Positions 1-64,000 of a stretch of DNA of 64,000 bases are shown here, piece after piece. The DNA is taken from contig JBPOIT010000011.1 in the NCBI GenBank assembly GCA_052034235.1, forward strand, positions 118,719-182,718, in the 5' to 3' direction. The notes under the pieces are model-generated. The model was not told the origin of the DNA and ran no database searches. It saw only the letters and a program-made list of their open reading frames with translations. Each line of letters begins with the position of its first letter. Positions within the stretch are counted from its first letter, which is position 1. Both the position numbers and the translations under genes were made by a program. The stretch is from Candidatus Levyibacteriota bacterium. Its GTDB lineage: Bacteria; Patescibacteriota; Microgenomatia; Levybacterales; UBA12049.

Positions 1-1143
1 TACCTCCGATAAGATGAGTAAACCGTGAATATTTTGTGGTTATACCGGTCAGTTCGAGAGTCTTCATCGATACAAAAAAAACAATCAAGTCATCAAGCAT
101 AAACACAAAAATATAAAGTAGCATATAAAGGTAATATTGCCAGATTGGCAAATCACTCATCACTAGTACTTGCGTATAGATAACTGGCAAACCTGCAGAA
201 CAAATCAGTTCAACAATATTAACCGCCGCTGCGAGTAATATGATTCCACCTAACGCAACCCAGAAGTTTTTCTCTCGTGCATAGTGTTTAAGAGAGCCAA
301 ATACACGTCGATGCTCTTCAGTTCGAGAAACTTTGCACGCATTCTCTTTATTAACAAAATATTCACGAAGATTATAAATCCCTCCTCCAACTCCCAAAAG
401 AGCAATTGCAGCGCGTATCCAAAAAATAAAGCCAATAAAGAGAATTAAATGAAGCCACGCAGCCATGAAAAGAAAATAAACGAGTGCAGATGTAAAAATA
501 AATGTGCCACCCAAAATCCACATCCTTCGCCTATCATGCATTCCCAAAAGGAGGCTTAGTAAAAAGAGTAATGCCCACATCGCACATGGATTAAATCCAT
601 CAAGTGCGCCAATGAGTATTGTTAAAACAGGTAGGGAAAGATTTTTAATTGGAATGTTACCAAGTACAGGAACAGTTATTTTTTCAGGAACTGCTTGTGT
701 CTTTTGCGGATTTTGAGAATTATTTGTTACAACATCTGAAATACCTAACATGTGTCCAATAGGATCAGGACATGTTTGTTGCAGACAATAGGTAATTACA
801 TCCTCTAACTGCTTGCCAGTCGTTTCGTCATTTAAATAACCTGAGAAGTGCTTGTCACCGATGACAGTAAACGGCACACCGCTGATATTTGCGTTCAGCT
901 CAGAGCCAACTTTTTTTAAGAGATCTTTGTTTGATTGGTCATACCAGACTTCATATTTATAGACCTTAAGTGATGGATACTTCTTTCCAAGACGTTCAAG
1001 AAATGGTTTTTCTTTGGCACAATGCGGACACCCTGAACCCCAAAAGAAATAGACATTTACGCTGTTATCTGCGAATGCAGAACTTGGAATGAGGAGGGCG
1101 AGGAAAATCGCAGTAACCAAACTTAAAAGCAATTTTTTGAACA
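1..1143 (-). CDS. Thiol:disulfide oxidoreductase, periplasmic thioredoxin-fold domain (WGSGCPHCAK) fused to a CcdA/DsbD-like multi-TM domain (…GALDGFNPCAMWALLFLL…). The C-terminus runs off the window edge. The gene is absent from the ORF track because no stop codon lies inside the window.
   Basis: ATG at 1143 on the minus strand is followed by an open frame all the way to position 1. The N-terminus has a signal-like hydrophobic segment, then a CPHC thioredoxin motif, then hydrophobic helices with a conserved Cys. Confidence 0.5.
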
Positions 1144-1200
1144 TGACAGTAAAACTAGTATAAAACTAAACAGAGGTTTGGTAAGTGATTAGGAACACAC

Positions 1201-2931
1201 CTAAGCGGCTTTTATGAGGTCCACTTTACCGAGTCGTCGCAACACTTTATCAAGCGAAATTAATTCTGACGTTTCTTTATCTCGTTCTTTCCACTCAATC
1301 TGTTCCCCAGTTTTTGGAGAAACAACCAATCTCACAGGAATCCCAATCAAATCCGCATCGCCAAATTTAGCACCAGCGCTCATATCTTCACGATCATCAT
1401 AGAGAACTTCGATTCCTGCATCTTGCAGTTTTTTATAAAGTTCATCTGCTTTATCAACAGCATTAATTGCTACTAAATGAGCTTGGAACGGCGCGACTGC
1501 TTTTGGCCACACAATTCCTTTGTCATCGTGAAATTTTTCAACAATAACACCCATAATTCTTGACGGACCGATACCATAACTTCCCATATAAATCTTGCCT
1601 TCTTTCCCCTCTTGATCAGTAAATTTAAATTTGAAAGCGTCTGTGAATTTGGTATTTAGAGGGAAAATATTGCCAATCTCTGCAACTTTATAAACTTCAT
1701 ACAGCTCACCATTTTCTGGGAATCTGTCTCCATCTTTTGCAATTTTGAAATCGTAAAACTTGTCAGGCAAAGGTAGATCTTTTTCAAAGTTTACATTGAT
1801 GGAATGATAATGAGTTTTGTTGGCACCCATTTCAAAATTCTTCCGTCCTTTCATCGAATCGTCCATGAAGACTTTCACTTCCTTAGGTAAATTCAGAAGA
1901 CCTGCGTAGCCGACATCAGCTTTTGTGACGCGTTTAACTGTTTCAAGAGAAGCAAGTTTGAGGCTTTTTGCTCCTGAGATTTTTTGCAATTTTTCTTCGT
2001 TAATATCGTAACCACCACGGAGTGCTGCTGCTATAACATCTCCATTTTCATCTTCAAAAAGCATTGTCTTGGTTGTTTTTTCAACTGGAATCTTAAGAAA
2101 TGCTGCTAACTCTTCAACCCCAATAATTCCTTTACCTTCAACTTCCTTCATTGGTTTTTCTTCTTCTTTGCTATCATCAATCTCAGGTGCAAGAGATGGA
2201 GCAACTTCTCTGTTAAATGTTAGATTCATGCTTTTGACATGGAAAATAATATCTTCACCTGCGTCACAAACTGTCTGATATTCGTGAGAATATTCTTTGG
2301 TAAAATCGCCACCTGAGGCAAGTGTAAGATAACTCGTATGACGCCCAAGACCTAAACGTTCAAAAACCTGCCAATAGACATCTTTCGCGTTTTCGTAAAA
2401 AACTTTCAAATCTGCTTCGCTTGTATGAAAGCTATATAAATCCTTCATACGAAATTCACGACAACGAAGGAGGCCGGATTTCGCACGAGGTTCATTACGG
2501 AATTTTGTTTGAATTTGATAAACAGAGACAGGAAAATCTTTATAACTTTTAACAAACTGTTGAAGAATTGGTGTCACCATGTCTTCATGCGTTGGACTGA
2601 GCACATACTCTGTGTCATTTTTTGCAAGCGCTTTTTCATTTGCTGGTGTCGTTTTCATCAGCACATCAACAGAATCATATCTTTTGGTTGTCATCCAATA
2701 ATCCTTTGGTGCAAGTGAACTCATGAATATCTCAACACCAATTTTGTCCATTTCTTCACGAATGATTGTTTCAATTTTATTAAGAACGCGAAGACCAAGT
2801 GTTAAATAGGTATAAACACCAGCAATTTCTTGATGGATAAATCCCGCTTTTGTCAGTAAACTTGCGTTTTTTGACACTAGTTCTCGACTGACAGTTTTGT
2901 TTGTTTTAAAAGGAATTCGTGATAGTCTCAT
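1201..2931 (-). CDS. proS: Prolyl-tRNA synthetase (bacterial type with editing insertion)
   Basis: 576 aa. Class II aaRS motifs are present (…RPRAKSGLLRCREFRMKDLYSF…), and the C-terminal anticodon-binding region is typical of ProRS. Confidence 0.9.
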   Translation of the reverse strand: MRLSRIPFKTNKTVSRELVSKNASLLTKAGFIHQEIAGVYTYLTLGLRVLNKIETIIREEMDKIGVEIFMSSLAPKDYWMTTKRYDSVDVLMKTTPANEKALAKNDTEYVLSPTHEDMVTPILQQFVKSYKDFPVSVYQIQTKFRNEPRAKSGLLRCREFRMKDLYSFHTSEADLKVFYENAKDVYWQVFERLGLGRHTSYLTLASGGDFTKEYSHEYQTVCDAGEDIIFHVKSMNLTFNREVAPSLAPEIDDSKEEEKPMKEVEGKGIIGVEELAAFLKIPVEKTTKTMLFEDENGDVIAAALRGGYDINEEKLQKISGAKSLKLASLETVKRVTKADVGYAGLLNLPKEVKVFMDDSMKGRKNFEMGANKTHYHSINVNFEKDLPLPDKFYDFKIAKDGDRFPENGELYEVYKVAEIGNIFPLNTKFTDAFKFKFTDQEGKEGKIYMGSYGIGPSRIMGVIVEKFHDDKGIVWPKAVAPFQAHLVAINAVDKADELYKKLQDAGIEVLYDDREDMSAGAKFGDADLIGIPVRLVVSPKTGEQIEWKERDKETSELISLDKVLRRLGKVDLIKAA

Positions 2932-2934
2932 AGA

Positions 2935-4002
2935 TTATAATAGTGTAAGTATATCATTTTCTTGTTGTACTTTTGTAGGTTTTTTAAGTGCTGCTATAAG
3001 ATCTTTTGCATCAGTAAGCACTGGTGTCATGGTAAGTGAATCACCAATGTGATACTTGTGTGCAAGTTCATAGGTTAAGCGCAGTGCTGAATAATCTTCG
3101 AGTCCAATCCCCACTGCGTCAAAAAGCGTTATCTCTTCATCGCTTTTGCGCCCCTGTTTAATACCGTTTACCAGTTCATGCATTTCGGCATGAACAAGCC
3201 TCTTTGCTTCTTCTACTGTAAACCGCTGGATTTCACCTTCGACAAATGATTGGTCAAAGTATTCGACAACGACACGACACTGTTCTACGATCCTTTTTTC
3301 TAGTTCTGTTTTCCCAACAGTATCGCCACCAAGCGCATTAATATGCACTCCTTTGGTAATCCAATCTTTTTTCAATACATCGATGTGTGCTTTGCACGCT
3401 GTACAAACTGTCACAATATCTGCACCTTGTACAGCATCCTCTGCATTATTGCATCTAACAACCTTAAATGACTTATGTTTCATATTAGTTTCAAATTTAT
3501 CCATTGCTCCTGAGTCAATATCAAAATATCTCACCTCTTTTATATCCCGAACCAGTTCCAATGCTTGCACTTGAAACTCACTTTGGGCCCCTGTGCCAAT
3601 GATTGCCGCCACATGGGCATTTTTGCGACTCATAAGGTCTGTAGCTAGTGCTGACGTCGCTGCAGTACGAAGTGCGGTAAGTATAGTCATCTCACTGAAC
3701 ATAACTGGATAGCCTGTATCAATCCGTGATAACTGACCTGTTGCGACAACTGTTTGTTGTCCTATTTCTGGATTTTTTGGATGGCAATTAACGTATTTAA
3801 ACGAATAATATTTTTCATTGTCACAAATCGGCATGAGTTCCAAAACCCCACCTGGCACGTGCATGGCAGGACGAGGCATTTTCGTAAAGGTTTCCCAGCG
3901 ACCAAAATCACGTTTCAAACCTTCCATTAGATCAAGGAGATAGTTATCTAATCCATGACGGCTTATGAGTTCTTGTAATGATTCAACAGATATTATTTTC
4001 AT
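2935..4002 (-). CDS. Ornithine cyclodeaminase / mu-crystallin family protein (possibly archaeal-type alanine dehydrogenase)
   Basis: 355 aa with a Rossmann segment (AAIIGTGAQSEFQ) and the overall OCD/mu-crystallin pattern. Confidence 0.65.
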   Translation of the reverse strand: MKIISVESLQELISRHGLDNYLLDLMEGLKRDFGRWETFTKMPRPAMHVPGGVLELMPICDNEKYYSFKYVNCHPKNPEIGQQTVVATGQLSRIDTGYPVMFSEMTILTALRTAATSALATDLMSRKNAHVAAIIGTGAQSEFQVQALELVRDIKEVRYFDIDSGAMDKFETNMKHKSFKVVRCNNAEDAVQGADIVTVCTACKAHIDVLKKDWITKGVHINALGGDTVGKTELEKRIVEQCRVVVEYFDQSFVEGEIQRFTVEEAKRLVHAEMHELVNGIKQGRKSDEEITLFDAVGIGLEDYSALRLTYELAHKYHIGDSLTMTPVLTDAKDLIAALKKPTKVQQENDILTLL

Positions 4003-4106
4003 AATTTTTCCAATAAAAAAGCCCTTGCAAATTTCTTTCCATAAGATATGGATAGAAACTTACAAGGGCCCTTCGATAATCTTAGGACGATACCACCTTG
4101 CTTCCG

Positions 4107-4132
4107 ATGCTTACAAAAAATCCACCTTTCGG
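4107..4132 (-). terminator. Rho-independent terminator downstream of the gnd-like gene
   Basis: Minus-strand reading gives CUCCACC-gaaa-GGUGGA followed by UUUUUUG. Confidence 0.45.
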
Positions 4133-4366
4133 TGGAGCAAACGAGATGTAAGCAATCGCTTATTATCTGCGCTCCGTTGCCGACACGCTTTATCGAATTT
4201 TACGGGTGATTTCCGTAGTGCTTATCGCACTCAGCTCGTTTGGTAGGATGCCAAACTTCTTATCCGCCTCTCAGCGGATTATCGCTTTATACATAATATT
4301 GTAGTAAATAAAAAGAACTTTGTCAAATAATTCCTTTGGAGGTTAGGATTCCGCTGTAGTTTCAAA

Positions 4367-5314
4367 CTATTTTTGTGGTTCTTCGTGTTTCATTGTATGA
4401 CCGCCGAATTCGTGGCGGAGGGCGCCTACCATTTTGGCGGCAAAGGTTTCCTGTGTTGCTTTATCATATTGAGCTTTTTTACGAAACTCCAATGACTGCT
4501 CGATTACATTTACAGGTAGTTTATCTTCTTTCGCTTTTTGCACAGTCCATTCTGCTTCACCAGTTGCTTGCAGATACCCGTCTGACTGGGAAAGAGTTGG
4601 ATCCTTGGACAATGCGAGATAGGCCATATCGACGAGAAAACTTGCAACAATACTTCCACCTTGCCAATTACGAAGTACATCAAGCATATTAAACCGGTAA
4701 TCACTATGTGCAATAACACCCATACCTTCGGAAATTGACTGCATCATACCGTACTCAATGCCGTTATGAACCATTTTCACAAAATGTCCAGCTCCTCCCG
4801 GACCGAAATACGTGTGAATACCGTATGGTTTGGCCAAACTATCAAGTACTGGTTCTATATACTCATAAGCTTCCTTATCTCCGCCGACCATCATAGGATA
4901 ACCATTTTCAAACCCATGAAGCCCGCCAGAAACACCAATACCTAAAAATCTAACACCCTTTGCTGAAAATTCCTTTGCCCGCGTTTCTGTATCTGTGTAA
5001 TGTGAATTACCACCATCAATCACAATATCGCCCGGCTCAACCACTTCATCCAGCAGCTGCTTCATCACTTCACTTGTAACGTCTCCTGCAGGCAACATTG
5101 ACCAAATAACACGAGGTTTTCTTAAGGTATTGCGAAGTTCTTCAAACGAGCGTGTTATGACAAGATTACCTTTGATGATAAATTCAGACTTTTCAACCCT
5201 GAGAGTATCTAACACTGCATGTGATCTATTCCACACCACGACTTCATGATGATCCCCCATCAACTTCTCAGCAATATTTCGCCCCATCTTACCAAGTCCC
5301 AGAAGTCCAATCTG
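4367..5314 (-). CDS. gnd: 6-phosphogluconate dehydrogenase (decarboxylating), short NAD-binding form
   Basis: The N-terminus has MQIGLLGLGKMGRNIAEKL (a GxGxxG Rossmann motif), at about 316 aa. The likely start is the internal Met at 5314 rather than the ORF-track 5374. The gene is adjacent to zwf and pgl. Confidence 0.7.
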   Translation of the reverse strand, partial: QIGLLGLGKMGRNIAEKLMGDHHEVVVWNRSHAVLDTLRVEKSEFIIKGNLVITRSFEELRNTLRKPRVIWSMLPAGDVTSEVMKQLLDEVVEPGDIVIDGGNSHYTDTETRAKEFSAKGVRFLGIGVSGGLHGFENGYPMMVGGDKEAYEYIEPVLDSLAKPYGIHTYFGPGGAGHFVKMVHNGIEYGMMQSISEGMGVIAHSDYRFNMLDVLRNWQGGSIVASFLVDMAYLALSKDPTLSQSDGYLQATGEAEWTVQKAKEDKLPVNVIEQSLEFRKKAQYDKATQETFAAKMVGALRHEFGGHTMKHEEPQK

Positions 5315-5409
5315 CATAGCGCTAAGTAACACTTTACCAAAAATACCCCTTCGAATACAACAGAGAAGTTCCAAATTTAAGAAATTTCTGCTAAAATCAA
5401 GTCTATACT

Positions 5410-6414
5410 ATGGGTACAAAAGAAAATCCTTCGATGAGCTTAATCGAGCAAACTTATAAGTCAAAAGCGGCAAGTATTGGAGCTGTTCTTCAAGGCAAAT
5501 TGGATGTCTATTTTGCAACATACCTCGACGCAGAAACATTAACGCTTCTCGGAGTAACTAATTATGCAAGCGACCAATTTATTATTGACCCTCCTGATTT
5601 ATCAAAATACAAAAACCATTTGATTAAGAATATGCCCGATTCGTTTAGTTTGCCTCGAACTCGCTGGAGCAATATCATACACGACCTGCTTGGTACAAAT
5701 ATGAAAGACGGGAGAGTACATTATGCAATAAGCGATGCTTATGAGAGACTTAGAGAAGATGGGGCTGACACACTCCAAGACCAATTTGCAGAGCTATTGG
5801 CATATCAACACAAACTTGATCCAGATTTTAATTTGGGACAACCTGGGATACGCGTTGACTATGAGGCAAACTTAATTCGAGGAGTTGAAGGGGAAGAGGT
5901 ATATAGAATGTCTCAGTCACCCAAAATAATCGTCGAATATGGACCTGGTCTTGCAGCAGCTTCAAAATCTCTTACTGAAATACCTAGAGCAGATACGACT
6001 GTATTCATTGATACAAACCCCTATGTAAGTACATTTCTTAAAGAACGAGCCCTCCTGAATGGATTGACTCCGCCACAGTTTATTGTTAAAGCTGAAAGTC
6101 TTGGAACTGCAACAAGTGATTTATTGCCAGATTTTGAAGGACGGGCAGATATTGTTATCGCTTCAAGAGTAAGACCTGCAGATCATGAGGATCTTATTGA
6201 AGGTATAAATAGGGGTCAGCAATTGTTACGACCTGGAGGATTGTATATTATGCAAGATTATGTTCAAACAGAATTCCCATCTGGAAAACCTTTCTATCCG
6301 CTTATAAAGGAAGCTGTAACAGTTTTTGGCCCACCAGATAAATTTGCTGAATTTCCATTCAAAACATACGGGAATCATTTTCCAGCGTTTAACGCAGTTT
6401 TTGTCAAACGATAA
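5410..6414 (+). CDS. Hypothetical protein with a class I SAM-dependent methyltransferase-like fold
   Basis: Motifs EYGPGLAAAS (GxGxG-like), DIVIASRV and LLRPGGLYIMQD are spaced as in Rossmann-fold MTases. The gene is inserted in opposite orientation between zwf and gnd. Confidence 0.4.
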   Translation: MGTKENPSMSLIEQTYKSKAASIGAVLQGKLDVYFATYLDAETLTLLGVTNYASDQFIIDPPDLSKYKNHLIKNMPDSFSLPRTRWSNIIHDLLGTNMKDGRVHYAISDAYERLREDGADTLQDQFAELLAYQHKLDPDFNLGQPGIRVDYEANLIRGVEGEEVYRMSQSPKIIVEYGPGLAAASKSLTEIPRADTTVFIDTNPYVSTFLKERALLNGLTPPQFIVKAESLGTATSDLLPDFEGRADIVIASRVRPADHEDLIEGINRGQQLLRPGGLYIMQDYVQTEFPSGKPFYPLIKEAVTVFGPPDKFAEFPFKTYGNHFPAFNAVFVKR

Positions 6415-6415
6415 C

Positions 6416-7852
6416 TTATAGCCATTTGCGGCCGTCTTTTTCAATTAACGTAAATGCTTCTTGTGGTCCCCAGCTTGATTGTGGATAAACTGCTATCTCG
6501 TCATTTTCCTCTTCCCAGCCCCTTAAAACATCTGAGATAAGCTGCCAGGAGCTTTCAAGTTCATCAGAGCGGTTAAAGAGCATTTGATCGCCAACCAGGA
6601 TATCCATAAGAATCTTTTCGTAAGCATCAGCACCATGGCCGCCAAACGATTGATGATAGGAAAAATTCATATCAACTGTGGCAAGACCAAGTTGGCTGCT
6701 TGGCTGTTTGGCGATAACCCGCATGGTAATTCCTTCATCAGGTTGAATACGAATCGTGAGAACGTTGCCAACTTCAGGACATCCGTATTCTTTAAAGAGC
6801 AAATGACATGTTTGTTTGAAAACAATTTTGATATCCATCATTTCTTTTTCCATTTTCTTACCCAAGCGCAGATAGAACGGCACATTTTCAAAACGAGGCG
6901 TATCAACATATAATTTCATGGCAGCAAAGGTTTCAGTTTGAGAATCCGGAGTGATGTTTTTTTCTTCTCTGTAGCCTTCATATTGTCCACGCACCACAAA
7001 CTGCGCAACATCTTCTGGTTTAATATGTCTGATAGCTTTTATGGCTTTAGCGCGGGTATCCCTCACTTCTTCACGAGTAAAACTTCTGGGCATTTCCATC
7101 GCAACTGTTGCAAGCATCTGGAGTAAATGATTTTGTCCGACATCTCGAAGTATGCCAATGCCATCAAAAAATTTCCCTCTTGTCCGAATCCCCTCTTTTT
7201 CAGCGAAGGTGATCTGGACATGATCAATATATTCTTTGTTCCAAAGCGGTTCAAAAATGCTGTTTGCGAACCTAAATGCAATCATATTTTGCAATGTTTC
7301 TTTACCGAGATAATGATCAACTCTGAAAATTTGTCGTTCTTCAAAAATGTTAGCAATTTTTTTATCCAGTGCTCGGGCGTTATCTAAATCTTTGCCAAAA
7401 GGTTTTTCAATAGAGAGTCTCGTCCACTTTTCAGAACCTTGGCCACAGCCTTCTGAGAGTTTGGTTTCTGTTAAATTATGAAGAATTGTTTCGTAGTTAT
7501 CTGGAGGCGTTGCGAGATAAAAAACACGAGTGATACACGCACCAATTTCCTCGTCAAACTTCACCAGTTTTTCAATTAATTTCTCATACCCAACACGTTC
7601 ATCAAACATTCCCTGCTGATAATACACATTTTTAGCAAAACCTTCCCATGCCGGATCTTTATCAACTTCAAGTTCATCCCCTATCATATGTGCATAGGCT
7701 TCATCACTAAATTCACGACGAGCAAAGCCAACGATATAAAATTTCTCTCCGAGCAGATTATTTTTGTAGTGATTAAAAAGCGCCGGAAGCAACTTATGCT
7801 GAGCCAAATCCCCTGTAGCACCGAAGATAACAATAACAAAAGGAGACATCAT
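6416..7852 (-). CDS. zwf: Glucose-6-phosphate 1-dehydrogenase
   Basis: 478 aa, N-terminal IFGATGDLA, and the RVDHYLGKE signature. Confidence 0.9.
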   Translation of the reverse strand: MMSPFVIVIFGATGDLAQHKLLPALFNHYKNNLLGEKFYIVGFARREFSDEAYAHMIGDELEVDKDPAWEGFAKNVYYQQGMFDERVGYEKLIEKLVKFDEEIGACITRVFYLATPPDNYETILHNLTETKLSEGCGQGSEKWTRLSIEKPFGKDLDNARALDKKIANIFEERQIFRVDHYLGKETLQNMIAFRFANSIFEPLWNKEYIDHVQITFAEKEGIRTRGKFFDGIGILRDVGQNHLLQMLATVAMEMPRSFTREEVRDTRAKAIKAIRHIKPEDVAQFVVRGQYEGYREEKNITPDSQTETFAAMKLYVDTPRFENVPFYLRLGKKMEKEMMDIKIVFKQTCHLLFKEYGCPEVGNVLTIRIQPDEGITMRVIAKQPSSQLGLATVDMNFSYHQSFGGHGADAYEKILMDILVGDQMLFNRSDELESSWQLISDVLRGWEEENDEIAVYPQSSWGPQEAFTLIEKDGRKWL

Positions 7853-7858
7853 ACTATT

Positions 7859-8617
7859 CTAAACGTTTTGATCAGTAATGAAAAGTGTTTTCTTTGCAAT
7901 GTCAATTCTTTTGAAATATCTGGCGGGGATTTCTTGTTCACTTCCTTCCGAAAAGACCTTTTCAAACATTTCTTGTTTAGCAGAACCGAATGCTGGGACG
8001 ATGAGTAGATCAAGCATTGAGAGTGCAAGGAAGGTCATACCTACTCGTTCCTTATAATGACTGTTTGGATCGTTAAACTCTGAGACCATAAGATTTTTAT
8101 GGTCATCATCAAACCATGGATTATGAAAATCAGGTCTGTTTGGAATAATGCTAGAGGTGTGTCCATCAGGCCCGATTCCTAAAAGGCCAACACTCTTTGG
8201 AAAAAGAGCTGTGAGTTCACGGAATTTCTCATCGTATGCCGCTGCTGTTTCCTCACGTGATATATTCTGAAGTATGGGATGAAACGTGATATCTCTTGCA
8301 TGCAGATAACGTAGAAACTGTGTATCTCTAATCATTTTTTCATTACTCATTTCATGAAACTTCTCACCAAACCGTTCATCAACAAGCCCCACTGCTGCCG
8401 GAGTAATGCTTTCTTCCTTTGCGAGTAATTCATAGAGGGATTTTAAACTGCCTCCTGAAAGATAAACAACTGTTTTTGTATCGACAATTTCATAAAGAAT
8501 TTCTTTTGCCAGTTCCACACCATCACGCGCATCCCCCACTCTTGCAATGGTTATACCCTGGTTTTCGTGGGCGAGGATATTGTTTCTAGCGAATAGCTGT
8601 TGTAGTAATTGCTTCAT
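7859..8617 (-). CDS. pgl: 6-phosphogluconolactonase (GlcN6P-deaminase/PGL family)
   Basis: Has LSGGS…GIGPDGHTSS motifs and lies immediately upstream of zwf in the same orientation. Confidence 0.7.
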   Translation of the reverse strand: MKQLLQQLFARNNILAHENQGITIARVGDARDGVELAKEILYEIVDTKTVVYLSGGSLKSLYELLAKEESITPAAVGLVDERFGEKFHEMSNEKMIRDTQFLRYLHARDITFHPILQNISREETAAAYDEKFRELTALFPKSVGLLGIGPDGHTSSIIPNRPDFHNPWFDDDHKNLMVSEFNDPNSHYKERVGMTFLALSMLDLLIVPAFGSAKQEMFEKVFSEGSEQEIPARYFKRIDIAKKTLFITDQNV

Positions 8618-8631
8618 AGAGTAGGCTCTGG

Positions 8632-9552
8632 TTATTTTACCAGACCTATGAAGAGAGTTTCAACGTGTGGTAATTGCACTGACTGGCCAGGCAACTTAAC
8701 TTGAATAGGATTTCCGAGATCAGATGTGTAACCTTTAGGCAGCACAGCAGCGACAATATATTGTCCCTGACCGGGTACATTACAATTAAAAATCCCTGAA
8801 GAATCAGTTTTTGTTTCGCATACAACTGTGCCTGCTGCATCAGTTATTTTGATCGTTAATTGTGAGGGCGCTTCACTATTTTCATCTCTTTCTCCGTTTT
8901 TATCCAGATCATAAAAGATTTGTCCATTAATCGCGTATTGTACATTCTCAGGCGCAACGAGTTGATCTTCTGAAACTGTGGGAATGGAAGACGAATCATC
9001 TGAGGTAACACATCGAACAACCTGCATCTCAAAGTGTATACAAAATTCATAGTTATTATTAACAATTTTGTATTCATAAGCAGTTTTCGTTTTAGGATCA
9101 AGGGGTTCAACTGGTAAATATTCGGGTACGAGGTTTTTAATGACAGTCGGATAGACGTTGTTATCACCATAAAATTTCTCCAGTGCCACTCGCATAGCAA
9201 CAGCTGCCTGTTCACGCTGTTTATCACGATCTGCCATCCTAAAGCCTAACGGATCAAGGAAATAATATAGTGCCGCAACTCCGGCAATAAAAATAATCGC
9301 AATGACAATAAATATTTGGACAAGAACTCGAGTTGGAAGTTGTGCTGTTTTTTTATCAAGAGATGACATCCAGTTATGCATTTTCGCATAAAGAGGAATT
9401 TGTAAAAAAGCTTCATGTCTGATTTGAGCAAAAGCGGCAGAGATATCACCATCAGACCATCCTTCGTTCAACAATGCTTCTCTTATTTCATTCGCTTTTT
9501 CACCCTGCTGGAAGCGTGCTTTTATATTGCCTATAAGCTCTTCGTTTACCAT
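8632..9552 (-). CDS. Hypothetical single-pass membrane protein with a C-terminal SdrD-B/Cna-B-like domain
   Basis: An N-terminal soluble region is followed by a TM segment (VLVQIFIVIAIIFIAGVAALYYF). The C-terminus has …YDLDKNGERDENSE…DAAGTVVCETKTDSSGIFNCNVPGQGQYIV…. The start is taken at MVNEEL (9552). Confidence 0.4.
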   Translation of the reverse strand: MVNEELIGNIKARFQQGEKANEIREALLNEGWSDGDISAAFAQIRHEAFLQIPLYAKMHNWMSSLDKKTAQLPTRVLVQIFIVIAIIFIAGVAALYYFLDPLGFRMADRDKQREQAAVAMRVALEKFYGDNNVYPTVIKNLVPEYLPVEPLDPKTKTAYEYKIVNNNYEFCIHFEMQVVRCVTSDDSSSIPTVSEDQLVAPENVQYAINGQIFYDLDKNGERDENSEAPSQLTIKITDAAGTVVCETKTDSSGIFNCNVPGQGQYIVAAVLPKGYTSDLGNPIQVKLPGQSVQLPHVETLFIGLVK

Positions 9553-9637
9553 AACATGAACTACCCAGAGAAAATTTGGGGTATAAAATAATACAAACAG
9601 AACGCGCAAAAGAAGTCAAGAATTCTTAAAGTGAAGA

Positions 9638-10840
9638 TTATTTGAATTGTTGGAAGATATCTTTAAATGTTACCAATATAATAAGCCCTATTAACAAAAC
9701 CATTCCGACTGCATGTGCATACCCTTCAACTTTTTGGTTTACCTTGCGGCCTATGACCGCCTCAATAAGGATAAAGAATAATCTTCCTCCATCCAAACCT
9801 GGAATTGGCAAAACATTAAAAAATGCGAGTGATATTGAGAGAAGTCCTGCCAAGTTTAAGATTTGCAGAATTCTTTCTTTCACATCAGGGATATCGACAA
9901 TCGTACCTACAAGTGAATAAATACCAACAGGCCCTGATACACCTTGACTGAGCGGTTCAACAGTTTTTTCTTTGACTGATACGTCAATCAAACTGCCCAT
10001 CACCGAAAAATTATATGCCATCAGATTTGCCGGATGAATAATACCTGAAAAGAGTTTTTGTGCTGGCGTGTCATAAGAAAGTGTGACTGTCGACATCGGG
10101 AAGAATGAAACACCTAATGCGCCTTCATTTTTTGGAGGATTAACTCGTGGTGTCATTGGAGCTTGTGCTCGTTTCATCGTTTGCACATCTTCCCATTCGA
10201 CTACTATTTCTTTTCCTTTATTCTCACTAATAAGCCTGGCGAATTCGTTAGGGTCTGAGACACGTTTGCCATTAATAGAAATAATTCTGGTAAACGGTGT
10301 TAAACCTGCCTTCTCAGCAGGAGAGTTTTGTACAACAGTGCTCACAACAACACTTGTAGATTTTTCCTGAGTCACGAAAAAGAAATTATGATTACCGATA
10401 AGCGGAAGCTCCGTTTTAAAGCCACCAATAAACATAAAGACATAATAAATAACAATAGCGAGAAGTGTATTCATTACAACACCTGCGATGACTACTGCAG
10501 CACGCTGCGCTATTGACCGACTATAATATGCTCTTTTTTGATCTTTATCTTTTGCTTTTTTCTTTTCATCTTCACTTTTGGTGGGTGCAATGCGGCCTGC
10601 TCCTGCTTCATCTTCACCATAAAGTTTTACAAATCCTCCAATTGGAAGCCAATTGAGTGAATAAATAGTTTCCCCTCTTTTTTTACCCCACAGACGTGGC
10701 GGCAAACCAAATCCAAATTCTTCAACCTTGATACCGAATTTTTTGGCAACAAAATAATGTCCAGCTTCATGGATAAGAACCAACACTGAAAGAATCAGAA
10801 GAAAAACGAATCCTGTAAATAACGCGGCGAGAATGTCCAT
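9638..10840 (-). CDS. rseP: RIP site-2 metalloprotease (RseP family) with PDZ domain
   Basis: Has an HEAGHYFVAK HExxH motif, a PDZ-like middle region, and a C-terminal LDGG. Confidence 0.85.
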   Translation of the reverse strand: MDILAALFTGFVFLLILSVLVLIHEAGHYFVAKKFGIKVEEFGFGLPPRLWGKKRGETIYSLNWLPIGGFVKLYGEDEAGAGRIAPTKSEDEKKKAKDKDQKRAYYSRSIAQRAAVVIAGVVMNTLLAIVIYYVFMFIGGFKTELPLIGNHNFFFVTQEKSTSVVVSTVVQNSPAEKAGLTPFTRIISINGKRVSDPNEFARLISENKGKEIVVEWEDVQTMKRAQAPMTPRVNPPKNEGALGVSFFPMSTVTLSYDTPAQKLFSGIIHPANLMAYNFSVMGSLIDVSVKEKTVEPLSQGVSGPVGIYSLVGTIVDIPDVKERILQILNLAGLLSISLAFFNVLPIPGLDGGRLFFILIEAVIGRKVNQKVEGYAHAVGMVLLIGLIILVTFKDIFQQFK

Positions 10841-10882
10841 TTAATGATTATAGCATTTTTTTAAAGTTGCAATGAAGGGATT

Positions 10883-11434
10883 TTAGATTTGAAGCAGTTC
10901 TTGCTCTTTTTGCTTGCCGATACTTTCTATTGTTTCGACAGAATCATCAACAAGACGCTGAACGTCTTTTTCTAAGCGTTTGATGTCATCCTCTCGACCT
11001 TCATACTCCTTCTTAATCGTATCATACGAGTCATGACGAACCTGTCGAACCATAATTTTTCCGTTTTCGAGTTTGTGTTTCATTGCTTTTATCAATTCCT
11101 GCCTGCGCTCTTGTGAGAGTGGTGGAATACTAATACGAAGCAAGTTGCCATCAATTGACGGATGAAAACCAACATTTGCTGCTTCTATGCCTTTTTGCAT
11201 TTCATGAATGATAGACATATCAAATGGAGTTACAGCAAGTGTTTGATTGTCCGTAATTGAAATAGTAGCAAGTTCCATAACCTTAAGTTTGGTTGTGCCA
11301 CCATAAACATTAACAGTGATATTTTCAACAAGTGACGGGGTTGCGCGGCCGGTGCGGATGGTCGAGAGATCTCCCTTGAGTATCTCTAAGACTTTATCAA
11401 TCTTTTTCTTTATGTCTGCGACAAATGGATCCAT
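10883..11434 (-). CDS. frr: Ribosome recycling factor
   Basis: 183 aa with a typical RRF pattern (…VNVYGG…LRISIPPLSQERRQEL…). Confidence 0.9.
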   Translation of the reverse strand: MDPFVADIKKKIDKVLEILKGDLSTIRTGRATPSLVENITVNVYGGTTKLKVMELATISITDNQTLAVTPFDMSIIHEMQKGIEAANVGFHPSIDGNLLRISIPPLSQERRQELIKAMKHKLENGKIMVRQVRHDSYDTIKKEYEGREDDIKRLEKDVQRLVDDSVETIESIGKQKEQELLQI

Positions 11435-11437
11435 AAA

Positions 11438-11893
11438 TTAGATCTCGTATCTTACGAATTTTTTAATAGCGATGTTCTCACCGAGTTTGCCGATTGCATT
11501 CTTTACAAGTTTTTCTATCGTCAAACTACCGTCTCTAATATATTCCTGTTTAAGCAAACTGTCAACATCTGAAGGATTCATTGCTGCAATTTGCATAGCA
11601 ACTTCTTTTGCAAGATGTTTGAATTCGTCTGTTTTTGCAACGAAATCTGTTTCACATAGAATTTCTATCATCACACCAACTTTGCCGCCGCCGTGAATGT
11701 ATGCTTCGATAAGTCCCTGACCGGTTTCTCTGTCTGCTTTCTTTGCTGCAATTTCTTCGGAGCGCTTTTTAAGAAGCTCAAGTGCTGCCTTTTCATTTCC
11801 CTCTGCCTCATCAAGAGCACGTCTGATATCTGCGATTGACGCAGCTGTTTCATCTCTGAGTTTTTTAAGTGCTTTTAAATCAATTTGTGACAT
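11438..11893 (-). CDS. tsf: Elongation factor Ts (short form)
   Basis: 151 aa with an N-terminal UBA-like LRxxTxxSxxDxxxAL motif and GKVGVMIEILCETDFVA. Confidence 0.85.
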   Translation of the reverse strand: MSQIDLKALKKLRDETAASIADIRRALDEAEGNEKAALELLKKRSEEIAAKKADRETGQGLIEAYIHGGGKVGVMIEILCETDFVAKTDEFKHLAKEVAMQIAAMNPSDVDSLLKQEYIRDGSLTIEKLVKNAIGKLGENIAIKKFVRYEI

Positions 11894-11931
11894 ATATTTT
11901 AAGAATAAAGAATTATGATTTAAGAATCAAG

Positions 11932-12789
11932 TTACTTCTTTTTCTCAGTTTTTGAAGCTGGTTTTGATTCTTGCGTTTTTTCAACTTTTTTCTCTGCTGG
12001 TTTGGCTGCTGCTTTTTCTTCTTTTGCTTTTTCTTTTTCTTTGGCTTTTTCTTCTTTGGCTGCCTCTGCTGCTGCTCCTTTTCTCATTTGTTCTTTTCCT
12101 TCAATCCATGCATCTAATATATAAGAAACAATGAGTTTCAAACTGCCGACTGCATCGTCATTTGCTGGGATTGGGTAATCAATAATTGTTGGATCCGCAT
12201 TTGTATCTGTGATACCAATTGTTGGGATACCCATTCTCTTTGCTTCATGTGATGCAACTCTTTCCTCATGTGTATCAATAATAAATAATGCATCAGGAAC
12301 TTTGGTTAAATCTGCTGCATTGCCATAAAATCCAAGCAGCTTTTGGCGTTCCTTTTCCCATTCACCAATTTCTTTTTTGGTGTATTTGGATTTCTCATAA
12401 TCATTTTGAAGTTTTTCGGTCAAATCTTTAAGGCGCTTAAAGTTCTTTGATACTTCTGAGAAATTGGTAAGTGTTCCACCAATCCAGCGTCTGGTCACAA
12501 AATGAATACTTTCTGTGTTGGCATCTTTTACCCGTTTAATTTCGTCACGAAGTAAACCTTCTGCCTGTCTTTTAGTTCCAAGAACGAGCAACGTTCCACC
12601 GTTTTTGGCAAGCTCTTTCGTAAATTTACCTGCATCTTCGAGGCCTTCTTTGGTTTTTTCCAAATCAATGATATGAATACCATCACGAGCTTCAAAAATA
12701 TACTCGCGTGCTTTGGGGTTTTGGCGGGTTACCTGATGGCCAAAATGGCATCCGGCTTCCAATAATTCTTCAAGAGTAATTGTTTTCAT
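11932..12789 (-). CDS. rpsB: 30S ribosomal protein S2 with a Lys/Ala/Glu-rich C-terminal tail
   Basis: Has LLEAGCHFGHQ and a typical S2 core. The start is probably MKTITL (12789). There is a low-complexity KEKAKEEKAA tail. Confidence 0.9.
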   Translation of the reverse strand: MKTITLEELLEAGCHFGHQVTRQNPKAREYIFEARDGIHIIDLEKTKEGLEDAGKFTKELAKNGGTLLVLGTKRQAEGLLRDEIKRVKDANTESIHFVTRRWIGGTLTNFSEVSKNFKRLKDLTEKLQNDYEKSKYTKKEIGEWEKERQKLLGFYGNAADLTKVPDALFIIDTHEERVASHEAKRMGIPTIGITDTNADPTIIDYPIPANDDAVGSLKLIVSYILDAWIEGKEQMRKGAAAEAAKEEKAKEKEKAKEEKAAAKPAEKKVEKTQESKPASKTEKKK

Positions 12790-12936
12790 AGTTATTCCCT
12801 TAAACATCCACCTGAACTCTGTAAAAAGACAGGGAATAAATTCAGATGTGTAAGATAGTAGCTATTATAGCATCTCTACTGCTATCTTGACAAGCATGTG
12901 TATTTTAATTACGCTAAATTCATTCCTCATATAATT

Positions 12937-13377
12937 ATGAAAAAGAAACCTGTCCGAAAAGTAATCAAGCATAAAAAATATAATAGAGGCGCACTTGGAG
13001 CAGGAATGGCTTATGCGATACTCGCAATGCTTGTTATTGTAGCTGCTGGAACAACAATGATTGGAAGTATCGTCCCTAACGGTAAAGGCGATGGTGGTAT
13101 GCCAGTTGTAGTCATGACACACTCTCCAAATGGACAAAAGAATAATCTTCAACTAGAGACATTTCCTGGCGCTACATACACACCGACACCAACGCCAACA
13201 GCAACGCCAACACCAACAGATCCCCCACCTCCACCAAATTCAGGCGGCGGCGGCGGTGGTGGCAATAATGCTCCTGATAAAGGTGGTGGAAGTGCACCAG
13301 CTGGACCAGGCATTGGTTATTCACCAATGGACAGTATCGGAGCATTTCTTCTTGCAATTACAGGAAAATCTGAATAA
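12937..13377 (+). CDS. Small hypothetical membrane protein with Thr-Pro and Gly-rich tracts
   Basis: Has a basic N-terminus (MKKKPVRKVIKHKKY), one TM segment, then PTPTPTATPTPT and GGGGGGG tracts. It is paralogous at the N-terminus and promoter to gene 38346. Confidence 0.5.
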   Translation: MKKKPVRKVIKHKKYNRGALGAGMAYAILAMLVIVAAGTTMIGSIVPNGKGDGGMPVVVMTHSPNGQKNNLQLETFPGATYTPTPTPTATPTPTDPPPPPNSGGGGGGGNNAPDKGGGSAPAGPGIGYSPMDSIGAFLLAITGKSE

Positions 13378-13382
13378 TAATT

Positions 13383-14528
13383 ATGGCAGACGAACTTAAA
13401 ATTGGTCCGGCAAAGACTAACCCCGATAAATCAGAAGATACAAAATCAGCAGGCACCCATTATTCTCCTGATGCCCCGGATGCTGACGTGGAATCACGCG
13501 CTGGCGTTGGGCAGGCTGGAAGAACTGCTACAGGTCCTAGTGCGCCCTTGCATCATCTCAAAGGAGCTAAAATCAGCGGTCGCCCAAATCGTGGCACAAT
13601 ATCACCTGGAATAGGTTATCTGTATGTTTTAGGAGCAATGTTTATGATGATTGGTGCGGGCACACTTCTGAGCGGTGGATTCGTACCTGTTGATCCGAAT
13701 GGACCTGGAGGCCCACCAACACTTGACCCATATTTTAATCCGGAAGACTACGGCGAACAAAAAAAGATTTACCCTAGCAACGCAAATAGACCTGAAGATA
13801 ATAATCTTCAGCTTAAGACGTTTAAAGTGAATACCTGCGGTCAAAAAACTGCAATTGATTTTCTTATCGACACATCTGGATCGATGCAATACGACGGCAA
13901 AGTTGGAAAACAAAAAACGGCCTTGAAAGCCATAGTCAAAAAATTGACAGCAAAGTCAGTCGTCGGCATCCACACATTTAGTAAAAGTGCAAAAGAAGAA
14001 GTTCCCATGGGACTATATAAAGACAATAAGGCTGATATTGATAAAACAATTGAGAGTCTGAAACCAGATGGTTGGACAACAACACGAGAAGGTTTTAGTT
14101 TGGTAAAACAAAAACTGACTGAATTAATTACTGCAGATAAATATCCCGGATACAGCTATGCAGTCATTTTATTAACTGATGGAATCCCAGAGCAACCAGC
14201 GCCAAGAACATGTTTCCCTGATAATAGTTTCCAGCCGTTTGACCCGCAATATCAGGCGAACCGCTGTTTCTCAATTGAACAGGATCCAAGAAAACCAACC
14301 GATTTAGCAGGAGATTTGAAATCGATGGGTGTCAAAGTCTATTCAGTTGGTATTTTTAGCCAAACAACAACTGATAAGCTGTTTTATCCTCACTTAAGTG
14401 GGATGCTTAAAGACGTCGCCTCAGGACCTGGAGAGCCTTATTATTATGAAAGTATTGAGGGTGGAAACCTGGAAAAAATTCTTAACGACGTGCTGAATCA
14501 AATTTGTGAAGAACAAGGTGCTATTTAA
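13383..14528 (+). CDS. von Willebrand factor type A (VWA) domain protein with N-terminal TM
   Basis: Has a MIDAS motif (DTSGSM) and a later LLTDG segment. Confidence 0.7.
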   Translation: MADELKIGPAKTNPDKSEDTKSAGTHYSPDAPDADVESRAGVGQAGRTATGPSAPLHHLKGAKISGRPNRGTISPGIGYLYVLGAMFMMIGAGTLLSGGFVPVDPNGPGGPPTLDPYFNPEDYGEQKKIYPSNANRPEDNNLQLKTFKVNTCGQKTAIDFLIDTSGSMQYDGKVGKQKTALKAIVKKLTAKSVVGIHTFSKSAKEEVPMGLYKDNKADIDKTIESLKPDGWTTTREGFSLVKQKLTELITADKYPGYSYAVILLTDGIPEQPAPRTCFPDNSFQPFDPQYQANRCFSIEQDPRKPTDLAGDLKSMGVKVYSVGIFSQTTTDKLFYPHLSGMLKDVASGPGEPYYYESIEGGNLEKILNDVLNQICEEQGAI

Positions 14529-14544
14529 ACTCTAGAAACATTAT

Positions 14545-15867
14545 TTAAGGAACGGGGAACTTCGCACACAGTAATTTTACTTCTTTTGCGATAGCGACAA
14601 GGTTTTTATTTTTTTCAATTGCGGCGCGATATTCCTTCATAAGTTCGGCTCGTTTTACTTTGTCATCCTTTGGTAATTCCATACCTTCAACTTCCTTAAT
14701 TGCTTTGTCGTACCAAACTGCAACTTTTTTCATCTCGCGCTCTTTCATGCCGCGGGTTGTGATTGCTGGTGTACCCAGCCTTATACCAGATGCAAAAAGA
14801 GGCGGCATATCATCTCCCGGAACACCGTTATAATTCAGCACAATCCCCGCTTTTTCAAGCGCAATCGCAGCGACACGACCATTTACCTTTTTATTTCTGA
14901 GATCAAGAAGAATTAAATGATTATCTGTTCCACCACTGACGACTTTAAAACCAAGTTTTTTAAGTTCTTCAGCGAGTGTTGCTGCATTGGCAACAACTTG
15001 TGCACCGTATTTTTTAAACGAAGCGGTACTTGCCTCTTTTAAGGCAACGGCAATCGCTGCTGTTTGGTTGTCATGTGGTCCACCTTGAAGACCAGGAATG
15101 ATTGCTGTTTCAATCTTTTTCGGAAGATCTGGGTTTTTCTTAAGTCCTTTTTCTGTCACCATAATCATCGCACCTCGTGGTCCACGAAGTGTCTTGTGTG
15201 TTGTTGTGGTAACAATGTGCGCATATTGAACTGGTGATGGATGAACTCCTGCAACAATAAGTCCGGTGATGTGAGAGATATCAGCCATCAGATAACAATC
15301 TGCTTTCTCTGCAATTTGTGCAAATTTCTTAAAATCAACTTTTCGTGAGTATGCTGTAAAGCCACAAATAAGCAGTTGTGGTTTTTCTTTCATGACAGCT
15401 TTTTCAATTAAGTCGTAATCAAGTTTTTCATTTGCACCGAGTTCGTAATGCGCAAACTTAAATAATCTGCCTGATAATCCTAATTTGTGACCATGCGTGA
15501 TATGTCCACCCATAGCCAGTGACAATCCCATGATTTTCTGCCCATTTTCAAGTGTTGCGAAATAGACAGCGGAATTTGCAGGGGAACCTGAAAGCGGCTG
15601 AACATTGACATAAGGAACACCAAAAAGTTTTTTTGCTCGTTCTTGTGCTAGTGATTCAACGGAATCCGCAACGGCGTTTCCCTGATAGTATCGTTTGCCT
15701 GGGAATCCTTCTGAATATTTATTGGTCAATACTGTGCCGAGAGCTTCCATAACAGCTTGAGATGTGTAATTCTCTGAGGGGATCATTTCGAGGACTTCTT
15801 TCTGCCGTTTTTCCTCTTGTTTAACAAGTTCGTAAATTTGCGGATCGACTTTTTTCAGATTCTTCAT
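14545..15867 (-). CDS. glyA: Serine hydroxymethyltransferase
   Basis: 440 aa with typical SHMT motifs (…GGHLTHG-like HITHGHK, TTTTHKTLRGPRG). Confidence 0.9.
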   Translation of the reverse strand: MKNLKKVDPQIYELVKQEEKRQKEVLEMIPSENYTSQAVMEALGTVLTNKYSEGFPGKRYYQGNAVADSVESLAQERAKKLFGVPYVNVQPLSGSPANSAVYFATLENGQKIMGLSLAMGGHITHGHKLGLSGRLFKFAHYELGANEKLDYDLIEKAVMKEKPQLLICGFTAYSRKVDFKKFAQIAEKADCYLMADISHITGLIVAGVHPSPVQYAHIVTTTTHKTLRGPRGAMIMVTEKGLKKNPDLPKKIETAIIPGLQGGPHDNQTAAIAVALKEASTASFKKYGAQVVANAATLAEELKKLGFKVVSGGTDNHLILLDLRNKKVNGRVAAIALEKAGIVLNYNGVPGDDMPPLFASGIRLGTPAITTRGMKEREMKKVAVWYDKAIKEVEGMELPKDDKVKRAELMKEYRAAIEKNKNLVAIAKEVKLLCAKFPVP

Positions 15868-15914
15868 CAGAAAGACATGTTCAATATACCTTATAAAGAC
15901 AACCTTTGCAACTA

Positions 15915-16397
15915 CTATTTTTCAAGAGTCAGAAAAGTATACTGATATCCATCCCCTTCTTTTTCTTCTTTCTCTACGACTTTTGAATAAGCACCATAGT
16001 CAGGGAAAAACGTGTCAGCGTCATAATCGCCTTTAACAACCGTCAAATAAATTCGATCAACCAAACCTTTTTCGATTGATTCTTTAAATAATTGACCACC
16101 ACCGAAAATGAAAATCTCATTGTCTCCTGGTTTGCCCTGAGCTTTTTCAATCCCCTCTTCAAGTGAATGTGCAATTACGGCACCTTCAAATGTAAAATCG
16201 GTATTTCTAGTAACAATAATATTTGTTCGATTCGGAAGGACTCGACCAATTGAATCAAAGGTTTTTTTACCCATGATGATTGGATGACCGTTCGTGATTG
16301 TTTTTAATCTTTTGAAGTCTTCGGAGATTTTAAACAGCAGATCATTATTCTTTCCAATCCCCCGCTTTTCATCAACTGCAACTATTATACTTATCAT
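15915..16397 (-). CDS. folA: Dihydrofolate reductase
   Basis: 160 aa with MISIIVAVDEKRGIGKNNDL…IMGKKTF. Confidence 0.85.
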   Translation of the reverse strand: MISIIVAVDEKRGIGKNNDLLFKISEDFKRLKTITNGHPIIMGKKTFDSIGRVLPNRTNIIVTRNTDFTFEGAVIAHSLEEGIEKAQGKPGDNEIFIFGGGQLFKESIEKGLVDRIYLTVVKGDYDADTFFPDYGAYSKVVEKEEKEGDGYQYTFLTLEK

Positions 16398-16400
16398 AAT

Positions 16401-17390
16401 TTACGCGGCCATTTTGCCGGTTTTGGGATCATACAGACCTCCAGCGACAGTGAGTTCTGCTTTGAGCATTGGATATGGATCATAATTTTCAAGTGTTACG
16501 TGTTCTGGTCTGAAATCGTCAAGTTTCTTGACGGATTTGTCGATTGAAATGGTTGGAAACTCGCGTGGTTTTCTTTTTAATTGTTCCTTTGCCTGTTCAA
16601 TATGATTCTCATAGATATGGACATCACCAAAGGTATGCACAAATTCTCCAGGTTCCAACCCTGCAACGCGCGCTAAGATAATCGTAAGTAAAGCATAACT
16701 TGCAATGTTAAACGGCACGCCGAGGAAAATATCTGCACTTCTTTGATAGAGCTGGAGTGAAAGTTTGCCGTTACGATTTGAAATCTGATACATATTGTGG
16801 CAAATTGGGAAACGAGAAGCGTCTTCATGTGTTGCCATAGTATAGAGATACTCTGGATTCCAGGAATTTACAATTAAATTCTTAGCATCAGGATCATCTT
16901 TCATTTCCTGAAGGACAAATTTTAACTGATCTACTGTTCTCCCCTTTTTGCGAGTTGGCCAATGTCTCCACATTTCTCCATAAATTCTGGGAAGATTACC
17001 ATACTTTTTGGCAAATCGTGGACTTGTGGCAATGTTATTTACAAATTCTTCTTGTGTGAGCGGTTCAACTTCCTTACTCTCTGCTTTTTTTGCATACATC
17101 TTAAACGGATATGCATCCCAAATGTGAACATTGTTATCAATTAGATATTTAATATTGGTTTGCCCTGACATAAACCAATACAATTCATGCAAAACACCTT
17201 TCCAATACACGCGTTTTGTCGTCAAAAGTGGAAATCCTTTAGAAAGATCATAACGAGTTTGGCGTCCAAACAAACTATACAAAACAATATCAGTTCCCCG
17301 ATCAACTTTACGCTCACCGTGATCAAGAATTTCTTGAAGTAAATCTAAATACTGATATTCGGGGTGTTTTAATGGGGATTTCATAAACAC
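16401..17390 (-). CDS. thyA: Thymidylate synthase (ThyA)
   Basis: Has the FPICHNMYQ active-site Cys region and a ThyA-like C-terminus. It is longer than usual at 329 aa. Confidence 0.85.
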   Translation of the reverse strand: MFMKSPLKHPEYQYLDLLQEILDHGERKVDRGTDIVLYSLFGRQTRYDLSKGFPLLTTKRVYWKGVLHELYWFMSGQTNIKYLIDNNVHIWDAYPFKMYAKKAESKEVEPLTQEEFVNNIATSPRFAKKYGNLPRIYGEMWRHWPTRKKGRTVDQLKFVLQEMKDDPDAKNLIVNSWNPEYLYTMATHEDASRFPICHNMYQISNRNGKLSLQLYQRSADIFLGVPFNIASYALLTIILARVAGLEPGEFVHTFGDVHIYENHIEQAKEQLKRKPREFPTISIDKSVKKLDDFRPEHVTLENYDPYPMLKAELTVAGGLYDPKTGKMAA

Positions 17391-17432
17391 ATTTATATAC
17401 CTTTTATAAAGAATGAATCAAGTAGTAAAAAA

Positions 17433-17972
17433 CTAAACCTGCTTTTCTTTTTTAGTTGCGGAGACTCTTCCGCCTTGCCATTGGCCTCGGTATTGGCTTC
17501 CTTCGCCTTTTATTTCGTGGAAGATGACGTGGACGAAGCGGGCGCCCATTTCTATTTCGACGGTGATTGGACCTTCGTTTTTAAGACCAAAGGTGAGTTC
17601 ACCTGAATATCCTGGTTGAATGGGGCCTGTTCTTAGGAAAAGACCTGAGCGGAATGTTGTCGTTCTTGGCAAGATTACTGCTGATAGCGTGAGTGGAAGA
17701 TTGATTTTTTCAATTGTCTTCACGAGATAGAAATCGCCAGGTTTTATTTTCATTACCTGCTTTTTCTTTTTGTTATATTCCATCACCGTTTCGATATCTG
17801 GTGTTTTTCTGTGGGTTTCGCCGAGGAATGCTTCACCTGAGATTTTTATCACTTCACCCAAACGCAGATCAAAACCTGATCCTTCAGGATTAGTAAGTTC
17901 TCGCTCGCTGAGACCATCAACGAGTTTTATTTTTTTGACAAGTTGTAATAATTCTTTTGGACCAAGTACCAT
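17433..17972 (-). CDS. dCTP deaminase/dUTPase superfamily protein (second paralog)
   Basis: 179 aa with a beta-barrel dUTPase-like signature (…GSGFDLRLGE…ILPRTTTFRSG…GPIQPGYSGELTF). Confidence 0.65.
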   Translation of the reverse strand: MVLGPKELLQLVKKIKLVDGLSERELTNPEGSGFDLRLGEVIKISGEAFLGETHRKTPDIETVMEYNKKKKQVMKIKPGDFYLVKTIEKINLPLTLSAVILPRTTTFRSGLFLRTGPIQPGYSGELTFGLKNEGPITVEIEMGARFVHVIFHEIKGEGSQYRGQWQGGRVSATKKEKQV

Positions 17973-17973
17973 A

Positions 17974-18651
17974 TTATTTTTTAATTTCTCCCAAAATCTT
18001 TTCCGTTACTTCGTCAACTGACTTTCTCGCATCAACAATAATAAGCTCTTTTGGAAATTCTTTTAACACCCATTGATACCCGTAAATTACTTTTTCCAGT
18101 TTTTTCTCGTCTTCGTAAATTTCCTCAGCACTGTCAGCCCGTTCAATCCTCTGCATCGCAACAGCGAGTGGCAAATCCAGATAAAACGTGTAATCAGGAA
18201 TGGTAAATTGATGATACATCGACAAGATACTTTGTGCAACCATATATCTATCAACTGTCGCACGATTTGGCTCTTCTTCTTTGTCTAAAATGCCATACGG
18301 AATCGCTGACCAAAAACATCTGTCCGAAATGACAACATCTCCTTTTTCAAGCGCTGGCAGAATCAGTTCCTTGTGATGCATCTCACGATCTGCTGAAAAG
18401 AGATATTGAAACGCAACTGATGGGACTTTGGTTTTGCCAAGGAGAATTTGTTGAATGAGTTTTCCAATCAAACCTTCATCCTTACGTGGCTCACGAGTTT
18501 TTATGACCTTTCTCCCCTGCTTTTGGAAATATTCAGCTAAAAGATCTACTTGGGTCGTCTTTCCGCTTCCGTCTATACCTTCAATTGCAATATATAAACC
18601 TTCGGTTTTATTGCGCTTAAAATCAATATCAAATTCGATATGGTACTTCAT
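17974..18651 (-). CDS. tmk: Thymidylate kinase
   Basis: P-loop IEGIDGSGKTTQ with a DRC-like lid. Confidence 0.85.
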   Translation of the reverse strand: MKYHIEFDIDFKRNKTEGLYIAIEGIDGSGKTTQVDLLAEYFQKQGRKVIKTREPRKDEGLIGKLIQQILLGKTKVPSVAFQYLFSADREMHHKELILPALEKGDVVISDRCFWSAIPYGILDKEEEPNRATVDRYMVAQSILSMYHQFTIPDYTFYLDLPLAVAMQRIERADSAEEIYEDEKKLEKVIYGYQWVLKEFPKELIIVDARKSVDEVTEKILGEIKK

Positions 18652-18671
18652 GGGCTGGAATGAGAGACCGT

Positions 18672-19277
18672 TTATTTTTCTTCGTGAATTCTGCTCTCTT
18701 CAGGAGCTTGTTGGAATTTATACTTGGCAAATTTTTTGCTCGTGTAAGGCACATCTGCTGGGGTTGATAATTCTTCAAACGTCATCGCACAAATTCGCAT
18801 ACCAACGGTGAGCTTGATAGCCATTCGTCCCAAGTTGCCAAGTTCCAAAACTGGTTTTCCATCCCAGCCTGGATCAAAAATTGAAGCGGTTGAATGAACA
18901 ACAAGTCCCAAACGTCCGAGTGACGATCGCCCTTCAAGACGACCCATGAGTGTTGGTGGAATTGTTACAGACTCAAGCGTTACAGCTAGCACAAAATCTC
19001 CCGGTTGCATAATAAAACTTCCGTCTTTTTCTACTTTAATGACTTTGGTGATTTCATTACTGTAATCTTTCTTTGCTGGATCAATGTAGGGGTATTTACT
19101 GTAATCAAAAACTCTAAAGGTATTTCCAAGACGCAAATCGATAGAACATGCTCCAAGCTGCTTATCGAAGTCAGGAGCGGGCTTGATGACGATTCGCTTT
19201 TCTTTAAGGGCTTTTTTAATATCTCTGTCTGACAAAACCATATCATAGATATTATCAAACAATTGAGCAATTGACAA
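18672..19277 (-). CDS. dcd: dCTP deaminase
   Basis: 201 aa. The N-terminus (MSIAQLFDNI…SDRDIKKAL…GACSIDLRLG) and C-terminus are typical of Dcd. Confidence 0.8.
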   Translation of the reverse strand: MSIAQLFDNIYDMVLSDRDIKKALKEKRIVIKPAPDFDKQLGACSIDLRLGNTFRVFDYSKYPYIDPAKKDYSNEITKVIKVEKDGSFIMQPGDFVLAVTLESVTIPPTLMGRLEGRSSLGRLGLVVHSTASIFDPGWDGKPVLELGNLGRMAIKLTVGMRICAMTFEELSTPADVPYTSKKFAKYKFQQAPEESRIHEEK

Positions 19278-19309
19278 TTAACAGTTATGTATACTACGCT
19301 GATTGAGAC

Positions 19310-20017
19310 ATGAACAAACTCAAAAACCTGCTTCTGACTGCTTCATTACTACTCTGCGGGTTATTTATTGTGCAACCAGTACATGCTGCGTCATACACGA
19401 TGTTTGGGGTCTCAAATATTCCTGACGGCCTCCCAACAGGATGGACCAATAAATCAATTTTTAATGGTGTTAACACATGTAATATTATTGACACAGAACA
19501 GGTCTATGCAGGAACGCATTCACTTTCCTGTATTGCAAGCGGACCTTTTGAATTTGCATCATTTACTTCCCCCACACTTATTAATGTTGACGCCTATACA
19601 TATCTTAATTTTTATGCCAGTGCATCACAGGATGGACAGCGCTACGAAATAGGATTTGTGGATACCTCAGGTGCCAAAATTGGCACATGGGTCGCACTCA
19701 ATACAGGAGGCGGTCCGTTGCAGGCAAAACGTTTTCAACTATACAGCTTCCCTTTAACGGTATTTGGATTACCAACACCAACTATTGGCGGTTTTGGTCT
19801 AAAGGATTCAAATGGAGCTCCTCAGCCGAAAGTATTTTTTGACGAAGTGCAGCTTTCAGATGCGCCGGGGACACCAGCTGTCGTAAATCCAGTATTGGGA
19901 CAACCTGCAACTCCAACACTCGTTCCAAAACCAAAAGGACCTTATTATCCCAATATTTCTCCATGGGTGTTTATTATTCCAGCCATTATTATCATGCTGG
20001 CAATCTTCTTTGAATGA
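19310..20017 (+). CDS. Secreted protein with a carbohydrate-binding-module-like beta-sandwich and a C-terminal TM anchor
   Basis: Has a signal peptide (…VQPVHAAS), a CBM-like end (…VFFDEVQLS), a Pro/Thr linker, and a terminal hydrophobic segment (VFIIPAIIIMLAIFF). Confidence 0.45.
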   Translation: MNKLKNLLLTASLLLCGLFIVQPVHAASYTMFGVSNIPDGLPTGWTNKSIFNGVNTCNIIDTEQVYAGTHSLSCIASGPFEFASFTSPTLINVDAYTYLNFYASASQDGQRYEIGFVDTSGAKIGTWVALNTGGGPLQAKRFQLYSFPLTVFGLPTPTIGGFGLKDSNGAPQPKVFFDEVQLSDAPGTPAVVNPVLGQPATPTLVPKPKGPYYPNISPWVFIIPAIIIMLAIFFE

Positions 20018-20081
20018 TTGATGCTTGACACCGCGATGACCCTTCTATTACGATTAAAGTACGCGCACTTAGACGTTATTT

Positions 20082-21644
20082 ATGATGCTTTTTACAAAAA
20101 AGAATGTATTTTTAGGACTTGTCGCAGTACTGGCGCTTAGTATCCCAATTACCGTCGGCATATTACAGCAGCAACAAGAAACTCGAGGAAGGGCTTCTGC
20201 TTCAACCTCTCTCGCTTTCACACCCACAACATCAACAACTGCCCCTATACAAAAGAAAATGGGAGAAACTATTTCACTCGATTTAATCGTCACCCCAAGT
20301 AACAATCTCGTTACCTTTGTGAAATTTGAACTAAAATATGACCCTACCAAACTTGAACCTGTGGGTACTGATCCGTTTACGCTCAACACGAGCGCTTTTG
20401 TTTCAAAAGACGGGCCAGTGATCACATCAGGCAGACTGATTGCTTCAGCTTCTGTCGGTTCAGATCCGACAAAAGCAATTCAAAAACCAACAAAAGTAGG
20501 GACCATTCTCTTTCGGGCTATTGGAGGAACGGGTAGTTCTCCGACGACGATTACCTTTGAGAATCTCACCCAAGCACTTTCTTCAGCGACAACAGATCAA
20601 GCTTCTGAAAATGTTATCTCAACAACATCCCCTGCGCATATCCTTATCGCAAATAATATCCAAGCATGCACAAGTAATAAATATAAAGCCGAAATGACAG
20701 CAGGACAGGAAGTCCCTACCAACACAAGTTCTGCTAGTGGAACGACAACACTTTCTCTCCTTGCTGAAAGCAAGGCAGATGCTACAACTACTGTCAAAAA
20801 TCTACAGCCTGGCGATGTAACTGGTATGTTCATCTATAGCCCTGCATCAGCTAGTGCTAAAGGCGCACAAAGAGTAACGCTTTATGCCACTGGGACATTT
20901 GCGAATCCTCATACAGCTAATGACGTTTTTATTCCTGAGGATGTACTGAATGATATTAATAGTGGTAATGCTTATGTTGGAATTACTACCAAACAATACG
21001 CAAATGGGGAGATTCGCGGAAAACTGACATGCGTCACAGGAGGTGGCAATGAAGAAACAAATCTTAATTTCGAACTTCTACTCCATGGCATCGGTTCAGC
21101 CGGAGATAATCCTAATCCAAGCGGGAGTTCTCTAAGCAATAAAAATCCATTACACCCTCAACGAAATCTTCAACTCGAGATATATGATGTTGATAACAAA
21201 CTTGTGACAAGTGTTTCTGGAGACCTTTCTCTTAATTACGAAGTTAACGGCGGAATCTTTAAAGGGTCATTGAGCCTTGGAACCAATTTCCAGGAAGGAA
21301 ATTACAATTTGAAAGTAAAATCAGACAGGTATCTTAAACGACGTGTCCCCGGCATTATTCAAATTAAACCAAAATCAGATACACGTGTTCCGAAAATTGA
21401 TTTAGTAGCGGGTGATATTAATAGTGATAATACGCTTAATGTTCTGGACTACAACGCACTTCTTGATTGTGGTTACGGCGAAATTGAACCACTCCCAATG
21501 GCAGATCCAAATGCAATTTTTAACAAAACAGAATGTCAGGCACATACACCTGCTGAGCTCATTGATCTTGATGATAACGGCATCATAAATGGACCTGATT
21601 ATAATCTGTTTATACGTGAACTTTCGGTTCAGAATGGTGACTAG
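20082..21644 (+). CDS. Surface protein with, in order, signal/TM, cohesin-like module, CHRD domain, beta-sandwich and dockerin-type double Ca-binding repeat
   Basis: The CHRD signatures are AGQEVP…YVGITTKQYANGEIRGKL. The dockerin-like segments are AGDINSDNTLNVLDYNALL and DLDDNGIINGPDYNLFIRE. The N-terminal module is shared with 25420, 27757 and 28932. Confidence 0.6.
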   Translation: MMLFTKKNVFLGLVAVLALSIPITVGILQQQQETRGRASASTSLAFTPTTSTTAPIQKKMGETISLDLIVTPSNNLVTFVKFELKYDPTKLEPVGTDPFTLNTSAFVSKDGPVITSGRLIASASVGSDPTKAIQKPTKVGTILFRAIGGTGSSPTTITFENLTQALSSATTDQASENVISTTSPAHILIANNIQACTSNKYKAEMTAGQEVPTNTSSASGTTTLSLLAESKADATTTVKNLQPGDVTGMFIYSPASASAKGAQRVTLYATGTFANPHTANDVFIPEDVLNDINSGNAYVGITTKQYANGEIRGKLTCVTGGGNEETNLNFELLLHGIGSAGDNPNPSGSSLSNKNPLHPQRNLQLEIYDVDNKLVTSVSGDLSLNYEVNGGIFKGSLSLGTNFQEGNYNLKVKSDRYLKRRVPGIIQIKPKSDTRVPKIDLVAGDINSDNTLNVLDYNALLDCGYGEIEPLPMADPNAIFNKTECQAHTPAELIDLDDNGIINGPDYNLFIRELSVQNGD

Positions 21645-21647
21645 TAT

Positions 21648-23624
21648 ATGAAATATTTCCAAAAAAGAAAAAAACTTATTCCCTTAGCTATTTTTATAGC
21701 CCTTTATCTCCTCGTTCTTGTGCCGCTTATCGTATTCAACTTGCAGCAGCGCCAAGATATTCGCAGCAAAGCACAGGTCGATCCAACACCTGGTGTGCAG
21801 CTTGCAGCAGTGTGCGGCAATGCATCTTCAGATATCGTCCTTGTGATTGATCGATCAACAAGTATGACCGGACAGAAATTCACTGACGCAAAGAATGCTG
21901 CAAAATTATTTGTCGATATTATCGATCAAGATAATAACAATTCCCGCATAAGCCTTGTGTCATATGCGGGGAACTCAACAATTAATACACCTATGACAAA
22001 TAACTTTACTTCTATTAAAACCGCGATCGACGGGTTACAACTTCAATCAGGAACTTGTATTCAATGTGCTGTTAAATCAGCAATTCAAACAATCGCAAAT
22101 AACCCTGGAGCAAACAAAAAAGTAGTTGTTTTGTTAACTGACGGACGTGCAAACCGTGTTGATGGCAATTCAACGAGCGAAACAGTCGCAGAACAAGCTA
22201 CATTAACGGCTGTGACAAACGGTCCAGCTATGCCCTACTTTACCATCGGCCTTGGATCTGACGTAAATACAAACCTTCTTCAAAATATAGCAGCAAAATT
22301 TGGAGCAAAGTACTACTTCCCTCCTACACCTGAGCATTTGAACGCAATTTATAAAGAGATCTCTGAAATTGTAGGCAAAGGTTCTGTCTCAGGGTTTGTC
22401 TTTGAAGATCTAAATGCAAACGGAGCGTTTGAAAGTACAGAGCCCAAACTACCAAATTGGCAGGTACAGGTCACACAACAAGGCACAGGGACAACGCAAA
22501 CTGTAACAAGTGATAACCTCGGTAACTATTATGCTGCCGGTCTTTGCGATGGATCACACCAAGTAAAACAAGTTGCCCAAACCGGTTGGAGACAGACATT
22601 GCCAACTGATGTTAACGGACATGTTATTACTGTGACCAATGCAAACGCGGTCATAGACAAGAACTTTGGCCAAACAAAAGCGACAAGATGTTCAGATAAG
22701 ATTGATAATGACAATAACGGATTTATAGATGAAAAAGATTCAACCTGTCACACTGATGGTAATCCAAATAATCCGAACTCATACGATCCTAACAAAGATG
22801 GCGAACGTGGTGGAAATACTTGTGCAGATTCAAAAGATAATAATGGGAACGGTTTAATTGATGGTGCAGATCCAGTATGTCATCCAGGTGGCGATATCAC
22901 AAAGCCTTGGGATCCAAACCTTCCAGAGGTTAATCCTACGCCTACGCCAACATTAACACCGACACCAACAAAAGTGCCTACTGGTACGCCAACACCAACT
23001 CCAACGAAAGTCCCAACGGGCACACCTACGCCAACACCAACTGCTGTTCCAACTTCAGTGCCAACACAAGGCTTGACGAGTTTTCAATTGACAGTTTTCC
23101 AGCACGGTATCGGATCAAGTGGTGATAATACAAATGCAGCAAGTTCGCTCAGTAATAAAAATCCTCTCAGAAAAACTGTCCCAGCAGAATTGCAATTATA
23201 TGATCTAAATAATAACCTGATCGGCGCGGGAACAGGCAAAGTGAATTATAACGAACAAACAGGCAATTACATCGGAACTATCAGTATTACACCAAATGTT
23301 TTTACAACTGGAAAATATACACTTAAGGTAAAAACTGAGGGACATTTGAGAAAACTTATGACCGGTATTCAAACAATTGTCGCCGGACAGCATAACACTT
23401 CCCTACCTGCAGTTTCACTGGTGACTGGAGATATCGACAATAATAATGCGCTGAGTATTCTTGATTACAATCTATTGCTTGACTGCTACAGTGATTTGAC
23501 TGTTGCATCAAATTGTTCTGATACCAAAAAGAAAACTTCATCAGATCTTAACGATGACGGTCCTGTTAACCAAATTGACTACAATCTCTTCTTAAGAGAA
23601 ATTGCAACGCAACCTGGAGAATAA
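21648..23624 (+). CDS. Surface protein with, in order, signal/TM, VWA domain, SdrD-B-like domain, two TSP3-like Cys-bracketed Ca-binding repeats, Pro/Thr linker, beta-sandwich and dockerin-like module
   Basis: Has MIDAS DRSTSM…LLTDGRAN, and Ca-binding repeats DKIDNDNNGFIDEKD and DSKDNNGNGLIDGAD. The linker is PTPTPTLTPTPTKVPTGTPTPTPT. The C-terminal module is homologous to those of 20082, 25420 and 27757. Confidence 0.6.
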   Translation: MKYFQKRKKLIPLAIFIALYLLVLVPLIVFNLQQRQDIRSKAQVDPTPGVQLAAVCGNASSDIVLVIDRSTSMTGQKFTDAKNAAKLFVDIIDQDNNNSRISLVSYAGNSTINTPMTNNFTSIKTAIDGLQLQSGTCIQCAVKSAIQTIANNPGANKKVVVLLTDGRANRVDGNSTSETVAEQATLTAVTNGPAMPYFTIGLGSDVNTNLLQNIAAKFGAKYYFPPTPEHLNAIYKEISEIVGKGSVSGFVFEDLNANGAFESTEPKLPNWQVQVTQQGTGTTQTVTSDNLGNYYAAGLCDGSHQVKQVAQTGWRQTLPTDVNGHVITVTNANAVIDKNFGQTKATRCSDKIDNDNNGFIDEKDSTCHTDGNPNNPNSYDPNKDGERGGNTCADSKDNNGNGLIDGADPVCHPGGDITKPWDPNLPEVNPTPTPTLTPTPTKVPTGTPTPTPTKVPTGTPTPTPTAVPTSVPTQGLTSFQLTVFQHGIGSSGDNTNAASSLSNKNPLRKTVPAELQLYDLNNNLIGAGTGKVNYNEQTGNYIGTISITPNVFTTGKYTLKVKTEGHLRKLMTGIQTIVAGQHNTSLPAVSLVTGDIDNNNALSILDYNLLLDCYSDLTVASNCSDTKKKTSSDLNDDGPVNQIDYNLFLREIATQPGE

Positions 23625-23636
23625 AACTTAACGAGT

Positions 23637-25352
23637 ATGAAAAAGGTGAAAAAAAGAACAACTCATCAAATGAAACAAATAAAAAAAATAAAAAATAAGG
23701 ACTCATTTCTAAAGCAAATGATTGGTTTTCGATGGCAAATTGCTGTCGTAGCGCTTTTTGCTATTGTCGCTTTTGTTGCAGTTTACTTCACTTTCCAAAC
23801 CAAAGCTGCAACGGCATGGCCACTTAAAGTGAGTCAAAATGGACGCTACCTCGTAGATCAAAATAATAAGCCATTCTTTTACACAGCAGATACCGCATGG
23901 ACGCTTGTAAACAAACTCACTGCTGCTTCTGCAAAAAAATTAATTGATGTACGTAAAGAGCAAGGATTTAACGCAATTCAGGCAAGTCTGAGCGGATTTG
24001 GAAGAACAATACCAGGCCCACAAGGAACTCCTTTCCAAAATGGTGATTTAACAAAACCCAACGAAGAATATTTTAAAGTAGTTGATGAAATTGTGAAATA
24101 CGCAGAATCGAAAGATATGGTGCTCGTGATGACACCATTTTGGCTCGGAGACAATGGCGGCAAATTTGGTGGAACATTGCCATCAGATGCAGAAATGCAA
24201 AGTTACGCTGCTTTTCTAGGGAACCGATATAAAAATTCTGGTAACATCATCTGGTTTGTCGGTGGAGACGATGCAGCAGACAGCAATGAAGCAGCAATAA
24301 AACTTTTGGGTAGCGCACTAAAAGCTGCTGATCCTAATCATCTTATAACTGCTCATAACGACGCTAAGACTTTCCAATATAAAAATGAATCTTGGTACAG
24401 TTTGTATGCATTCCAATGGAATGCCAATAGTCCGCCATACAGTTATAAAGATGTTGACGATGGCTATAACCAAACTCCGATAAAACCTGTTTTTAACATG
24501 GAGCCTGCGTATGATCCTTCTACGTGTTGTGGAACTGATAAGGATACGACACCACAAAAAAACAGACGAAGCGGCTGGTGGTCAATACTTTCTGGAGCTA
24601 TGGGTGTTGTTTATGGCGGACCACGAGAAGCTTGGAATGCAAGTGAACCATTAAATCTAGATGCTCTTAACAGGGTTCCAGCTACTCACACAGCAAACAT
24701 TCAAAAAATTCTTAGTGTTTATCCATGGGAGAAATTAGTTCCGGATAACAATAAGGATAGCTTTACCGTAGTAACTGGCGGCAGAGGGACATATGACAAT
24801 GATGATTTTGCAACAGCTGCACGCGCAAGCGATGGCAGTCTCATTGTTGCGTATATACCTACTGGAAGAACATTGACTGTAGACATGTCCAAACTATCAG
24901 GTCCAGCAACTGCATCCTGGATAGATCCAACAAATGCTGCAAAAACTGATGCAGGTGCCAATTTGCCAAATAGCGGAACAAAAGATTTTGCTCCACCAAG
25001 TGCCAACGCAGGTGGCGATAGTGACTTTGTCCTTATTCTCACAACAGGTACCACTACCATATCTACAGTCCCAAATGTATCTCAACCGATAACAAGTCCG
25101 CCATATGTATGTCTTGGTCCATGTGTTCCTTCTGTATCACCGGGAGTTTCTATAGTACCAAGTAACGCAGCACCTGTTCCGTCTGAAGATCCACTCGATC
25201 CCGATAACCCGACAGATCCAGATATTAACCCTTCAACACAGCCTAATCCAATAGATGATGGCGACAACAATCAAAAACCGAAAGGCCTCTTTGCACTCAT
25301 CCTGGAGTTCTTCCGAATACTACTCGAATTTCTTCTAAGCCTTTTTAGATAA
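23637..25352 (+). CDS. Putative glycoside hydrolase (DUF4038/GH140-like TIM-barrel) with N-terminal TM and a Pro-rich C-terminal tail
   Basis: The segment WPLKVSQNGRYLVDQNNKPFFYTADTAWTL…EQGFNAIQ… resembles DUF4038-type hydrolases. The C-terminus is Pro/Asp-rich and then hydrophobic. Confidence 0.5.
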   Translation: MKKVKKRTTHQMKQIKKIKNKDSFLKQMIGFRWQIAVVALFAIVAFVAVYFTFQTKAATAWPLKVSQNGRYLVDQNNKPFFYTADTAWTLVNKLTAASAKKLIDVRKEQGFNAIQASLSGFGRTIPGPQGTPFQNGDLTKPNEEYFKVVDEIVKYAESKDMVLVMTPFWLGDNGGKFGGTLPSDAEMQSYAAFLGNRYKNSGNIIWFVGGDDAADSNEAAIKLLGSALKAADPNHLITAHNDAKTFQYKNESWYSLYAFQWNANSPPYSYKDVDDGYNQTPIKPVFNMEPAYDPSTCCGTDKDTTPQKNRRSGWWSILSGAMGVVYGGPREAWNASEPLNLDALNRVPATHTANIQKILSVYPWEKLVPDNNKDSFTVVTGGRGTYDNDDFATAARASDGSLIVAYIPTGRTLTVDMSKLSGPATASWIDPTNAAKTDAGANLPNSGTKDFAPPSANAGGDSDFVLILTTGTTTISTVPNVSQPITSPPYVCLGPCVPSVSPGVSIVPSNAAPVPSEDPLDPDNPTDPDINPSTQPNPIDDGDNNQKPKGLFALILEFFRILLEFLLSLFR

Positions 25353-25419
25353 ATAGTTTAGGAAAACTCATCTTGACAGTCTAAGCCTAAATTCATTATG
25401 CTTACAGTGATACTGTCTT

Positions 25420-27753
25420 ATGTCTTTTTTTACAAAAAAACGATTAGTGCTTGGTGGATTATTTTTACTCGCTATCGTTCTGCCGGTTACTATCCTTTTC
25501 TTTCAAAATCAACAAAATATAAGATCCCGTGCTGATAAAACTGTCGTGCTATCTTATGAACCAGGATCTACGGCAGGCGCTCCCCTTCAAATCCCAGCAG
25601 GAAGTACATTCTCGCTTGATGTCTTTGTTGATCCTGGAGCAAGTGCAGTATCGTATGTCAAAGCAGAACTTGTGTATGACACTGGGAAATTTGAAGCGGC
25701 TGGCGGGTTTATTCCTAACCAGGAAGCATTCTCTCAAGTTATAGAATCAACCGATGCTCCTGGGAAAGTAACTACCACACTTTCTGTAGGATCTGATACA
25801 TCCAAAGCACTTAAGGCTAAAACAAAAATTGGCACAATCTCATTGCGGGCATTATCAACTGTCGCGACCAACTCAGAAGGCACGATTAACTTTGGTGCAG
25901 GTTCACAAGCACTCGCTATAAGTGCCAACAGCTCATTTAACGAAAATGTTATAGCAAATACAGTTCCCGCAGTTATTCGTTTCAATCAACCTTCAAATGT
26001 CTGTGGTAATGCATCAAGCGATACGATGCTTGTTATCGACAGATCTGGAAGTATGGCTGATAAAGAAGGTACGAGTGGTACCAAAATCTCAAACGCAAAA
26101 ACTGCAGCCAGTAACTTTATCGATATCGTTGCAAGAGACGCAGCCAATAAATTCGGCCTCGTTTCATTCGCTACTACCGCTAGTTTGAACAGTCCAATTG
26201 CGAGTGATGCAAACAGCGTAAAATCACAAATAAATTCACTTTCAACCTCATCATATACCTGTATTGAATGCGGGATACTCAAGGCAAATCAGGAAATAGC
26301 CGCAAAGAAACGGGCTGGAACTAAAAATATTGTCATCCTCTTAACTGATGGTCGTGCAAATGTTGTTGAAGGAAATACTGCAACTGCAGCAGAAGCAACA
26401 GCAGAACTTAAAGCGACAAATGCTGCCATAAGCGGATATAATGCCAACGGAACAATCTTTTTTACGATAGGCCTCGGGAAAGATGTTAATTCAGAATTCC
26501 TTACCAAACTTGCAGAAAAAACGGGAGGTCAATACTACTACAGCCCAACAACAGATCAGCTCAACGGCATTTATAATCAAATCTCTCAAATAATCGCCAA
26601 AGGCAGTGTCGCGGGGAACGTCTTTAATGATACCAATGCCAATGGGACACTTGATCAAGGCGAAGAAAACCTCCCAGGTGCAATTGTGCAGCTTCACTCC
26701 TCTACCCAATCACCTCAATCAGTGACATCTGATAGCACAGGGAATTTCGCAATTACTAATCTCTGTGACGGAAACTATACCTTAAAGCAAGTTCTCCAGT
26801 CAGGCTGGAAACAGACTTTCCCGGCAAACAGCGGCGACCATACAATTGCAATCGCAAATGGCAGTGCAATAACTAACAAGAATTTTGGCAACAATAAAGG
26901 TACACGCTGCTCTGATGGGATTGATAACGACGGCAATGGTTTTATCGACACAAAGGATTCTACCTGTCATACAGATGGCGACCCAACGAATCCTAATTCC
27001 TATGATCCTAACAAAGATGGCGAACGTGGTGGAAATACTTGTGCAGACTCAATTGATAACAACAATGACGGCAAGATAGATGGTGCGGATCCAGTTTGTC
27101 ACACGGACGGCGATCCTACAAAACCTTGGGATCCAAACTTGCCTGAGAATGCCAAACCAACACCAACCCCGACTGCGGCACCAACAATTCCTCCACCTGC
27201 AAATGCTGCTCAGTTCAATTTGGATGTCATACTGCACGGTATAGGATCTGGCGGAGACAATGCAAACCCAACTGCAAATAGTTTCAGTAATAAAACGCCA
27301 CTCAACCCTATACAACAAGCATCTATCAGAGTCTTTAACGCAAGTAATCAATTGTTTGCAACAGCTTCAGGCGTTGTCACATACAGTAGTGCAAGCGGCA
27401 GCTATAAAGGTGTGTTAACAGCTGATAAAGCGATCAGTGCAGGACCATATATTATCCGTGTAACTATTGATAAACATCTTACACGCCTTGTCCCGGGAAT
27501 CCAGTCACTTAAAGAAAATGTTGACACATCGATTTCTTCAATTCAAGTTGTAGCTGGAGATATAACCCGCGATAACAGACTCGATATCCGTGATTATAAC
27601 AATATTCTCGATTGTTATAGTGATTTATTGCCGCCTGTTTCTTGTGATGATCCGCAAAAGAAAAAAGATACTGATATTAATGACGACGGCAATGTTGGAC
27701 AATTTGATTACAACTTGTTCCTGCGTGAACTTTCTACACAACCGGGTGAATAA
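25420..27753 (+). CDS. Surface protein with, in order, signal/TM, cohesin-like module, VWA, SdrD-B-like domain, TSP3-like Ca repeats, Pro/Thr linker, beta-sandwich and dockerin-like module
   Basis: Carries the combined architecture of 20082 and 21648: MIDAS DRSGSM…LLTDGRAN, DGIDNDGNGFIDTKD, DSIDNNNDGKIDGAD, and a C-terminal DINDDGNVGQFDYNLFLRE. Confidence 0.6.
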   Translation: MSFFTKKRLVLGGLFLLAIVLPVTILFFQNQQNIRSRADKTVVLSYEPGSTAGAPLQIPAGSTFSLDVFVDPGASAVSYVKAELVYDTGKFEAAGGFIPNQEAFSQVIESTDAPGKVTTTLSVGSDTSKALKAKTKIGTISLRALSTVATNSEGTINFGAGSQALAISANSSFNENVIANTVPAVIRFNQPSNVCGNASSDTMLVIDRSGSMADKEGTSGTKISNAKTAASNFIDIVARDAANKFGLVSFATTASLNSPIASDANSVKSQINSLSTSSYTCIECGILKANQEIAAKKRAGTKNIVILLTDGRANVVEGNTATAAEATAELKATNAAISGYNANGTIFFTIGLGKDVNSEFLTKLAEKTGGQYYYSPTTDQLNGIYNQISQIIAKGSVAGNVFNDTNANGTLDQGEENLPGAIVQLHSSTQSPQSVTSDSTGNFAITNLCDGNYTLKQVLQSGWKQTFPANSGDHTIAIANGSAITNKNFGNNKGTRCSDGIDNDGNGFIDTKDSTCHTDGDPTNPNSYDPNKDGERGGNTCADSIDNNNDGKIDGADPVCHTDGDPTKPWDPNLPENAKPTPTPTAAPTIPPPANAAQFNLDVILHGIGSGGDNANPTANSFSNKTPLNPIQQASIRVFNASNQLFATASGVVTYSSASGSYKGVLTADKAISAGPYIIRVTIDKHLTRLVPGIQSLKENVDTSISSIQVVAGDITRDNRLDIRDYNNILDCYSDLLPPVSCDDPQKKKDTDINDDGNVGQFDYNLFLRELSTQPGE

Positions 27754-27756
27754 CGT

Positions 27757-28881
27757 ATGTCAAAAAAAACGCTTCTCGTGATCGGTCTTGTAGTCGTTGC
27801 ACTCGTAGGTATACCTGCTGCGCTGCTTGTCTCTCAACAGACACAAAATATCCGTTCAAAAGCATCTGGATCAACAACGCTTGCTATTACTCCTGGCACA
27901 ACTGAATCAACACCGTTACAAAAAGGTATTGGTGAAACGGCTTCATTTGAGGTTTGGGTAAAGCCAGGAGATAACATGCCTTCGATGATCAAAATGGAGA
28001 TTAATTATGATGCTACGTACTTTGAAAATACGCCAAATACCTTTACGGTAAATAATGAGGCCTTTCCCGTGACCGTTGAGGGTCCTGTTGTAACTGATGG
28101 AAAAATACTTGTTGCTGTATCGATTGGCTCAGATAGTACAAAAGCAATTCAAAAAGAAACCAAAGTCGGCACACTCACTCTGAAAACAAAAGCAGTCACT
28201 TCTTCCCCCACGAAAATCTCATTGGGTACAATTTCTGAAGTTCTTTCAGTCGCGACAACCGATCAGGCGGCAGAAAACGTGCTTGCGACAACACTCCCCG
28301 CGTTTGTCATCGTTGCAGAAGCCCCGACACCGACAGCAACAACACTCACTTTCACAGCTTTCCTTCATGGCATTGGCAAAAGCGGTGATAATGCCAATCC
28401 AAGCGCTCACAGCATGAGTAATAAAAATCCCCTTCACGAATCACGGCAAATCTTTATTGAGGTTATTAACGATCAAAATATCGTGACAGCTACAAAAGCA
28501 GGAATCCTTACTTATAATAAAGACAATGGTAACTTTACCGGCACTTTTGATTTTGGACAATCATTACCTGAAGGCGACTATATCATAAAATTAAAAGAGC
28601 CAACTCATCTTCGTAAACTTGTCGACGGAATCATATATATTAAACCCCAGCAGAGCAATCAAATTCCGGAGGTCGCCTTTGTTGCAGGCGATGTGAATAA
28701 CGATAATACACTCAATATACTTGATTATAATATCATTTCCGGCTGTTACAGTGATTTACTTCCCGCAGTTGCCTGTGACGATCTCAAAAAAGAAATCTCA
28801 GATTTAAATGACGACGGGAAAGTAAACCAATACGACTATAACCTTTTCCTCAGAGAAATCATTGTCCAATATGGCGGATAA
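27757..28881 (+). CDS. Surface protein with signal/TM, cohesin-like module, beta-sandwich and dockerin-like module
   Basis: The N-terminus is homologous to 20082 (…GSDSTKAIQKETKVGTLTL…ATTDQAAENV…). The C-terminus has AGDVNNDNTLNILDYNII and DLNDDGKVNQYDYNLFLREI. Confidence 0.6.
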   Translation: MSKKTLLVIGLVVVALVGIPAALLVSQQTQNIRSKASGSTTLAITPGTTESTPLQKGIGETASFEVWVKPGDNMPSMIKMEINYDATYFENTPNTFTVNNEAFPVTVEGPVVTDGKILVAVSIGSDSTKAIQKETKVGTLTLKTKAVTSSPTKISLGTISEVLSVATTDQAAENVLATTLPAFVIVAEAPTPTATTLTFTAFLHGIGKSGDNANPSAHSMSNKNPLHESRQIFIEVINDQNIVTATKAGILTYNKDNGNFTGTFDFGQSLPEGDYIIKLKEPTHLRKLVDGIIYIKPQQSNQIPEVAFVAGDVNNDNTLNILDYNIISGCYSDLLPAVACDDLKKEISDLNDDGKVNQYDYNLFLREIIVQYGG

Positions 28882-28931
28882 TATCAATAGTCTGCTCGAC
28901 AAAACAAGCTCCTAGATATTACAATAGAGGC

Positions 28932-29561
28932 ATGTCAAAAACCTCAGTCGCGCTTATTGTACTTTTTTTTATCTCTCTAACAACACTGCTCATATTGAAT
29001 GCAAAATATTCTTCAAACCCTGTCTTACCGTCATTTCCTAAAATGTTTCCGACCCAAACAGTTATTTCAGAAAGTACGCTTTCTCTTTCTCCAACAATCC
29101 TTAACGTACAACCAGGCAAGCGAACATCGCTGCAAATAATAATTGAAAATAGTGGACAAAAGCCCTCACTTATCCAAATGGAACTCGCGTATGATCCTTC
29201 CGTTATCAGTAACGTTTCATTTATCCCAGGATCGTTTTATCAAAATCCAGATGTCCTACTCACAACCGTTAACGCAAGAAATGGCAGAATTTCTTATGCT
29301 ATCGCTCCAAGTAAAGGCCAAGAAGATACAACGGGTTCAAATGTCGTCACAACGCTGATGTTCACTCCCCGACTAACCACGAGACAAACAACTATCTCCT
29401 TTATGCCAAAAACCCTTGTGCAAACTGAAGAGACAAAAAATACGTTAAAAACAACATTTGGAGCAACAATAAAATTACAATCTGGATTTGAACCTGTTCC
29501 TGCATCTCCTTCTGCGATTATTCAACCTGAAGTACCGTATCAATTACCTACTGCGTTTTGA
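28932..29561 (+). CDS. Membrane-anchored cohesin-like single-module protein
   Basis: Has an N-terminal TM, then a module matching the N-terminal modules of 20082, 25420 and 27757 (SLQIIIENSGQKPSLIQMELAYDPSVI…). No C-terminal dockerin segment is present. Confidence 0.45.
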   Translation: MSKTSVALIVLFFISLTTLLILNAKYSSNPVLPSFPKMFPTQTVISESTLSLSPTILNVQPGKRTSLQIIIENSGQKPSLIQMELAYDPSVISNVSFIPGSFYQNPDVLLTTVNARNGRISYAIAPSKGQEDTTGSNVVTTLMFTPRLTTRQTTISFMPKTLVQTEETKNTLKTTFGATIKLQSGFEPVPASPSAIIQPEVPYQLPTAF

Positions 29562-30404
29562 TTAGTTTGTGAGTGTGGGTTTGTGAAGTCTGTGGGCAAA
29601 TCTTTGGAGTTTACGTAGGGTGAGCCTCTTGAGTATTGGCATACGTGAAGATTGCGGCTTGGGGTCAACATTGCCGACATGCATAACTTTTGGAGCTTCC
29701 CCATCAAAAGAAACTGTATAAATCGGCAAATGTAGGGCTAACAGCTGCAGTGTCGTTTGGAGCTGCAAATCTGACTCAGTTTTCATATCTTCATACGTGA
29801 CACCTTCTACGTGCATTTCTTTTACCAATTTTTTAAGGAATTCATTATCACGGGTTTCATCATAAATAAAATACATTTGCGAAAGTTTTGGATTATCTGC
29901 TAGAACAGTATGTGAGGTACTTTGTATAATCAGCACTCCTTGTTCCTTATGCTCTCCTTCGAGTTTGAGCATGTGAACTCCCTTTGAAATTTCTTTTACG
30001 TTTCTTGCGTACGCAATTACTTTTTCAACGTCTTCACACTTCACGTCATAATCGTCACAAAACTTACGATTCGCAGCCTTTGCCATATGCCCACATCCGA
30101 TGAGCCCGATATGGGTTGTTGCATCGGGATCAGTATGATGATCTGTGTGCATACAAAAACCGCTGTCATCTTTGACAGCGTTATAAACAGCGTTGAAACA
30201 TTGTTCTGGTGTAAGTCCAAGGTTCTTCTTCCTATTAACCGCCATGAGGGCCATGACATAGCCACCGTCTCCACCGGGTCTGGCAATCATACCTGTTGCT
30301 TGTTCAGGTAAATATCTACCATCTACACATTTTCGTCCCTCTTTTGCGGGTACAACGCTTGCTTTGACGTATGCTTCAATATCCATAAAAATTAAGTATA
30401 CCAT
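29562..30404 (-). CDS. Hypothetical protein with conserved Cys/His/Asp clusters (possible metal-binding enzyme)
   Basis: Has KCVDGRY, RPGGDGG, HTDHHTD and LIGCGHM motifs with no family recognised. The true start is probably MDIEAY (30386). Confidence 0.4.
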   Translation of the reverse strand: MVYLIFMDIEAYVKASVVPAKEGRKCVDGRYLPEQATGMIARPGGDGGYVMALMAVNRKKNLGLTPEQCFNAVYNAVKDDSGFCMHTDHHTDPDATTHIGLIGCGHMAKAANRKFCDDYDVKCEDVEKVIAYARNVKEISKGVHMLKLEGEHKEQGVLIIQSTSHTVLADNPKLSQMYFIYDETRDNEFLKKLVKEMHVEGVTYEDMKTESDLQLQTTLQLLALHLPIYTVSFDGEAPKVMHVGNVDPKPQSSRMPILKRLTLRKLQRFAHRLHKPTLTN

Positions 30405-30453
30405 ACTCTAAAAAGTTGACAAGCAGTGCCTTTATTTGTTGTACTAGAAGTGT

Positions 30454-30621
30454 ATGCGTCAATTGAAGAAACTTTTTGGGTCAAAAACAGCAGTCTTAGG
30501 TTTCTTTGCGGTACTTACTTTACTTCTCGCCATTCCACTTATTGTCATGATGATGCAGGAAGAACAGGATCCACGACAATTTGCTGATGAAATTACAACC
30601 GAAAAGAATCAATCGAAATAG
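30454..30621 (+). CDS. Small (55-aa) putative membrane peptide, below the ORF-track size cutoff
   Basis: ATG at 30454 is preceded by TTGACA at 30408. The product is MRQLKKLFGSKTAVLGFFAVLTLLLAIPLIVMMMQEEQDPRQFADEITTEKNQSK. Confidence 0.25.
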   Translation: MRQLKKLFGSKTAVLGFFAVLTLLLAIPLIVMMMQEEQDPRQFADEITTEKNQSK

Positions 30622-30624
30622 TTA

Positions 30625-30912
30625 TTATACTTTCTTTTCGTCTCCTGAAGTTTTAGAAGATTCATGATGCCATGTTGTAGGCTCTCCCATCAAATATGTA
30701 ATAACAGTCAGGAGTGCTGTAAAAATAAAGAATCTTGGGAAAAAGCCGATAAATGTGTCACTAAAAGTTTTGCTCTCAGCGTTTATTTGCAGAAACGAGT
30801 GGATAAGTAAACCTGTGTAAACTGCGAGTACTGCCCAGCCTTGCCAAGAACTTGGTACCCAACCGACACTATTTTTTCCTCGTGCCTTAAACCAATATTT
30901 CAAAGCAGCCAT
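30625..30912 (-). CDS. Small hypothetical membrane protein
   Basis: Two predicted TM helices. The start is taken at MAALKYW. Confidence 0.35.
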   Translation of the reverse strand: MAALKYWFKARGKNSVGWVPSSWQGWAVLAVYTGLLIHSFLQINAESKTFSDTFIGFFPRFFIFTALLTVITYLMGEPTTWHHESSKTSGDEKKV

Positions 30913-30931
30913 ATAATTAGTATAGCATAAC

Positions 30932-31306
30932 TCAACGATAACTGATTTGCGTTGCAGTATCGACAATCTCTCCCTCAATTACTCCCTGTTTCACATGACG
31001 TTTAAGTATTTTGACATTTTTCAAATTGGCATGATTGAAAAAATCGACAGCATCCCCGATTACCGGCAAAAGACCAATTAAAAAGTTAATAACGACATTC
31101 GCAATCATTTCAGTAATGGCAGCTGTTGGGAGTTTCATTTTAACGCCAATCCAAACAATATAAAGTGAAACCGCAGCAACAATAAAATCTCCAGCACCCG
31201 GAATAAGTCCCAGAACTCCATTCAAACCAAATTTAACGCCCAAAATATTAAACTGATTGTCTAGAAGTCTTGCTAATCGTTCAGCTGCTTTAAGGTGATT
31301 TTCCAT
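30932..31306 (-). CDS. DUF4112-like small membrane protein
   Basis: …GLIPGAGDFIVAAVSLYIV… matches the DUF4112 core pattern. Confidence 0.45.
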   Translation of the reverse strand: MENHLKAAERLARLLDNQFNILGVKFGLNGVLGLIPGAGDFIVAAVSLYIVWIGVKMKLPTAAITEMIANVVINFLIGLLPVIGDAVDFFNHANLKNVKILKRHVKQGVIEGEIVDTATQISYR

Positions 31307-31352
31307 AGTGGTTAGTATAAACTACTTGCGTAAAAGCGGTGTAAGAAACTGC

Positions 31353-32183
31353 TTAGTCTTTAAAAATACCCTTTGATGAATCCAAAAATTCGTCATACAG
31401 TTTCATAAGCTGTTTTAGTGCTGCTGGGATTTCTGGAAACTCGAATTCGTCAATTTGTTTGATTGGGATCATTTTGGTGCTCGTACTGGTCAGAAATGCT
31501 CCGTCGTACTCGCCTATTTTGGTAAGTGGAATATCTTGCTCAACGAGTTTAAACCCATTTTTTAAAGCAACCGCAATGACTGTTTGACGGGTAACTCCTT
31601 CCAGCACTTCCTCAAGCGGCGGCGTGTATAACACATTTACTTTTAACGCAAAGAAATTCGTTCGTGTGCCTTCTATGATATTTCCTTCACGGTTTATAAG
31701 CAGCCCGTCATAACAGCCTGCGGATTTGGCTTTTTTATAGGCCATGTAGCTTGGAAACATATTTAGTGTCTTTGCATTAGGATATAAACGTTCATAGTGG
31801 ACAGTAAGAGTCTTTGCTCCGTCTGAATACAATTTGCGATCCGGAAAAAGTGGCGCGAGTGCCATAATAAATAACTGAGGCTCTTTTCCACCAATAAGTA
31901 GCATTTTGATGTTACAGGCATCAACTTCCAGTTTGGTTACTAATTCCTCAATATAGCGCTTTACATCTTCTTTTATAAATGGATGAGGCAGATCGATAAT
32001 GCGAGCCGACTGAAACAACCTTTCAACATGCTGATCCACAAAATATAAAACCCCATGCCTGACCTTGAGTGATTCATACACGCCAAAACCATAAGAATAC
32101 TCAATATTACTAAGAGGAATCACCGCCTGTTCAATAGGAAGAATCTGCCCATTCTTGGAGAAAAACAGAAATTGTGTGGACAT
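31353..32183 (-). CDS. Class IV (branched-chain/D-amino acid) aminotransferase
   Basis: 276 aa with a fold-type IV PLP-enzyme pattern (…EGTRTNFF…). Confidence 0.75.
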   Translation of the reverse strand: MSTQFLFFSKNGQILPIEQAVIPLSNIEYSYGFGVYESLKVRHGVLYFVDQHVERLFQSARIIDLPHPFIKEDVKRYIEELVTKLEVDACNIKMLLIGGKEPQLFIMALAPLFPDRKLYSDGAKTLTVHYERLYPNAKTLNMFPSYMAYKKAKSAGCYDGLLINREGNIIEGTRTNFFALKVNVLYTPPLEEVLEGVTRQTVIAVALKNGFKLVEQDIPLTKIGEYDGAFLTSTSTKMIPIKQIDEFEFPEIPAALKQLMKLYDEFLDSSKGIFKD

Positions 32184-32184
32184 G

Positions 32185-32257
32185 TGGGTGCTAATAGAAT
32201 CGAACTATTGACCTCTTTCTTATCAGGAAAGCGTTCTAGCCACTGAACTAAGCACCC
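32185..32257 (-). tRNA. tRNA-Ile (anticodon GAU)
   Basis: The reverse complement GGGTGCTTAGTTCAGTGGCTAGAACGCTTTCCTGATAAGAAAGAGGTCAATAGTTCGATTCTATTAGCACCCA folds as a cloverleaf. The anticodon loop is CTGATAA and the T-loop TTCGATT. Confidence 0.8.
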
Positions 32258-32265
32258 TTTTGAGT

Positions 32266-32285
32266 GAGTATCTATTATATCAAAT
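32266..32285 (-). promoter_or_regulatory. Extended -10 promoter (TGaTATAAT) for the tRNA-Ile/aminotransferase transcript
   Basis: Minus-strand TTTGATATAAT lies 16 nt upstream of the tRNA 5' end. Confidence 0.35.
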
Positions 32286-32495
32286 TTCTTCTTCTTTTTG
32301 TGCCTGAAAAACAGTTTGTGTTTTTTTCTTTGGAGCAAAGATATTTCCCATCTTTAAAGCTTGCTTTGATGATTTCCCTTGATCGAACTGGAGAGCTAAT
32401 TTTTTTTCACTGTAACCGTCGTCTGTATGCTCAGAAGCACCCTTCCCAAGCTCTCGTTCATTTTCCATTTGTATATTATACATTAACTGACTCAA
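32280..32495 (-). CDS. Small hypothetical protein
   Basis: Co-oriented with its neighbours and starts next to the 32492 ORF's stop codon. Plus-strand ORFs overlapping this region look less gene-like. Confidence 0.3.
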   Translation of the reverse strand: MSQLMYNIQMENERELGKGASEHTDDGYSEKKLALQFDQGKSSKQALKMGNIFAPKKKTQTVFQAQKEEEI

Positions 32496-32728
32496 TTTCT
32501 AAACCGTTTAGGACCCCAACGACGAAGGACTTGCCTAGCAGCTTCATTGGCTCTAACTCTCGCTGCATACACAAAAACATCGATAGCTCCTTCCCGCCCA
32601 TTCTCGTTATCAGGTTGCCGCCCTGTCTCCCATACTGCGCCAGCAGTTGCCGCGACAACCCCAGCGCCCCAAGCAAGCTCGTTTGCTCCTTTTCTTACTG
32701 TATGGTCTAGTGTCAGTGTTTCACTCAT
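32492..32728 (-). CDS. Small hypothetical protein (Ala/Gly-rich)
   Basis: Minus-strand ORF in a run with 32741..33292. Confidence 0.3.
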   Translation of the reverse strand: MSETLTLDHTVRKGANELAWGAGVVAATAGAVWETGRQPDNENGREGAIDVFVYAARVRANEAARQVLRRWGPKRFRN

Positions 32729-32740
32729 ATTTTATCTCCT

Positions 32741-33292
32741 TTAATGCCCTTCTGGCTTGGGTCTTACCCATCTTCCAGCGATATGAGCAGCACCGCCTAC
32801 GAGTGCTCCTCCTAGATCAAGTGTTATAAGGTTATAAAATCCATAAATGCCTCCACCCCAAAATAATGTTTCCCCCGGGATTCTTCGCCCCCACTGTTTA
32901 TCACCTTTTTCAAAAACGACAGTTTCACCATTTTTTGCTTCTGCAAGTTGTGCCTTTTCTAGACTATTATTTTTCGCTCTCTTTTCAACGATATGCGACC
33001 CAACTCCTTGTGCAGTATCAACGCCAGCTCCAACTGCGCCTGCACCGATAAGCACTGGATTCGCAGTCGCTACCCCTACGCCGGCAACTCCAAGCCAGAT
33101 AGGCGCAGTTATTATATTTACCTTCTTACTAAGTCCTGCCACTTTTTCCGTATTACTTTTTTGATCTTTATGTGGCATGACGAATTCGCCATGCTTTACC
33201 GATGGCCCTACAGATTTATCTCTATAATATTCCTGCATTGCTGCATTTTTAGTGATGATTTGTTTTAAAATTGGTCTTGTTTCTACAGGCAT
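32741..33292 (-). CDS. Gly/Ala-rich hypothetical membrane protein
   Basis: 183 aa with GVAGVGVATANPVLIGAGAVGAGV and GGALVGGAAHIAG segments. Confidence 0.45.
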   Translation of the reverse strand: MPVETRPILKQIITKNAAMQEYYRDKSVGPSVKHGEFVMPHKDQKSNTEKVAGLSKKVNIITAPIWLGVAGVGVATANPVLIGAGAVGAGVDTAQGVGSHIVEKRAKNNSLEKAQLAEAKNGETVVFEKGDKQWGRRIPGETLFWGGGIYGFYNLITLDLGGALVGGAAHIAGRWVRPKPEGH

Positions 33293-33385
33293 AGTTTTCT
33301 CTTTTCTATACCTATATTATATACCCGGAGGTCAAACTGAGCTTTATTGTAGCCTTACAAAAAGTTAACAAAATGAGGGTTTTTG

Positions 33386-33457
33386 AGGCGCGAACGGGGA
33401 TCGAACCCGTGCATGGAGGTTTTGCAGACCCCTGCGTTACCGCTTCGCCACCGCGCC
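33386..33457 (-). tRNA. tRNA-Cys (anticodon GCA)
   Basis: The reverse complement GGCGCGGTGGCGAAGCGGTAACGCAGGGGTCTGCAAAACCTCCATGCACGGGTTCGATCCCCGTTCGCGCCT has a 7-bp acceptor stem, a GGTTCGATCC T-arm and anticodon GCA. Confidence 0.8.
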
Positions 33458-33496
33458 ACAAAGACAATCTTACCACAGGCTAGCCTCACAGGCAAG

Positions 33497-34627
33497 CTAC
33501 TTGTGCTTTGAGTTTCCTTGTCCAATGAGCCACCAAAGTGTTATGAGAGAAACAATGCTTGCGGGATTAAAAGATAAAGCAGCAAGTAATCCCAACAAAA
33601 TAACGCTATTTCTCGTTTGCTTTTCAACGAGAAAAGCCTTAGCTGTTTTATAAAGCAGAAAAAGAAAAACAAAAAGTCCGACAATTCCTGCTTGAATAAA
33701 CCAGTCAAGAAAAATATTATGTGCACTATCGACATAATAACCGGTAAGTTTGTTTCCCAGCGAGATATTGGCTGTATGAAGTTCATATTCAGCATTTCCG
33801 AATCCAATCCCAAAAACAGGATGTGCAATTCCTGCAATTGCCGCCGCCTTCCAAATTTCTCCCCTATCTTCATATTCAGTTCTCGGACCAATAAATGGAG
33901 TGCTATAAGAAATAACAAGGAGAAGTAGTGAAACTATAAAGGCAATGACAGTCGATTTTCTGTTTGATTTGCCTTGTGACATACTTATTAACCACTGTAT
34001 GAAAAGAAAACTCAGCTGCACTCCTAAAGCAATAACGCCAGAACGTGAACCTGTTAAGAAGAGGATACTCAAAGCAATTATAAGGCTTATAGCTATTGCA
34101 ATTTTTAGACGAACTGTTTTCTTTTCTCCGAATAATAGCCAGGGCCAAAGGATAATAATAGTCGCAGCAAGCGCGTTTGGCTCCCCCAATGTTCCGACCG
34201 GCCTATCAGTCCCCATACCGATAAATAACACCGTACAAATAAACTGCACAAAAAATACAAAAATGAGCAAAAACGGTTTGTTTTTTTGTTCAATTGAAAT
34301 ACACGACGAGAGCGCTGCAAAAAGAAGTAACACCCATAAAAGGAATGTCCCCTGCTGCCGAAAAACATTTCCAAAAAAAAGCGTTTCTGTTTGATGAAAA
34401 AAGAGATGATAAAATGTGAGACCAATAAGTAAACCGGAACACCAGAGAAGCGTTCTGTTATATCTTTTGAAAGAGAATCCTTCTTTTGAAACTATTTGCA
34501 GAATAAACAATATAAAAATAAGTATTTCCCCGGCATACACCTTCGCTCCTTCAAAAAAGCTCATACCCGCCGGGAAATAAAAGAATTGAAGCAAAAAAAG
34601 AAGAAATAAGACAATGTACGCTTGCAC
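33497..34627 (-). CDS. O-antigen ligase/polymerase (Wzy_C) family polytopic membrane protein
   Basis: About ten hydrophobic helices plus a …LTGSRSGVIALG… loop motif typical of O-antigen ligases. Confidence 0.55.
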   Translation of the reverse strand: MQAYIVLFLLFLLQFFYFPAGMSFFEGAKVYAGEILIFILFILQIVSKEGFSFKRYNRTLLWCSGLLIGLTFYHLFFHQTETLFFGNVFRQQGTFLLWVLLLFAALSSCISIEQKNKPFLLIFVFFVQFICTVLFIGMGTDRPVGTLGEPNALAATIIILWPWLLFGEKKTVRLKIAIAISLIIALSILFLTGSRSGVIALGVQLSFLFIQWLISMSQGKSNRKSTVIAFIVSLLLLVISYSTPFIGPRTEYEDRGEIWKAAAIAGIAHPVFGIGFGNAEYELHTANISLGNKLTGYYVDSAHNIFLDWFIQAGIVGLFVFLFLLYKTAKAFLVEKQTRNSVILLGLLAALSFNPASIVSLITLWWLIGQGNSKHK

Positions 34628-35125
34628 TTAGAATTTAAATGTATGTCCTGTGAAGTTTACCTTTGTTTTTGTAGGTTTCTTTTCAGTTAATTGTACAAAA
34701 TGCAGCGGAGGCATATAGTGTTTGCCATTTCCGCCTGAAACAGTAACTCGATAGTGACCTTTGTCGTTTGTCGTAATGACATAATTCCCGTTACTGTCTG
34801 TTGTCGCGGTTGCGCTGCTTCCATTGAAAAGACCTTTCGCTTTAACTGTGACGCCAGACGCGGGCATCAATCTACTTGCTCCCCTCTTGAAAAGCCCCCA
34901 AACGTGATAGCTCACATTACCACTTATGGTGAAAAGCTTGGCAGGACTTGTGATTGGACCGGTCACCGGACCAGTTACAGGACTCGTTGTGGGTGTCATT
35001 GTAGGCTTTGGTGAGTGATGGAAGATGTTGAAGTTAGCGTAACTAACTTGTGCCGAAAAAACAAGCGTAAATGCAGCGACAAGACTTAGGGCAGTTAAAA
35101 TTTTTCGTCTCACTATATTTAACAT
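34628..35125 (-). CDS. Secreted protein with a carboxypeptidase-regulatory-like beta-sandwich domain
   Basis: Signal peptide, then …SGVTVKAKGLFNGSSATATTDSNGNYVITTNDKGHYRVTVSG…. Confidence 0.45.
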   Translation of the reverse strand: MLNIVRRKILTALSLVAAFTLVFSAQVSYANFNIFHHSPKPTMTPTTSPVTGPVTGPITSPAKLFTISGNVSYHVWGLFKRGASRLMPASGVTVKAKGLFNGSSATATTDSNGNYVITTNDKGHYRVTVSGGNGKHYMPPLHFVQLTEKKPTKTKVNFTGHTFKF

Positions 35126-35791
35126 TAGACGGCCTAGAATTGTTTGTCAACTGCAGACTATTTATAGACAATAAGGTGCAGAGAACCTATGTACGCAGTC
35201 ATAAACAATTGACACATTTTTATTGAACATGCCTGTTTCCACAAAAAAACCCACCTATAAAAGATGGGTCTAAAACGTAAATACACAATATACTTAAACT
35301 TCAACCAAGACGTGGTAGGAAGGCGAGAGTAGATTTGCTTATCTCTAAGTGTTCCTCGATCGACCAAAAGGCCAATTTTGGAAAGGTCCTGCTTGCGCAG
35401 GGTTGCGAGATATGCCAGGTGCTACTCACTCCACCTGTTGTCATACATTTTCCTAGCTAGTCCAGTTATTGCTAACTGTCTAACGTAGTTATATGTCTTC
35501 CCCCGTCCGTTCAACAAAAGGTAAGAAATTATTACTGTTCTCTATTCTCTGAGCGACTATGCGATACGAGAGGTAAATACCTCTGTGTCGACTTATAAAT
35601 CGGTTCACAGTTTTAAAACAAAAACGGTAATCCTTTCAAACTTTAATATGTTTAATTAGAAAGGAGGTGATCCATCCCCAGCTTCGGCTAGGGATACCTT
35701 GTTACGACTTAAGCTTCATCGCCAAGCTTGGACTCGTCCACCTTACGGTAGCCTTCATCCACTCCCGACTTTGCTGCCTTGACGGGCGGTG

Positions 35792-36587
35792 ATCGCAGTA
35801 AGAACTATTCTGCTCCCCACTGGACGTGCGGATTTCCCGCATCCAGCGAGTCTCTTATAAAAGCCTCTTTGAGAAGTTTTATCTTCTCAATGCCAGAAAT
35901 GGTTAAATGATGCTTTTGAAGCATGAGATTTGCTACGATACAAAATAGAGCAAAACTCTGCTTTTTCTTTGCTTGTAGAGGATATTTTGTAAAGAATGGA
36001 ATAATTTTTGTTGTAATATCTTTTAAGTTTGAGACCTTATATTTGTAATGCGGTCTCCACTTTTTATACCTCTCATATTTGAGATGGTAGATATTGCCAC
36101 AAGCAAACGATTCTTTAATCCTTTCTAAAATTTCCAAATCATCTTCTCGTAATTCTATTTCGAAGATGAGTCTTACTTCAAGCAAACGATTGTTTTTGTG
36201 TTTGTTAAAACTAACACTAAAACAACCTTCACCATCAACTAATCCAACAATATAATAAGGATTTAATTTTGAGTTCATCCCTTCCTCTAAAATCATTATA
36301 CATAATTCTAAAGTACTATGGAATCTGCTGACTTCCTATAGCCGATTATAGTTCTGATGCATATAGGATCTCCTTGGGTCACTTAAAAGACAATTTCAAA
36401 CATCCTAAGAAGCTTTTCTAGTCTCTTCCTCTTAGTACACGTAAGAGTCGAGAAGCTTTGTTTATCTTAGGCTGCTCTTCGTTTCATCGAACCCTTCAGA
36501 CTTTCCCTTACGGGAGAAGTCCTGTTCTTCAACTACAAGAATGGATTTTCACCATTTTGTCGGTTAAGCTGCCAAGCGCATTTAATT
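35792..36587 (-). mobile_element. Intron inserted in the 16S rRNA decoding-region helix (near E. coli position ~1395), probably group I
   Basis: The sequence between the TTGTACA and CACCGCCCGTC halves of the conserved 16S motif has no rRNA similarity and contains a homing-endonuclease ORF. Confidence 0.75.
35805..36296 (-). CDS. LAGLIDADG-family homing endonuclease encoded within the 16S intron
   Basis: 163 aa with an IVGLVDGEGCFSV motif (a single LAGLIDADG motif is visible). Confidence 0.8.
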   Translation of the reverse strand: MILEEGMNSKLNPYYIVGLVDGEGCFSVSFNKHKNNRLLEVRLIFEIELREDDLEILERIKESFACGNIYHLKYERYKKWRPHYKYKVSNLKDITTKIIPFFTKYPLQAKKKQSFALFCIVANLMLQKHHLTISGIEKIKLLKEAFIRDSLDAGNPHVQWGAE

Positions 36588-36885
36588 TGTACAAGACCCG
36601 AGAACGTATTCACAGCGGCCTACTGATCCGCGATTACTACTGATTCCTCCTTCATGCAGTCGGGTTGCAGACTGCTATCTGAACTGAGGCGAAATTTCTG
36701 AGATTTGCTTGCCGTCGCCGGCTTGCTGCTCTTTGTTCTTCGCCATTGTAGGGTGTGTGTAACCCAGGGCATAAGGGCCGTGCTGACTTGACGTCTTCCC
36801 CTCCTTCCTTCCCGATATGATCGGGACCGTCCGAAATGAATATGTAACATTTCGCGGGGGTTGCGCTCGTTTCCCCACTTAAGGG

Positions 36886-36929
<44 letters not shown>

Positions 36930-37038
36930 GTACCATCCTTACGGATCTACCAATGTTTCCAAAGGTATTAAACGGTATCATGTCAAGCCCTGGTAAGGTT
37001 TTTCGCTTTGTCTCGAATTAAACCACACGCTCCACCAG

Positions 37039-37070
<32 letters not shown>

Positions 37071-37870
37071 TAACCTTGCGGTCGTACTCCCCAGGCGGTT
37101 CGCTTAATGCGTTAGCTTGAACCTCTGCAGACAAGTCTGCAAAAGTTAGCGAACATCGTTTACGGCTAGGACTACACAGGTATCTAATCTGTTTCGCTAC
37201 CCTAGCTTTCGTGCCTCAGCGTCAGGAAAAACCCAGGAGCCTGCCTTCGCCCTTGGTGTTCCAGTTAATATCAACGCATTTCACTGCTACACTAACTGTT
37301 CCAGCTCCCCGATCAATCCTCAATTCCGTGAGTATCACCACCAGTCCCAAGGTTAAGCCTTGGTCTTTAAGTAATGACTTTACGGAACGCCTACGCACAC
37401 TTTACGCCCAATGAATCCGGATAACGCTTGCCTCCTACGTATTACCGAGACTTCTGGCACGTAGTTAGTAGAGGCTTATTCTCCAAGCTGTGAAAGGCTT
37501 GGCAAAAGGAGTTTACAACCCGAAGGCCTTCATCCTCCACGCGGCGTCGCTGCGTCAGACTTTCGTCCATTGCGCAATATTCCTGGTTGCTGCCATCCGT
37601 AGATGTATTGCCCGTGTCTAAGTGCAATTGTGGCTGATCGACCTCTCAGTCCAGCTACCCGTCATCGCCTTGGTAAGCCTTTACCTTACCAACTAGCTGA
37701 TGGGACGCAGGCTCCTCTCTCGGCGGACCGTTAAGTCCTTTACCCTTGCGGGACTATAGTGAATTACCCGACCTTTCGGCCGGCTATGCACTACCCAGAG
37801 GTAGATTCCTACGCGTTACTCACCCGTCTGCCACTTGAATATTACTATTCCCGTTCGACTTGCATGCCTA

Positions 37871-37913
<43 letters not shown>

Positions 37914-38100
37914 AAAAAAAATTTGGGTTTCAGATTTCTTTATTTGTATAAGGAATAATCTGAAAAAAATTCCTACCACATCTTGATTGTCAAACGCATG
38001 ATTATCCAAATCACACGCTTGAACTGTTGCGTGAATAAGTGTGTTGTGTATTTCGTTTTTAAAGAGCAATAGTATTTATTGTAGAGCGTTTTGAGATAAA

Positions 38101-38128
38101 AAAACCCCGCCGCAGGCGAGGTATAATC
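38101..38128 (-). terminator. Intrinsic-terminator-like hairpin on the minus strand ~185 nt upstream of the 16S 5' end
   Basis: Minus-strand CCUCGCC-UGC-GGCGGGG followed by UUUUUUUAUCUC. Confidence 0.35.
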
Positions 38129-38345
38129 TCGTATATTCCTTGGCTTAGGCTCTACATACTGTCTATCCATTATAATGATTTTCAGCCTGGTGTCAAGCCC
38201 GATTAATTGTCGTATAAGCAAGTCATAGAATGATAAGTGAAGAAACATTCTGGGAGACCAAATTAATCTTTAGGAAGAATGCTATAAAGCTGCGACATAA
38301 TTGACAAGCTGTTGATTTTTAACTACGCTTAAATTGACCCTATAT

Positions 38346-39275
38346 ATGAAGAAAAGAAAGCCTGTTAAAGCTCGGGTTAGCACAAAAAAACATCCTCTTG
38401 CAAAGAAATGGCTGCGTGGAAAGATTGATCGCGGTACTATTTTTATCGTTGTTATCATGATCACGCTGATGTTCTGCGGCTATATTTTTGTTGGCGGGAC
38501 TATTCCTGAAACCATACCAAAACCTCGATCAGAGAACATTATGTCAGTTGATTTAAAGCAAACATTTCCCCAGGAACTCGGGTTGCAAATGCATACATTT
38601 CAAGGAGTGACAAATACACCATACCCAACCCAACAACCTGCAGCTCCACAGCCCAATTCTTTGCAGTTGACTGAAGTAGCATGCGGAAGCAGTGCGCTCG
38701 TCGGAACAGCAAAACCAGAACTTATTTGGGCATATCGCGTAAGCGCTACAGCCGCAAGCGGCAATACCCAATCAGTCCAAGTCTTTTTTTCAGGAGCTGA
38801 TTCCCTTGCTGCTGGAACCAGAGCAATGACACAAAGCCCAACAGAACACATTGTCAGTCCTCCAGTTAATGCAGCCAATAAAGACGCAAACAAATTCCCT
38901 ATCTCCCCAGCTGTTTTTTTAACGGATATTACAGCGAACGCAGCTGATGTCTCAGGAGATGCACAAAATAACGGAGTAGCTCAATTCCCGACTGATATCT
39001 ATGGTGCATGGCGTGTTGAGAACGGCTTGAGTTCAAATGTAGCTAACGGACAGAACCTCGGTCAGGGAGCAGATTTATGGCCGCCAGCAAATGGCCCTGC
39101 TGGTGGATCTCGTAATTCTGCGTGGACCGCTCAAATTATTTGGAAAATGCCTAATTTAAAAACCAATACAGGAGCAGCACTTACCGCTGGAAATACGTAT
39201 CGAATGCAGCTTGTGCTTCATTCTGGAACACAAAATAAAGAAATAGCAGAACTTTGTACAACTTTTAAACTTTAG
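38346..39275 (+). CDS. Hypothetical secreted/membrane-anchored protein (basic N-terminus, one TM, Ala/Gly/Asn-rich ectodomain)
   Basis: The start is taken at ATG 38346 (MKKRKPVKARV…). The promoter and N-terminus are paralogous to gene 12937. Confidence 0.5.
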   Translation: MKKRKPVKARVSTKKHPLAKKWLRGKIDRGTIFIVVIMITLMFCGYIFVGGTIPETIPKPRSENIMSVDLKQTFPQELGLQMHTFQGVTNTPYPTQQPAAPQPNSLQLTEVACGSSALVGTAKPELIWAYRVSATAASGNTQSVQVFFSGADSLAAGTRAMTQSPTEHIVSPPVNAANKDANKFPISPAVFLTDITANAADVSGDAQNNGVAQFPTDIYGAWRVENGLSSNVANGQNLGQGADLWPPANGPAGGSRNSAWTAQIIWKMPNLKTNTGAALTAGNTYRMQLVLHSGTQNKEIAELCTTFKL

Positions 39276-39807
39276 TTTGAGAAGAATGCTCCATTACTTG
39301 GTATAAGACAATCCCCAAACTTACCATTACATTCAGACTGATATTTACACCCCACATAGGCATCTCGGCGATATAATCTGATGCTTCCATCGCTTCTTGT
39401 GAAACACCATCAGTCTCATGTCCGACAATCAGGGCGACCGGAAATTTATAGTCTACTTGATCATAAGGAATACTACGCTCATTTTGCTCAATGGAAACAA
39501 TTTGGATATCTTTAATCTTATCTCTTAAATCTTTAATCGCTTCGACCGCAGTCGAAGTATATTCCCAATCAACCCACTCTGTGGTATTTATTGATGCTTT
39601 TTTAATCCGATGATTTGGAGGTGTTTCTGCACCTGCACATAAATAGACTTTTTCAACAGCAACCGCATCTGCGAGCCTAAAAATTGAACCAATATTATAC
39701 GTATCAAGGACATTATCAACGATAATATAGACAGGATTCTTTTTCAGATGTTTCTTCTGGTGTTCCTCAGCTGTTGCCAATCTCAGTGCTTTTGCATCAA
39801 GTTTCAT
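39265..39807 (-). CDS. SpoU/TrmH-family RNA 2'-O-methyltransferase
   Basis: Has …IIVDNVLDTYNIGSIFRLADA… and a C-terminal SPOUT knot motif (…IVGHETDGVS…MWGVNISLNVMVSLGIVLY). Confidence 0.7.
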   Translation of the reverse strand: MKLDAKALRLATAEEHQKKHLKKNPVYIIVDNVLDTYNIGSIFRLADAVAVEKVYLCAGAETPPNHRIKKASINTTEWVDWEYTSTAVEAIKDLRDKIKDIQIVSIEQNERSIPYDQVDYKFPVALIVGHETDGVSQEAMEASDYIAEMPMWGVNISLNVMVSLGIVLYQVMEHSSQTKV

Positions 39808-39861
39808 GCTCACATTATACCAAAGATTGAAATTGGGAGGTAAATCTGGAATACTTGATGT

Positions 39862-40374
39862 ATGCCTGACGATCAGCCACTCGGTGTACCACCTTCCGAA
39901 TTTCATCCGGAAAGACCTGATGCGCCTTTTAAAAAAAGAGGTAATGTCAAAACTGCGATTCTTGTCGGCATTCTTATTGTGGTTGTTGATATCCTTATCT
40001 ATTTCTTTTTGATAAGACCTGACGATTCACAATTATTAAAAGCCATTGAGCCGCTTAAGCCAGCTGAGAATGTCGCACCAAGCATGACAAATCCCGAAGT
40101 AACACAAGGAATAGTTCCTTCTCAAGTCGTAACGAGCGTTACCGATCTTGCAAAAGAAGATCTGGCAAAAAGATTAAACATATCGACTGGGGAAATTAGT
40201 GTTGTGTCTGAAAAAGAAATAACTTGGAATGATGGTAGTCTAGGATGTCCCCAGCCTGATATGATGTACACACAAGCACTTGTTGAAGGATCGCAAGTCG
40301 TTTTATCTGCCAAAAATAATAGTTATGACTATCATGCCGGACCAAACGATAAACCGTTTTTATGTAATAAATAA
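39862..40374 (+). CDS. Hypothetical single-pass membrane protein
   Basis: A basic N-terminus is followed by a TM segment (ILVGILIVVVDILIYFFLI). Confidence 0.4.
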   Translation: MPDDQPLGVPPSEFHPERPDAPFKKRGNVKTAILVGILIVVVDILIYFFLIRPDDSQLLKAIEPLKPAENVAPSMTNPEVTQGIVPSQVVTSVTDLAKEDLAKRLNISTGEISVVSEKEITWNDGSLGCPQPDMMYTQALVEGSQVVLSAKNNSYDYHAGPNDKPFLCNK

Positions 40375-40376
40375 TT

Positions 40377-41132
40377 ATGGAACAACATTTACCACCAGCA
40401 CATGAAAAAAAACCAGTCCAAAATACTCGTTCATTACGATTCTTAATCCGAAAATACTTTTGGTATATTGTTATTTTTTTCGTGATTGCGATAACAAGCG
40501 GCGTACTGCTTGCAGAGCATGAGGCGAAATCCACGGCAAATTGGGAAACATTCACTAGTAAGGATGCTGGTGTAACATTTCAGCATCCAAAAACATTTAA
40601 TGTTATTGAGGATAAAGGTTGGAGAATCACAGCGTACACATCTGAGGAAAACCCTGAAAACAATATTAAAATCCTCTACTCTCACAACGAACTACCTGAT
40701 GCGTTATCCACCGAAGAACAGTTTTTAGCAAACTGTCAGGCAAAACGCGTGAGCGAAATAACAGCAAAAGGCGGCCGGATGAAGGTGTATGAAGACAGCA
40801 CCTGCAGCGGACAAGTGGTGGAAAACGCCGTTCTCGTCTATGCAGAAAACGGCATGACCTATGATATCAGCCTTTTTGGCAAAATTGACCGAACACAACT
40901 CTACCTCTTCCTCTCCACATTTCGTTTCGAACCAGTCCAATCAGCATTGACTGTTAACCCGAGTGAAGGAGTTTTGCCAACTGGCATGTCTCCAAAGCCG
41001 AGCGTCGTGGACATAACTGAAGCTGTAACAATATGCACGATGGACGCAAAACAATGCTCAGATGGTTCATTTGTAGGAAGATCTGGACCGAATTGTGAGT
41101 TTAAATGCCCCGATGGAAGTGTTTCTCGTTGA
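40377..41132 (+). CDS. Hypothetical membrane-anchored protein with a Cys-rich C-terminus
   Basis: N-terminal TM, and a C-terminal …CTMDAKQCSDGSFVGRSGPNCEFKCPDGS. Confidence 0.4.
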   Translation: MEQHLPPAHEKKPVQNTRSLRFLIRKYFWYIVIFFVIAITSGVLLAEHEAKSTANWETFTSKDAGVTFQHPKTFNVIEDKGWRITAYTSEENPENNIKILYSHNELPDALSTEEQFLANCQAKRVSEITAKGGRMKVYEDSTCSGQVVENAVLVYAENGMTYDISLFGKIDRTQLYLFLSTFRFEPVQSALTVNPSEGVLPTGMSPKPSVVDITEAVTICTMDAKQCSDGSFVGRSGPNCEFKCPDGSVSR

Positions 41133-41146
41133 AGTAACCTGAAGCT

Positions 41147-43468
41147 TTATTTTGATTTTTTCATAAACCTTCCCCTTTTGGGTTTTGGGTTTTTTGCGTC
41201 TGCTTCTGCGAGTTCTTTGCATTGCGCGTAAGTCAGGGATTTTGGATCTGTTTCTTTTGGAATCTTCACATTTTGTTTGCCAAATTTGATGTATGGGCCA
41301 TAACGACCGTTTAAGACTTGGACTTCTGCATCTTCTTCAAATGATTTAATGTGTTTGTTTGCATCTGCTTCCCTTTTTGCTTTGATGATTTCAATTGCAC
41401 GCACTTCGTGAATGGTATTTGGATCTTCTGGTTTGGGAATTGAATAAAACTTTCCTGCGTGTCTGATGTACGGGCCAAATCTACCGATATTGGCTTCCAT
41501 ATCTTCTCCTTCAAATTCACCAACACGTCTGGGAAGTTTAAAGAGTTCAAGCGCTTCTTCGAGTGTGATCGTTTCTAACATTTGACCAGTTCTGAGTGGC
41601 GCAAATTTTGCCTTTTCTGTTTCGGTTGTATGTCCAATTTGTGCAAGCGGTCCAAACCTGCCGACACGAACCAATAATTCCTTGCCACTCTTTGGATCTT
41701 TGCCCAAAATTCGCTCTCCACTTGCGCGTTCTGCATGTTCTTCAGTTGATTCGACATGTTTGTGGAATGGTCCGTAAAATTTTTTAAGCATTTTTTGCCA
41801 TTCGAGCTGTCCTTCTGCGATATCATCAAATTCTTTTTCAACTGTTGCCGTAAATTCATAATCCATAATATTTGGAAAATGTTTACTCAAAAAATCAGTC
41901 ACAACCATGCCGATATCCGTTGGAAATAATTTGCCTCGTTCAACGCCTGTCATTTCAGCTCGTTTTTCTTCTTTAATATGTCCTTTATGCAACGTCAAAA
42001 CCTCATAATCACGAGAAGAACCTTCTCTGTCTTCCTTTACAACATATCCGCGTTTCAGAATTGTTGAAATAGTCGGAGCATACGTTGAAGGTCTACCGAT
42101 ACCATGTTCTTCCAGTTTTTTAACAAGTGTTGCTTCTGTATATCTGCTTGGCGGACGCTGGAATTTTTGCAGCGCCTGCATATATTCAAGGCCAACTTTT
42201 TCACCAACAGTAAGTGCAGGTAAAATGCCCATTTGTTCTTCTTCGTCTTCATCTCGTCCTTCAAAATAGACTTTGAGAAACCCGTCGAACTTGATGACCT
42301 CACCTGTTGCTGTAAGGACATCTGGAACAGTTGAGATGCCAACAGTCACTGTTGTCTTTTCAAGCAGTGCATCTGCCATCTGAGAGGCAATCGCGCGTTT
42401 CCAAATCAGTTCATAAAGCCGTGCTTCTCCAGCATCACCGGTTGAAATGGTATGATGGTCAAAATGTGTTGGACGAATTGCCTCATGCGCTTCTTGTGCT
42501 CCTGCTGTTTTGGTTTGATATTTGCGGATTTGGACATGATTTGCACCGTATTTCTTGGTAATTTCTGCCTCAGCTGCTTTGATGGCTGTTTCTGAAAGAT
42601 TGACAGAATCAGTACGCATATACGTAATTTGGCCTGACTCGTAGAGCTTTTGTGCAATTACCATCGTTCGGGAAACTGAGTAGCCAAGTTTGCGGCCAGC
42701 TTCCTGCTGAAGTGTTGAGGTTGTAAAAGGCGGAGTTGGAGAACGTTTACCGGGGCGAGTTTGGACATCAGTAATTGTATAGGTTGCACCAATACATTTT
42801 TCGAGAAATGTCCGCGCATCAGGAAGCGATTTAAACTTTTCATTATGTTCTGCAATAAACTTTTTGCCTTCTTTGGTTTCAAATTCCGCTGAGATTTTAT
42901 AAAAGGTCTGTCCTGCAAAATCCATGATTTCGCGTTCCCGCTCGACAAGGAACCGAACGGCAACAGATTGGACGCGACCTGCAGATAGTTGCGGTTTGAT
43001 TTTTTTCCAGAGAATTGGTGAGAGTTCAAAACCAACTAATCGGTCCAGAATACGTCTTGCTTGTTGTGCATCTACCAGATTGGTATCGATATCACGAGGT
43101 GTTTCAATTGCGCGCTCAATTGCGGTTTTGGTGATTTCATGAAAGACAATTCGCTTTGTATTTTTTGGTTTTAAACCCAAAACTTGTGATAAATGCCACG
43201 AAATAGCTTCTCCTTCACGGTCTTCGTCACTTGCAAGCCAAATCATATCAGCTTCTTTGGTAAGTTTCTTAAGCTCTGCAACAACTTGTTTTTTCTCGTC
43301 CGGGACAACATACGTTGGAGTAAATCCGTTTTTAATATCAATCGCATCTCCACCCTTTGGCAGATCACGAATGTGTCCAAACGAAGATCGAACATGAAAA
43401 TCTTTCCCCAAAAATCCCTCAATGGTTTTCGCTTTCGCCGGTGATTCAACAATAACAAGGTTCTTCAT
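41147..43468 (-). CDS. topA: DNA topoisomerase I
   Basis: 773 aa with an N-terminal Toprim domain (LVIVESPAKAKTI) and a C-terminal region of repeats. Confidence 0.9.
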   Translation of the reverse strand: MKNLVIVESPAKAKTIEGFLGKDFHVRSSFGHIRDLPKGGDAIDIKNGFTPTYVVPDEKKQVVAELKKLTKEADMIWLASDEDREGEAISWHLSQVLGLKPKNTKRIVFHEITKTAIERAIETPRDIDTNLVDAQQARRILDRLVGFELSPILWKKIKPQLSAGRVQSVAVRFLVEREREIMDFAGQTFYKISAEFETKEGKKFIAEHNEKFKSLPDARTFLEKCIGATYTITDVQTRPGKRSPTPPFTTSTLQQEAGRKLGYSVSRTMVIAQKLYESGQITYMRTDSVNLSETAIKAAEAEITKKYGANHVQIRKYQTKTAGAQEAHEAIRPTHFDHHTISTGDAGEARLYELIWKRAIASQMADALLEKTTVTVGISTVPDVLTATGEVIKFDGFLKVYFEGRDEDEEEQMGILPALTVGEKVGLEYMQALQKFQRPPSRYTEATLVKKLEEHGIGRPSTYAPTISTILKRGYVVKEDREGSSRDYEVLTLHKGHIKEEKRAEMTGVERGKLFPTDIGMVVTDFLSKHFPNIMDYEFTATVEKEFDDIAEGQLEWQKMLKKFYGPFHKHVESTEEHAERASGERILGKDPKSGKELLVRVGRFGPLAQIGHTTETEKAKFAPLRTGQMLETITLEEALELFKLPRRVGEFEGEDMEANIGRFGPYIRHAGKFYSIPKPEDPNTIHEVRAIEIIKAKREADANKHIKSFEEDAEVQVLNGRYGPYIKFGKQNVKIPKETDPKSLTYAQCKELAEADAKNPKPKRGRFMKKSK

Positions 43469-43584
43469 AAAGTCAGCAATGGCTAATATTGTAATCTAGA
43501 TTATACAGGAGGTGTCAAGTAGCAGAAAATGATTTATATTATTGAGACTATAGAAAAGTAGAAATAATTAGACCCCACATGAAT

Positions 43585-44747
43585 TTATCTTGCACCATCA
43601 AATACTATTATTTCCCTTCTTGTTGCCTTTTGTTCTAAATAATAGTTTCTGTTAGCTTGCTCTGTAACAGCTCTCGTAACATCAAAAATAGGTTGTATAG
43701 AAACATGTGTTTCATCAGTAACTCTACCATTATGTCCCAACACGTCCACAGCACTTGCAAACATCGCTTGTACTTCAACAAAGTTTTGTCCATCAGGCAA
43801 CCCCGTATCAAGATATCCACTTGAGCCACCTCGTACTACAAAGTTGCCTTGACCTATTTCAACAAGATTAGGCACTAAACCATTTTTTGCAATAACGGGC
43901 TCACCACCGTCAATAGATACTGAAAGATATGGACTAGTAGCAATTCCAGGTTCTGCTACTAATTCGCTAACTGTTATGTTTGACTTCAAATTATCAGTAC
44001 CATCTATCGCCACAATCGCACCTTTGCGTGGATCTGGAATAGCCTCCACATCAAGTGAACCAGAGATATGATCTGTCCCTCCACTCAAAACATCAAAAGC
44101 AACCTCAATAAAAGGGCCTCTTGAAAGGAATTGATCAACACGATGACCATCCAGTACATGCCCCTCTACAATATGTGGTTTAACATATGAAAGATTACTG
44201 CCCCTATCAACTGTAAATAGATGCGTGCCATTATCAAGGCGTGCATATACTAACTCGTTAGAATTATCTTTACCAGTCCAACTTCTATTATCCCCAGGAC
44301 TATATCGTGAATTGGTATTAACATACCCAACACGAGTACGTCCCTTATGATCTTTATTAACAAGCGCTTGCCATGTCTGATAACCAGTATTTTCTGTTGC
44401 GAACTTATCATTATGTCCTGAAATTACATGCGCAACTTCTAATCCATATTCTTCTGCCACTGCTGTCAAATTGAGGTCTACTTCAACATTTGCAAAATCA
44501 TCTCGCCCATGTCCACCTCCAAAATCTGTTATCCGGACAATATCAAATGGTCCCTTTACAAGTGCACGATCAGGCACCAACAAGCCTGTTTTTCTATCAG
44601 GCCTAAAGCTACTCGTGTCAATATGCGGAGCCTTACCATTTGCAGTAGGGAGAGCTCCTTCCACAAGAAAAATGCCACTCGGAGTAGCAGCTGTTGGGAT
44701 TGGTAAACCGTTTCTTGAAATTTGTTCTAGACTTGGTCGTGCCATAT
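43585..44747 (-). CDS. Hypothetical 388-aa protein under SAM-riboswitch control, no family recognised
   Basis: The start is taken at MARPSLEQ (44747), with GGGAGG 16 nt upstream. The ORF-track N-terminal extension to 44895 overlaps the riboswitch and is rejected. Motifs include ITDFGGGHGRDD, VISGHNDKF and SGGTDHISGSLD. Confidence 0.5.
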
Positions 44748-44749
44748 AA

Positions 44750-44918
44750 AACAAAAAAACCTCCCGGAAAGGAGGTTTATTACAAAAAAATTGTTTTCCA
44801 GATTTAATCTGGACTAATCCTCCCCCTACGGGATTGGGTTTGGCACCGTGGTATTTACTCGGTTGCCGGATGGGTCTTCGGAGCCAATTCTCCATTCGCC
44901 ATCACTCTTGATTAGCAA
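44750..44918 (-). promoter_or_regulatory. SAM-I (S-box) riboswitch with aptamer at 44811..44916 and intrinsic terminator at 44750..44776
   Basis: The minus-strand aptamer is GCUAAUCAAGAGUGAUGGCGAAUGGAGAAUUGGCUCCGAAGACCCAUCCGGCAACCGAGUAAAUACCACGGUGCCAAACCCAAUCCCGUAGGGGGAGGAUUAGUC. It contains the S-box blocks AUCAAGAG, GGAG, CCGGCAACC and GGUGCCAA, and P1 pairs CUAAUC with GAUUAG. The terminator is CCUCCU-uucc-GGGAGG followed by U7, and its 5' arm can alternatively pair with the aptamer's GGGGGAGG. Confidence 0.75.
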
Positions 44919-44962
44919 TATAATAGCATAGAGCACATATGATGACAAGAGGTTTTTTGTGA

Positions 44963-46030
44963 TTAGTGCGGGGTCATGCACGCACCTGTTGACTGATTCC
45001 AAATTGGTTTCGGATCGACAGTGAGATTTGCTGGTGGATCAATAATAATTTGTGTGTCTCCACTTGGAGTGATTGAGTTTTCGCATTCCACAACCGCCTG
45101 TGCGTCTGAAGGATTTCCAACATAAAGATCAACCATTGTCACGACGCCGCAACCTTTAGGCGCTGTCCATGAAACAGCGCATTCGTCCTCTTTGATGAAA
45201 TATTTTTGAACACGCGGCACATAAATAATTTGTCCAACTTTGTATGCTCCAGCACCCGCTGGAGATGCAAATGTTAATGGATCTGCATGTGTTCCTGTAC
45301 CGCCTGCTTCCTGATGGATAACGGGATTTGCGATTGCTTTTGAACCTTTTGGATCATTGTCGTAGGCACCATAAAAGGTAATTTTCACATTGGCAGTTGT
45401 GCCAGCGCCACCTGATGGGACAACTGAAAGCACTGTCGAAGGTACCGGTGGTGCTACTGAAGTTGATGTACTTGGCACAGGTGCTGTTGAAGGATCAGGA
45501 CATGGAACTTCTTCTTCCTGCTCTTGTTCTTCATCTGGTGTTGTATCTTCTTCATTTGGAACGTTGCTTGGGGCTGGGACAGTATTTTCGTCGGGCAGTT
45601 TGATCGTTCCTTCCCCCAATAATTTATTGATAAGTTCAATAAGCCATTCAAGTATCTGCTTCATAAATTTACTTACTTCCCCATCGTGAATTTTATGTTT
45701 GCTTTTGTGTTTACTTTTCTTGCTATGTGCAGTTGACGCCCCTCCCGTAACACATGGATCTGCTGGAGTTTGACTCATACTTGTTGAAGGAGTTTGCGCT
45801 GTGGGTGCAGGAGCACTACTTGTTACCGGTGATACTGCAACAGATGTGCAGGACGGACACGGTGCTAATGGATAAAAGCTTGGTTTTATCACAGATGATG
45901 CTTCTGTTCTCACGTCCTGCTCTTTTTGGACGAGGAAAATAGTTAGAGGCATTAACATCGCGAGCATGACCGCATATGCAACAAGACTAAGTTGCCTCAC
46001 ATGTTCCCTTTTATGATTGAATTCGTTCAT
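44963..46030 (-). CDS. Secreted protein with Pro/Ser/Thr-rich linkers, a basic KSKHK/amphipathic module and a C-terminal 3D/double-psi-beta-barrel-like domain
   Basis: Signal/TM N-terminus. The C-terminus (…ITFYGAYDNDPKGS…THADPLTFASPAGAGAYKVGQIIYVPRV…) resembles MltA-type 3D domains. It shares an internal module with gene 46074. Confidence 0.45.
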   Translation of the reverse strand: MNEFNHKREHVRQLSLVAYAVMLAMLMPLTIFLVQKEQDVRTEASSVIKPSFYPLAPCPSCTSVAVSPVTSSAPAPTAQTPSTSMSQTPADPCVTGGASTAHSKKSKHKSKHKIHDGEVSKFMKQILEWLIELINKLLGEGTIKLPDENTVPAPSNVPNEEDTTPDEEQEQEEEVPCPDPSTAPVPSTSTSVAPPVPSTVLSVVPSGGAGTTANVKITFYGAYDNDPKGSKAIANPVIHQEAGGTGTHADPLTFASPAGAGAYKVGQIIYVPRVQKYFIKEDECAVSWTAPKGCGVVTMVDLYVGNPSDAQAVVECENSITPSGDTQIIIDPPANLTVDPKPIWNQSTGACMTPH

Positions 46031-46073
46031 ACTATTTAAGAGTAACTTCTCGCTCAGAGAGAGTCAAGTATGA

Positions 46074-47879
46074 TTAGTCACAAGTACCTGGATCGTCAGG
46101 GTAGTTTGGATTAATGTTATGGACGCATGCATTGGTACAACATTTCCGTGCACCTGTTGCATCACATTTTTGACCGCTTGGAATACATGCAAATACTTGC
46201 GTAGGCGCTGCACTTGGAGCAACACTAAACGGCTGCGTAATTGAAGGCGCGACAGAGACTGGCGTTGATGGAGCAATGATAGGTGCCACTGACGGTGAGA
46301 CGACCGGAACAGATGGATTTATTGTAGGGACAGGTGCACTTGTTGGAGCACTTGTCGGCGCGCATGGATCAGGTACTGTGGATGGAGTTGGCTGCGGGTT
46401 TGGAAGAGGTGTTGTCCCACCACCGATAAGTCGCAGAAGCAGATTTAAAAGTTCAATAAGAAACCTGAGCAGTGCGTCCATAAATTTACTCACACCACCG
46501 CTTTTCTGTTTATGTTTGCTTTTCTTTTTCTTATTGTGAGCAATCGACGCTCCTTCGGCTACGCAAGGTTGCGTTGATACACTTGGAGTCGTAGTTCGAC
46601 TTGAAGGTTGAGGGTTTGTACTTGCGGAACTCGGAATTGGTGAAGTTACGCCACAGCTGGGACAAGGAGCAATAACGCCGTAGGTTGGTGTTATGAAAGC
46701 AGATGTCGGTGCTGAATTAGCGGCAAAGTTGACTCGAATAATTTTATCATCCTCCGCTTGAGGGGTTCCCCTGCCGTCTCTATTTGAAGTTGTGATGTAT
46801 AACTGATTATCAGGACCAACGATTACTTCACGAATACGGCCAAACTGCCCCTTGAAGTGCTGATTAACGATACTGGCTGTTGTGCCTTGCACTTTTGCTT
46901 CATACAGAGCTTGTCCTTTGAGTCCTCCAAAAAAGATCGAATCATTAAAGAAAGCTGTACCCGCAGGTGCCCACGTTGTTGTTGCATCATTGCCGCTATG
47001 AACAAGCGGCGTTACCATACCTGTTTGCTGAGCATCACCTTCGATAGTTGGCCAGCCATAATTTTTGCCTGCTTCGATAAGATTAAGTTCATCAGACCTT
47101 GATGGCGAAGAATTACCATGCTCTGTTGCATAAAATGTCGAACCGTTCCAAGTAAGGCCCTGTGGGTTACGATTACCATATGAATACGTTCTATTATTAA
47201 ATGGATTTCCAGGTGCAGGTTGACCTGTATCAGTTACTCTCAATATTTTCCCGGCCAAAGAGTTTGTGTCTTGTGCAGATGATGGATTTCCTGCATCACC
47301 TGTTGTTATATATAAAAAGCCATCCGGTCCAAATTTAATTCGACCCCCATCATGATTTGTACCTCCTGGTATCGCATCTACAATAGTTGTCGGGCTTGTC
47401 ATTTGATTATTGGAAAAGACATACCGAACAACACGATTCAATGTGTTTCCGCTTGTTTCCTGATATGTGTAATACAGGTATACAAAATTATTTGAAGCAA
47501 ATTGCGGATGAAGCGCGATACCAAGCAGACCTCCTTCACCGGTAGCTTTCACCCCGGTTATTGCAACTATATCTGTCGTTTGTCCATTTGCCGGAGCAAT
47601 GAGTTTTACCGTACCTGGCCTTTCAGTAACCAACATATTCCCATCCGGCAAAAAAGCTATCGCCCAAGGAATGTTTAAATTCTTGGCAATTATTCTTGTT
47701 GCCGGTGTACCAGACGGAAGATTCTGCGCTTCAGTTTTCAGAGATTGATTGGTATTTATATTGGCTGTAAATATAACTAAAACTATCAGTGGAAGAACAA
47801 GAAGTAACAGTAAGAAGAGATGAGATATGTGATGTCTGTGCATATTTTTATTGTACGTACGCACAACAACTTTTTGCAA
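46074..47879 (-). CDS. Secreted soluble quinoprotein glucose/sorbosone dehydrogenase-like beta-propeller protein with a Cys-rich C-terminal extension
   Basis: GSDH-family patterns (…NIPWAIAFLPDGNMLVTERPG…, …NHDGGRIKFGPDGFLYITTGD…, …GKNYGWP…) are followed by the module shared with gene 44963 and a Cys-rich tail. Confidence 0.55.
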   Translation of the reverse strand: MQKVVVRTYNKNMHRHHISHLFLLLLLVLPLIVLVIFTANINTNQSLKTEAQNLPSGTPATRIIAKNLNIPWAIAFLPDGNMLVTERPGTVKLIAPANGQTTDIVAITGVKATGEGGLLGIALHPQFASNNFVYLYYTYQETSGNTLNRVVRYVFSNNQMTSPTTIVDAIPGGTNHDGGRIKFGPDGFLYITTGDAGNPSSAQDTNSLAGKILRVTDTGQPAPGNPFNNRTYSYGNRNPQGLTWNGSTFYATEHGNSSPSRSDELNLIEAGKNYGWPTIEGDAQQTGMVTPLVHSGNDATTTWAPAGTAFFNDSIFFGGLKGQALYEAKVQGTTASIVNQHFKGQFGRIREVIVGPDNQLYITTSNRDGRGTPQAEDDKIIRVNFAANSAPTSAFITPTYGVIAPCPSCGVTSPIPSSASTNPQPSSRTTTPSVSTQPCVAEGASIAHNKKKKSKHKQKSGGVSKFMDALLRFLIELLNLLLRLIGGGTTPLPNPQPTPSTVPDPCAPTSAPTSAPVPTINPSVPVVSPSVAPIIAPSTPVSVAPSITQPFSVAPSAAPTQVFACIPSGQKCDATGARKCCTNACVHNINPNYPDDPGTCD

Positions 47880-47917
47880 GAGGTAGAAAGACGCTGTGAG
47901 CTGATCGGTTTAAAAAA

Positions 47918-49513
47918 ATGCTAAAAAATGATATAGTGGTCAGCAATAAGCCTCGCGCTCTTTTTGAAATGAAAACTTTTTTCACTTACCTTTTAATATT
48001 TCTCGCATTCTTTGGAATGCTTGATGCGGGATATTTAACATACGAACATTATCAAAACGAAATTCCACCATGCAGTGTAAGTTTTCTCGCTAGCGATTGC
48101 GGCGCGGTATTAACCAGTGAATATGCAATTGTTTTTGGCATTCCACTTGCACTGATTGGGCTTGCACATTATTACGTCTCAACAATCGCCCATATGTATG
48201 CAGCGATAGGCAAAAAAAGAAAGGCACGTTATCTCACGATTATACTCGCCTATGCTGGCCTTATAAGCTCAATTTATTTTGTATATTTGCAGCTAATCGT
48301 TATCCAATCAATTTGTTTATTCTGCATGGGTTCTGCACTGATTAGCACACTTATCTTTATCTTTGTCCAATTCGCATTTCAAAAAGAACAAAAATTACTT
48401 TTTTCGTTGGTATTTGGTTATTTCTACCGAAATGTTGCAAAGCCAATATTATTCAAACATGATCCTGAAATCGTGCATGAAAGGATTACTTCATCGAGTG
48501 AAATGTTTGGTAAATTCCCACCGATTAAATGGTTTGCAAAACTGTTTTTTCACTACAAAAATAACGCCTTGAAGCAAACTGTTGCCGGAATCACTTTTCA
48601 AAATCCCGTGGGCCTTGCAGCGGGGTTTGACTATGACGCAAAACTGACACAAATTCTACCAAGCGCTGGATTCGGATTTCAAGCAGTTGGAACAATTACC
48701 AATTTTTCATACGAAGGAAATAAACGCCCAATGCTCGGACGACTCCCCAAATCAAAATCACTTATGGTAAATAAAGGTTACAAAAATCTAGGCGCTTTGA
48801 AAACTGCAGAAAAATTAAACACACTTCACTTTGCCTATCCTGTGGGAATCAGCATCGGTGCGACTAATTTTCAAAAAAAGATAACCTTAAAAGACGCTAT
48901 CAACGATGTTGTTGACGCTTTTAAGGTTTTTGAAAAATCACCTGTGCGGCACGCATATTATGAACTAAATATCAGTTGCCCCAATTTATATACCGATATT
49001 AGTTTTTATCCGCCTAAGAATTTACGAGCACTACTTGAAGCTGTTGATAAACTTAAAATTAAAAAACCAATTTTTGTCAAAATGCCAATTGATCACACTG
49101 ACAAAGAAACCCAAGACATGCTCAAGGTGATTGCGGATCATTCACCGGTAGGAGTTATTTTTGGCAATCTCCAAACGAATAGAAAAGATGCTTCACTTGT
49201 TCAGAGCGAAGTAAAACAATTTAGTGTCGGTAATTTCAGCGGTAAACCTACATTTGTTCGTTCAAATGAATTAATTGCACTTACATATAAACAGTATAAA
49301 AAGCGATTTGTAATCATAGGCTGCGGGGGCATATTTAGTGCTGAGGATGCATATAAAAAAATTACATTGGGTGCAACACTTGTACAGCTTATTACTGGAA
49401 TGATTTTTGTGGGTCCGCAGCTAATTTCAGACATCAATATAAAACTTGTCGATCTTATAAAAAAGGACGGATTCACCCACATCTCTGAAGCAATTGGTTC
49501 AAAAAACACCTAA
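47918..49513 (+). CDS. pyrD: Fusion of a vitamin-K-epoxide-reductase-like (VKOR) membrane domain with class 2 dihydroorotate dehydrogenase
   Basis: The N-terminal 150 aa have a loop Cys pair (CSVSFLASDC), SEYAIVFGIPLALIG and a TM CxxC (ICLFCM). The rest aligns with quinone-dependent PyrD (GITFQNPVGLAAGFD, ELNISCPN, IIGCGGIFSAEDAYKKITLGATLVQLITGMIFVGPQLI). Confidence 0.7.
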   Translation: MLKNDIVVSNKPRALFEMKTFFTYLLIFLAFFGMLDAGYLTYEHYQNEIPPCSVSFLASDCGAVLTSEYAIVFGIPLALIGLAHYYVSTIAHMYAAIGKKRKARYLTIILAYAGLISSIYFVYLQLIVIQSICLFCMGSALISTLIFIFVQFAFQKEQKLLFSLVFGYFYRNVAKPILFKHDPEIVHERITSSSEMFGKFPPIKWFAKLFFHYKNNALKQTVAGITFQNPVGLAAGFDYDAKLTQILPSAGFGFQAVGTITNFSYEGNKRPMLGRLPKSKSLMVNKGYKNLGALKTAEKLNTLHFAYPVGISIGATNFQKKITLKDAINDVVDAFKVFEKSPVRHAYYELNISCPNLYTDISFYPPKNLRALLEAVDKLKIKKPIFVKMPIDHTDKETQDMLKVIADHSPVGVIFGNLQTNRKDASLVQSEVKQFSVGNFSGKPTFVRSNELIALTYKQYKKRFVIIGCGGIFSAEDAYKKITLGATLVQLITGMIFVGPQLISDINIKLVDLIKKDGFTHISEAIGSKNT

Positions 49514-49599
49514 TCCAAACACACCCGATGCATGAAGTAAATTCTCACTCGCGAAGAAAGATCACTGGAAAAATGAAATAGATCTGCTACAATAATTGT

Positions 49600-49923
49600 A
49601 TGAGCGACCCTGCCAAAACACCGCCAGTTCTGCTTGTTACTGATAAAACTTCACACGATGGAAAAGTCTGGAGTGACACTGCAAAAAACCGTTTTATTAA
49701 ACAACATGGAAGTGTTGACGATATTCCAGAAGGAGACGCGCACGCCGTTCCTGTTTATAACAGCCCCGTCCAACCACCACCAGTAACACCTGAAGAGCAA
49801 AAAGCTGCTGTGGACAAACTCACTGAACAAATAAATGCACTAAAAAACCAAGACACAAAACCCGAAGAGCCAGTACCCGCAGAAAAAAAAGGCAGTAATT
49901 TCTACGATGAGTGGGTCGATTAA
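49600..49923 (+). CDS. Small hypothetical protein
   Basis: 107-aa acidic/Pro-rich ORF in an intergenic gap. No family recognised. Confidence 0.3.
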   Translation: MSDPAKTPPVLLVTDKTSHDGKVWSDTAKNRFIKQHGSVDDIPEGDAHAVPVYNSPVQPPPVTPEEQKAAVDKLTEQINALKNQDTKPEEPVPAEKKGSNFYDEWVD

Positions 49924-51741
49924 TTATTTATTTCGAAAATACGCTTCTAAGACTTTCTTTGCAATCGGGGCTGCTTTTTGAGAACCTTCTCCGCTTTCTT
50001 CAACTAAAACAGTGACAACAATTTCAGGTGCATACGCGGGAGCAAATGAGGTTATCCATGCGTGCGGCAGTGTTTCTTCACCGCCGTGCTGTGCAGTTCC
50101 TGTTTTACATGCAACAGGTATTTTAATCATTTTTGCTGAACCTGAAGCTGTTTCTACATAATTTTTACCGTCAATTTGAATATTTGTCTTTCCGTCTGCG
50201 GGTTTTTTGATGCCAAAGTTATAGAGAGGATAAGCTACTCCACCGGGACTGCAGCTGTCAATCATTCCTTTTCGTATCAATTGAGTCGTTGAATCACTCA
50301 AAAAATCATATCGTATTGTATTGATTGATGCAGTGTTAACCTCCAACAATAATCGTGGTTTAAAAAGCGTTCCACCGTTTGCAATGACTTCTCCCCACGT
50401 GTGTACCTGAAGCGGTGTTGCAAGCATATAGCCTTGCCCAATGCCATAATGATACGTATCTCCGAGATACCAGCTCTCACCTATAACATCTTTTTTCCAA
50501 TCTTTTGTCGGCACGGTACCTGAAACTTCACCACCCAAATCAATTCCTAATTTGCTACCTGCGCCAAATGTTTTTGCCATATCAGCGAGTCTGTCGACAT
50601 TTATTTTTTCAGCCAATTTATAATAAAAAATATCATTTGACCTGGCGAGTGCGCGCGTCACATCAAGTTTGCCTTGTTCTTTTCGACCATATTGTGTGTA
50701 ATACCAATTTGCGTAAGAAAATTCACCAACAGTGAGAACTCCAGTGTCTTCAACTCTATAACTTGCATCAATAATTCCTTTCTCAAGCCCAGCTGCTGAT
50801 GTGATAATTTTAAAGGTAGATCCAGGCGGATAGACACCACCAATTGCACGATTAAGAAGCGGCTGCGCTGTTGTATCAGATAATACAGCTTCTAAGTTGG
50901 AATAGGCACTTGTAGACGATACTTTATATGTTTTATCAAGTGTAAAAAGATTTGGATCAAATGTTGGACGCGAAATAAGTGAAAGGACTTCACCATTGGG
51001 TTTGGAGACTATCACTACTCCCCGCTTCACATCTTTCGTCGCATCATAAACTGCTTCCTGTAATTTGCTATCAATGGTAAGCGTTATGTCCTGACCAGGT
51101 ATGGGATCTTCTTTGCCCAGTGAGCGAATAGGTTTTCCTGTTGCATCGACCTCAATAAGTTGTCTTCCGTCTTTGCCTTTTAAAATACTTTCGTATGACC
51201 TTTCAATACCGTTCTTGCCAATCCAATCTGTACCAAGATAACCTTCAAACTTTTTACTTTTCAGTTCTTCTTCTGAAATTTGACCAATATACCCAAGGAC
51301 ATGCGCAAGCGTATCTTTAAGCGGGTATTCTCGAAAAGAATCAACTTCAATGTTTCTCATGCCTCGTGCGATAAGTGGTATTGCTTCCTCTTGACTGAGT
51401 GGTTTTGTCTCACAAATTTTTTCTTCTTTGTTACAATTTATTATTTGCCTGAAACCTGGAGTGTTGAGAACCAACGGAACTCCATTTCTATCAAAAATGA
51501 TGCCTCGTGGTGCATGAATTGTCTGGGTTCGTACGCGGTTTGAATCTGCAAGAGCACGATATTCTCCGCCCTTTATTATTTGCAAAGAGAAAAGCTGCCA
51601 GAGAAAAATTCCACCTACAAGTAGAAGTACACTAGGAAAAAGAAAACCCCGCAGTTTAATTGGAGTGGGAGTATCATCGTACTTTCTCCTTTTATATTTT
51701 CCTGTTTTGATATGTTCACCAAGAAGATAAGCGTATTTCAT
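49924..51741 (-). CDS. mrdA: Penicillin-binding protein 2 (peptidoglycan D,D-transpeptidase)
   Basis: N-terminal TM plus dimerisation domain, an STFK active-site motif, and a position downstream of mreCD. Confidence 0.85.
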   Translation of the reverse strand: MKYAYLLGEHIKTGKYKRRKYDDTPTPIKLRGFLFPSVLLLVGGIFLWQLFSLQIIKGGEYRALADSNRVRTQTIHAPRGIIFDRNGVPLVLNTPGFRQIINCNKEEKICETKPLSQEEAIPLIARGMRNIEVDSFREYPLKDTLAHVLGYIGQISEEELKSKKFEGYLGTDWIGKNGIERSYESILKGKDGRQLIEVDATGKPIRSLGKEDPIPGQDITLTIDSKLQEAVYDATKDVKRGVVIVSKPNGEVLSLISRPTFDPNLFTLDKTYKVSSTSAYSNLEAVLSDTTAQPLLNRAIGGVYPPGSTFKIITSAAGLEKGIIDASYRVEDTGVLTVGEFSYANWYYTQYGRKEQGKLDVTRALARSNDIFYYKLAEKINVDRLADMAKTFGAGSKLGIDLGGEVSGTVPTKDWKKDVIGESWYLGDTYHYGIGQGYMLATPLQVHTWGEVIANGGTLFKPRLLLEVNTASINTIRYDFLSDSTTQLIRKGMIDSCSPGGVAYPLYNFGIKKPADGKTNIQIDGKNYVETASGSAKMIKIPVACKTGTAQHGGEETLPHAWITSFAPAYAPEIVVTVLVEESGEGSQKAAPIAKKVLEAYFRNK

Positions 51742-51742
51742 A

Positions 51743-52183
51743 TTAAGAAAGAGGTAAAAACTTTTCTTTTTGCTTCGTCAATTTTGTATCTAAAAAAACT
51801 CTTATCCCACTAAATAAAATGAGTGCAACCAGTGCTGCTATAAATGACTGCTGTAATATATTTTCTAAGCCAAAAGTCAAAAGGAACAAAAATGAACCAA
51901 AAAAGGTCGCGATGAGTACAAAAGGGGCAGAATATATTTCATATTTCTTTTTATAAAGTAATATAAATAAAAGAAAACAAAGATAAAAAATACTTGTAGC
52001 TCCGGCTTGTTGCAATCTGAAACCATCAATAATAAGCCCCGATGCAAATGCTAGCAAAAAAACACTTGTATCTCGCTTTATTATGGTAAAACAAATGAGA
52101 CAAAGGAGCGTTAGTGGAAGTGTTGTTATAACACCCTCAAGCAGTATAGAAACAATGAGTAAAGCGACTAATAAAATTATCAT
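51743..52183 (-). CDS. mreD: Rod shape-determining protein MreD
   Basis: 146-aa polytopic membrane protein between mreC and mrdA. Confidence 0.5.
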   Translation of the reverse strand: MIILLVALLIVSILLEGVITTLPLTLLCLICFTIIKRDTSVFLLAFASGLIIDGFRLQQAGATSIFYLCFLLFILLYKKKYEIYSAPFVLIATFFGSFLFLLTFGLENILQQSFIAALVALILFSGIRVFLDTKLTKQKEKFLPLS

Positions 52184-52190
52184 AAAGAAG

Positions 52191-52958
52191 TTATTCTAAC
52201 AGGATAAAAACCGTGTCCATTTTCCCCAAATCAACTAATGTTTCTATTTCAGCAGATTGAAACAGCGAACTTGCTTTTTTATTTACTGCAATTATTTTTC
52301 CCACAACCAAATCCTGAGGAAAACCTTTACCGCTTTGATCGATATCTCCTTTTGTCATAACAATATCATTTTTTTCAAGTTTGTCAGCGAGCACAACGTT
52401 AAGGAGTACTACTTTCCCTTCACCTTTTCCTTGAATTATTCCCAATGCCGTCGTCTTTGTCGTTTTGGCAGTAAAAGTTAAACCGTTTTTCGTAAGCAGT
52501 TCCCCCACTGATCTATGCTCGGAAACCTTTATTATTCTGCCAATGAGATTATCTCGGATAATCATCACACTTCCCGCTTTAACTCCATCTTTGGTTCCTT
52601 TATCAAGGATGATTTCATCATTTTTCCCACCGATAATTTGTGCTGGAACTAATTGTTTAGGAGAAGGTATTGTTGTTCTGAATTGATCACGCAGGGCATT
52701 GTTTTCTTTTTTCAACTCTTCCTGTTGCGCAAGTAAAGTTTGGAGCTTCACATTTTCTTCTCGTAATTTTGCCTCCGGTGTAAGCTGTTTTGCTCCTGAA
52801 CCAAAGGAAAGAAAAAGTGTTTTTTGCACTGGCAATAAAAGGCCTTCAAAAAAACTACTCGTACCCTTCCCCAACTGTGTGCCTGAAAAAATGTACACGA
52901 GGATTGCTAAAACAAAAAAAAAGGAAAATATAGGAAGAAGACTGCGCCTACTCTTCAT
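52191..52958 (-). CDS. mreC: Rod shape-determining protein MreC
   Basis: N-terminal TM, a coiled-coil (LQTLLAQQEELKKENNALRDQ), and a C-terminal beta-domain typical of MreC. Confidence 0.7.
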   Translation of the reverse strand: MKSRRSLLPIFSFFFVLAILVYIFSGTQLGKGTSSFFEGLLLPVQKTLFLSFGSGAKQLTPEAKLREENVKLQTLLAQQEELKKENNALRDQFRTTIPSPKQLVPAQIIGGKNDEIILDKGTKDGVKAGSVMIIRDNLIGRIIKVSEHRSVGELLTKNGLTFTAKTTKTTALGIIQGKGEGKVVLLNVVLADKLEKNDIVMTKGDIDQSGKGFPQDLVVGKIIAVNKKASSLFQSAEIETLVDLGKMDTVFILLE

Positions 52959-53027
52959 GAGCCTATTGTAGCCGCTTTAAACTAATCTCGCAACCATCAC
53001 AGCATTCAAACCAAATTGTGGTTTTGG

Positions 53028-53717
53028 CTATTTAATTGCTTTGTAAATATCAACACCGTTAAGTGCCATATGATAGAGAAACAGCGGATGTAATAATTTT
53101 TCAGGGTGTGGAAATGCACCGAGTTTTTTGGCAGTTTCAACTGACATATCATATGTACCAACGGCTTTTGCAGGTACTACTATCTTTTTCTGTTGATTTG
53201 CTGCGTTTGCAGATAGACGAAGATGCATTGCCATGGAATAGACACAAAGGTCTGTGCAGTCACCAATTATTATAAAGGTATCTATTTCCGGACGGTTTTT
53301 GAAGTAAGTATCAAACTCTGTATTATATGCAGGACTCAGAGAATTTTTTTCAATAAGATGAAACTTATCAGCAAATGGTAATTGTTTTATTTCAGGAATA
53401 GTTTCCGCTTCGTCACTCCCCTTTTGACAATGTGGTGGATAAGCCGCAAATTCAACTGCTTGATCATGATGTGCATCTTGGACAAGTAAAAAATGCTCAA
53501 CTCCAGAATTATATGCACTCTCAAAAACTGCAACGACATCCGGAATAATACTTTTTACTTGCGGACTTGCAAGCGGCCCTTTATGGCAAAATCCAACCAC
53601 CATATCAACGGAGATTACCGCAATTTTTTTAGGGTCTTTTTGTAGCGTCTTAAAGGTAACTGATTGTAAATTTTGTTCCCAATCAGTCAACCAATCAAAG
53701 AAATCATTTTGTTTCAT
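53028..53717 (-). CDS. pncA: Isochorismatase-family cysteine hydrolase, probable nicotinamidase
   Basis: Has VDMVVGFC, K, and the GDCTDLCV catalytic Cys region. It is clustered with pncB. Confidence 0.55.
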   Translation of the reverse strand: MKQNDFFDWLTDWEQNLQSVTFKTLQKDPKKIAVISVDMVVGFCHKGPLASPQVKSIIPDVVAVFESAYNSGVEHFLLVQDAHHDQAVEFAAYPPHCQKGSDEAETIPEIKQLPFADKFHLIEKNSLSPAYNTEFDTYFKNRPEIDTFIIIGDCTDLCVYSMAMHLRLSANAANQQKKIVVPAKAVGTYDMSVETAKKLGAFPHPEKLLHPLFLYHMALNGVDIYKAIK

Positions 53718-55092
53718 TTCTTTTTGAGAGCCCTAAATAAAGGAATGTCACAAACACCATTGTTGGGATGGTTGCCGTTACAGAATGTCTTACTTCAGGA
53801 AGCGCATAACTGCAAATCCAATACATAACCGTTCCAGAAATAAGCGCAATCACCCCGCTATGATTCCAACCGTTTTTGAACCAATAGATTCCACCCTTTA
53901 ATTTAAAGAGATCATCAGTATATTTTTGTTTGTGTATGAAGAAATAATCAACCAAAATTAAGGTCCAAAGCGGCACGACAATTGCTCCCAGGAAATCGAG
54001 GAAGAAAATATAAAATCCTACAAATGACGTCGCAATCAAAGGAGTACATGCAAGTGGTATAAGAGCAAGTGAGACATAAAGCAATAATTTGTTAAGAGAA
54101 ACATGTTTTTTATGAGCAATAATATTGGCAACGCCGAGCGATGTTGCATAGATATTCCCGGCATTTGTCGTTACTGTTGCAAAAAGAACTATAAATGCAG
54201 CAAGCCAACCAAGACCCAACGCAACAGTCGTTGATGATGGGTCAGCAAGAAGCGGTGAATATTCTCCCGTTGAAACTGCGAGATAGACAACGGCTACTGC
54301 ACCAACGGTAAACCACAATAGTTGAGCAGCAACTGCACCGGTAAACGGTCCCCATGTTCCTGCTTTTTTGGTTTTCGCAAAGCGAGAAAAATCGCCGATA
54401 AATTCCCACGTCCAGTTATACGCAATCATCAAATCAACAAGGAGTGCAAAAGTGACAGGAAATGTGTATGGTCCAATATTGGTTTGCAAAACTTCTGAAG
54501 GTCTCCAATCAATCAGTGTCACCACATCCCAATGAGAAAAAACAACATAGGTTTGATATATACCAAGAAGTACAAAGCCAATTGTCGCTGCCCATTGAAT
54601 TTTTTTCAAACCCTTACTACCGGTGACCGCGAAGAATCCCTGAATAAGACATACAATAACAATATACCCCACCATATACTGTGCATTATTTGGATCCAGA
54701 TATGAAGGCAAACCTAACCAAAGTTTGAAGATAAACGACAGTGCAATTGCACCGAGAAACACATTAACAACGCCCCATCCTGCACCGAGGATAAGATAAA
54801 AAATTGAAGGGACAATTGAACCGCGAGTACCAAATGTAGGACGGGCAATAGCAATCGAGGATGCGCCAGTCTCAGCTGAAATTTTACCCAAATATGCCCA
54901 TGGAATAAGTGAAAGAATATTGACGACAACAATAAAAAAAGTAGCGCCCATAAGCCCCTGCCATCCTGCCATTAATGCACCATAGAACCAAGCTGCCGGT
55001 AAACTTGTACTCCCAAACCAGAACGCCACTAAATCCCAATAAGAATACGTGCGTTCTTTCCAACCTACTTTATCAAATGCTGAATGTTCCAT
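53704..55092 (-). CDS. NCS1-family (nucleobase/nicotinamide-riboside-type) cation symporter
   Basis: 462 aa with about 12 TM helices and an NCS1-like N-terminal pattern (…WDLVAFWFGSTSLPAAWFYGALMA…). Confidence 0.6.
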   Translation of the reverse strand: MEHSAFDKVGWKERTYSYWDLVAFWFGSTSLPAAWFYGALMAGWQGLMGATFFIVVVNILSLIPWAYLGKISAETGASSIAIARPTFGTRGSIVPSIFYLILGAGWGVVNVFLGAIALSFIFKLWLGLPSYLDPNNAQYMVGYIVIVCLIQGFFAVTGSKGLKKIQWAATIGFVLLGIYQTYVVFSHWDVVTLIDWRPSEVLQTNIGPYTFPVTFALLVDLMIAYNWTWEFIGDFSRFAKTKKAGTWGPFTGAVAAQLLWFTVGAVAVVYLAVSTGEYSPLLADPSSTTVALGLGWLAAFIVLFATVTTNAGNIYATSLGVANIIAHKKHVSLNKLLLYVSLALIPLACTPLIATSFVGFYIFFLDFLGAIVVPLWTLILVDYFFIHKQKYTDDLFKLKGGIYWFKNGWNHSGVIALISGTVMYWICSYALPEVRHSVTATIPTMVFVTFLYLGLSKRNETK

Positions 55093-55247
55093 CGCTTATT
55101 ACTTAGTGTAATATTTACACTAAGTCAATATATTTAATGATAGTCCAATTAAAAATCGTATGCAAGAGGCAAATTTATTATTTTATGATAAAGCACGCAT
55201 TTGTTGCGAGAAAAAGTGTATTTCAGATGCAATGAGTAAGTTATAGT

Positions 55248-55844
55248 TTAGGAGAAAATTTTCACCAATGTAGGGCTTCTCTTCTTGAATGTATATACTT
55301 GTGCAGGACGTGAAACCCCAACTCTTCTTTTTCCTGTTGGCTCCAAAAAATCCAGTGAGAGAATCTTTTTTCTGAAGTTTCTTTTATCAAGTATTTGTCC
55401 CAATATTGCTTCGTACGTTTTCTGAAGGTCACTTAGAGTAAATTCTTTGGGAAGCAAACTGTACACGACATTGGTATATTCAATTTTCCACTCCAGCCGT
55501 TGAACCGCATACGAAATAATTGTTTTGTCTTGTGCTTGAATTGCTGTACTCTTTACCTTTTTCCACGCATCATCATACTTTTGATTTTGTGAAAGCGGTA
55601 CCAACACATAGTACACAATTGAAATCGTATTATCTTCAGCCGCAACTGTATAAAGTTGTTCTGAATAGTTATTACCCAAAGGAAAACCAGTTGCGGTAGT
55701 AAATAACGTATCGACTTGTTCATCAAGCGTTTTTTGTGATTGCACCTCTGTGGACGGTAGTAATCCTTCGTTTATAAATACAGCAAGTGAATTATCAATA
55801 ACACCAAAAATAACAATTTTTATGTTTACAGTGATTTGTTGCAT
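55248..55844 (-). CDS. Putative NrtR-like regulator of NAD metabolism (degenerate Nudix fold plus C-terminal winged-helix)
   Basis: The C-terminus …LSDLQKTYEAILGQILDKRNFRKKILSLDFLEPTGKRRVGVSRPAQVYTF resembles the NrtR DNA-binding domain as I recall it. The N-terminus has a Nudix-like strand pattern but lacks the catalytic Glu residues. Confidence 0.4.
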   Translation of the reverse strand: MQQITVNIKIVIFGVIDNSLAVFINEGLLPSTEVQSQKTLDEQVDTLFTTATGFPLGNNYSEQLYTVAAEDNTISIVYYVLVPLSQNQKYDDAWKKVKSTAIQAQDKTIISYAVQRLEWKIEYTNVVYSLLPKEFTLSDLQKTYEAILGQILDKRNFRKKILSLDFLEPTGKRRVGVSRPAQVYTFKKRSPTLVKIFS

Positions 55845-56884
55845 AAGCGTTTATTGGGAATAAATGTTCGGCCGGTTTTTGCAATTTTCTTTCCATCAAC
55901 TTCTACACAATCTGCAGTAAAATCATTACTGCCCTTTAAAAGTGATGATCCAACTCCATATATATCAACAGGAATATGTGCATTTTCAAAATCAACTATT
56001 TTTTCTGCTGTAAAACCTCCGGACACAACAATTTTGACATGATGAAAACCCTCAGCATCCAGTGCTTTTCGAACAGCAATGACAAGCTGTTTATTAACCC
56101 CTCTTAACGAAGCGTCATCTTGCTGAAGTGATATATCAATCATTGTTTCAGAAGTATCAAGCCGTACTCCAAATAATTTCTTACCAAATTTTCTCGCAAC
56201 AGTAAGTGCAGTTGTCACACAATCATTATCAAAATCAACAAGAACAATAAGTGGAACTTCAGGAAAGTTTTTTGCAAAAGATTCAGCAGCTTTTACTGTC
56301 TCACCATCATGAATCGCAATAAGCGAATGAGGTAAGGTACCCATTGCTTTTCCTTCGTATAAAAAAGCTTGAGCTGGGGTTGCAACGCCGTGTACTCCTC
56401 CTCTATTTGCAGCATAACCATCAATCTCCTGATTCAAAAAATAATCAAATCTATCGGCAAAAAACATGACTTGTTTTCCTTTTGCTGCTTTTACAACAGT
56501 ATGAGCATTTGTCGCTATTTTTGTTTGACGAGCCAACATACCGAGATATAAAGATTCTAAATGTGCGAAATGTGCATAGGGACCTTTAATATGCATTACT
56601 GTTTCTCGAGGTTCAATTGTGTCACCATCAGATAAAGATTCAATGCTTATCTCACCTGATTTATCAATCCATTTTTCATTTTCAAAATAACCAGTACCAA
56701 TTTTTAACAGTTCCAAAACTTGATCAACACCGCAAAGTATCCCATCATTTTTTTGAAAAATTTGCATGGTAATAGGTTTGAGATTTTTCTCATTCAGAAG
56801 CATCTGCTTTGTGCGGTTAAAATACTGCGCAGAATAAAACCCTTTTCTAATCTTTTCAATTGTCTCTTGATCCCAATAGTTCAT
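55826..56884 (-). CDS. pncB: Nicotinate phosphoribosyltransferase-family protein
   Basis: 352 aa with the NAPRTase/PRTase type II pattern (…FADRFDYF…GYAANRGGVHGVATP…VRLDTSE…VSGG…). Confidence 0.65.
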   Translation of the reverse strand: MNYWDQETIEKIRKGFYSAQYFNRTKQMLLNEKNLKPITMQIFQKNDGILCGVDQVLELLKIGTGYFENEKWIDKSGEISIESLSDGDTIEPRETVMHIKGPYAHFAHLESLYLGMLARQTKIATNAHTVVKAAKGKQVMFFADRFDYFLNQEIDGYAANRGGVHGVATPAQAFLYEGKAMGTLPHSLIAIHDGETVKAAESFAKNFPEVPLIVLVDFDNDCVTTALTVARKFGKKLFGVRLDTSETMIDISLQQDDASLRGVNKQLVIAVRKALDAEGFHHVKIVVSGGFTAEKIVDFENAHIPVDIYGVGSSLLKGSNDFTADCVEVDGKKIAKTGRTFIPNKRLCNKSL

Positions 56885-56885
56885 C

Positions 56886-58034
56886 TTATCTCAATCCACC
56901 AATGACTTTGACTCGCTCGAGAAGTTCTTCTTGTTCGAGAACTTTTCCTGTTCCTCTTACAACTGATGTCAGTGAATCTTCTGAAACAACTACTGGCAAA
57001 TGCACCCGTTCGACAATGAGTTGATCTAAACCTGAAAGTTTTGCCCCTCCACCCGTGAGCAAAATTCCGTGTTCCAAAATATCTGGCAGTAGTTCAGGCG
57101 GAGTTTCTTCCAAAACATCTGCAACTCCTTGCACAATTTGTGTAAAAATTGGGGTAAGTGCTTCTCTCACTTCTGATTCCGTAATTTTAAGACTACGCGG
57201 CAGTCCTGTCTCAATATCTCTTCCTCGAACAATAATCATTTTCTCAGTTTTTTCCTTTTCTCCTTTTTCGTCATTTTCTATACCCTCTTCTCCACTTTTT
57301 ATTTTCTGATTTTTCATCTTTGGTCTTTTCTCATACGCGCTGCCAATTTTCATTTTTATTTCTTCAGCAGTTCTTTCTCCCAAAAGTAACCCGTGACGCA
57401 ATCGAATATAATGTAAAACTGCTTGATCCATGTCATCGCCTGCAAGTTTGAGAGATCGTCCAACGACAATACCACCCAGCGAAATAACTGCAATTTCTGT
57501 CGTTCCGCCACCGATATCAACTACCATAACCCCTTTTGACTGAAAAACCATAATGCCTTCACCAATTGCAGCTGCCATTGGTTCCTCAATGAGATATGCT
57601 TCCCGTGCCCCAGCTGCAAGTGCTGCCTCCCAAACAGCACGACGTTCAACTTCTGTAACTGCTGAAGGGATACCAATAACAACTTTAGGGCGGGCAAACA
57701 ACCTTTGTAATGGTTTGCCTACTTCATGCACTTGTTTAATATAATGCGCAATCATAGCTTCTGTTGCATCAAAATCCGCAATTACTCCTCCTTTAAGTGG
57801 GCGTATTGTCAAAATCGAAGCTGGTGTCTTTCCATGCATTTTTTTTGCTTCAGATCCGATAGCGATTATTTGTTTTGTTTTCCTATGACGGGCAACCATT
57901 GAAGGTTCTCTAATAACAATTCCTTTACCCTTTACAAAAACCAACGTATTCGCAGTACCTAAATCAATACCAATATCATAAGAAAAAAGTGAGAATAATT
58001 TATTAAGTGGAGAAATATTCATTTTAGAATTCAT
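56886..58034 (-). CDS. mreB: Rod shape-determining protein MreB (actin-like) with a ~35-aa Lys/Glu-rich insertion
   Basis: Has DIGIDLGTANTLVFVKGKGI and VVDIGGGTTEIAVISLGGIV motifs. There is an insertion (KRPKMKNQKIKSGEEGIENDEKGEKEKTEK). The start is taken at the MNSKMNIS Met. Confidence 0.85.
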   Translation of the reverse strand: MNSKMNISPLNKLFSLFSYDIGIDLGTANTLVFVKGKGIVIREPSMVARHRKTKQIIAIGSEAKKMHGKTPASILTIRPLKGGVIADFDATEAMIAHYIKQVHEVGKPLQRLFARPKVVIGIPSAVTEVERRAVWEAALAAGAREAYLIEEPMAAAIGEGIMVFQSKGVMVVDIGGGTTEIAVISLGGIVVGRSLKLAGDDMDQAVLHYIRLRHGLLLGERTAEEIKMKIGSAYEKRPKMKNQKIKSGEEGIENDEKGEKEKTEKMIIVRGRDIETGLPRSLKITESEVREALTPIFTQIVQGVADVLEETPPELLPDILEHGILLTGGGAKLSGLDQLIVERVHLPVVVSEDSLTSVVRGTGKVLEQEELLERVKVIGGLR

Positions 58035-58192
58035 CTTGCGGCAACTTACTTGCGTCGAGAAGATAAGCAAAACTAGACGCTCAACGCTAGAAGCTAGACG
58101 CTCAAGCTATTCTATCAGCTACATATCTGTATGTAAACAAAAAGAAGATCTTGCCTGAGTGAGTATCTATGTGATAGCATTTAATTTAAATC

Positions 58193-60454
58193 ATGAATTT
58201 CGTAAAATTCTGCACCAAAGTCATTGAATATTCCATCTATGCAATCATTTTTCTTGTTCCTTTAGTTTTTGCACCTGATACTTCTGAACTCTTTGAACTT
58301 AATAAAATGTGGCTCACCTGGGGCTTTGCAATTGTTGTTGGGGTTGCGTGGGGTTCCAAAATAATCGCCCAAAGAAAATTTCATTTTCAAAGAACACCTC
58401 TAGACATTCCTATATTTCTTTTTCTTGTATCACAAATAATCTCGACCATGTTCAGTCTTGACCCTCAAGTTTCATGGTGGGGTTATTATTCCCGTTTTAA
58501 TGGTGGACTACTCTCCACAATCACCTATATATTCCTTTACTACGCATTTGTTTCAAACCTTGAACTTAAACACGTAATGAGATCTCTTTCGATCTCCCTG
58601 CTTGCTGGACTTATTACTGCATTATGGGGTTTTCCTGCTCACTTCGGTTATGATCCAACATGTTTTGTCTTTAGAGGAACCCTCGATACAACTTGTTGGA
58701 CGGAGGCTTTTAAACCTACCATTAGAACATTTTCAACCCTTGGGCAACCAGCGTGGTTTGCAGCATATCTCGCGCTGCTTATTCCGGTCGCTATGGCCGG
58801 AGCACTCGCTTTTGCCTTGAATAAAAGTACATTAAAATTTTGGCTGTTTTTCGCTTTTGCAATGTTTTTATATATAAATCTTAATTTTGCAAATACAAGA
58901 GCAGGATTCTTAGCTTTTTGGGTAGGTAACTTTCTCTTCTGGGGAATAATTTTCGTTAAACAGCTCATTGAAAAGAAGTTACTACTTCGGTCTTTTGCAC
59001 TATTTAACATTTCGTTTGTTTTATGCAATTTCTTGTTTGGAGGTCCGTTAGGTAATTATTACCAATATTCTCTTCCTGGCATACAAAGCACTAAATCAGC
59101 ACAACAAGCAAAGACTCAACCAGTTGAGGCAGCGCCAACAACTTCGACAGAAGCATCGCAAGCTCAGGTTGATCCTATTGGAGCCGGAGGTACAGACTCA
59201 GCAATTATTCGTAAATATGTATGGCAAGGTGCAATTGACGCATGGAAAGCAAATCCAATTTTGGGCACGGGAGTTGAGACATTTGCATTTGCATATTATA
59301 AATATAAACCTGCAGGTCATAATCTCACTACTGAATGGGACTATCTTTACAATAAAGCACATAATGAATACCTCAATTATCTAGCAACAACTGGCATCTT
59401 CGGTTTTGGAACATATGCTTCATTTATTGGACTCTTTCTATTCATAACTTTCATGTGGATTCTCAAAAAAGGCAAAGCTGAAGATAATGTCCAGGAAGAC
59501 GGAATTGGTTTACCATCACATTATCGAACTTTGCTGGTCAGTGGTTTGCTTGGAGGTTTCATAACTATACTTATTACAAACTTTTTCGGTTTTTCTGTTG
59601 TTATAACCAATCTTTACCTATTCATATTCCCGCTATTCATCTTAATGATTACAGGCAGTATCAAAGAAAGCAAAGCATTTACTTATAGCTTTTCAGAATC
59701 GCACTCTCGCAATCTTGGAGGTGCTCAATGGGCAGGCATTATCGTCATAGCAATAATTGGCTGCTGGCTTTCTTACGGATTGCTTGTGTATCGAATTGCC
59801 GATATTGATTACGCACTGGGCAATAATCTTGATAAGGTTGGCGACTATCAAAATGCCTTCCCCAAACTACAAAGTGCAGTTAATACAGTGCCAAGCGAAT
59901 CGGTTTATAAAGATGAATTCGCAATAAACCTCGCAACACTTTCAACTGCAGGTCAACAACAACCAGAAATGGCAGCACAAGCTGCAGAAGCAAGAACCAA
60001 AGCCCTTGCGCTAAGCGATGAAATAACAACCGAGCATCCTAACAACGTCACGTACTGGAAAAACAGGGTGAGAATTTTTTACACACTTGCACAAACTGAT
60101 CCGCAAAATCAAAACACCTATCTCGCCGATGCTGCTGCCGCAATTACCAAAGCAGCTGAATTAGCCCCAAATGACGCCAAAATCCTTTATAACCTCGGCG
60201 TTCTTTACGGACAAACTGGTAATATTGATAAGGGTATTGAGGTTCTCAAGAAAACTACTGAACTGAAACCTGATTATAGAGATGCTTTATACGCACTCGG
60301 ACTCTTTTATCATGAAAAAGCCATCGATCCTCAAGGCAAAGTGGTAAATCCTGAATATCAACAACTCGCAATAGACACATACGAACATATTCTTGAGAAA
60401 GTCTCCATAGGAGATAAACAAGTACAGCAAGCACTTAATACCTGGAAAAACTAA
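58193..60454 (+). CDS. O-antigen ligase (Wzy_C)-like polytopic membrane protein with C-terminal TPR repeats
   Basis: About 12 TM helices and a …YNKAHNEYLNYLATTGIFG… ligase loop. The C-terminus has TPR-like repeats (…AKILYNLGVLYGQTGNIDKGIEVLKKTTELKPDYRDALYALGLFY…). Confidence 0.6.
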   Translation: MNFVKFCTKVIEYSIYAIIFLVPLVFAPDTSELFELNKMWLTWGFAIVVGVAWGSKIIAQRKFHFQRTPLDIPIFLFLVSQIISTMFSLDPQVSWWGYYSRFNGGLLSTITYIFLYYAFVSNLELKHVMRSLSISLLAGLITALWGFPAHFGYDPTCFVFRGTLDTTCWTEAFKPTIRTFSTLGQPAWFAAYLALLIPVAMAGALAFALNKSTLKFWLFFAFAMFLYINLNFANTRAGFLAFWVGNFLFWGIIFVKQLIEKKLLLRSFALFNISFVLCNFLFGGPLGNYYQYSLPGIQSTKSAQQAKTQPVEAAPTTSTEASQAQVDPIGAGGTDSAIIRKYVWQGAIDAWKANPILGTGVETFAFAYYKYKPAGHNLTTEWDYLYNKAHNEYLNYLATTGIFGFGTYASFIGLFLFITFMWILKKGKAEDNVQEDGIGLPSHYRTLLVSGLLGGFITILITNFFGFSVVITNLYLFIFPLFILMITGSIKESKAFTYSFSESHSRNLGGAQWAGIIVIAIIGCWLSYGLLVYRIADIDYALGNNLDKVGDYQNAFPKLQSAVNTVPSESVYKDEFAINLATLSTAGQQQPEMAAQAAEARTKALALSDEITTEHPNNVTYWKNRVRIFYTLAQTDPQNQNTYLADAAAAITKAAELAPNDAKILYNLGVLYGQTGNIDKGIEVLKKTTELKPDYRDALYALGLFYHEKAIDPQGKVVNPEYQQLAIDTYEHILEKVSIGDKQVQQALNTWKN

Positions 60455-60503
60455 TGACGCCAGTTCTATTCCATACCTATAAGCATGTGTTATAATCGTT
60501 TCT

Positions 60504-61058
60504 ATGCTTAAAATCGTACAAGCACCGCAAATAGTTCTATCCCAAAAAGCGAAATCTGTTTCAAAAGTTGACAGTACAATTACTGACCTTTTGAAAGAAA
60601 TGGAAGACACATTGAACAACGCGTCAGATCCTGAAGGCGTTGGCCTTGCCGCGCCCCAAGTTGGCAAATCGCTCAGAATTTTTATTATCAAACAATCACC
60701 GAGATCTCCGCTTCTTACCTTTATTAATCCTGTAATTGAGAACTCTTTTGAGAAAGAAAAAATAAAAAATACGAAGTCAAACAAAAAAGACGGCGTACAG
60801 CTTGAAGGATGTCTTTCTCTCAAAGATATTTGGGGTGTCGTAAGAAGAGAACATGGTGTTGTTATTTCGTATCAAGATGAAACTGGCGTAAAACATAAAA
60901 AAACATTTGAAGGATTTATTGCGACAATTATTCAACATGAAGTAGACCATCTTAATGGTATACTATTTCCTGTCAGGGTTATTGAACAAGGTAATCGTCT
61001 TTATCGCTCAAAAGTAAATACAAAAGGTGAAACTGAGTTTGAAGAAATAGAATTATAG
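60504..61058 (+). CDS. def: Peptide deformylase
   Basis: Motifs GVGLAAPQVG, EGCLS and HEVDHLNG. Confidence 0.85.
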   Translation: MLKIVQAPQIVLSQKAKSVSKVDSTITDLLKEMEDTLNNASDPEGVGLAAPQVGKSLRIFIIKQSPRSPLLTFINPVIENSFEKEKIKNTKSNKKDGVQLEGCLSLKDIWGVVRREHGVVISYQDETGVKHKKTFEGFIATIIQHEVDHLNGILFPVRVIEQGNRLYRSKVNTKGETEFEEIEL

Positions 61059-61069
61059 TATCTGGCACG

Positions 61070-61930
61070 TTGTATATGAAAATTGTTTTTTTTGGCACTC
61101 CCCAATTTGTTACTCCTGTTTTAGAAGTATTGCTGAAAGATTTTACAGTTATAGCTGTCGTTACAGCACCAGATAAAAAAGCAGGACGTAAACAATTACT
61201 AACATCCTCTCCTATTAAAAGTTTTGCAACTGGTGATAAATTACATTTACCCGTTTTAACTCCTGTCACGTTTGATAAAAAAGCTGTGCAGGAGCTTAAA
61301 GCAACGCAGCCTGATCTTTTTGTCGTTGCGGCATATGGATATATTTTGCCGCCAGAAGTTTTAGCAATTCCCCCTTTTGGCTCAATTAATATTCATCCTT
61401 CACTTTTACCTAAATTTAGAGGCCCAACACCCGTTCCTTCTGCATTACTAAGCGGAGATACCACAACAGGTGTCACAATTATCAAAATGGACGATAAAAT
61501 GGATCATGGCCCCATACTTGCTATGCAAACATACAAGGTGCACGAAACAGATACCACAGAAACATTACTCAAACATCTATTTAAACTCAGCGCAGAGATG
61601 CTTCCTGATGTCATTAAGCAGTACACCAGCGGAAAATCAACTCCTCAGATACAGGATGATGAAAACGCAACGTATACCAAACTGATTTCTAAAAATGATG
61701 GAGAGATAACAGTCGACAATCCACCAGATAAACAGTTTCTGGACCGAATGATCAGAGCTTATTATCCCTGGCCAACTGTTTGGTCAAAAGTAACTATCAA
61801 AGGAAATGAAACCCGAATGAAACTCTTACCAGGCGGAAAAGTACAAATGGAAGGTAAAAACCCAATCGCAATAAAAGATTTTATAAATGGTTATCCTGAG
61901 ATGAAAGACTTGTTGAATAAACTATTCTAG
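61070..61930 (+). CDS. fmt: Methionyl-tRNA formyltransferase
   Basis: Has KIVFFGTPQF…, a SLLPKFRGPTP formyltransferase motif, and a C-terminal domain. The start is probably 61076. Confidence 0.85.
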   Translation: MYMKIVFFGTPQFVTPVLEVLLKDFTVIAVVTAPDKKAGRKQLLTSSPIKSFATGDKLHLPVLTPVTFDKKAVQELKATQPDLFVVAAYGYILPPEVLAIPPFGSINIHPSLLPKFRGPTPVPSALLSGDTTTGVTIIKMDDKMDHGPILAMQTYKVHETDTTETLLKHLFKLSAEMLPDVIKQYTSGKSTPQIQDDENATYTKLISKNDGEITVDNPPDKQFLDRMIRAYYPWPTVWSKVTIKGNETRMKLLPGGKVQMEGKNPIAIKDFINGYPEMKDLLNKLF

Positions 61931-61957
61931 CTGTTAGAGGTATTATTTATCCCCAAA

Positions 61958-62200
61958 TTATGCGGAGGCTTGTTGTTGTGATTCTTCAATTATTTGTGTT
62001 AATTCAGGCTCTGGAGCTGTTAATTTCTTAAGAGTACGCTGACATTTGGTACAAAGTTTTAGTCTCATACTTTGCCCATTAATAATAACCCTCGTCTGGT
62101 GAAGGTTTGGTTTAAAGATTTTTCGAGTGCGTCTTTTTGAGTGTGAAACGTTATGTCCGTACATAACACCCTTGCCGCAACTACTGCATTTCATCGCCAT
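61958..62200 (-). CDS. rpmB: 50S ribosomal protein L28
   Basis: …KCSSCGKGVMYGHNVSHSKRRTRKIFKPNLHQTRV…CTKC… has the L28 zinc-ribbon pattern. The start is taken at MAMKCSS. Confidence 0.65.
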   Translation of the reverse strand: MAMKCSSCGKGVMYGHNVSHSKRRTRKIFKPNLHQTRVIINGQSMRLKLCTKCQRTLKKLTAPEPELTQIIEESQQQASA

Positions 62201-62297
62201 AGAACGATATGATATCATATCAACAGATATATCTCAATAGCATTGACAAAATCAATGGGAAATTATATACATTTATAATAAAATTCAAAACCCTAAA

Positions 62298-62924
62298 ATG
62301 GAAATTATTCTCAGCATTGCCATACTCATATACTCATCAGTTCTGCACGAAATAGCCCACGGTTATTCTGCCTACAGACTTGGAGACCCAACAGCTAAAT
62401 TGAAAGGACGAATCACTCTTAATCCAGTGAGTCATATTGATCCTTTTTTTAGTCTTCTTATGCCGCTTCTCACATATATCGCAACAGCAGGAAGTCTTAT
62501 CTTTGGAGGTGCAAAACCAGTACCTGTTGATCCTTTTAACTTGAAAGACGGACGAAAAGATCTTGCGGTTGTGTCTCTAGCTGGTCCCGCAACAAACTTG
62601 GCACTTGCTTGTATTGCAGCTGCGCTTATCCATACTATTTACCCTGGATATTCATTTGGAGAGGTTGGCGGAAGCGGTTTATTAGGTTTTATTCTGGCAA
62701 CCACAGTGAAATGGAACCTGCTTCTGGCAATACTTAACCTACTCCCCATTCCTCCACTTGATGGTTCAAAAATATTCTCACTACTTTTAACACCTAAAGC
62801 AGCTGCAGCTTTCCAGTCGCTTGAATACATGGGCTTTATTCTGGTGATCATGTTTTTCTTCTTAGGAGGTTCCACTTTGTTGGGCGTTCTTATAAATTTC
62901 TCACTGTCACTTCTCGGTTTTTAG
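62298..62924 (+). CDS. Peptidase M50 (site-2-protease-like) family membrane metalloprotease
   Basis: HEIAHG HExxH motif in the first TM helix, NPVSHIDP, and a C-terminal LDGSK. Confidence 0.7.
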   Translation: MEIILSIAILIYSSVLHEIAHGYSAYRLGDPTAKLKGRITLNPVSHIDPFFSLLMPLLTYIATAGSLIFGGAKPVPVDPFNLKDGRKDLAVVSLAGPATNLALACIAAALIHTIYPGYSFGEVGGSGLLGFILATTVKWNLLLAILNLLPIPPLDGSKIFSLLLTPKAAAAFQSLEYMGFILVIMFFFLGGSTLLGVLINFSLSLLGF

Positions 62925-62991
62925 CCTCAATAAAATGATCTATTGACAAATCTGTTCATTTGTTACAACAATAGATAATACAATAATTATT

Positions 62992-64000
62992 ATGGCCGCA
63001 AAAATAAAAAAGACAGTAGCTACCCGTAAGACAACTCCAAAGAAAAAACGTAAATTCCTTGGCGAAGCAAATGGTGGTGCTCTCTATGTTGTAGCTATAT
63101 TAGGCATCGTGGCTTTATTTGGAGGAGTTATGGCTGGAGGAGCTGTTCCTCAAATTACTAAATTAGCTACTCCCCCAGCACCTGGTAACTTGTACACATG
63201 CTGTGATACTGGAGACGGCACTGCGTGCAAACCTATTCTTGAAAAACAATTTCAATATCAAGGACAGACGTATGCACTTCTAAAATCAAATATCTACCAA
63301 GGAGAATCTGGCCATATAGTCCCTACAAATGATAACACTCCCGATGGATTTAGAATTTTTCTTAACAATTCAGATAAGACTGCTGACTACAGCGGCAAAT
63401 ATCCAGGTTGTGAGAAAGGCAAAGATCTAATCGGCGTTGATAAATCAAAGAATAACGGCCGTCCATGTTTTGGCCTAAATAATGACCAAATAATCTATGT
63501 ATGCCGAGACACACAGGCACAATGCGGTAAACAAGTTAACTGGGATACTGTTCCATTTGATGTATATTACAGAATTGGTGATGGAACAGTCCCTCCAGAA
63601 ATTGCAAGCTACTGCCCGAAACCAGATGTTGTCGTAAGCCAGGGACCTCAACAAGTTGTTGTGCAGGTATCACCAGACGGCAAACAGAGACTCCAGCTTG
63701 AAACATTTAAAGTTGAACAAAAACAAACGAAATCAGAATGGCTTGGTGCATGGTGCAAACCAGCAATCTATCTCTACCCAGAGAAAAAGACGCAAGTTAA
63801 TGTAAAAGTCGCTCCTAAAGGTCCATTTACGCTTACCATTCCACAATATCCAACCAGTGGTTGGGATGTCACAGCGTACCCAGACGGACGTGTCATTGAC
63901 AACAGTGTCAATGTAGAATACCCATATCTCTATTGGGAAGCATCAATCGAAGACAAATATATTAATGAACCAAAAGAAGGTTATGTTGTGACCCGAGGTG
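62992..64000 (+). CDS. Hypothetical membrane-anchored Cys-containing protein (3' partial; absent from the ORF track because no stop codon lies in the window)
   Basis: ATG at 62992 gives MAAKIKKTVATRKTTPKKKRKFLGEANGGALYVVAILGIVALFGGVMAG…. The frame is open to the window end, and TTGACA lies at 62945. Confidence 0.4.
   Translation, partial: MAAKIKKTVATRKTTPKKKRKFLGEANGGALYVVAILGIVALFGGVMAGGAVPQITKLATPPAPGNLYTCCDTGDGTACKPILEKQFQYQGQTYALLKSNIYQGESGHIVPTNDNTPDGFRIFLNNSDKTADYSGKYPGCEKGKDLIGVDKSKNNGRPCFGLNNDQIIYVCRDTQAQCGKQVNWDTVPFDVYYRIGDGTVPPEIASYCPKPDVVVSQGPQQVVVQVSPDGKQRLQLETFKVEQKQTKSEWLGAWCKPAIYLYPEKKTQVNVKVAPKGPFTLTIPQYPTSGWDVTAYPDGRVIDNSVNVEYPYLYWEASIEDKYINEPKEGYVVTRG

What the first reader, a model, noticed from the sequence alone, without database searches (positions are those of the whole stretch)
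47918..49513. VKOR-like domain fused to quinone-dependent dihydroorotate dehydrogenase
The first ~150 aa have the bacterial VKOR hallmarks: a loop Cys pair C-x6-C, SxYAIVFGIPLALIG and a TM CxxC. They replace the short N-terminal membrane-association helix of class 2 PyrD, whose catalytic domain follows intact (SCPN active-site Ser). Both domains are quinone-interacting. A covalent fusion suggests that dihydroorotate oxidation is coupled to periplasmic disulfide formation. Alternatively it may be an adaptation for donating electrons in an organism that may lack a conventional quinone pool. The window also starts with a separate Trx-CcdA-type oxidoreductase (1..1143).
Basis: partly seen in the sequence, partly recalled or inferred. 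Interest (0 to 1): 0.55.

Follow-up and report, generated by a model that had tools for sequence, protein, structure and literature searches.

The report
VKOR fused to Cys-type dihydroorotate dehydrogenase
One membrane protein of an ultra-small (CPR/Patescibacteria) bacterium joins a disulfide-bond-forming VKOR enzyme to the pyrimidine-synthesis enzyme dihydroorotate dehydrogenase; the fusion is real, common in that group, apparently undescribed, and puzzling because these bacteria lack the respiratory chain on which both enzymes normally depend.

Summary
The ORF 47918..49513 (+) is intact. It encodes a four-helix VKOR domain (Pfam E=1e-24) followed by a complete class-2-shaped dihydroorotate dehydrogenase (E=4e-48). 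It is not an assembly artefact. The 120 best protein clusters all share the architecture, and 46 of 80 related loci, nearly all Patescibacteria, are fused.

- The loop pair is C-x8-C, not C-x6-C.
- The class-2 N-terminal quinone-tunnel helices are retained, directly after TM4, not replaced.
- The catalytic-base position in NISCPN is Cys354, as in class 1, not Ser.

The Cys marks a large class-2-like clade, fused or not. VKOR–DHODH linkage recurs in other forms: DsbA–VKOR–tRNA–DHODH (L031), DHODH–VKOR 8 bp apart (L057), and the two genes 3 kb apart (L081). About 40% of relatives have no VKOR nearby.

VKOR and DHODH both donate electrons to quinone, so "DHO oxidation coupled to disulfide formation" is not a donor–acceptor couple as written. 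Most likely this is a bifunctional protein with two parallel quinone reductases sharing an anchor and an acceptor, in organisms without an electron-transport chain. A direct transmembrane redox link between the domains remains possible but is untested. No description was found in the literature searched. It is a new variant of known kinds.

The parts
47918..49513 (+). Full ORF as called (531 aa + stop): VKOR-DHODH fusion protein.
   Evidence: A 100% identical 531-aa protein, P0001, is in the public collection.
47969..49513 (+). Probable true coding region, starting at Met18 (514 aa).
   Evidence: Most full-length homologues start at the equivalent MK(T/K/R). Residues 1-11 have pLDDT below 50.
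47909..47937 (+). Promoter-like site (TTTAAA-17-TATAGT with TG), 32 nt upstream of Met18.
   Evidence: This is a consensus match only; such sites are not enriched over shuffles (8 found against 6.6 expected).
47990..48364 (+). VKOR domain (residues 25-149), four transmembrane helices, N-in/C-in.
   Evidence: Pfam PF07884 E=1.3e-24. It matches Synechococcus VKOR 4nv2/3kp9 at E=2e-6. Hydropathy and the positive-inside rule give the topology. AF2 helices are 11-45, 68-98, 101-129 and 134-153.
48071..48118 (+). Outward-facing loop with the shuttle cysteine pair C52-x8-C61 and the conserved Ser67.
   Evidence: C52, C61 and S67 are invariant in 38/38 sequences. The loop carries no K/R (0 K/R, 4 D/E).
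48314..48325 (+). Active-site CxxC (C133-L-F-C136) at the outer end of TM4.
   Evidence: Invariant in 38/38. It aligns with the CMYC of Synechococcus VKOR.
48380..48514 (+). Helical linker continuous with class-2 DHODH alpha1 (155-178), then alpha2 (183-199). This is the quinone-tunnel domain and includes His187 (= E. coli H19).
   Evidence: AF2 secondary structure. It aligns to E. coli residues 2-24. CxxC-to-Y170 spacing is 34 residues in 38/38. CxxC-to-His spacing is 51 in most of 175 fusions and 58 in a subgroup.
48569..49450 (+). DHO_dh TIM-barrel catalytic domain (residues 218-511), cytoplasmic.
   Evidence: Pfam PF01180 E=4.3e-48. Foldseek best hits are class 2 DHODHs: 6b8s TM 0.94 and 8ofw TM 0.94.
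48968..48985 (+). Catalytic loop N351-I-S-C354-P-N356. Cys354 occupies the catalytic-base position.
   Evidence: It aligns with E. coli S175 and L. lactis C130. N.SCPN is present in 80/80 related loci and 122 of the top 150 representatives.
48740..48742 (+). Arg275, equivalent to the quinone-site Arg of class 2 (E. coli R102).
   Evidence: Conserved in 99/99 Cys-type representatives.
48632..48634 (+). Tyr239 in place of the class-2 active-site Lys (E. coli K66, 'GxDK'). It is paired with a new Lys286 at 48773-48775.
   Evidence: Y239 co-occurs with K286 in 28/28 representatives; K286 occurs without Y239 in only 2/71.

Best explanation
This is a genuine bifunctional inner-membrane protein of a Microgenomates-type CPR bacterium.

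N-terminal part: a four-helix VKOR-type thiol oxidase with both cysteine pairs on the outer face. By homology it re-oxidises a secreted DsbA/MdbA-like protein and passes two electrons through its CxxC to a membrane quinone.

C-terminal part: TM4 runs directly into the two amphipathic helices that form the quinone tunnel of class-2 dihydroorotate dehydrogenases. A complete cytoplasmic FMN barrel follows, which oxidises dihydroorotate to orotate using Cys354 as the base.

The two domains act as parallel electron donors to one lipophilic acceptor. They are not a donor-acceptor pair. The fusion gives the DHODH a permanent membrane anchor, and it keeps both quinone sites of an organism that cannot make quinones in one rigid unit with fixed stoichiometry.

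Shown: the intact ORF, both domain families, invariant catalytic residues, the topology, the rigid linker, the wide distribution, and recurrent VKOR-DHODH gene linkage.

Inferred: that a quinone is the acceptor of both domains, that it is shared, and the direction of electron flow. What re-oxidises the quinol is unknown.
For: - Both domains score far above family thresholds.
- All five VKOR signature residues, together with N351, C354, N356, K388 and N417 of the DHODH site, are invariant in 38 fusions at 54-74% identity, so both halves are under purifying selection.
- The positive-inside rule places the Cys pairs outside and the DHODH inside.
- The class-2 quinone-tunnel residues H19 and R102 (E. 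coli numbering) are kept in 98/99 and 99/99 members of the clade.
- The Lys lost from 'GxDK' is compensated by a perfectly correlated new Lys (28/28), which argues for preserved DHODH chemistry.
- The AF2 model has pLDDT 88.9 and pTM 0.87 for the whole two-domain chain, with TM4 continuing into alpha1.
- The linker length is fixed: 34 residues in 38/38, and discrete classes of 51 or 58 residues across 175 fusions.
- The closest stand-alone VKORs lie in DsbA-VKOR gene pairs, so this lineage is the DsbA-reoxidising type.
- VKOR and DHODH are also linked when not fused: L031 DsbA-VKOR-tRNAGly-DHODH, L057 DHODH-VKOR 8 bp apart, and L081 3 kb apart in a complete genome.
- The direction of electron flow for both families is established biochemistry (class 2 DHODH; Mycobacterium, Synechococcus and Actinomyces VKOR; PMC6744442).
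Against: - 32 of 80 related loci have an unfused DHODH and no VKOR within +-10 kb. Fused and unfused genes are interspersed on the tree. The DHODH therefore does not need VKOR in cis.
- A relative carries a PAP2 membrane domain instead of VKOR (P0147), so plain anchoring may be the selected trait.
- CPR bacteria lack electron-transport chains, and quinone-biosynthesis genes were not found in surveyed CPR genomes. Two enzymes reducing the same quinone have no evident sink.
- A Cys base in class-II DHODs is associated in fungi with respiration-independent, partly non-quinone acceptors (PMC8520639).
- No residue pattern distinguishes fused from unfused DHODH domains.
By homology they lie in opposite leaflets.
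Confidence: 0.45

Rival explanations
1. Anchor only. The VKOR domain is the cell's ordinary DsbA re-oxidase and serves merely as a membrane tether for the DHODH. The DHODH, being Cys-type, hands its electrons to a soluble or non-quinone acceptor (fumarate, free flavin or O2). There is no shared acceptor and no functional interaction. The fusion reflects genome streamlining and co-expression.
For: - Fungal class-II DHODs with Cys at this position work without respiration. One uses free FMN/FAD, and another is linked to fumarate through fumarase mutations (PMC8520639).
- A PAP2-DHODH fusion exists in the same clade.
- Many relatives are unfused with no VKOR nearby.
- No fused-specific residues were found.
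- Eukaryotic class 2 DHODHs also carry a plain TM anchor before alpha1-alpha2 (established knowledge).
Against: - The quinone-tunnel helices and their H19/R102 equivalents are conserved in 98-99% of the clade.
- VKOR, rather than an arbitrary membrane protein, is the recurrent partner, including in split, reordered and nearby arrangements.
- The linker length is rigid, and the inter-domain confidence of the model is high.
Confidence: 0.25
2. VKOR in reverse, as the electron sink for pyrimidine synthesis. Dihydroorotate reduces FMN. FMN reduces a quinone held between the domains. The quinol reduces the VKOR CxxC, and the loop cysteines pass the electrons to extracytoplasmic disulfides. The result would be a dihydroorotate:disulfide transmembrane oxidoreductase that needs no respiratory chain.
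For: - The overall reaction is downhill: orotate/DHO is about -258 mV, against about -120 mV for DsbA-type disulfides (established values).
- CPR lack any chain to re-oxidise quinol.
- The Cys-type enzyme is associated with respiration-independent function.
- The DsbA-VKOR-DHODH gene linkage and the rigid fusion geometry are consistent with this.
Against: - Every characterised VKOR/DsbB runs from thiol to quinone.
- The closest stand-alone VKORs are paired with DsbA as in oxidative-folding systems, and reducing DsbA would oppose that function.
- Quinol-to-disulfide transfer is uphill for menaquinone (-74 mV).
- Unfused DHODHs with no VKOR nearby need another sink anyway.
Confidence: 0.12
3. 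The DHODH domain acts as terminal reductase for oxidative folding. DsbA passes electrons to VKOR, then to quinol, then to FMN, and finally to a soluble enoate such as fumarate (or orotate). Cys354 acts as the proton donor, as in class 1A. This would be a self-contained replacement for the DsbB-menaquinone-fumarate reductase route of anaerobic E. coli.
For: - Cys is the residue class 1A enzymes use to reduce fumarate at the same site (established knowledge).
- It would explain how CPR without an electron-transport chain keep DsbA-VKOR working.
- It would also explain the linkage of DsbA, VKOR and DHODH genes.
Against: - The quinol-to-FMN step is strongly uphill if the FMN potential resembles known DHODs (-242 to -330 mV, cited in PMC8520639).
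- The K66-to-Tyr swap with a compensating Lys suggests that ordinary DHO/orotate chemistry is preserved.
- There is no evidence of a fumarate supply in these organisms.
Confidence: 0.07
4. Artefact: a frameshift, mis-assembly or chimeric contig joins two separate genes.
For: Split versions of the same two genes exist in some genomes (L031, L057).
Against: - The ORF is continuous.
- An identical protein and more than 120 independent clusters from NCBI, JGI, ENA and Logan share the architecture.
- 46 of 80 species-representative genomes are fused.
- Linker length is invariant.
Confidence: 0.01

Closest known systems
Class 2 (quinone-dependent) dihydroorotate dehydrogenase, PyrD (E. coli 1f76, H. 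pylori 6b8s, M. tuberculosis 8ofw, human DHODH)
   Same: - Best sequence and fold match: E=3e-43 and TM 0.94.
- It passes TIGR01036 and NF003652.
- The N-terminal alpha1-alpha2 quinone-tunnel domain is retained, with the H19 and R102 equivalents.
- FMN and orotate Asn/Lys residues are conserved.
   Different: - The catalytic base is Cys, not Ser.
- T178 and T247 are replaced by Leu, and Y318 by Ile.
- K66 is replaced by Tyr, with a compensating Lys286.
- A 150-residue VKOR domain precedes alpha1.
Bacterial VKOR homologues (Synechococcus VKOR-Trx fusion 3kp9/4nv2; M. tuberculosis VKOR; Actinomyces oris VKOR-MdbA)
   Same: - Four-helix core, loop Cys pair, conserved Ser and a CxxC in TM4.
- The same outward-facing topology.
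- The closest stand-alone relatives sit next to DsbA genes. CPR VKOR next to an MdbA-like family has been noted in PMC6744442.
   Different: - Known fusions add a fifth TM helix and an extracytoplasmic Trx/DsbA partner.
- Here TM4 leads inward to a cytoplasmic flavoenzyme that is not a thiol-disulfide protein.
- No DsbA-like gene of that type is in the window.
Fungal Cys-type class-II DHODs that support anaerobic pyrimidine synthesis (SjUra9, DbUra9, ArUra9; PMC8520639)
   Same: - A class-II scaffold with Cys at the catalytic-base position.
- They occur in organisms from anoxic niches.
- SjUra9 and DbUra9 keep the N-terminal quinone residues.
   Different: - They are eukaryotic, of independent origin and rare (6 of about 334 fungal sequences).
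- None is fused to VKOR.
- In CPR the Cys type is the rule for a very large clade.
Class 1A DHODH (L. lactis PyrDa), fumarate-dependent
   Same: The catalytic loop motif ELN(I/L)SCPN with a Cys base.
   Different: - Whole-sequence similarity is weak: TIGR01037 scores 68 bits against a cut-off of 270, and PDB E-values are about 1e-8 to 1e-10.
- Class 1A has no N-terminal helical domain and is soluble.
Mitochondrial class 2 DHODH with an N-terminal transmembrane anchor
   Same: A membrane-spanning segment lies immediately upstream of alpha1-alpha2 and holds the quinone tunnel at the bilayer (established knowledge).
   Different: The mitochondrial anchor is a single inert helix. Here the anchor is a complete, catalytically conserved enzyme.

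Membership tests
VKOR family (PF07884) | Sequence match to the family profile above the curated threshold. | tested here: met
   87.3 bits against a cut-off of 27.5, E=1.3e-24, profile positions 2-132 of 134. It also matches solved Synechococcus VKOR at E=2e-6. The NCBIfam 'VKOR family protein' equivalog models are below their cut-offs (53 against 120).
VKOR family (PF07884) | Four conserved cysteines (loop pair + TM4 CxxC) and a conserved loop Ser/Thr. | tested here: met
   C52, C61, S67, C133 and C136 are invariant in 38/38 homologues. The C61-to-S67 spacing is 6, as in human C51-to-S57 (human numbering from memory).
VKOR family (PF07884) | Four-TM core with the cysteines on the extracytoplasmic side. 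| tested here: met
   There are four hydrophobic helices. K/R residues are concentrated at the N-terminus, the TM2-TM3 loop (GKKRKAR) and after TM4, and are absent from the Cys loop. AF2 helices agree. This is a prediction, not an experiment.
VKOR family (PF07884) | Oxidises a Trx-fold partner (DsbA/MdbA) and reduces quinone. | not testable with these tools
   Support is indirect. Stand-alone relatives at 41-44% identity overlap DsbA genes, and L031 has DsbA-VKOR-tRNA-DHODH. No such DsbA homologue is in the window.
Dihydroorotate dehydrogenase family (PF01180 / PyrD) | TIM-barrel FMN domain with conserved orotate/FMN-binding Asn and Lys residues. | tested here: met
   PF01180 E=4.3e-48. N351, N356, K388 and N417 are invariant. 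The fold matches DHODH structures with TM 0.86-0.94. The lost K66 is replaced by the correlated K286.
Class 2 DHODH (quinone-dependent) | Overall sequence closer to class 2 than to class 1. | tested here: met
   TIGR01036 scores 225 against a cut-off of 200, and NF003652 279 against 267. Class 1 TIGR01037 scores 68 against 270.
Class 2 DHODH (quinone-dependent) | N-terminal two-helix domain forming the quinone tunnel. | tested here: met
   Residues 169-199 align to E. coli residues 1-31. H187 = H19 and R275 = R102, conserved in 98/99 and 99/99. They are helical in the model.
Class 2 DHODH (quinone-dependent) | Serine as catalytic base (E. coli S175 / human S215), with Thr proton-relay neighbours. 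| tested here: not met
   The position is Cys354 in the window, in 80/80 related loci and in 122 of the top 150 representatives. T178 is Leu and T247 is Leu. It is therefore class-2-shaped but not a canonical class 2 enzyme.
Class 2 DHODH (quinone-dependent) | Quinone is the physiological electron acceptor. | not testable with these tools
   The tunnel residues are conserved. However, the host group lacks an electron-transport chain, and quinone-biosynthesis genes were not found in surveyed CPR genomes. Fungal Cys-type enzymes use other acceptors.
Class 1 DHODH (1A/1B) | Cysteine catalytic base in an ELNxSCPN loop. | tested here: met
   YELNISCPN. C354 aligns with L. lactis C130.
Class 1 DHODH (1A/1B) | Soluble enzyme without an N-terminal helical domain; overall class 1 sequence. 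| tested here: not met
   The N-terminal helical domain is present. The class 1 models score far below cut-off.

The most novel reading that the evidence does not exclude
The fusion may be a self-contained transmembrane redox module in which the two domains are wired in series through a bound quinone. One possibility is that dihydroorotate oxidation is discharged outward through a reversed VKOR onto extracytoplasmic disulfides. The other is that DsbA-derived electrons are discharged inward through the FMN/Cys354 site onto a soluble enoate such as fumarate. Either wiring would explain how bacteria with no respiratory chain and no quinone synthesis run two 'respiration-dependent' enzymes. Either would also be a new kind of minimal electron-transfer chain.
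Probability: 0.2. Interest if true: 0.85.

Novelty: new variant of a known kind. Interest (0 to 1): 0.6.

Why it matters
CPR/Patescibacteria are a very large bacterial radiation that lacks electron-transport chains and is not known to synthesise quinones. Yet they keep a DsbA-VKOR disulfide system and a class-2-shaped DHODH, two enzymes that textbooks tie to a respiring quinone pool. How these are re-oxidised is an open question.

The fusion, its split and reordered variants, and the clade-wide Ser-to-Cys change point to one small, expressible protein on which that question can be tested directly. It also shows that the 'Cys = class 1, Ser = class 2' rule fails for a large prokaryotic clade, and that automated annotation as 'quinone-dependent DHODH' hides both the VKOR domain and the altered active site.

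If the domains prove to be wired in series, this would be a new minimal redox chain linking nucleotide synthesis to extracytoplasmic thiol chemistry.

Tried and rejected
- **Frameshift or chimera:** rejected by the distribution data.
- **Conserved operon partners:** I clustered all ORFs within 6 kb of the gene in 81 loci. No family recurs in more than 11 loci, and there are no pyr genes, quinone genes or DsbA as a general neighbour.
- **Second VKOR or a DsbA homologue in the 64-kb window:** none found.
- **Divergent VKOR genes near unfused DHODHs:** a profile-HMM scan of six-frame ORFs found only L031 and L057. 32 loci have none.
- **Single origin of the fusion:** an NJ tree gives about 10 fused/unfused changes, but internal branches are short. 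Multiple losses versus multiple gains is unresolved.
- **Interface signature:** comparing fused with unfused DHODH domains column by column gave only weak signals confounded by phylogeny (MI <= 0.45), so this is inconclusive.
- **Geometry between the two quinone sites:** model coordinates are not exposed to scripts.
- **AlphaFold-database search for labelled full-length fusions:** the library was unavailable.
- **Literature:** four searches found no paper describing the fusion. The terms were VKOR + dihydroorotate dehydrogenase, DHODH + candidate phyla radiation, VKOR + Patescibacteria, and VKOR/DsbB fusions. Only CC-licensed PMC papers and bioRxiv were searched.
- **Reference numbering:** E. 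coli numbering reproduces known residues; human numbering is off by one.
Full report
**Observation**

The window has a single uninterrupted ORF at 47918..49513 on the + strand, 531 aa. Pfam places a VKOR domain at residues 25-149 (E=1.3e-24, 87 bits against a cut-off of 27.5). It places a DHO_dh domain at residues 218-511 (E=4.3e-48). NCBIfam class-2 PyrD models pass their curated cut-offs: TIGR01036 scores 225 against 200, and NF003652 scores 279 against 267. The class-1 model fails, at 68 against 270. The VKOR part alone matches the solved Synechococcus VKOR (4nv2/3kp9, E=2e-6), with the loop cysteines, the Ser motif and the CxxC in register.

**Three corrections**

1. The loop cysteines are C52 and C61, which is C-x8-C. 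Family spacing ranges from x6 to x12.
2. The class-2 N-terminal domain is not replaced. Class-2 models and PDB chains align from residue ~169-175. In a landmark alignment, residues 169-192 correspond to E. coli residues 1-24, including His187 = H19. The AlphaFold2 model shows TM4 (134-153) continuing, after a one-residue break, into a 24-residue helix (155-178) that is alpha1, followed by alpha2 (183-199).
3. In 'NISCPN' the catalytic-base position (E. coli S175) is Cys354, aligned with L. lactis C130. It is not a serine.

The real start codon is probably Met18 (47969). Most full-length homologues start there, residues 1-11 are modelled as disordered, and a promoter-like site lies at 47909-47937 (weak evidence).

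**Not an artefact, and widespread**

A search of 5.8 billion proteins gave 4,745 hits at E<=1e-10. The best 120 clusters all carry PF07884+PF01180 at about 494-544 aa. Named examples come from Levybacteria and Roizmanbacteria and are annotated only as 'quinone-dependent dihydroorotate dehydrogenase'.

A scan of species-representative genomes confirmed at least 531 related loci. The best 80 are almost all Patescibacteria: Roizman-, Woese-, Gottesman- and Levybacteria, Paceibacterota and Saccharibacteria. Many carry TPA labels of 'uncultured Gammaproteobacteria', which look like placeholders. Of these 80:
- 46 are fused;
- two have the genes split but adjacent;
- 32 have no VKOR within the locus, and one of these is truncated.

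The unfused genes begin directly at alpha1.

**A Cys-type, class-2-shaped clade**

All 80 loci have N[IV]SCPN. In an exhaustive search of 1.84 billion representatives, 122 of the top 150 have N.SCPN and only 9 have N.SSPN, and those 9 appear at or below about 37% identity. One member is labelled 'uncultured archaeon'.

Within the clade, the class-2 quinone-tunnel residues H19 and R102 are kept (98/99 and 99/99). T178 and T247 are mostly replaced, and Y318 is mostly Ile. In the window's subclade the class-2 Lys of 'GxDK' (E. coli K66) is Tyr239. This substitution is perfectly correlated with a new Lys286 (28/28, against 2/71 otherwise), which is the signature of a relocated residue rather than a lost function.

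The only precedent I found is in fungi. There, rare class-II DHODs with Cys at this position support anaerobic, respiration-independent pyrimidine synthesis, and one of them uses free flavins (PMC8520639).

**Anatomy and topology**

The protein has four hydrophobic helices. K/R residues are concentrated at the N-terminus, in the TM2-TM3 loop (GKKRKAR) and after TM4, and none occur in the Cys loop. This gives an N-in/C-in topology, with both cysteine pairs outside and the DHODH inside.

The five VKOR signature residues and the DHODH site residues N351, C354, N356, K388 and N417 are invariant in 38 fusions. The CxxC-to-alpha1 distance is 34 residues in 38/38. The CxxC-to-tunnel-His distance is 51 in most of 175 fusions and 58 in a Paceibacterota-like subgroup. 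The whole-chain model has pLDDT 88.9 and pTM 0.87, and its best structural matches are class 2 DHODHs. The fixed linker and the high whole-chain pTM suggest a rigid arrangement of the two domains.

**Gene linkage beyond the fusion**

The closest stand-alone VKORs (40-54% identity) are also from Patescibacteria. Two of them overlap an upstream DsbA-family gene, which is the classical oxidative-folding pair.
- In L031 the order is DsbA-like, VKOR, tRNA-Gly, DHODH, all on one strand.
- In L057 an unfused DHODH is followed 8 bp later by a 140-aa VKOR.
- In a complete Woesebacteria genome the two genes are 3 kb apart on the same strand.
- In L079 a DsbA-like gene abuts an unfused DHODH.

Against obligatory coupling:
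- Other neighbourhoods are not conserved.
- Fused and unfused genes are interspersed on an NJ tree.
- A relative has a PAP2 membrane domain in place of VKOR.

The window's own neighbours are unrelated housekeeping genes: a GSDH-family dehydrogenase, PBP2, MreCD, a nicotinamidase, an NCS1 permease, NrtR and TopA.

**Mechanism**

By established biochemistry, VKOR/DsbB moves electrons from thiols to quinone, and class 2 DHODH moves electrons from dihydroorotate through FMN to quinone. The two half-reactions are therefore parallel donors.

My best-supported reading (0.45) is a bifunctional protein whose two active domains feed one lipophilic acceptor. The fusion would provide anchoring, fixed stoichiometry and co-location of both quinone sites, in organisms without an electron-transport chain (PMC7507113) and in which quinone-biosynthesis genes have not been found (PMC8407418). 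The sink for the quinol is unknown.

The rivals are:
- anchor only, with a non-quinone acceptor for the Cys-type DHODH (0.25);
- VKOR reversed, as an outward sink for dihydroorotate electrons (0.12); this is thermodynamically downhill overall but against all known VKOR directionality;
- the DHODH/FMN/Cys site as an inward terminal reductase for DsbA-VKOR (0.07); this is hampered by the low FMN potentials of known DHODs;
- artefact (0.01).

None of these can be decided in silico. The experiments are listed under next steps.

**Novelty**

Both families and the Cys-for-Ser variant have precedents, and the architecture is present, unremarked, in public protein collections. I found no paper describing a VKOR-DHODH fusion or the prokaryotic Cys-type class-2-like clade, within the limits of the searchable corpus. 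I rate it a new variant of known kinds. Its interest is moderately high because it offers a concrete handle on how CPR bacteria run quinone-linked enzymes without respiration.

Noticed in passing
window 36540..37919 (-), 36278..36354 (-), 35805..36296 (-): The bacterial 16S rRNA gene covers the full Rfam model (1-1533) in only 1,380 nt. Immediately downstream lie a group-II-intron D1-D4 match and a LAGLIDADG homing-endonuclease ORF. No 23S rRNA gene follows within the window. This is typical of CPR rRNA loci but was not analysed further.
   Followed up: partly
window 44781..44919 (-) and ORF 43585..44895 (-): A SAM-I/IV riboswitch (45.8 bits against a gathering score of 41.1) overlaps the 5' end of a 436-aa ORF that has no Pfam or NCBIfam match. 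The true start is probably further downstream. This would be a SAM-regulated gene of unknown function.
   Followed up: partly
window 2..1144 (-), cut by the window edge: A secreted Trx-like domain with a DsbA-type CPHC motif (WGSGCPHC) is fused to a polytopic membrane domain containing 'GFNPCAMW'. It gives only weak glutaredoxin/DsbE/TrbB hits, and no CcdA/DsbD model matched. It could be an extracytoplasmic thiol-redox partner, 47 kb from the VKOR-DHODH gene.
   Followed up: partly
window 20082..28881 (+), 44963..46030 (-), 46074..47879 (-): At least six predicted secreted proteins share an N-terminal TM helix followed by a Q-rich motif of the type 'QQxQ(N/D)IRS(K/R)A' (for example LVSQQTQNIRSKAS and FFQNQQNIRSRAD). 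This may be a lineage-specific sorting or cleavage signal. Two of them also share a 'PCPSC' motif.
   Followed up: no
window 46074..47879 (-): The gene transcribed divergently from the fusion encodes a GSDH-family (glucose/sorbosone dehydrogenase) domain. It has a long Pro/Ser/Thr-rich tail and a Cys-rich C-terminus, so it is likely a disulfide-bonded exported protein. It is not a conserved neighbour in other loci.
   Followed up: partly
L031 9220..11569: In Woesebacteria GW2011_GWC1_42_9 a tRNA-Gly(tcc) gene sits exactly between the VKOR and DHODH genes, at the place where other genomes have the fusion linker. A DsbA-like gene overlaps the VKOR start.
   Followed up: yes
P0147, P0139, P0161, P0188, P0256 (representative proteins): Other architectures occur in the same Cys-type DHODH clade: N-terminal PAP2 + DHODH, DHODH + C-terminal cytidylyltransferase-like domain, and N-terminal extensions of 130-340 aa with no Pfam match.
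   Followed up: partly
L002, L004, L008, L011-L013 and other loci: Many TPA metagenome-assembled genomes titled 'uncultured Gammaproteobacteria' or 'Pseudomonadales' carry this CPR-type gene at 50-57% identity and group with CPR sequences. The organism labels look like placeholders or mis-assignments.
   Followed up: no
P0175: A Cys-type, class-2-shaped DHODH (358 aa) is deposited as 'uncultured archaeon'. This hints that the clade extends to (DPANN?) archaea, or that the bin is misassigned.
   Followed up: no
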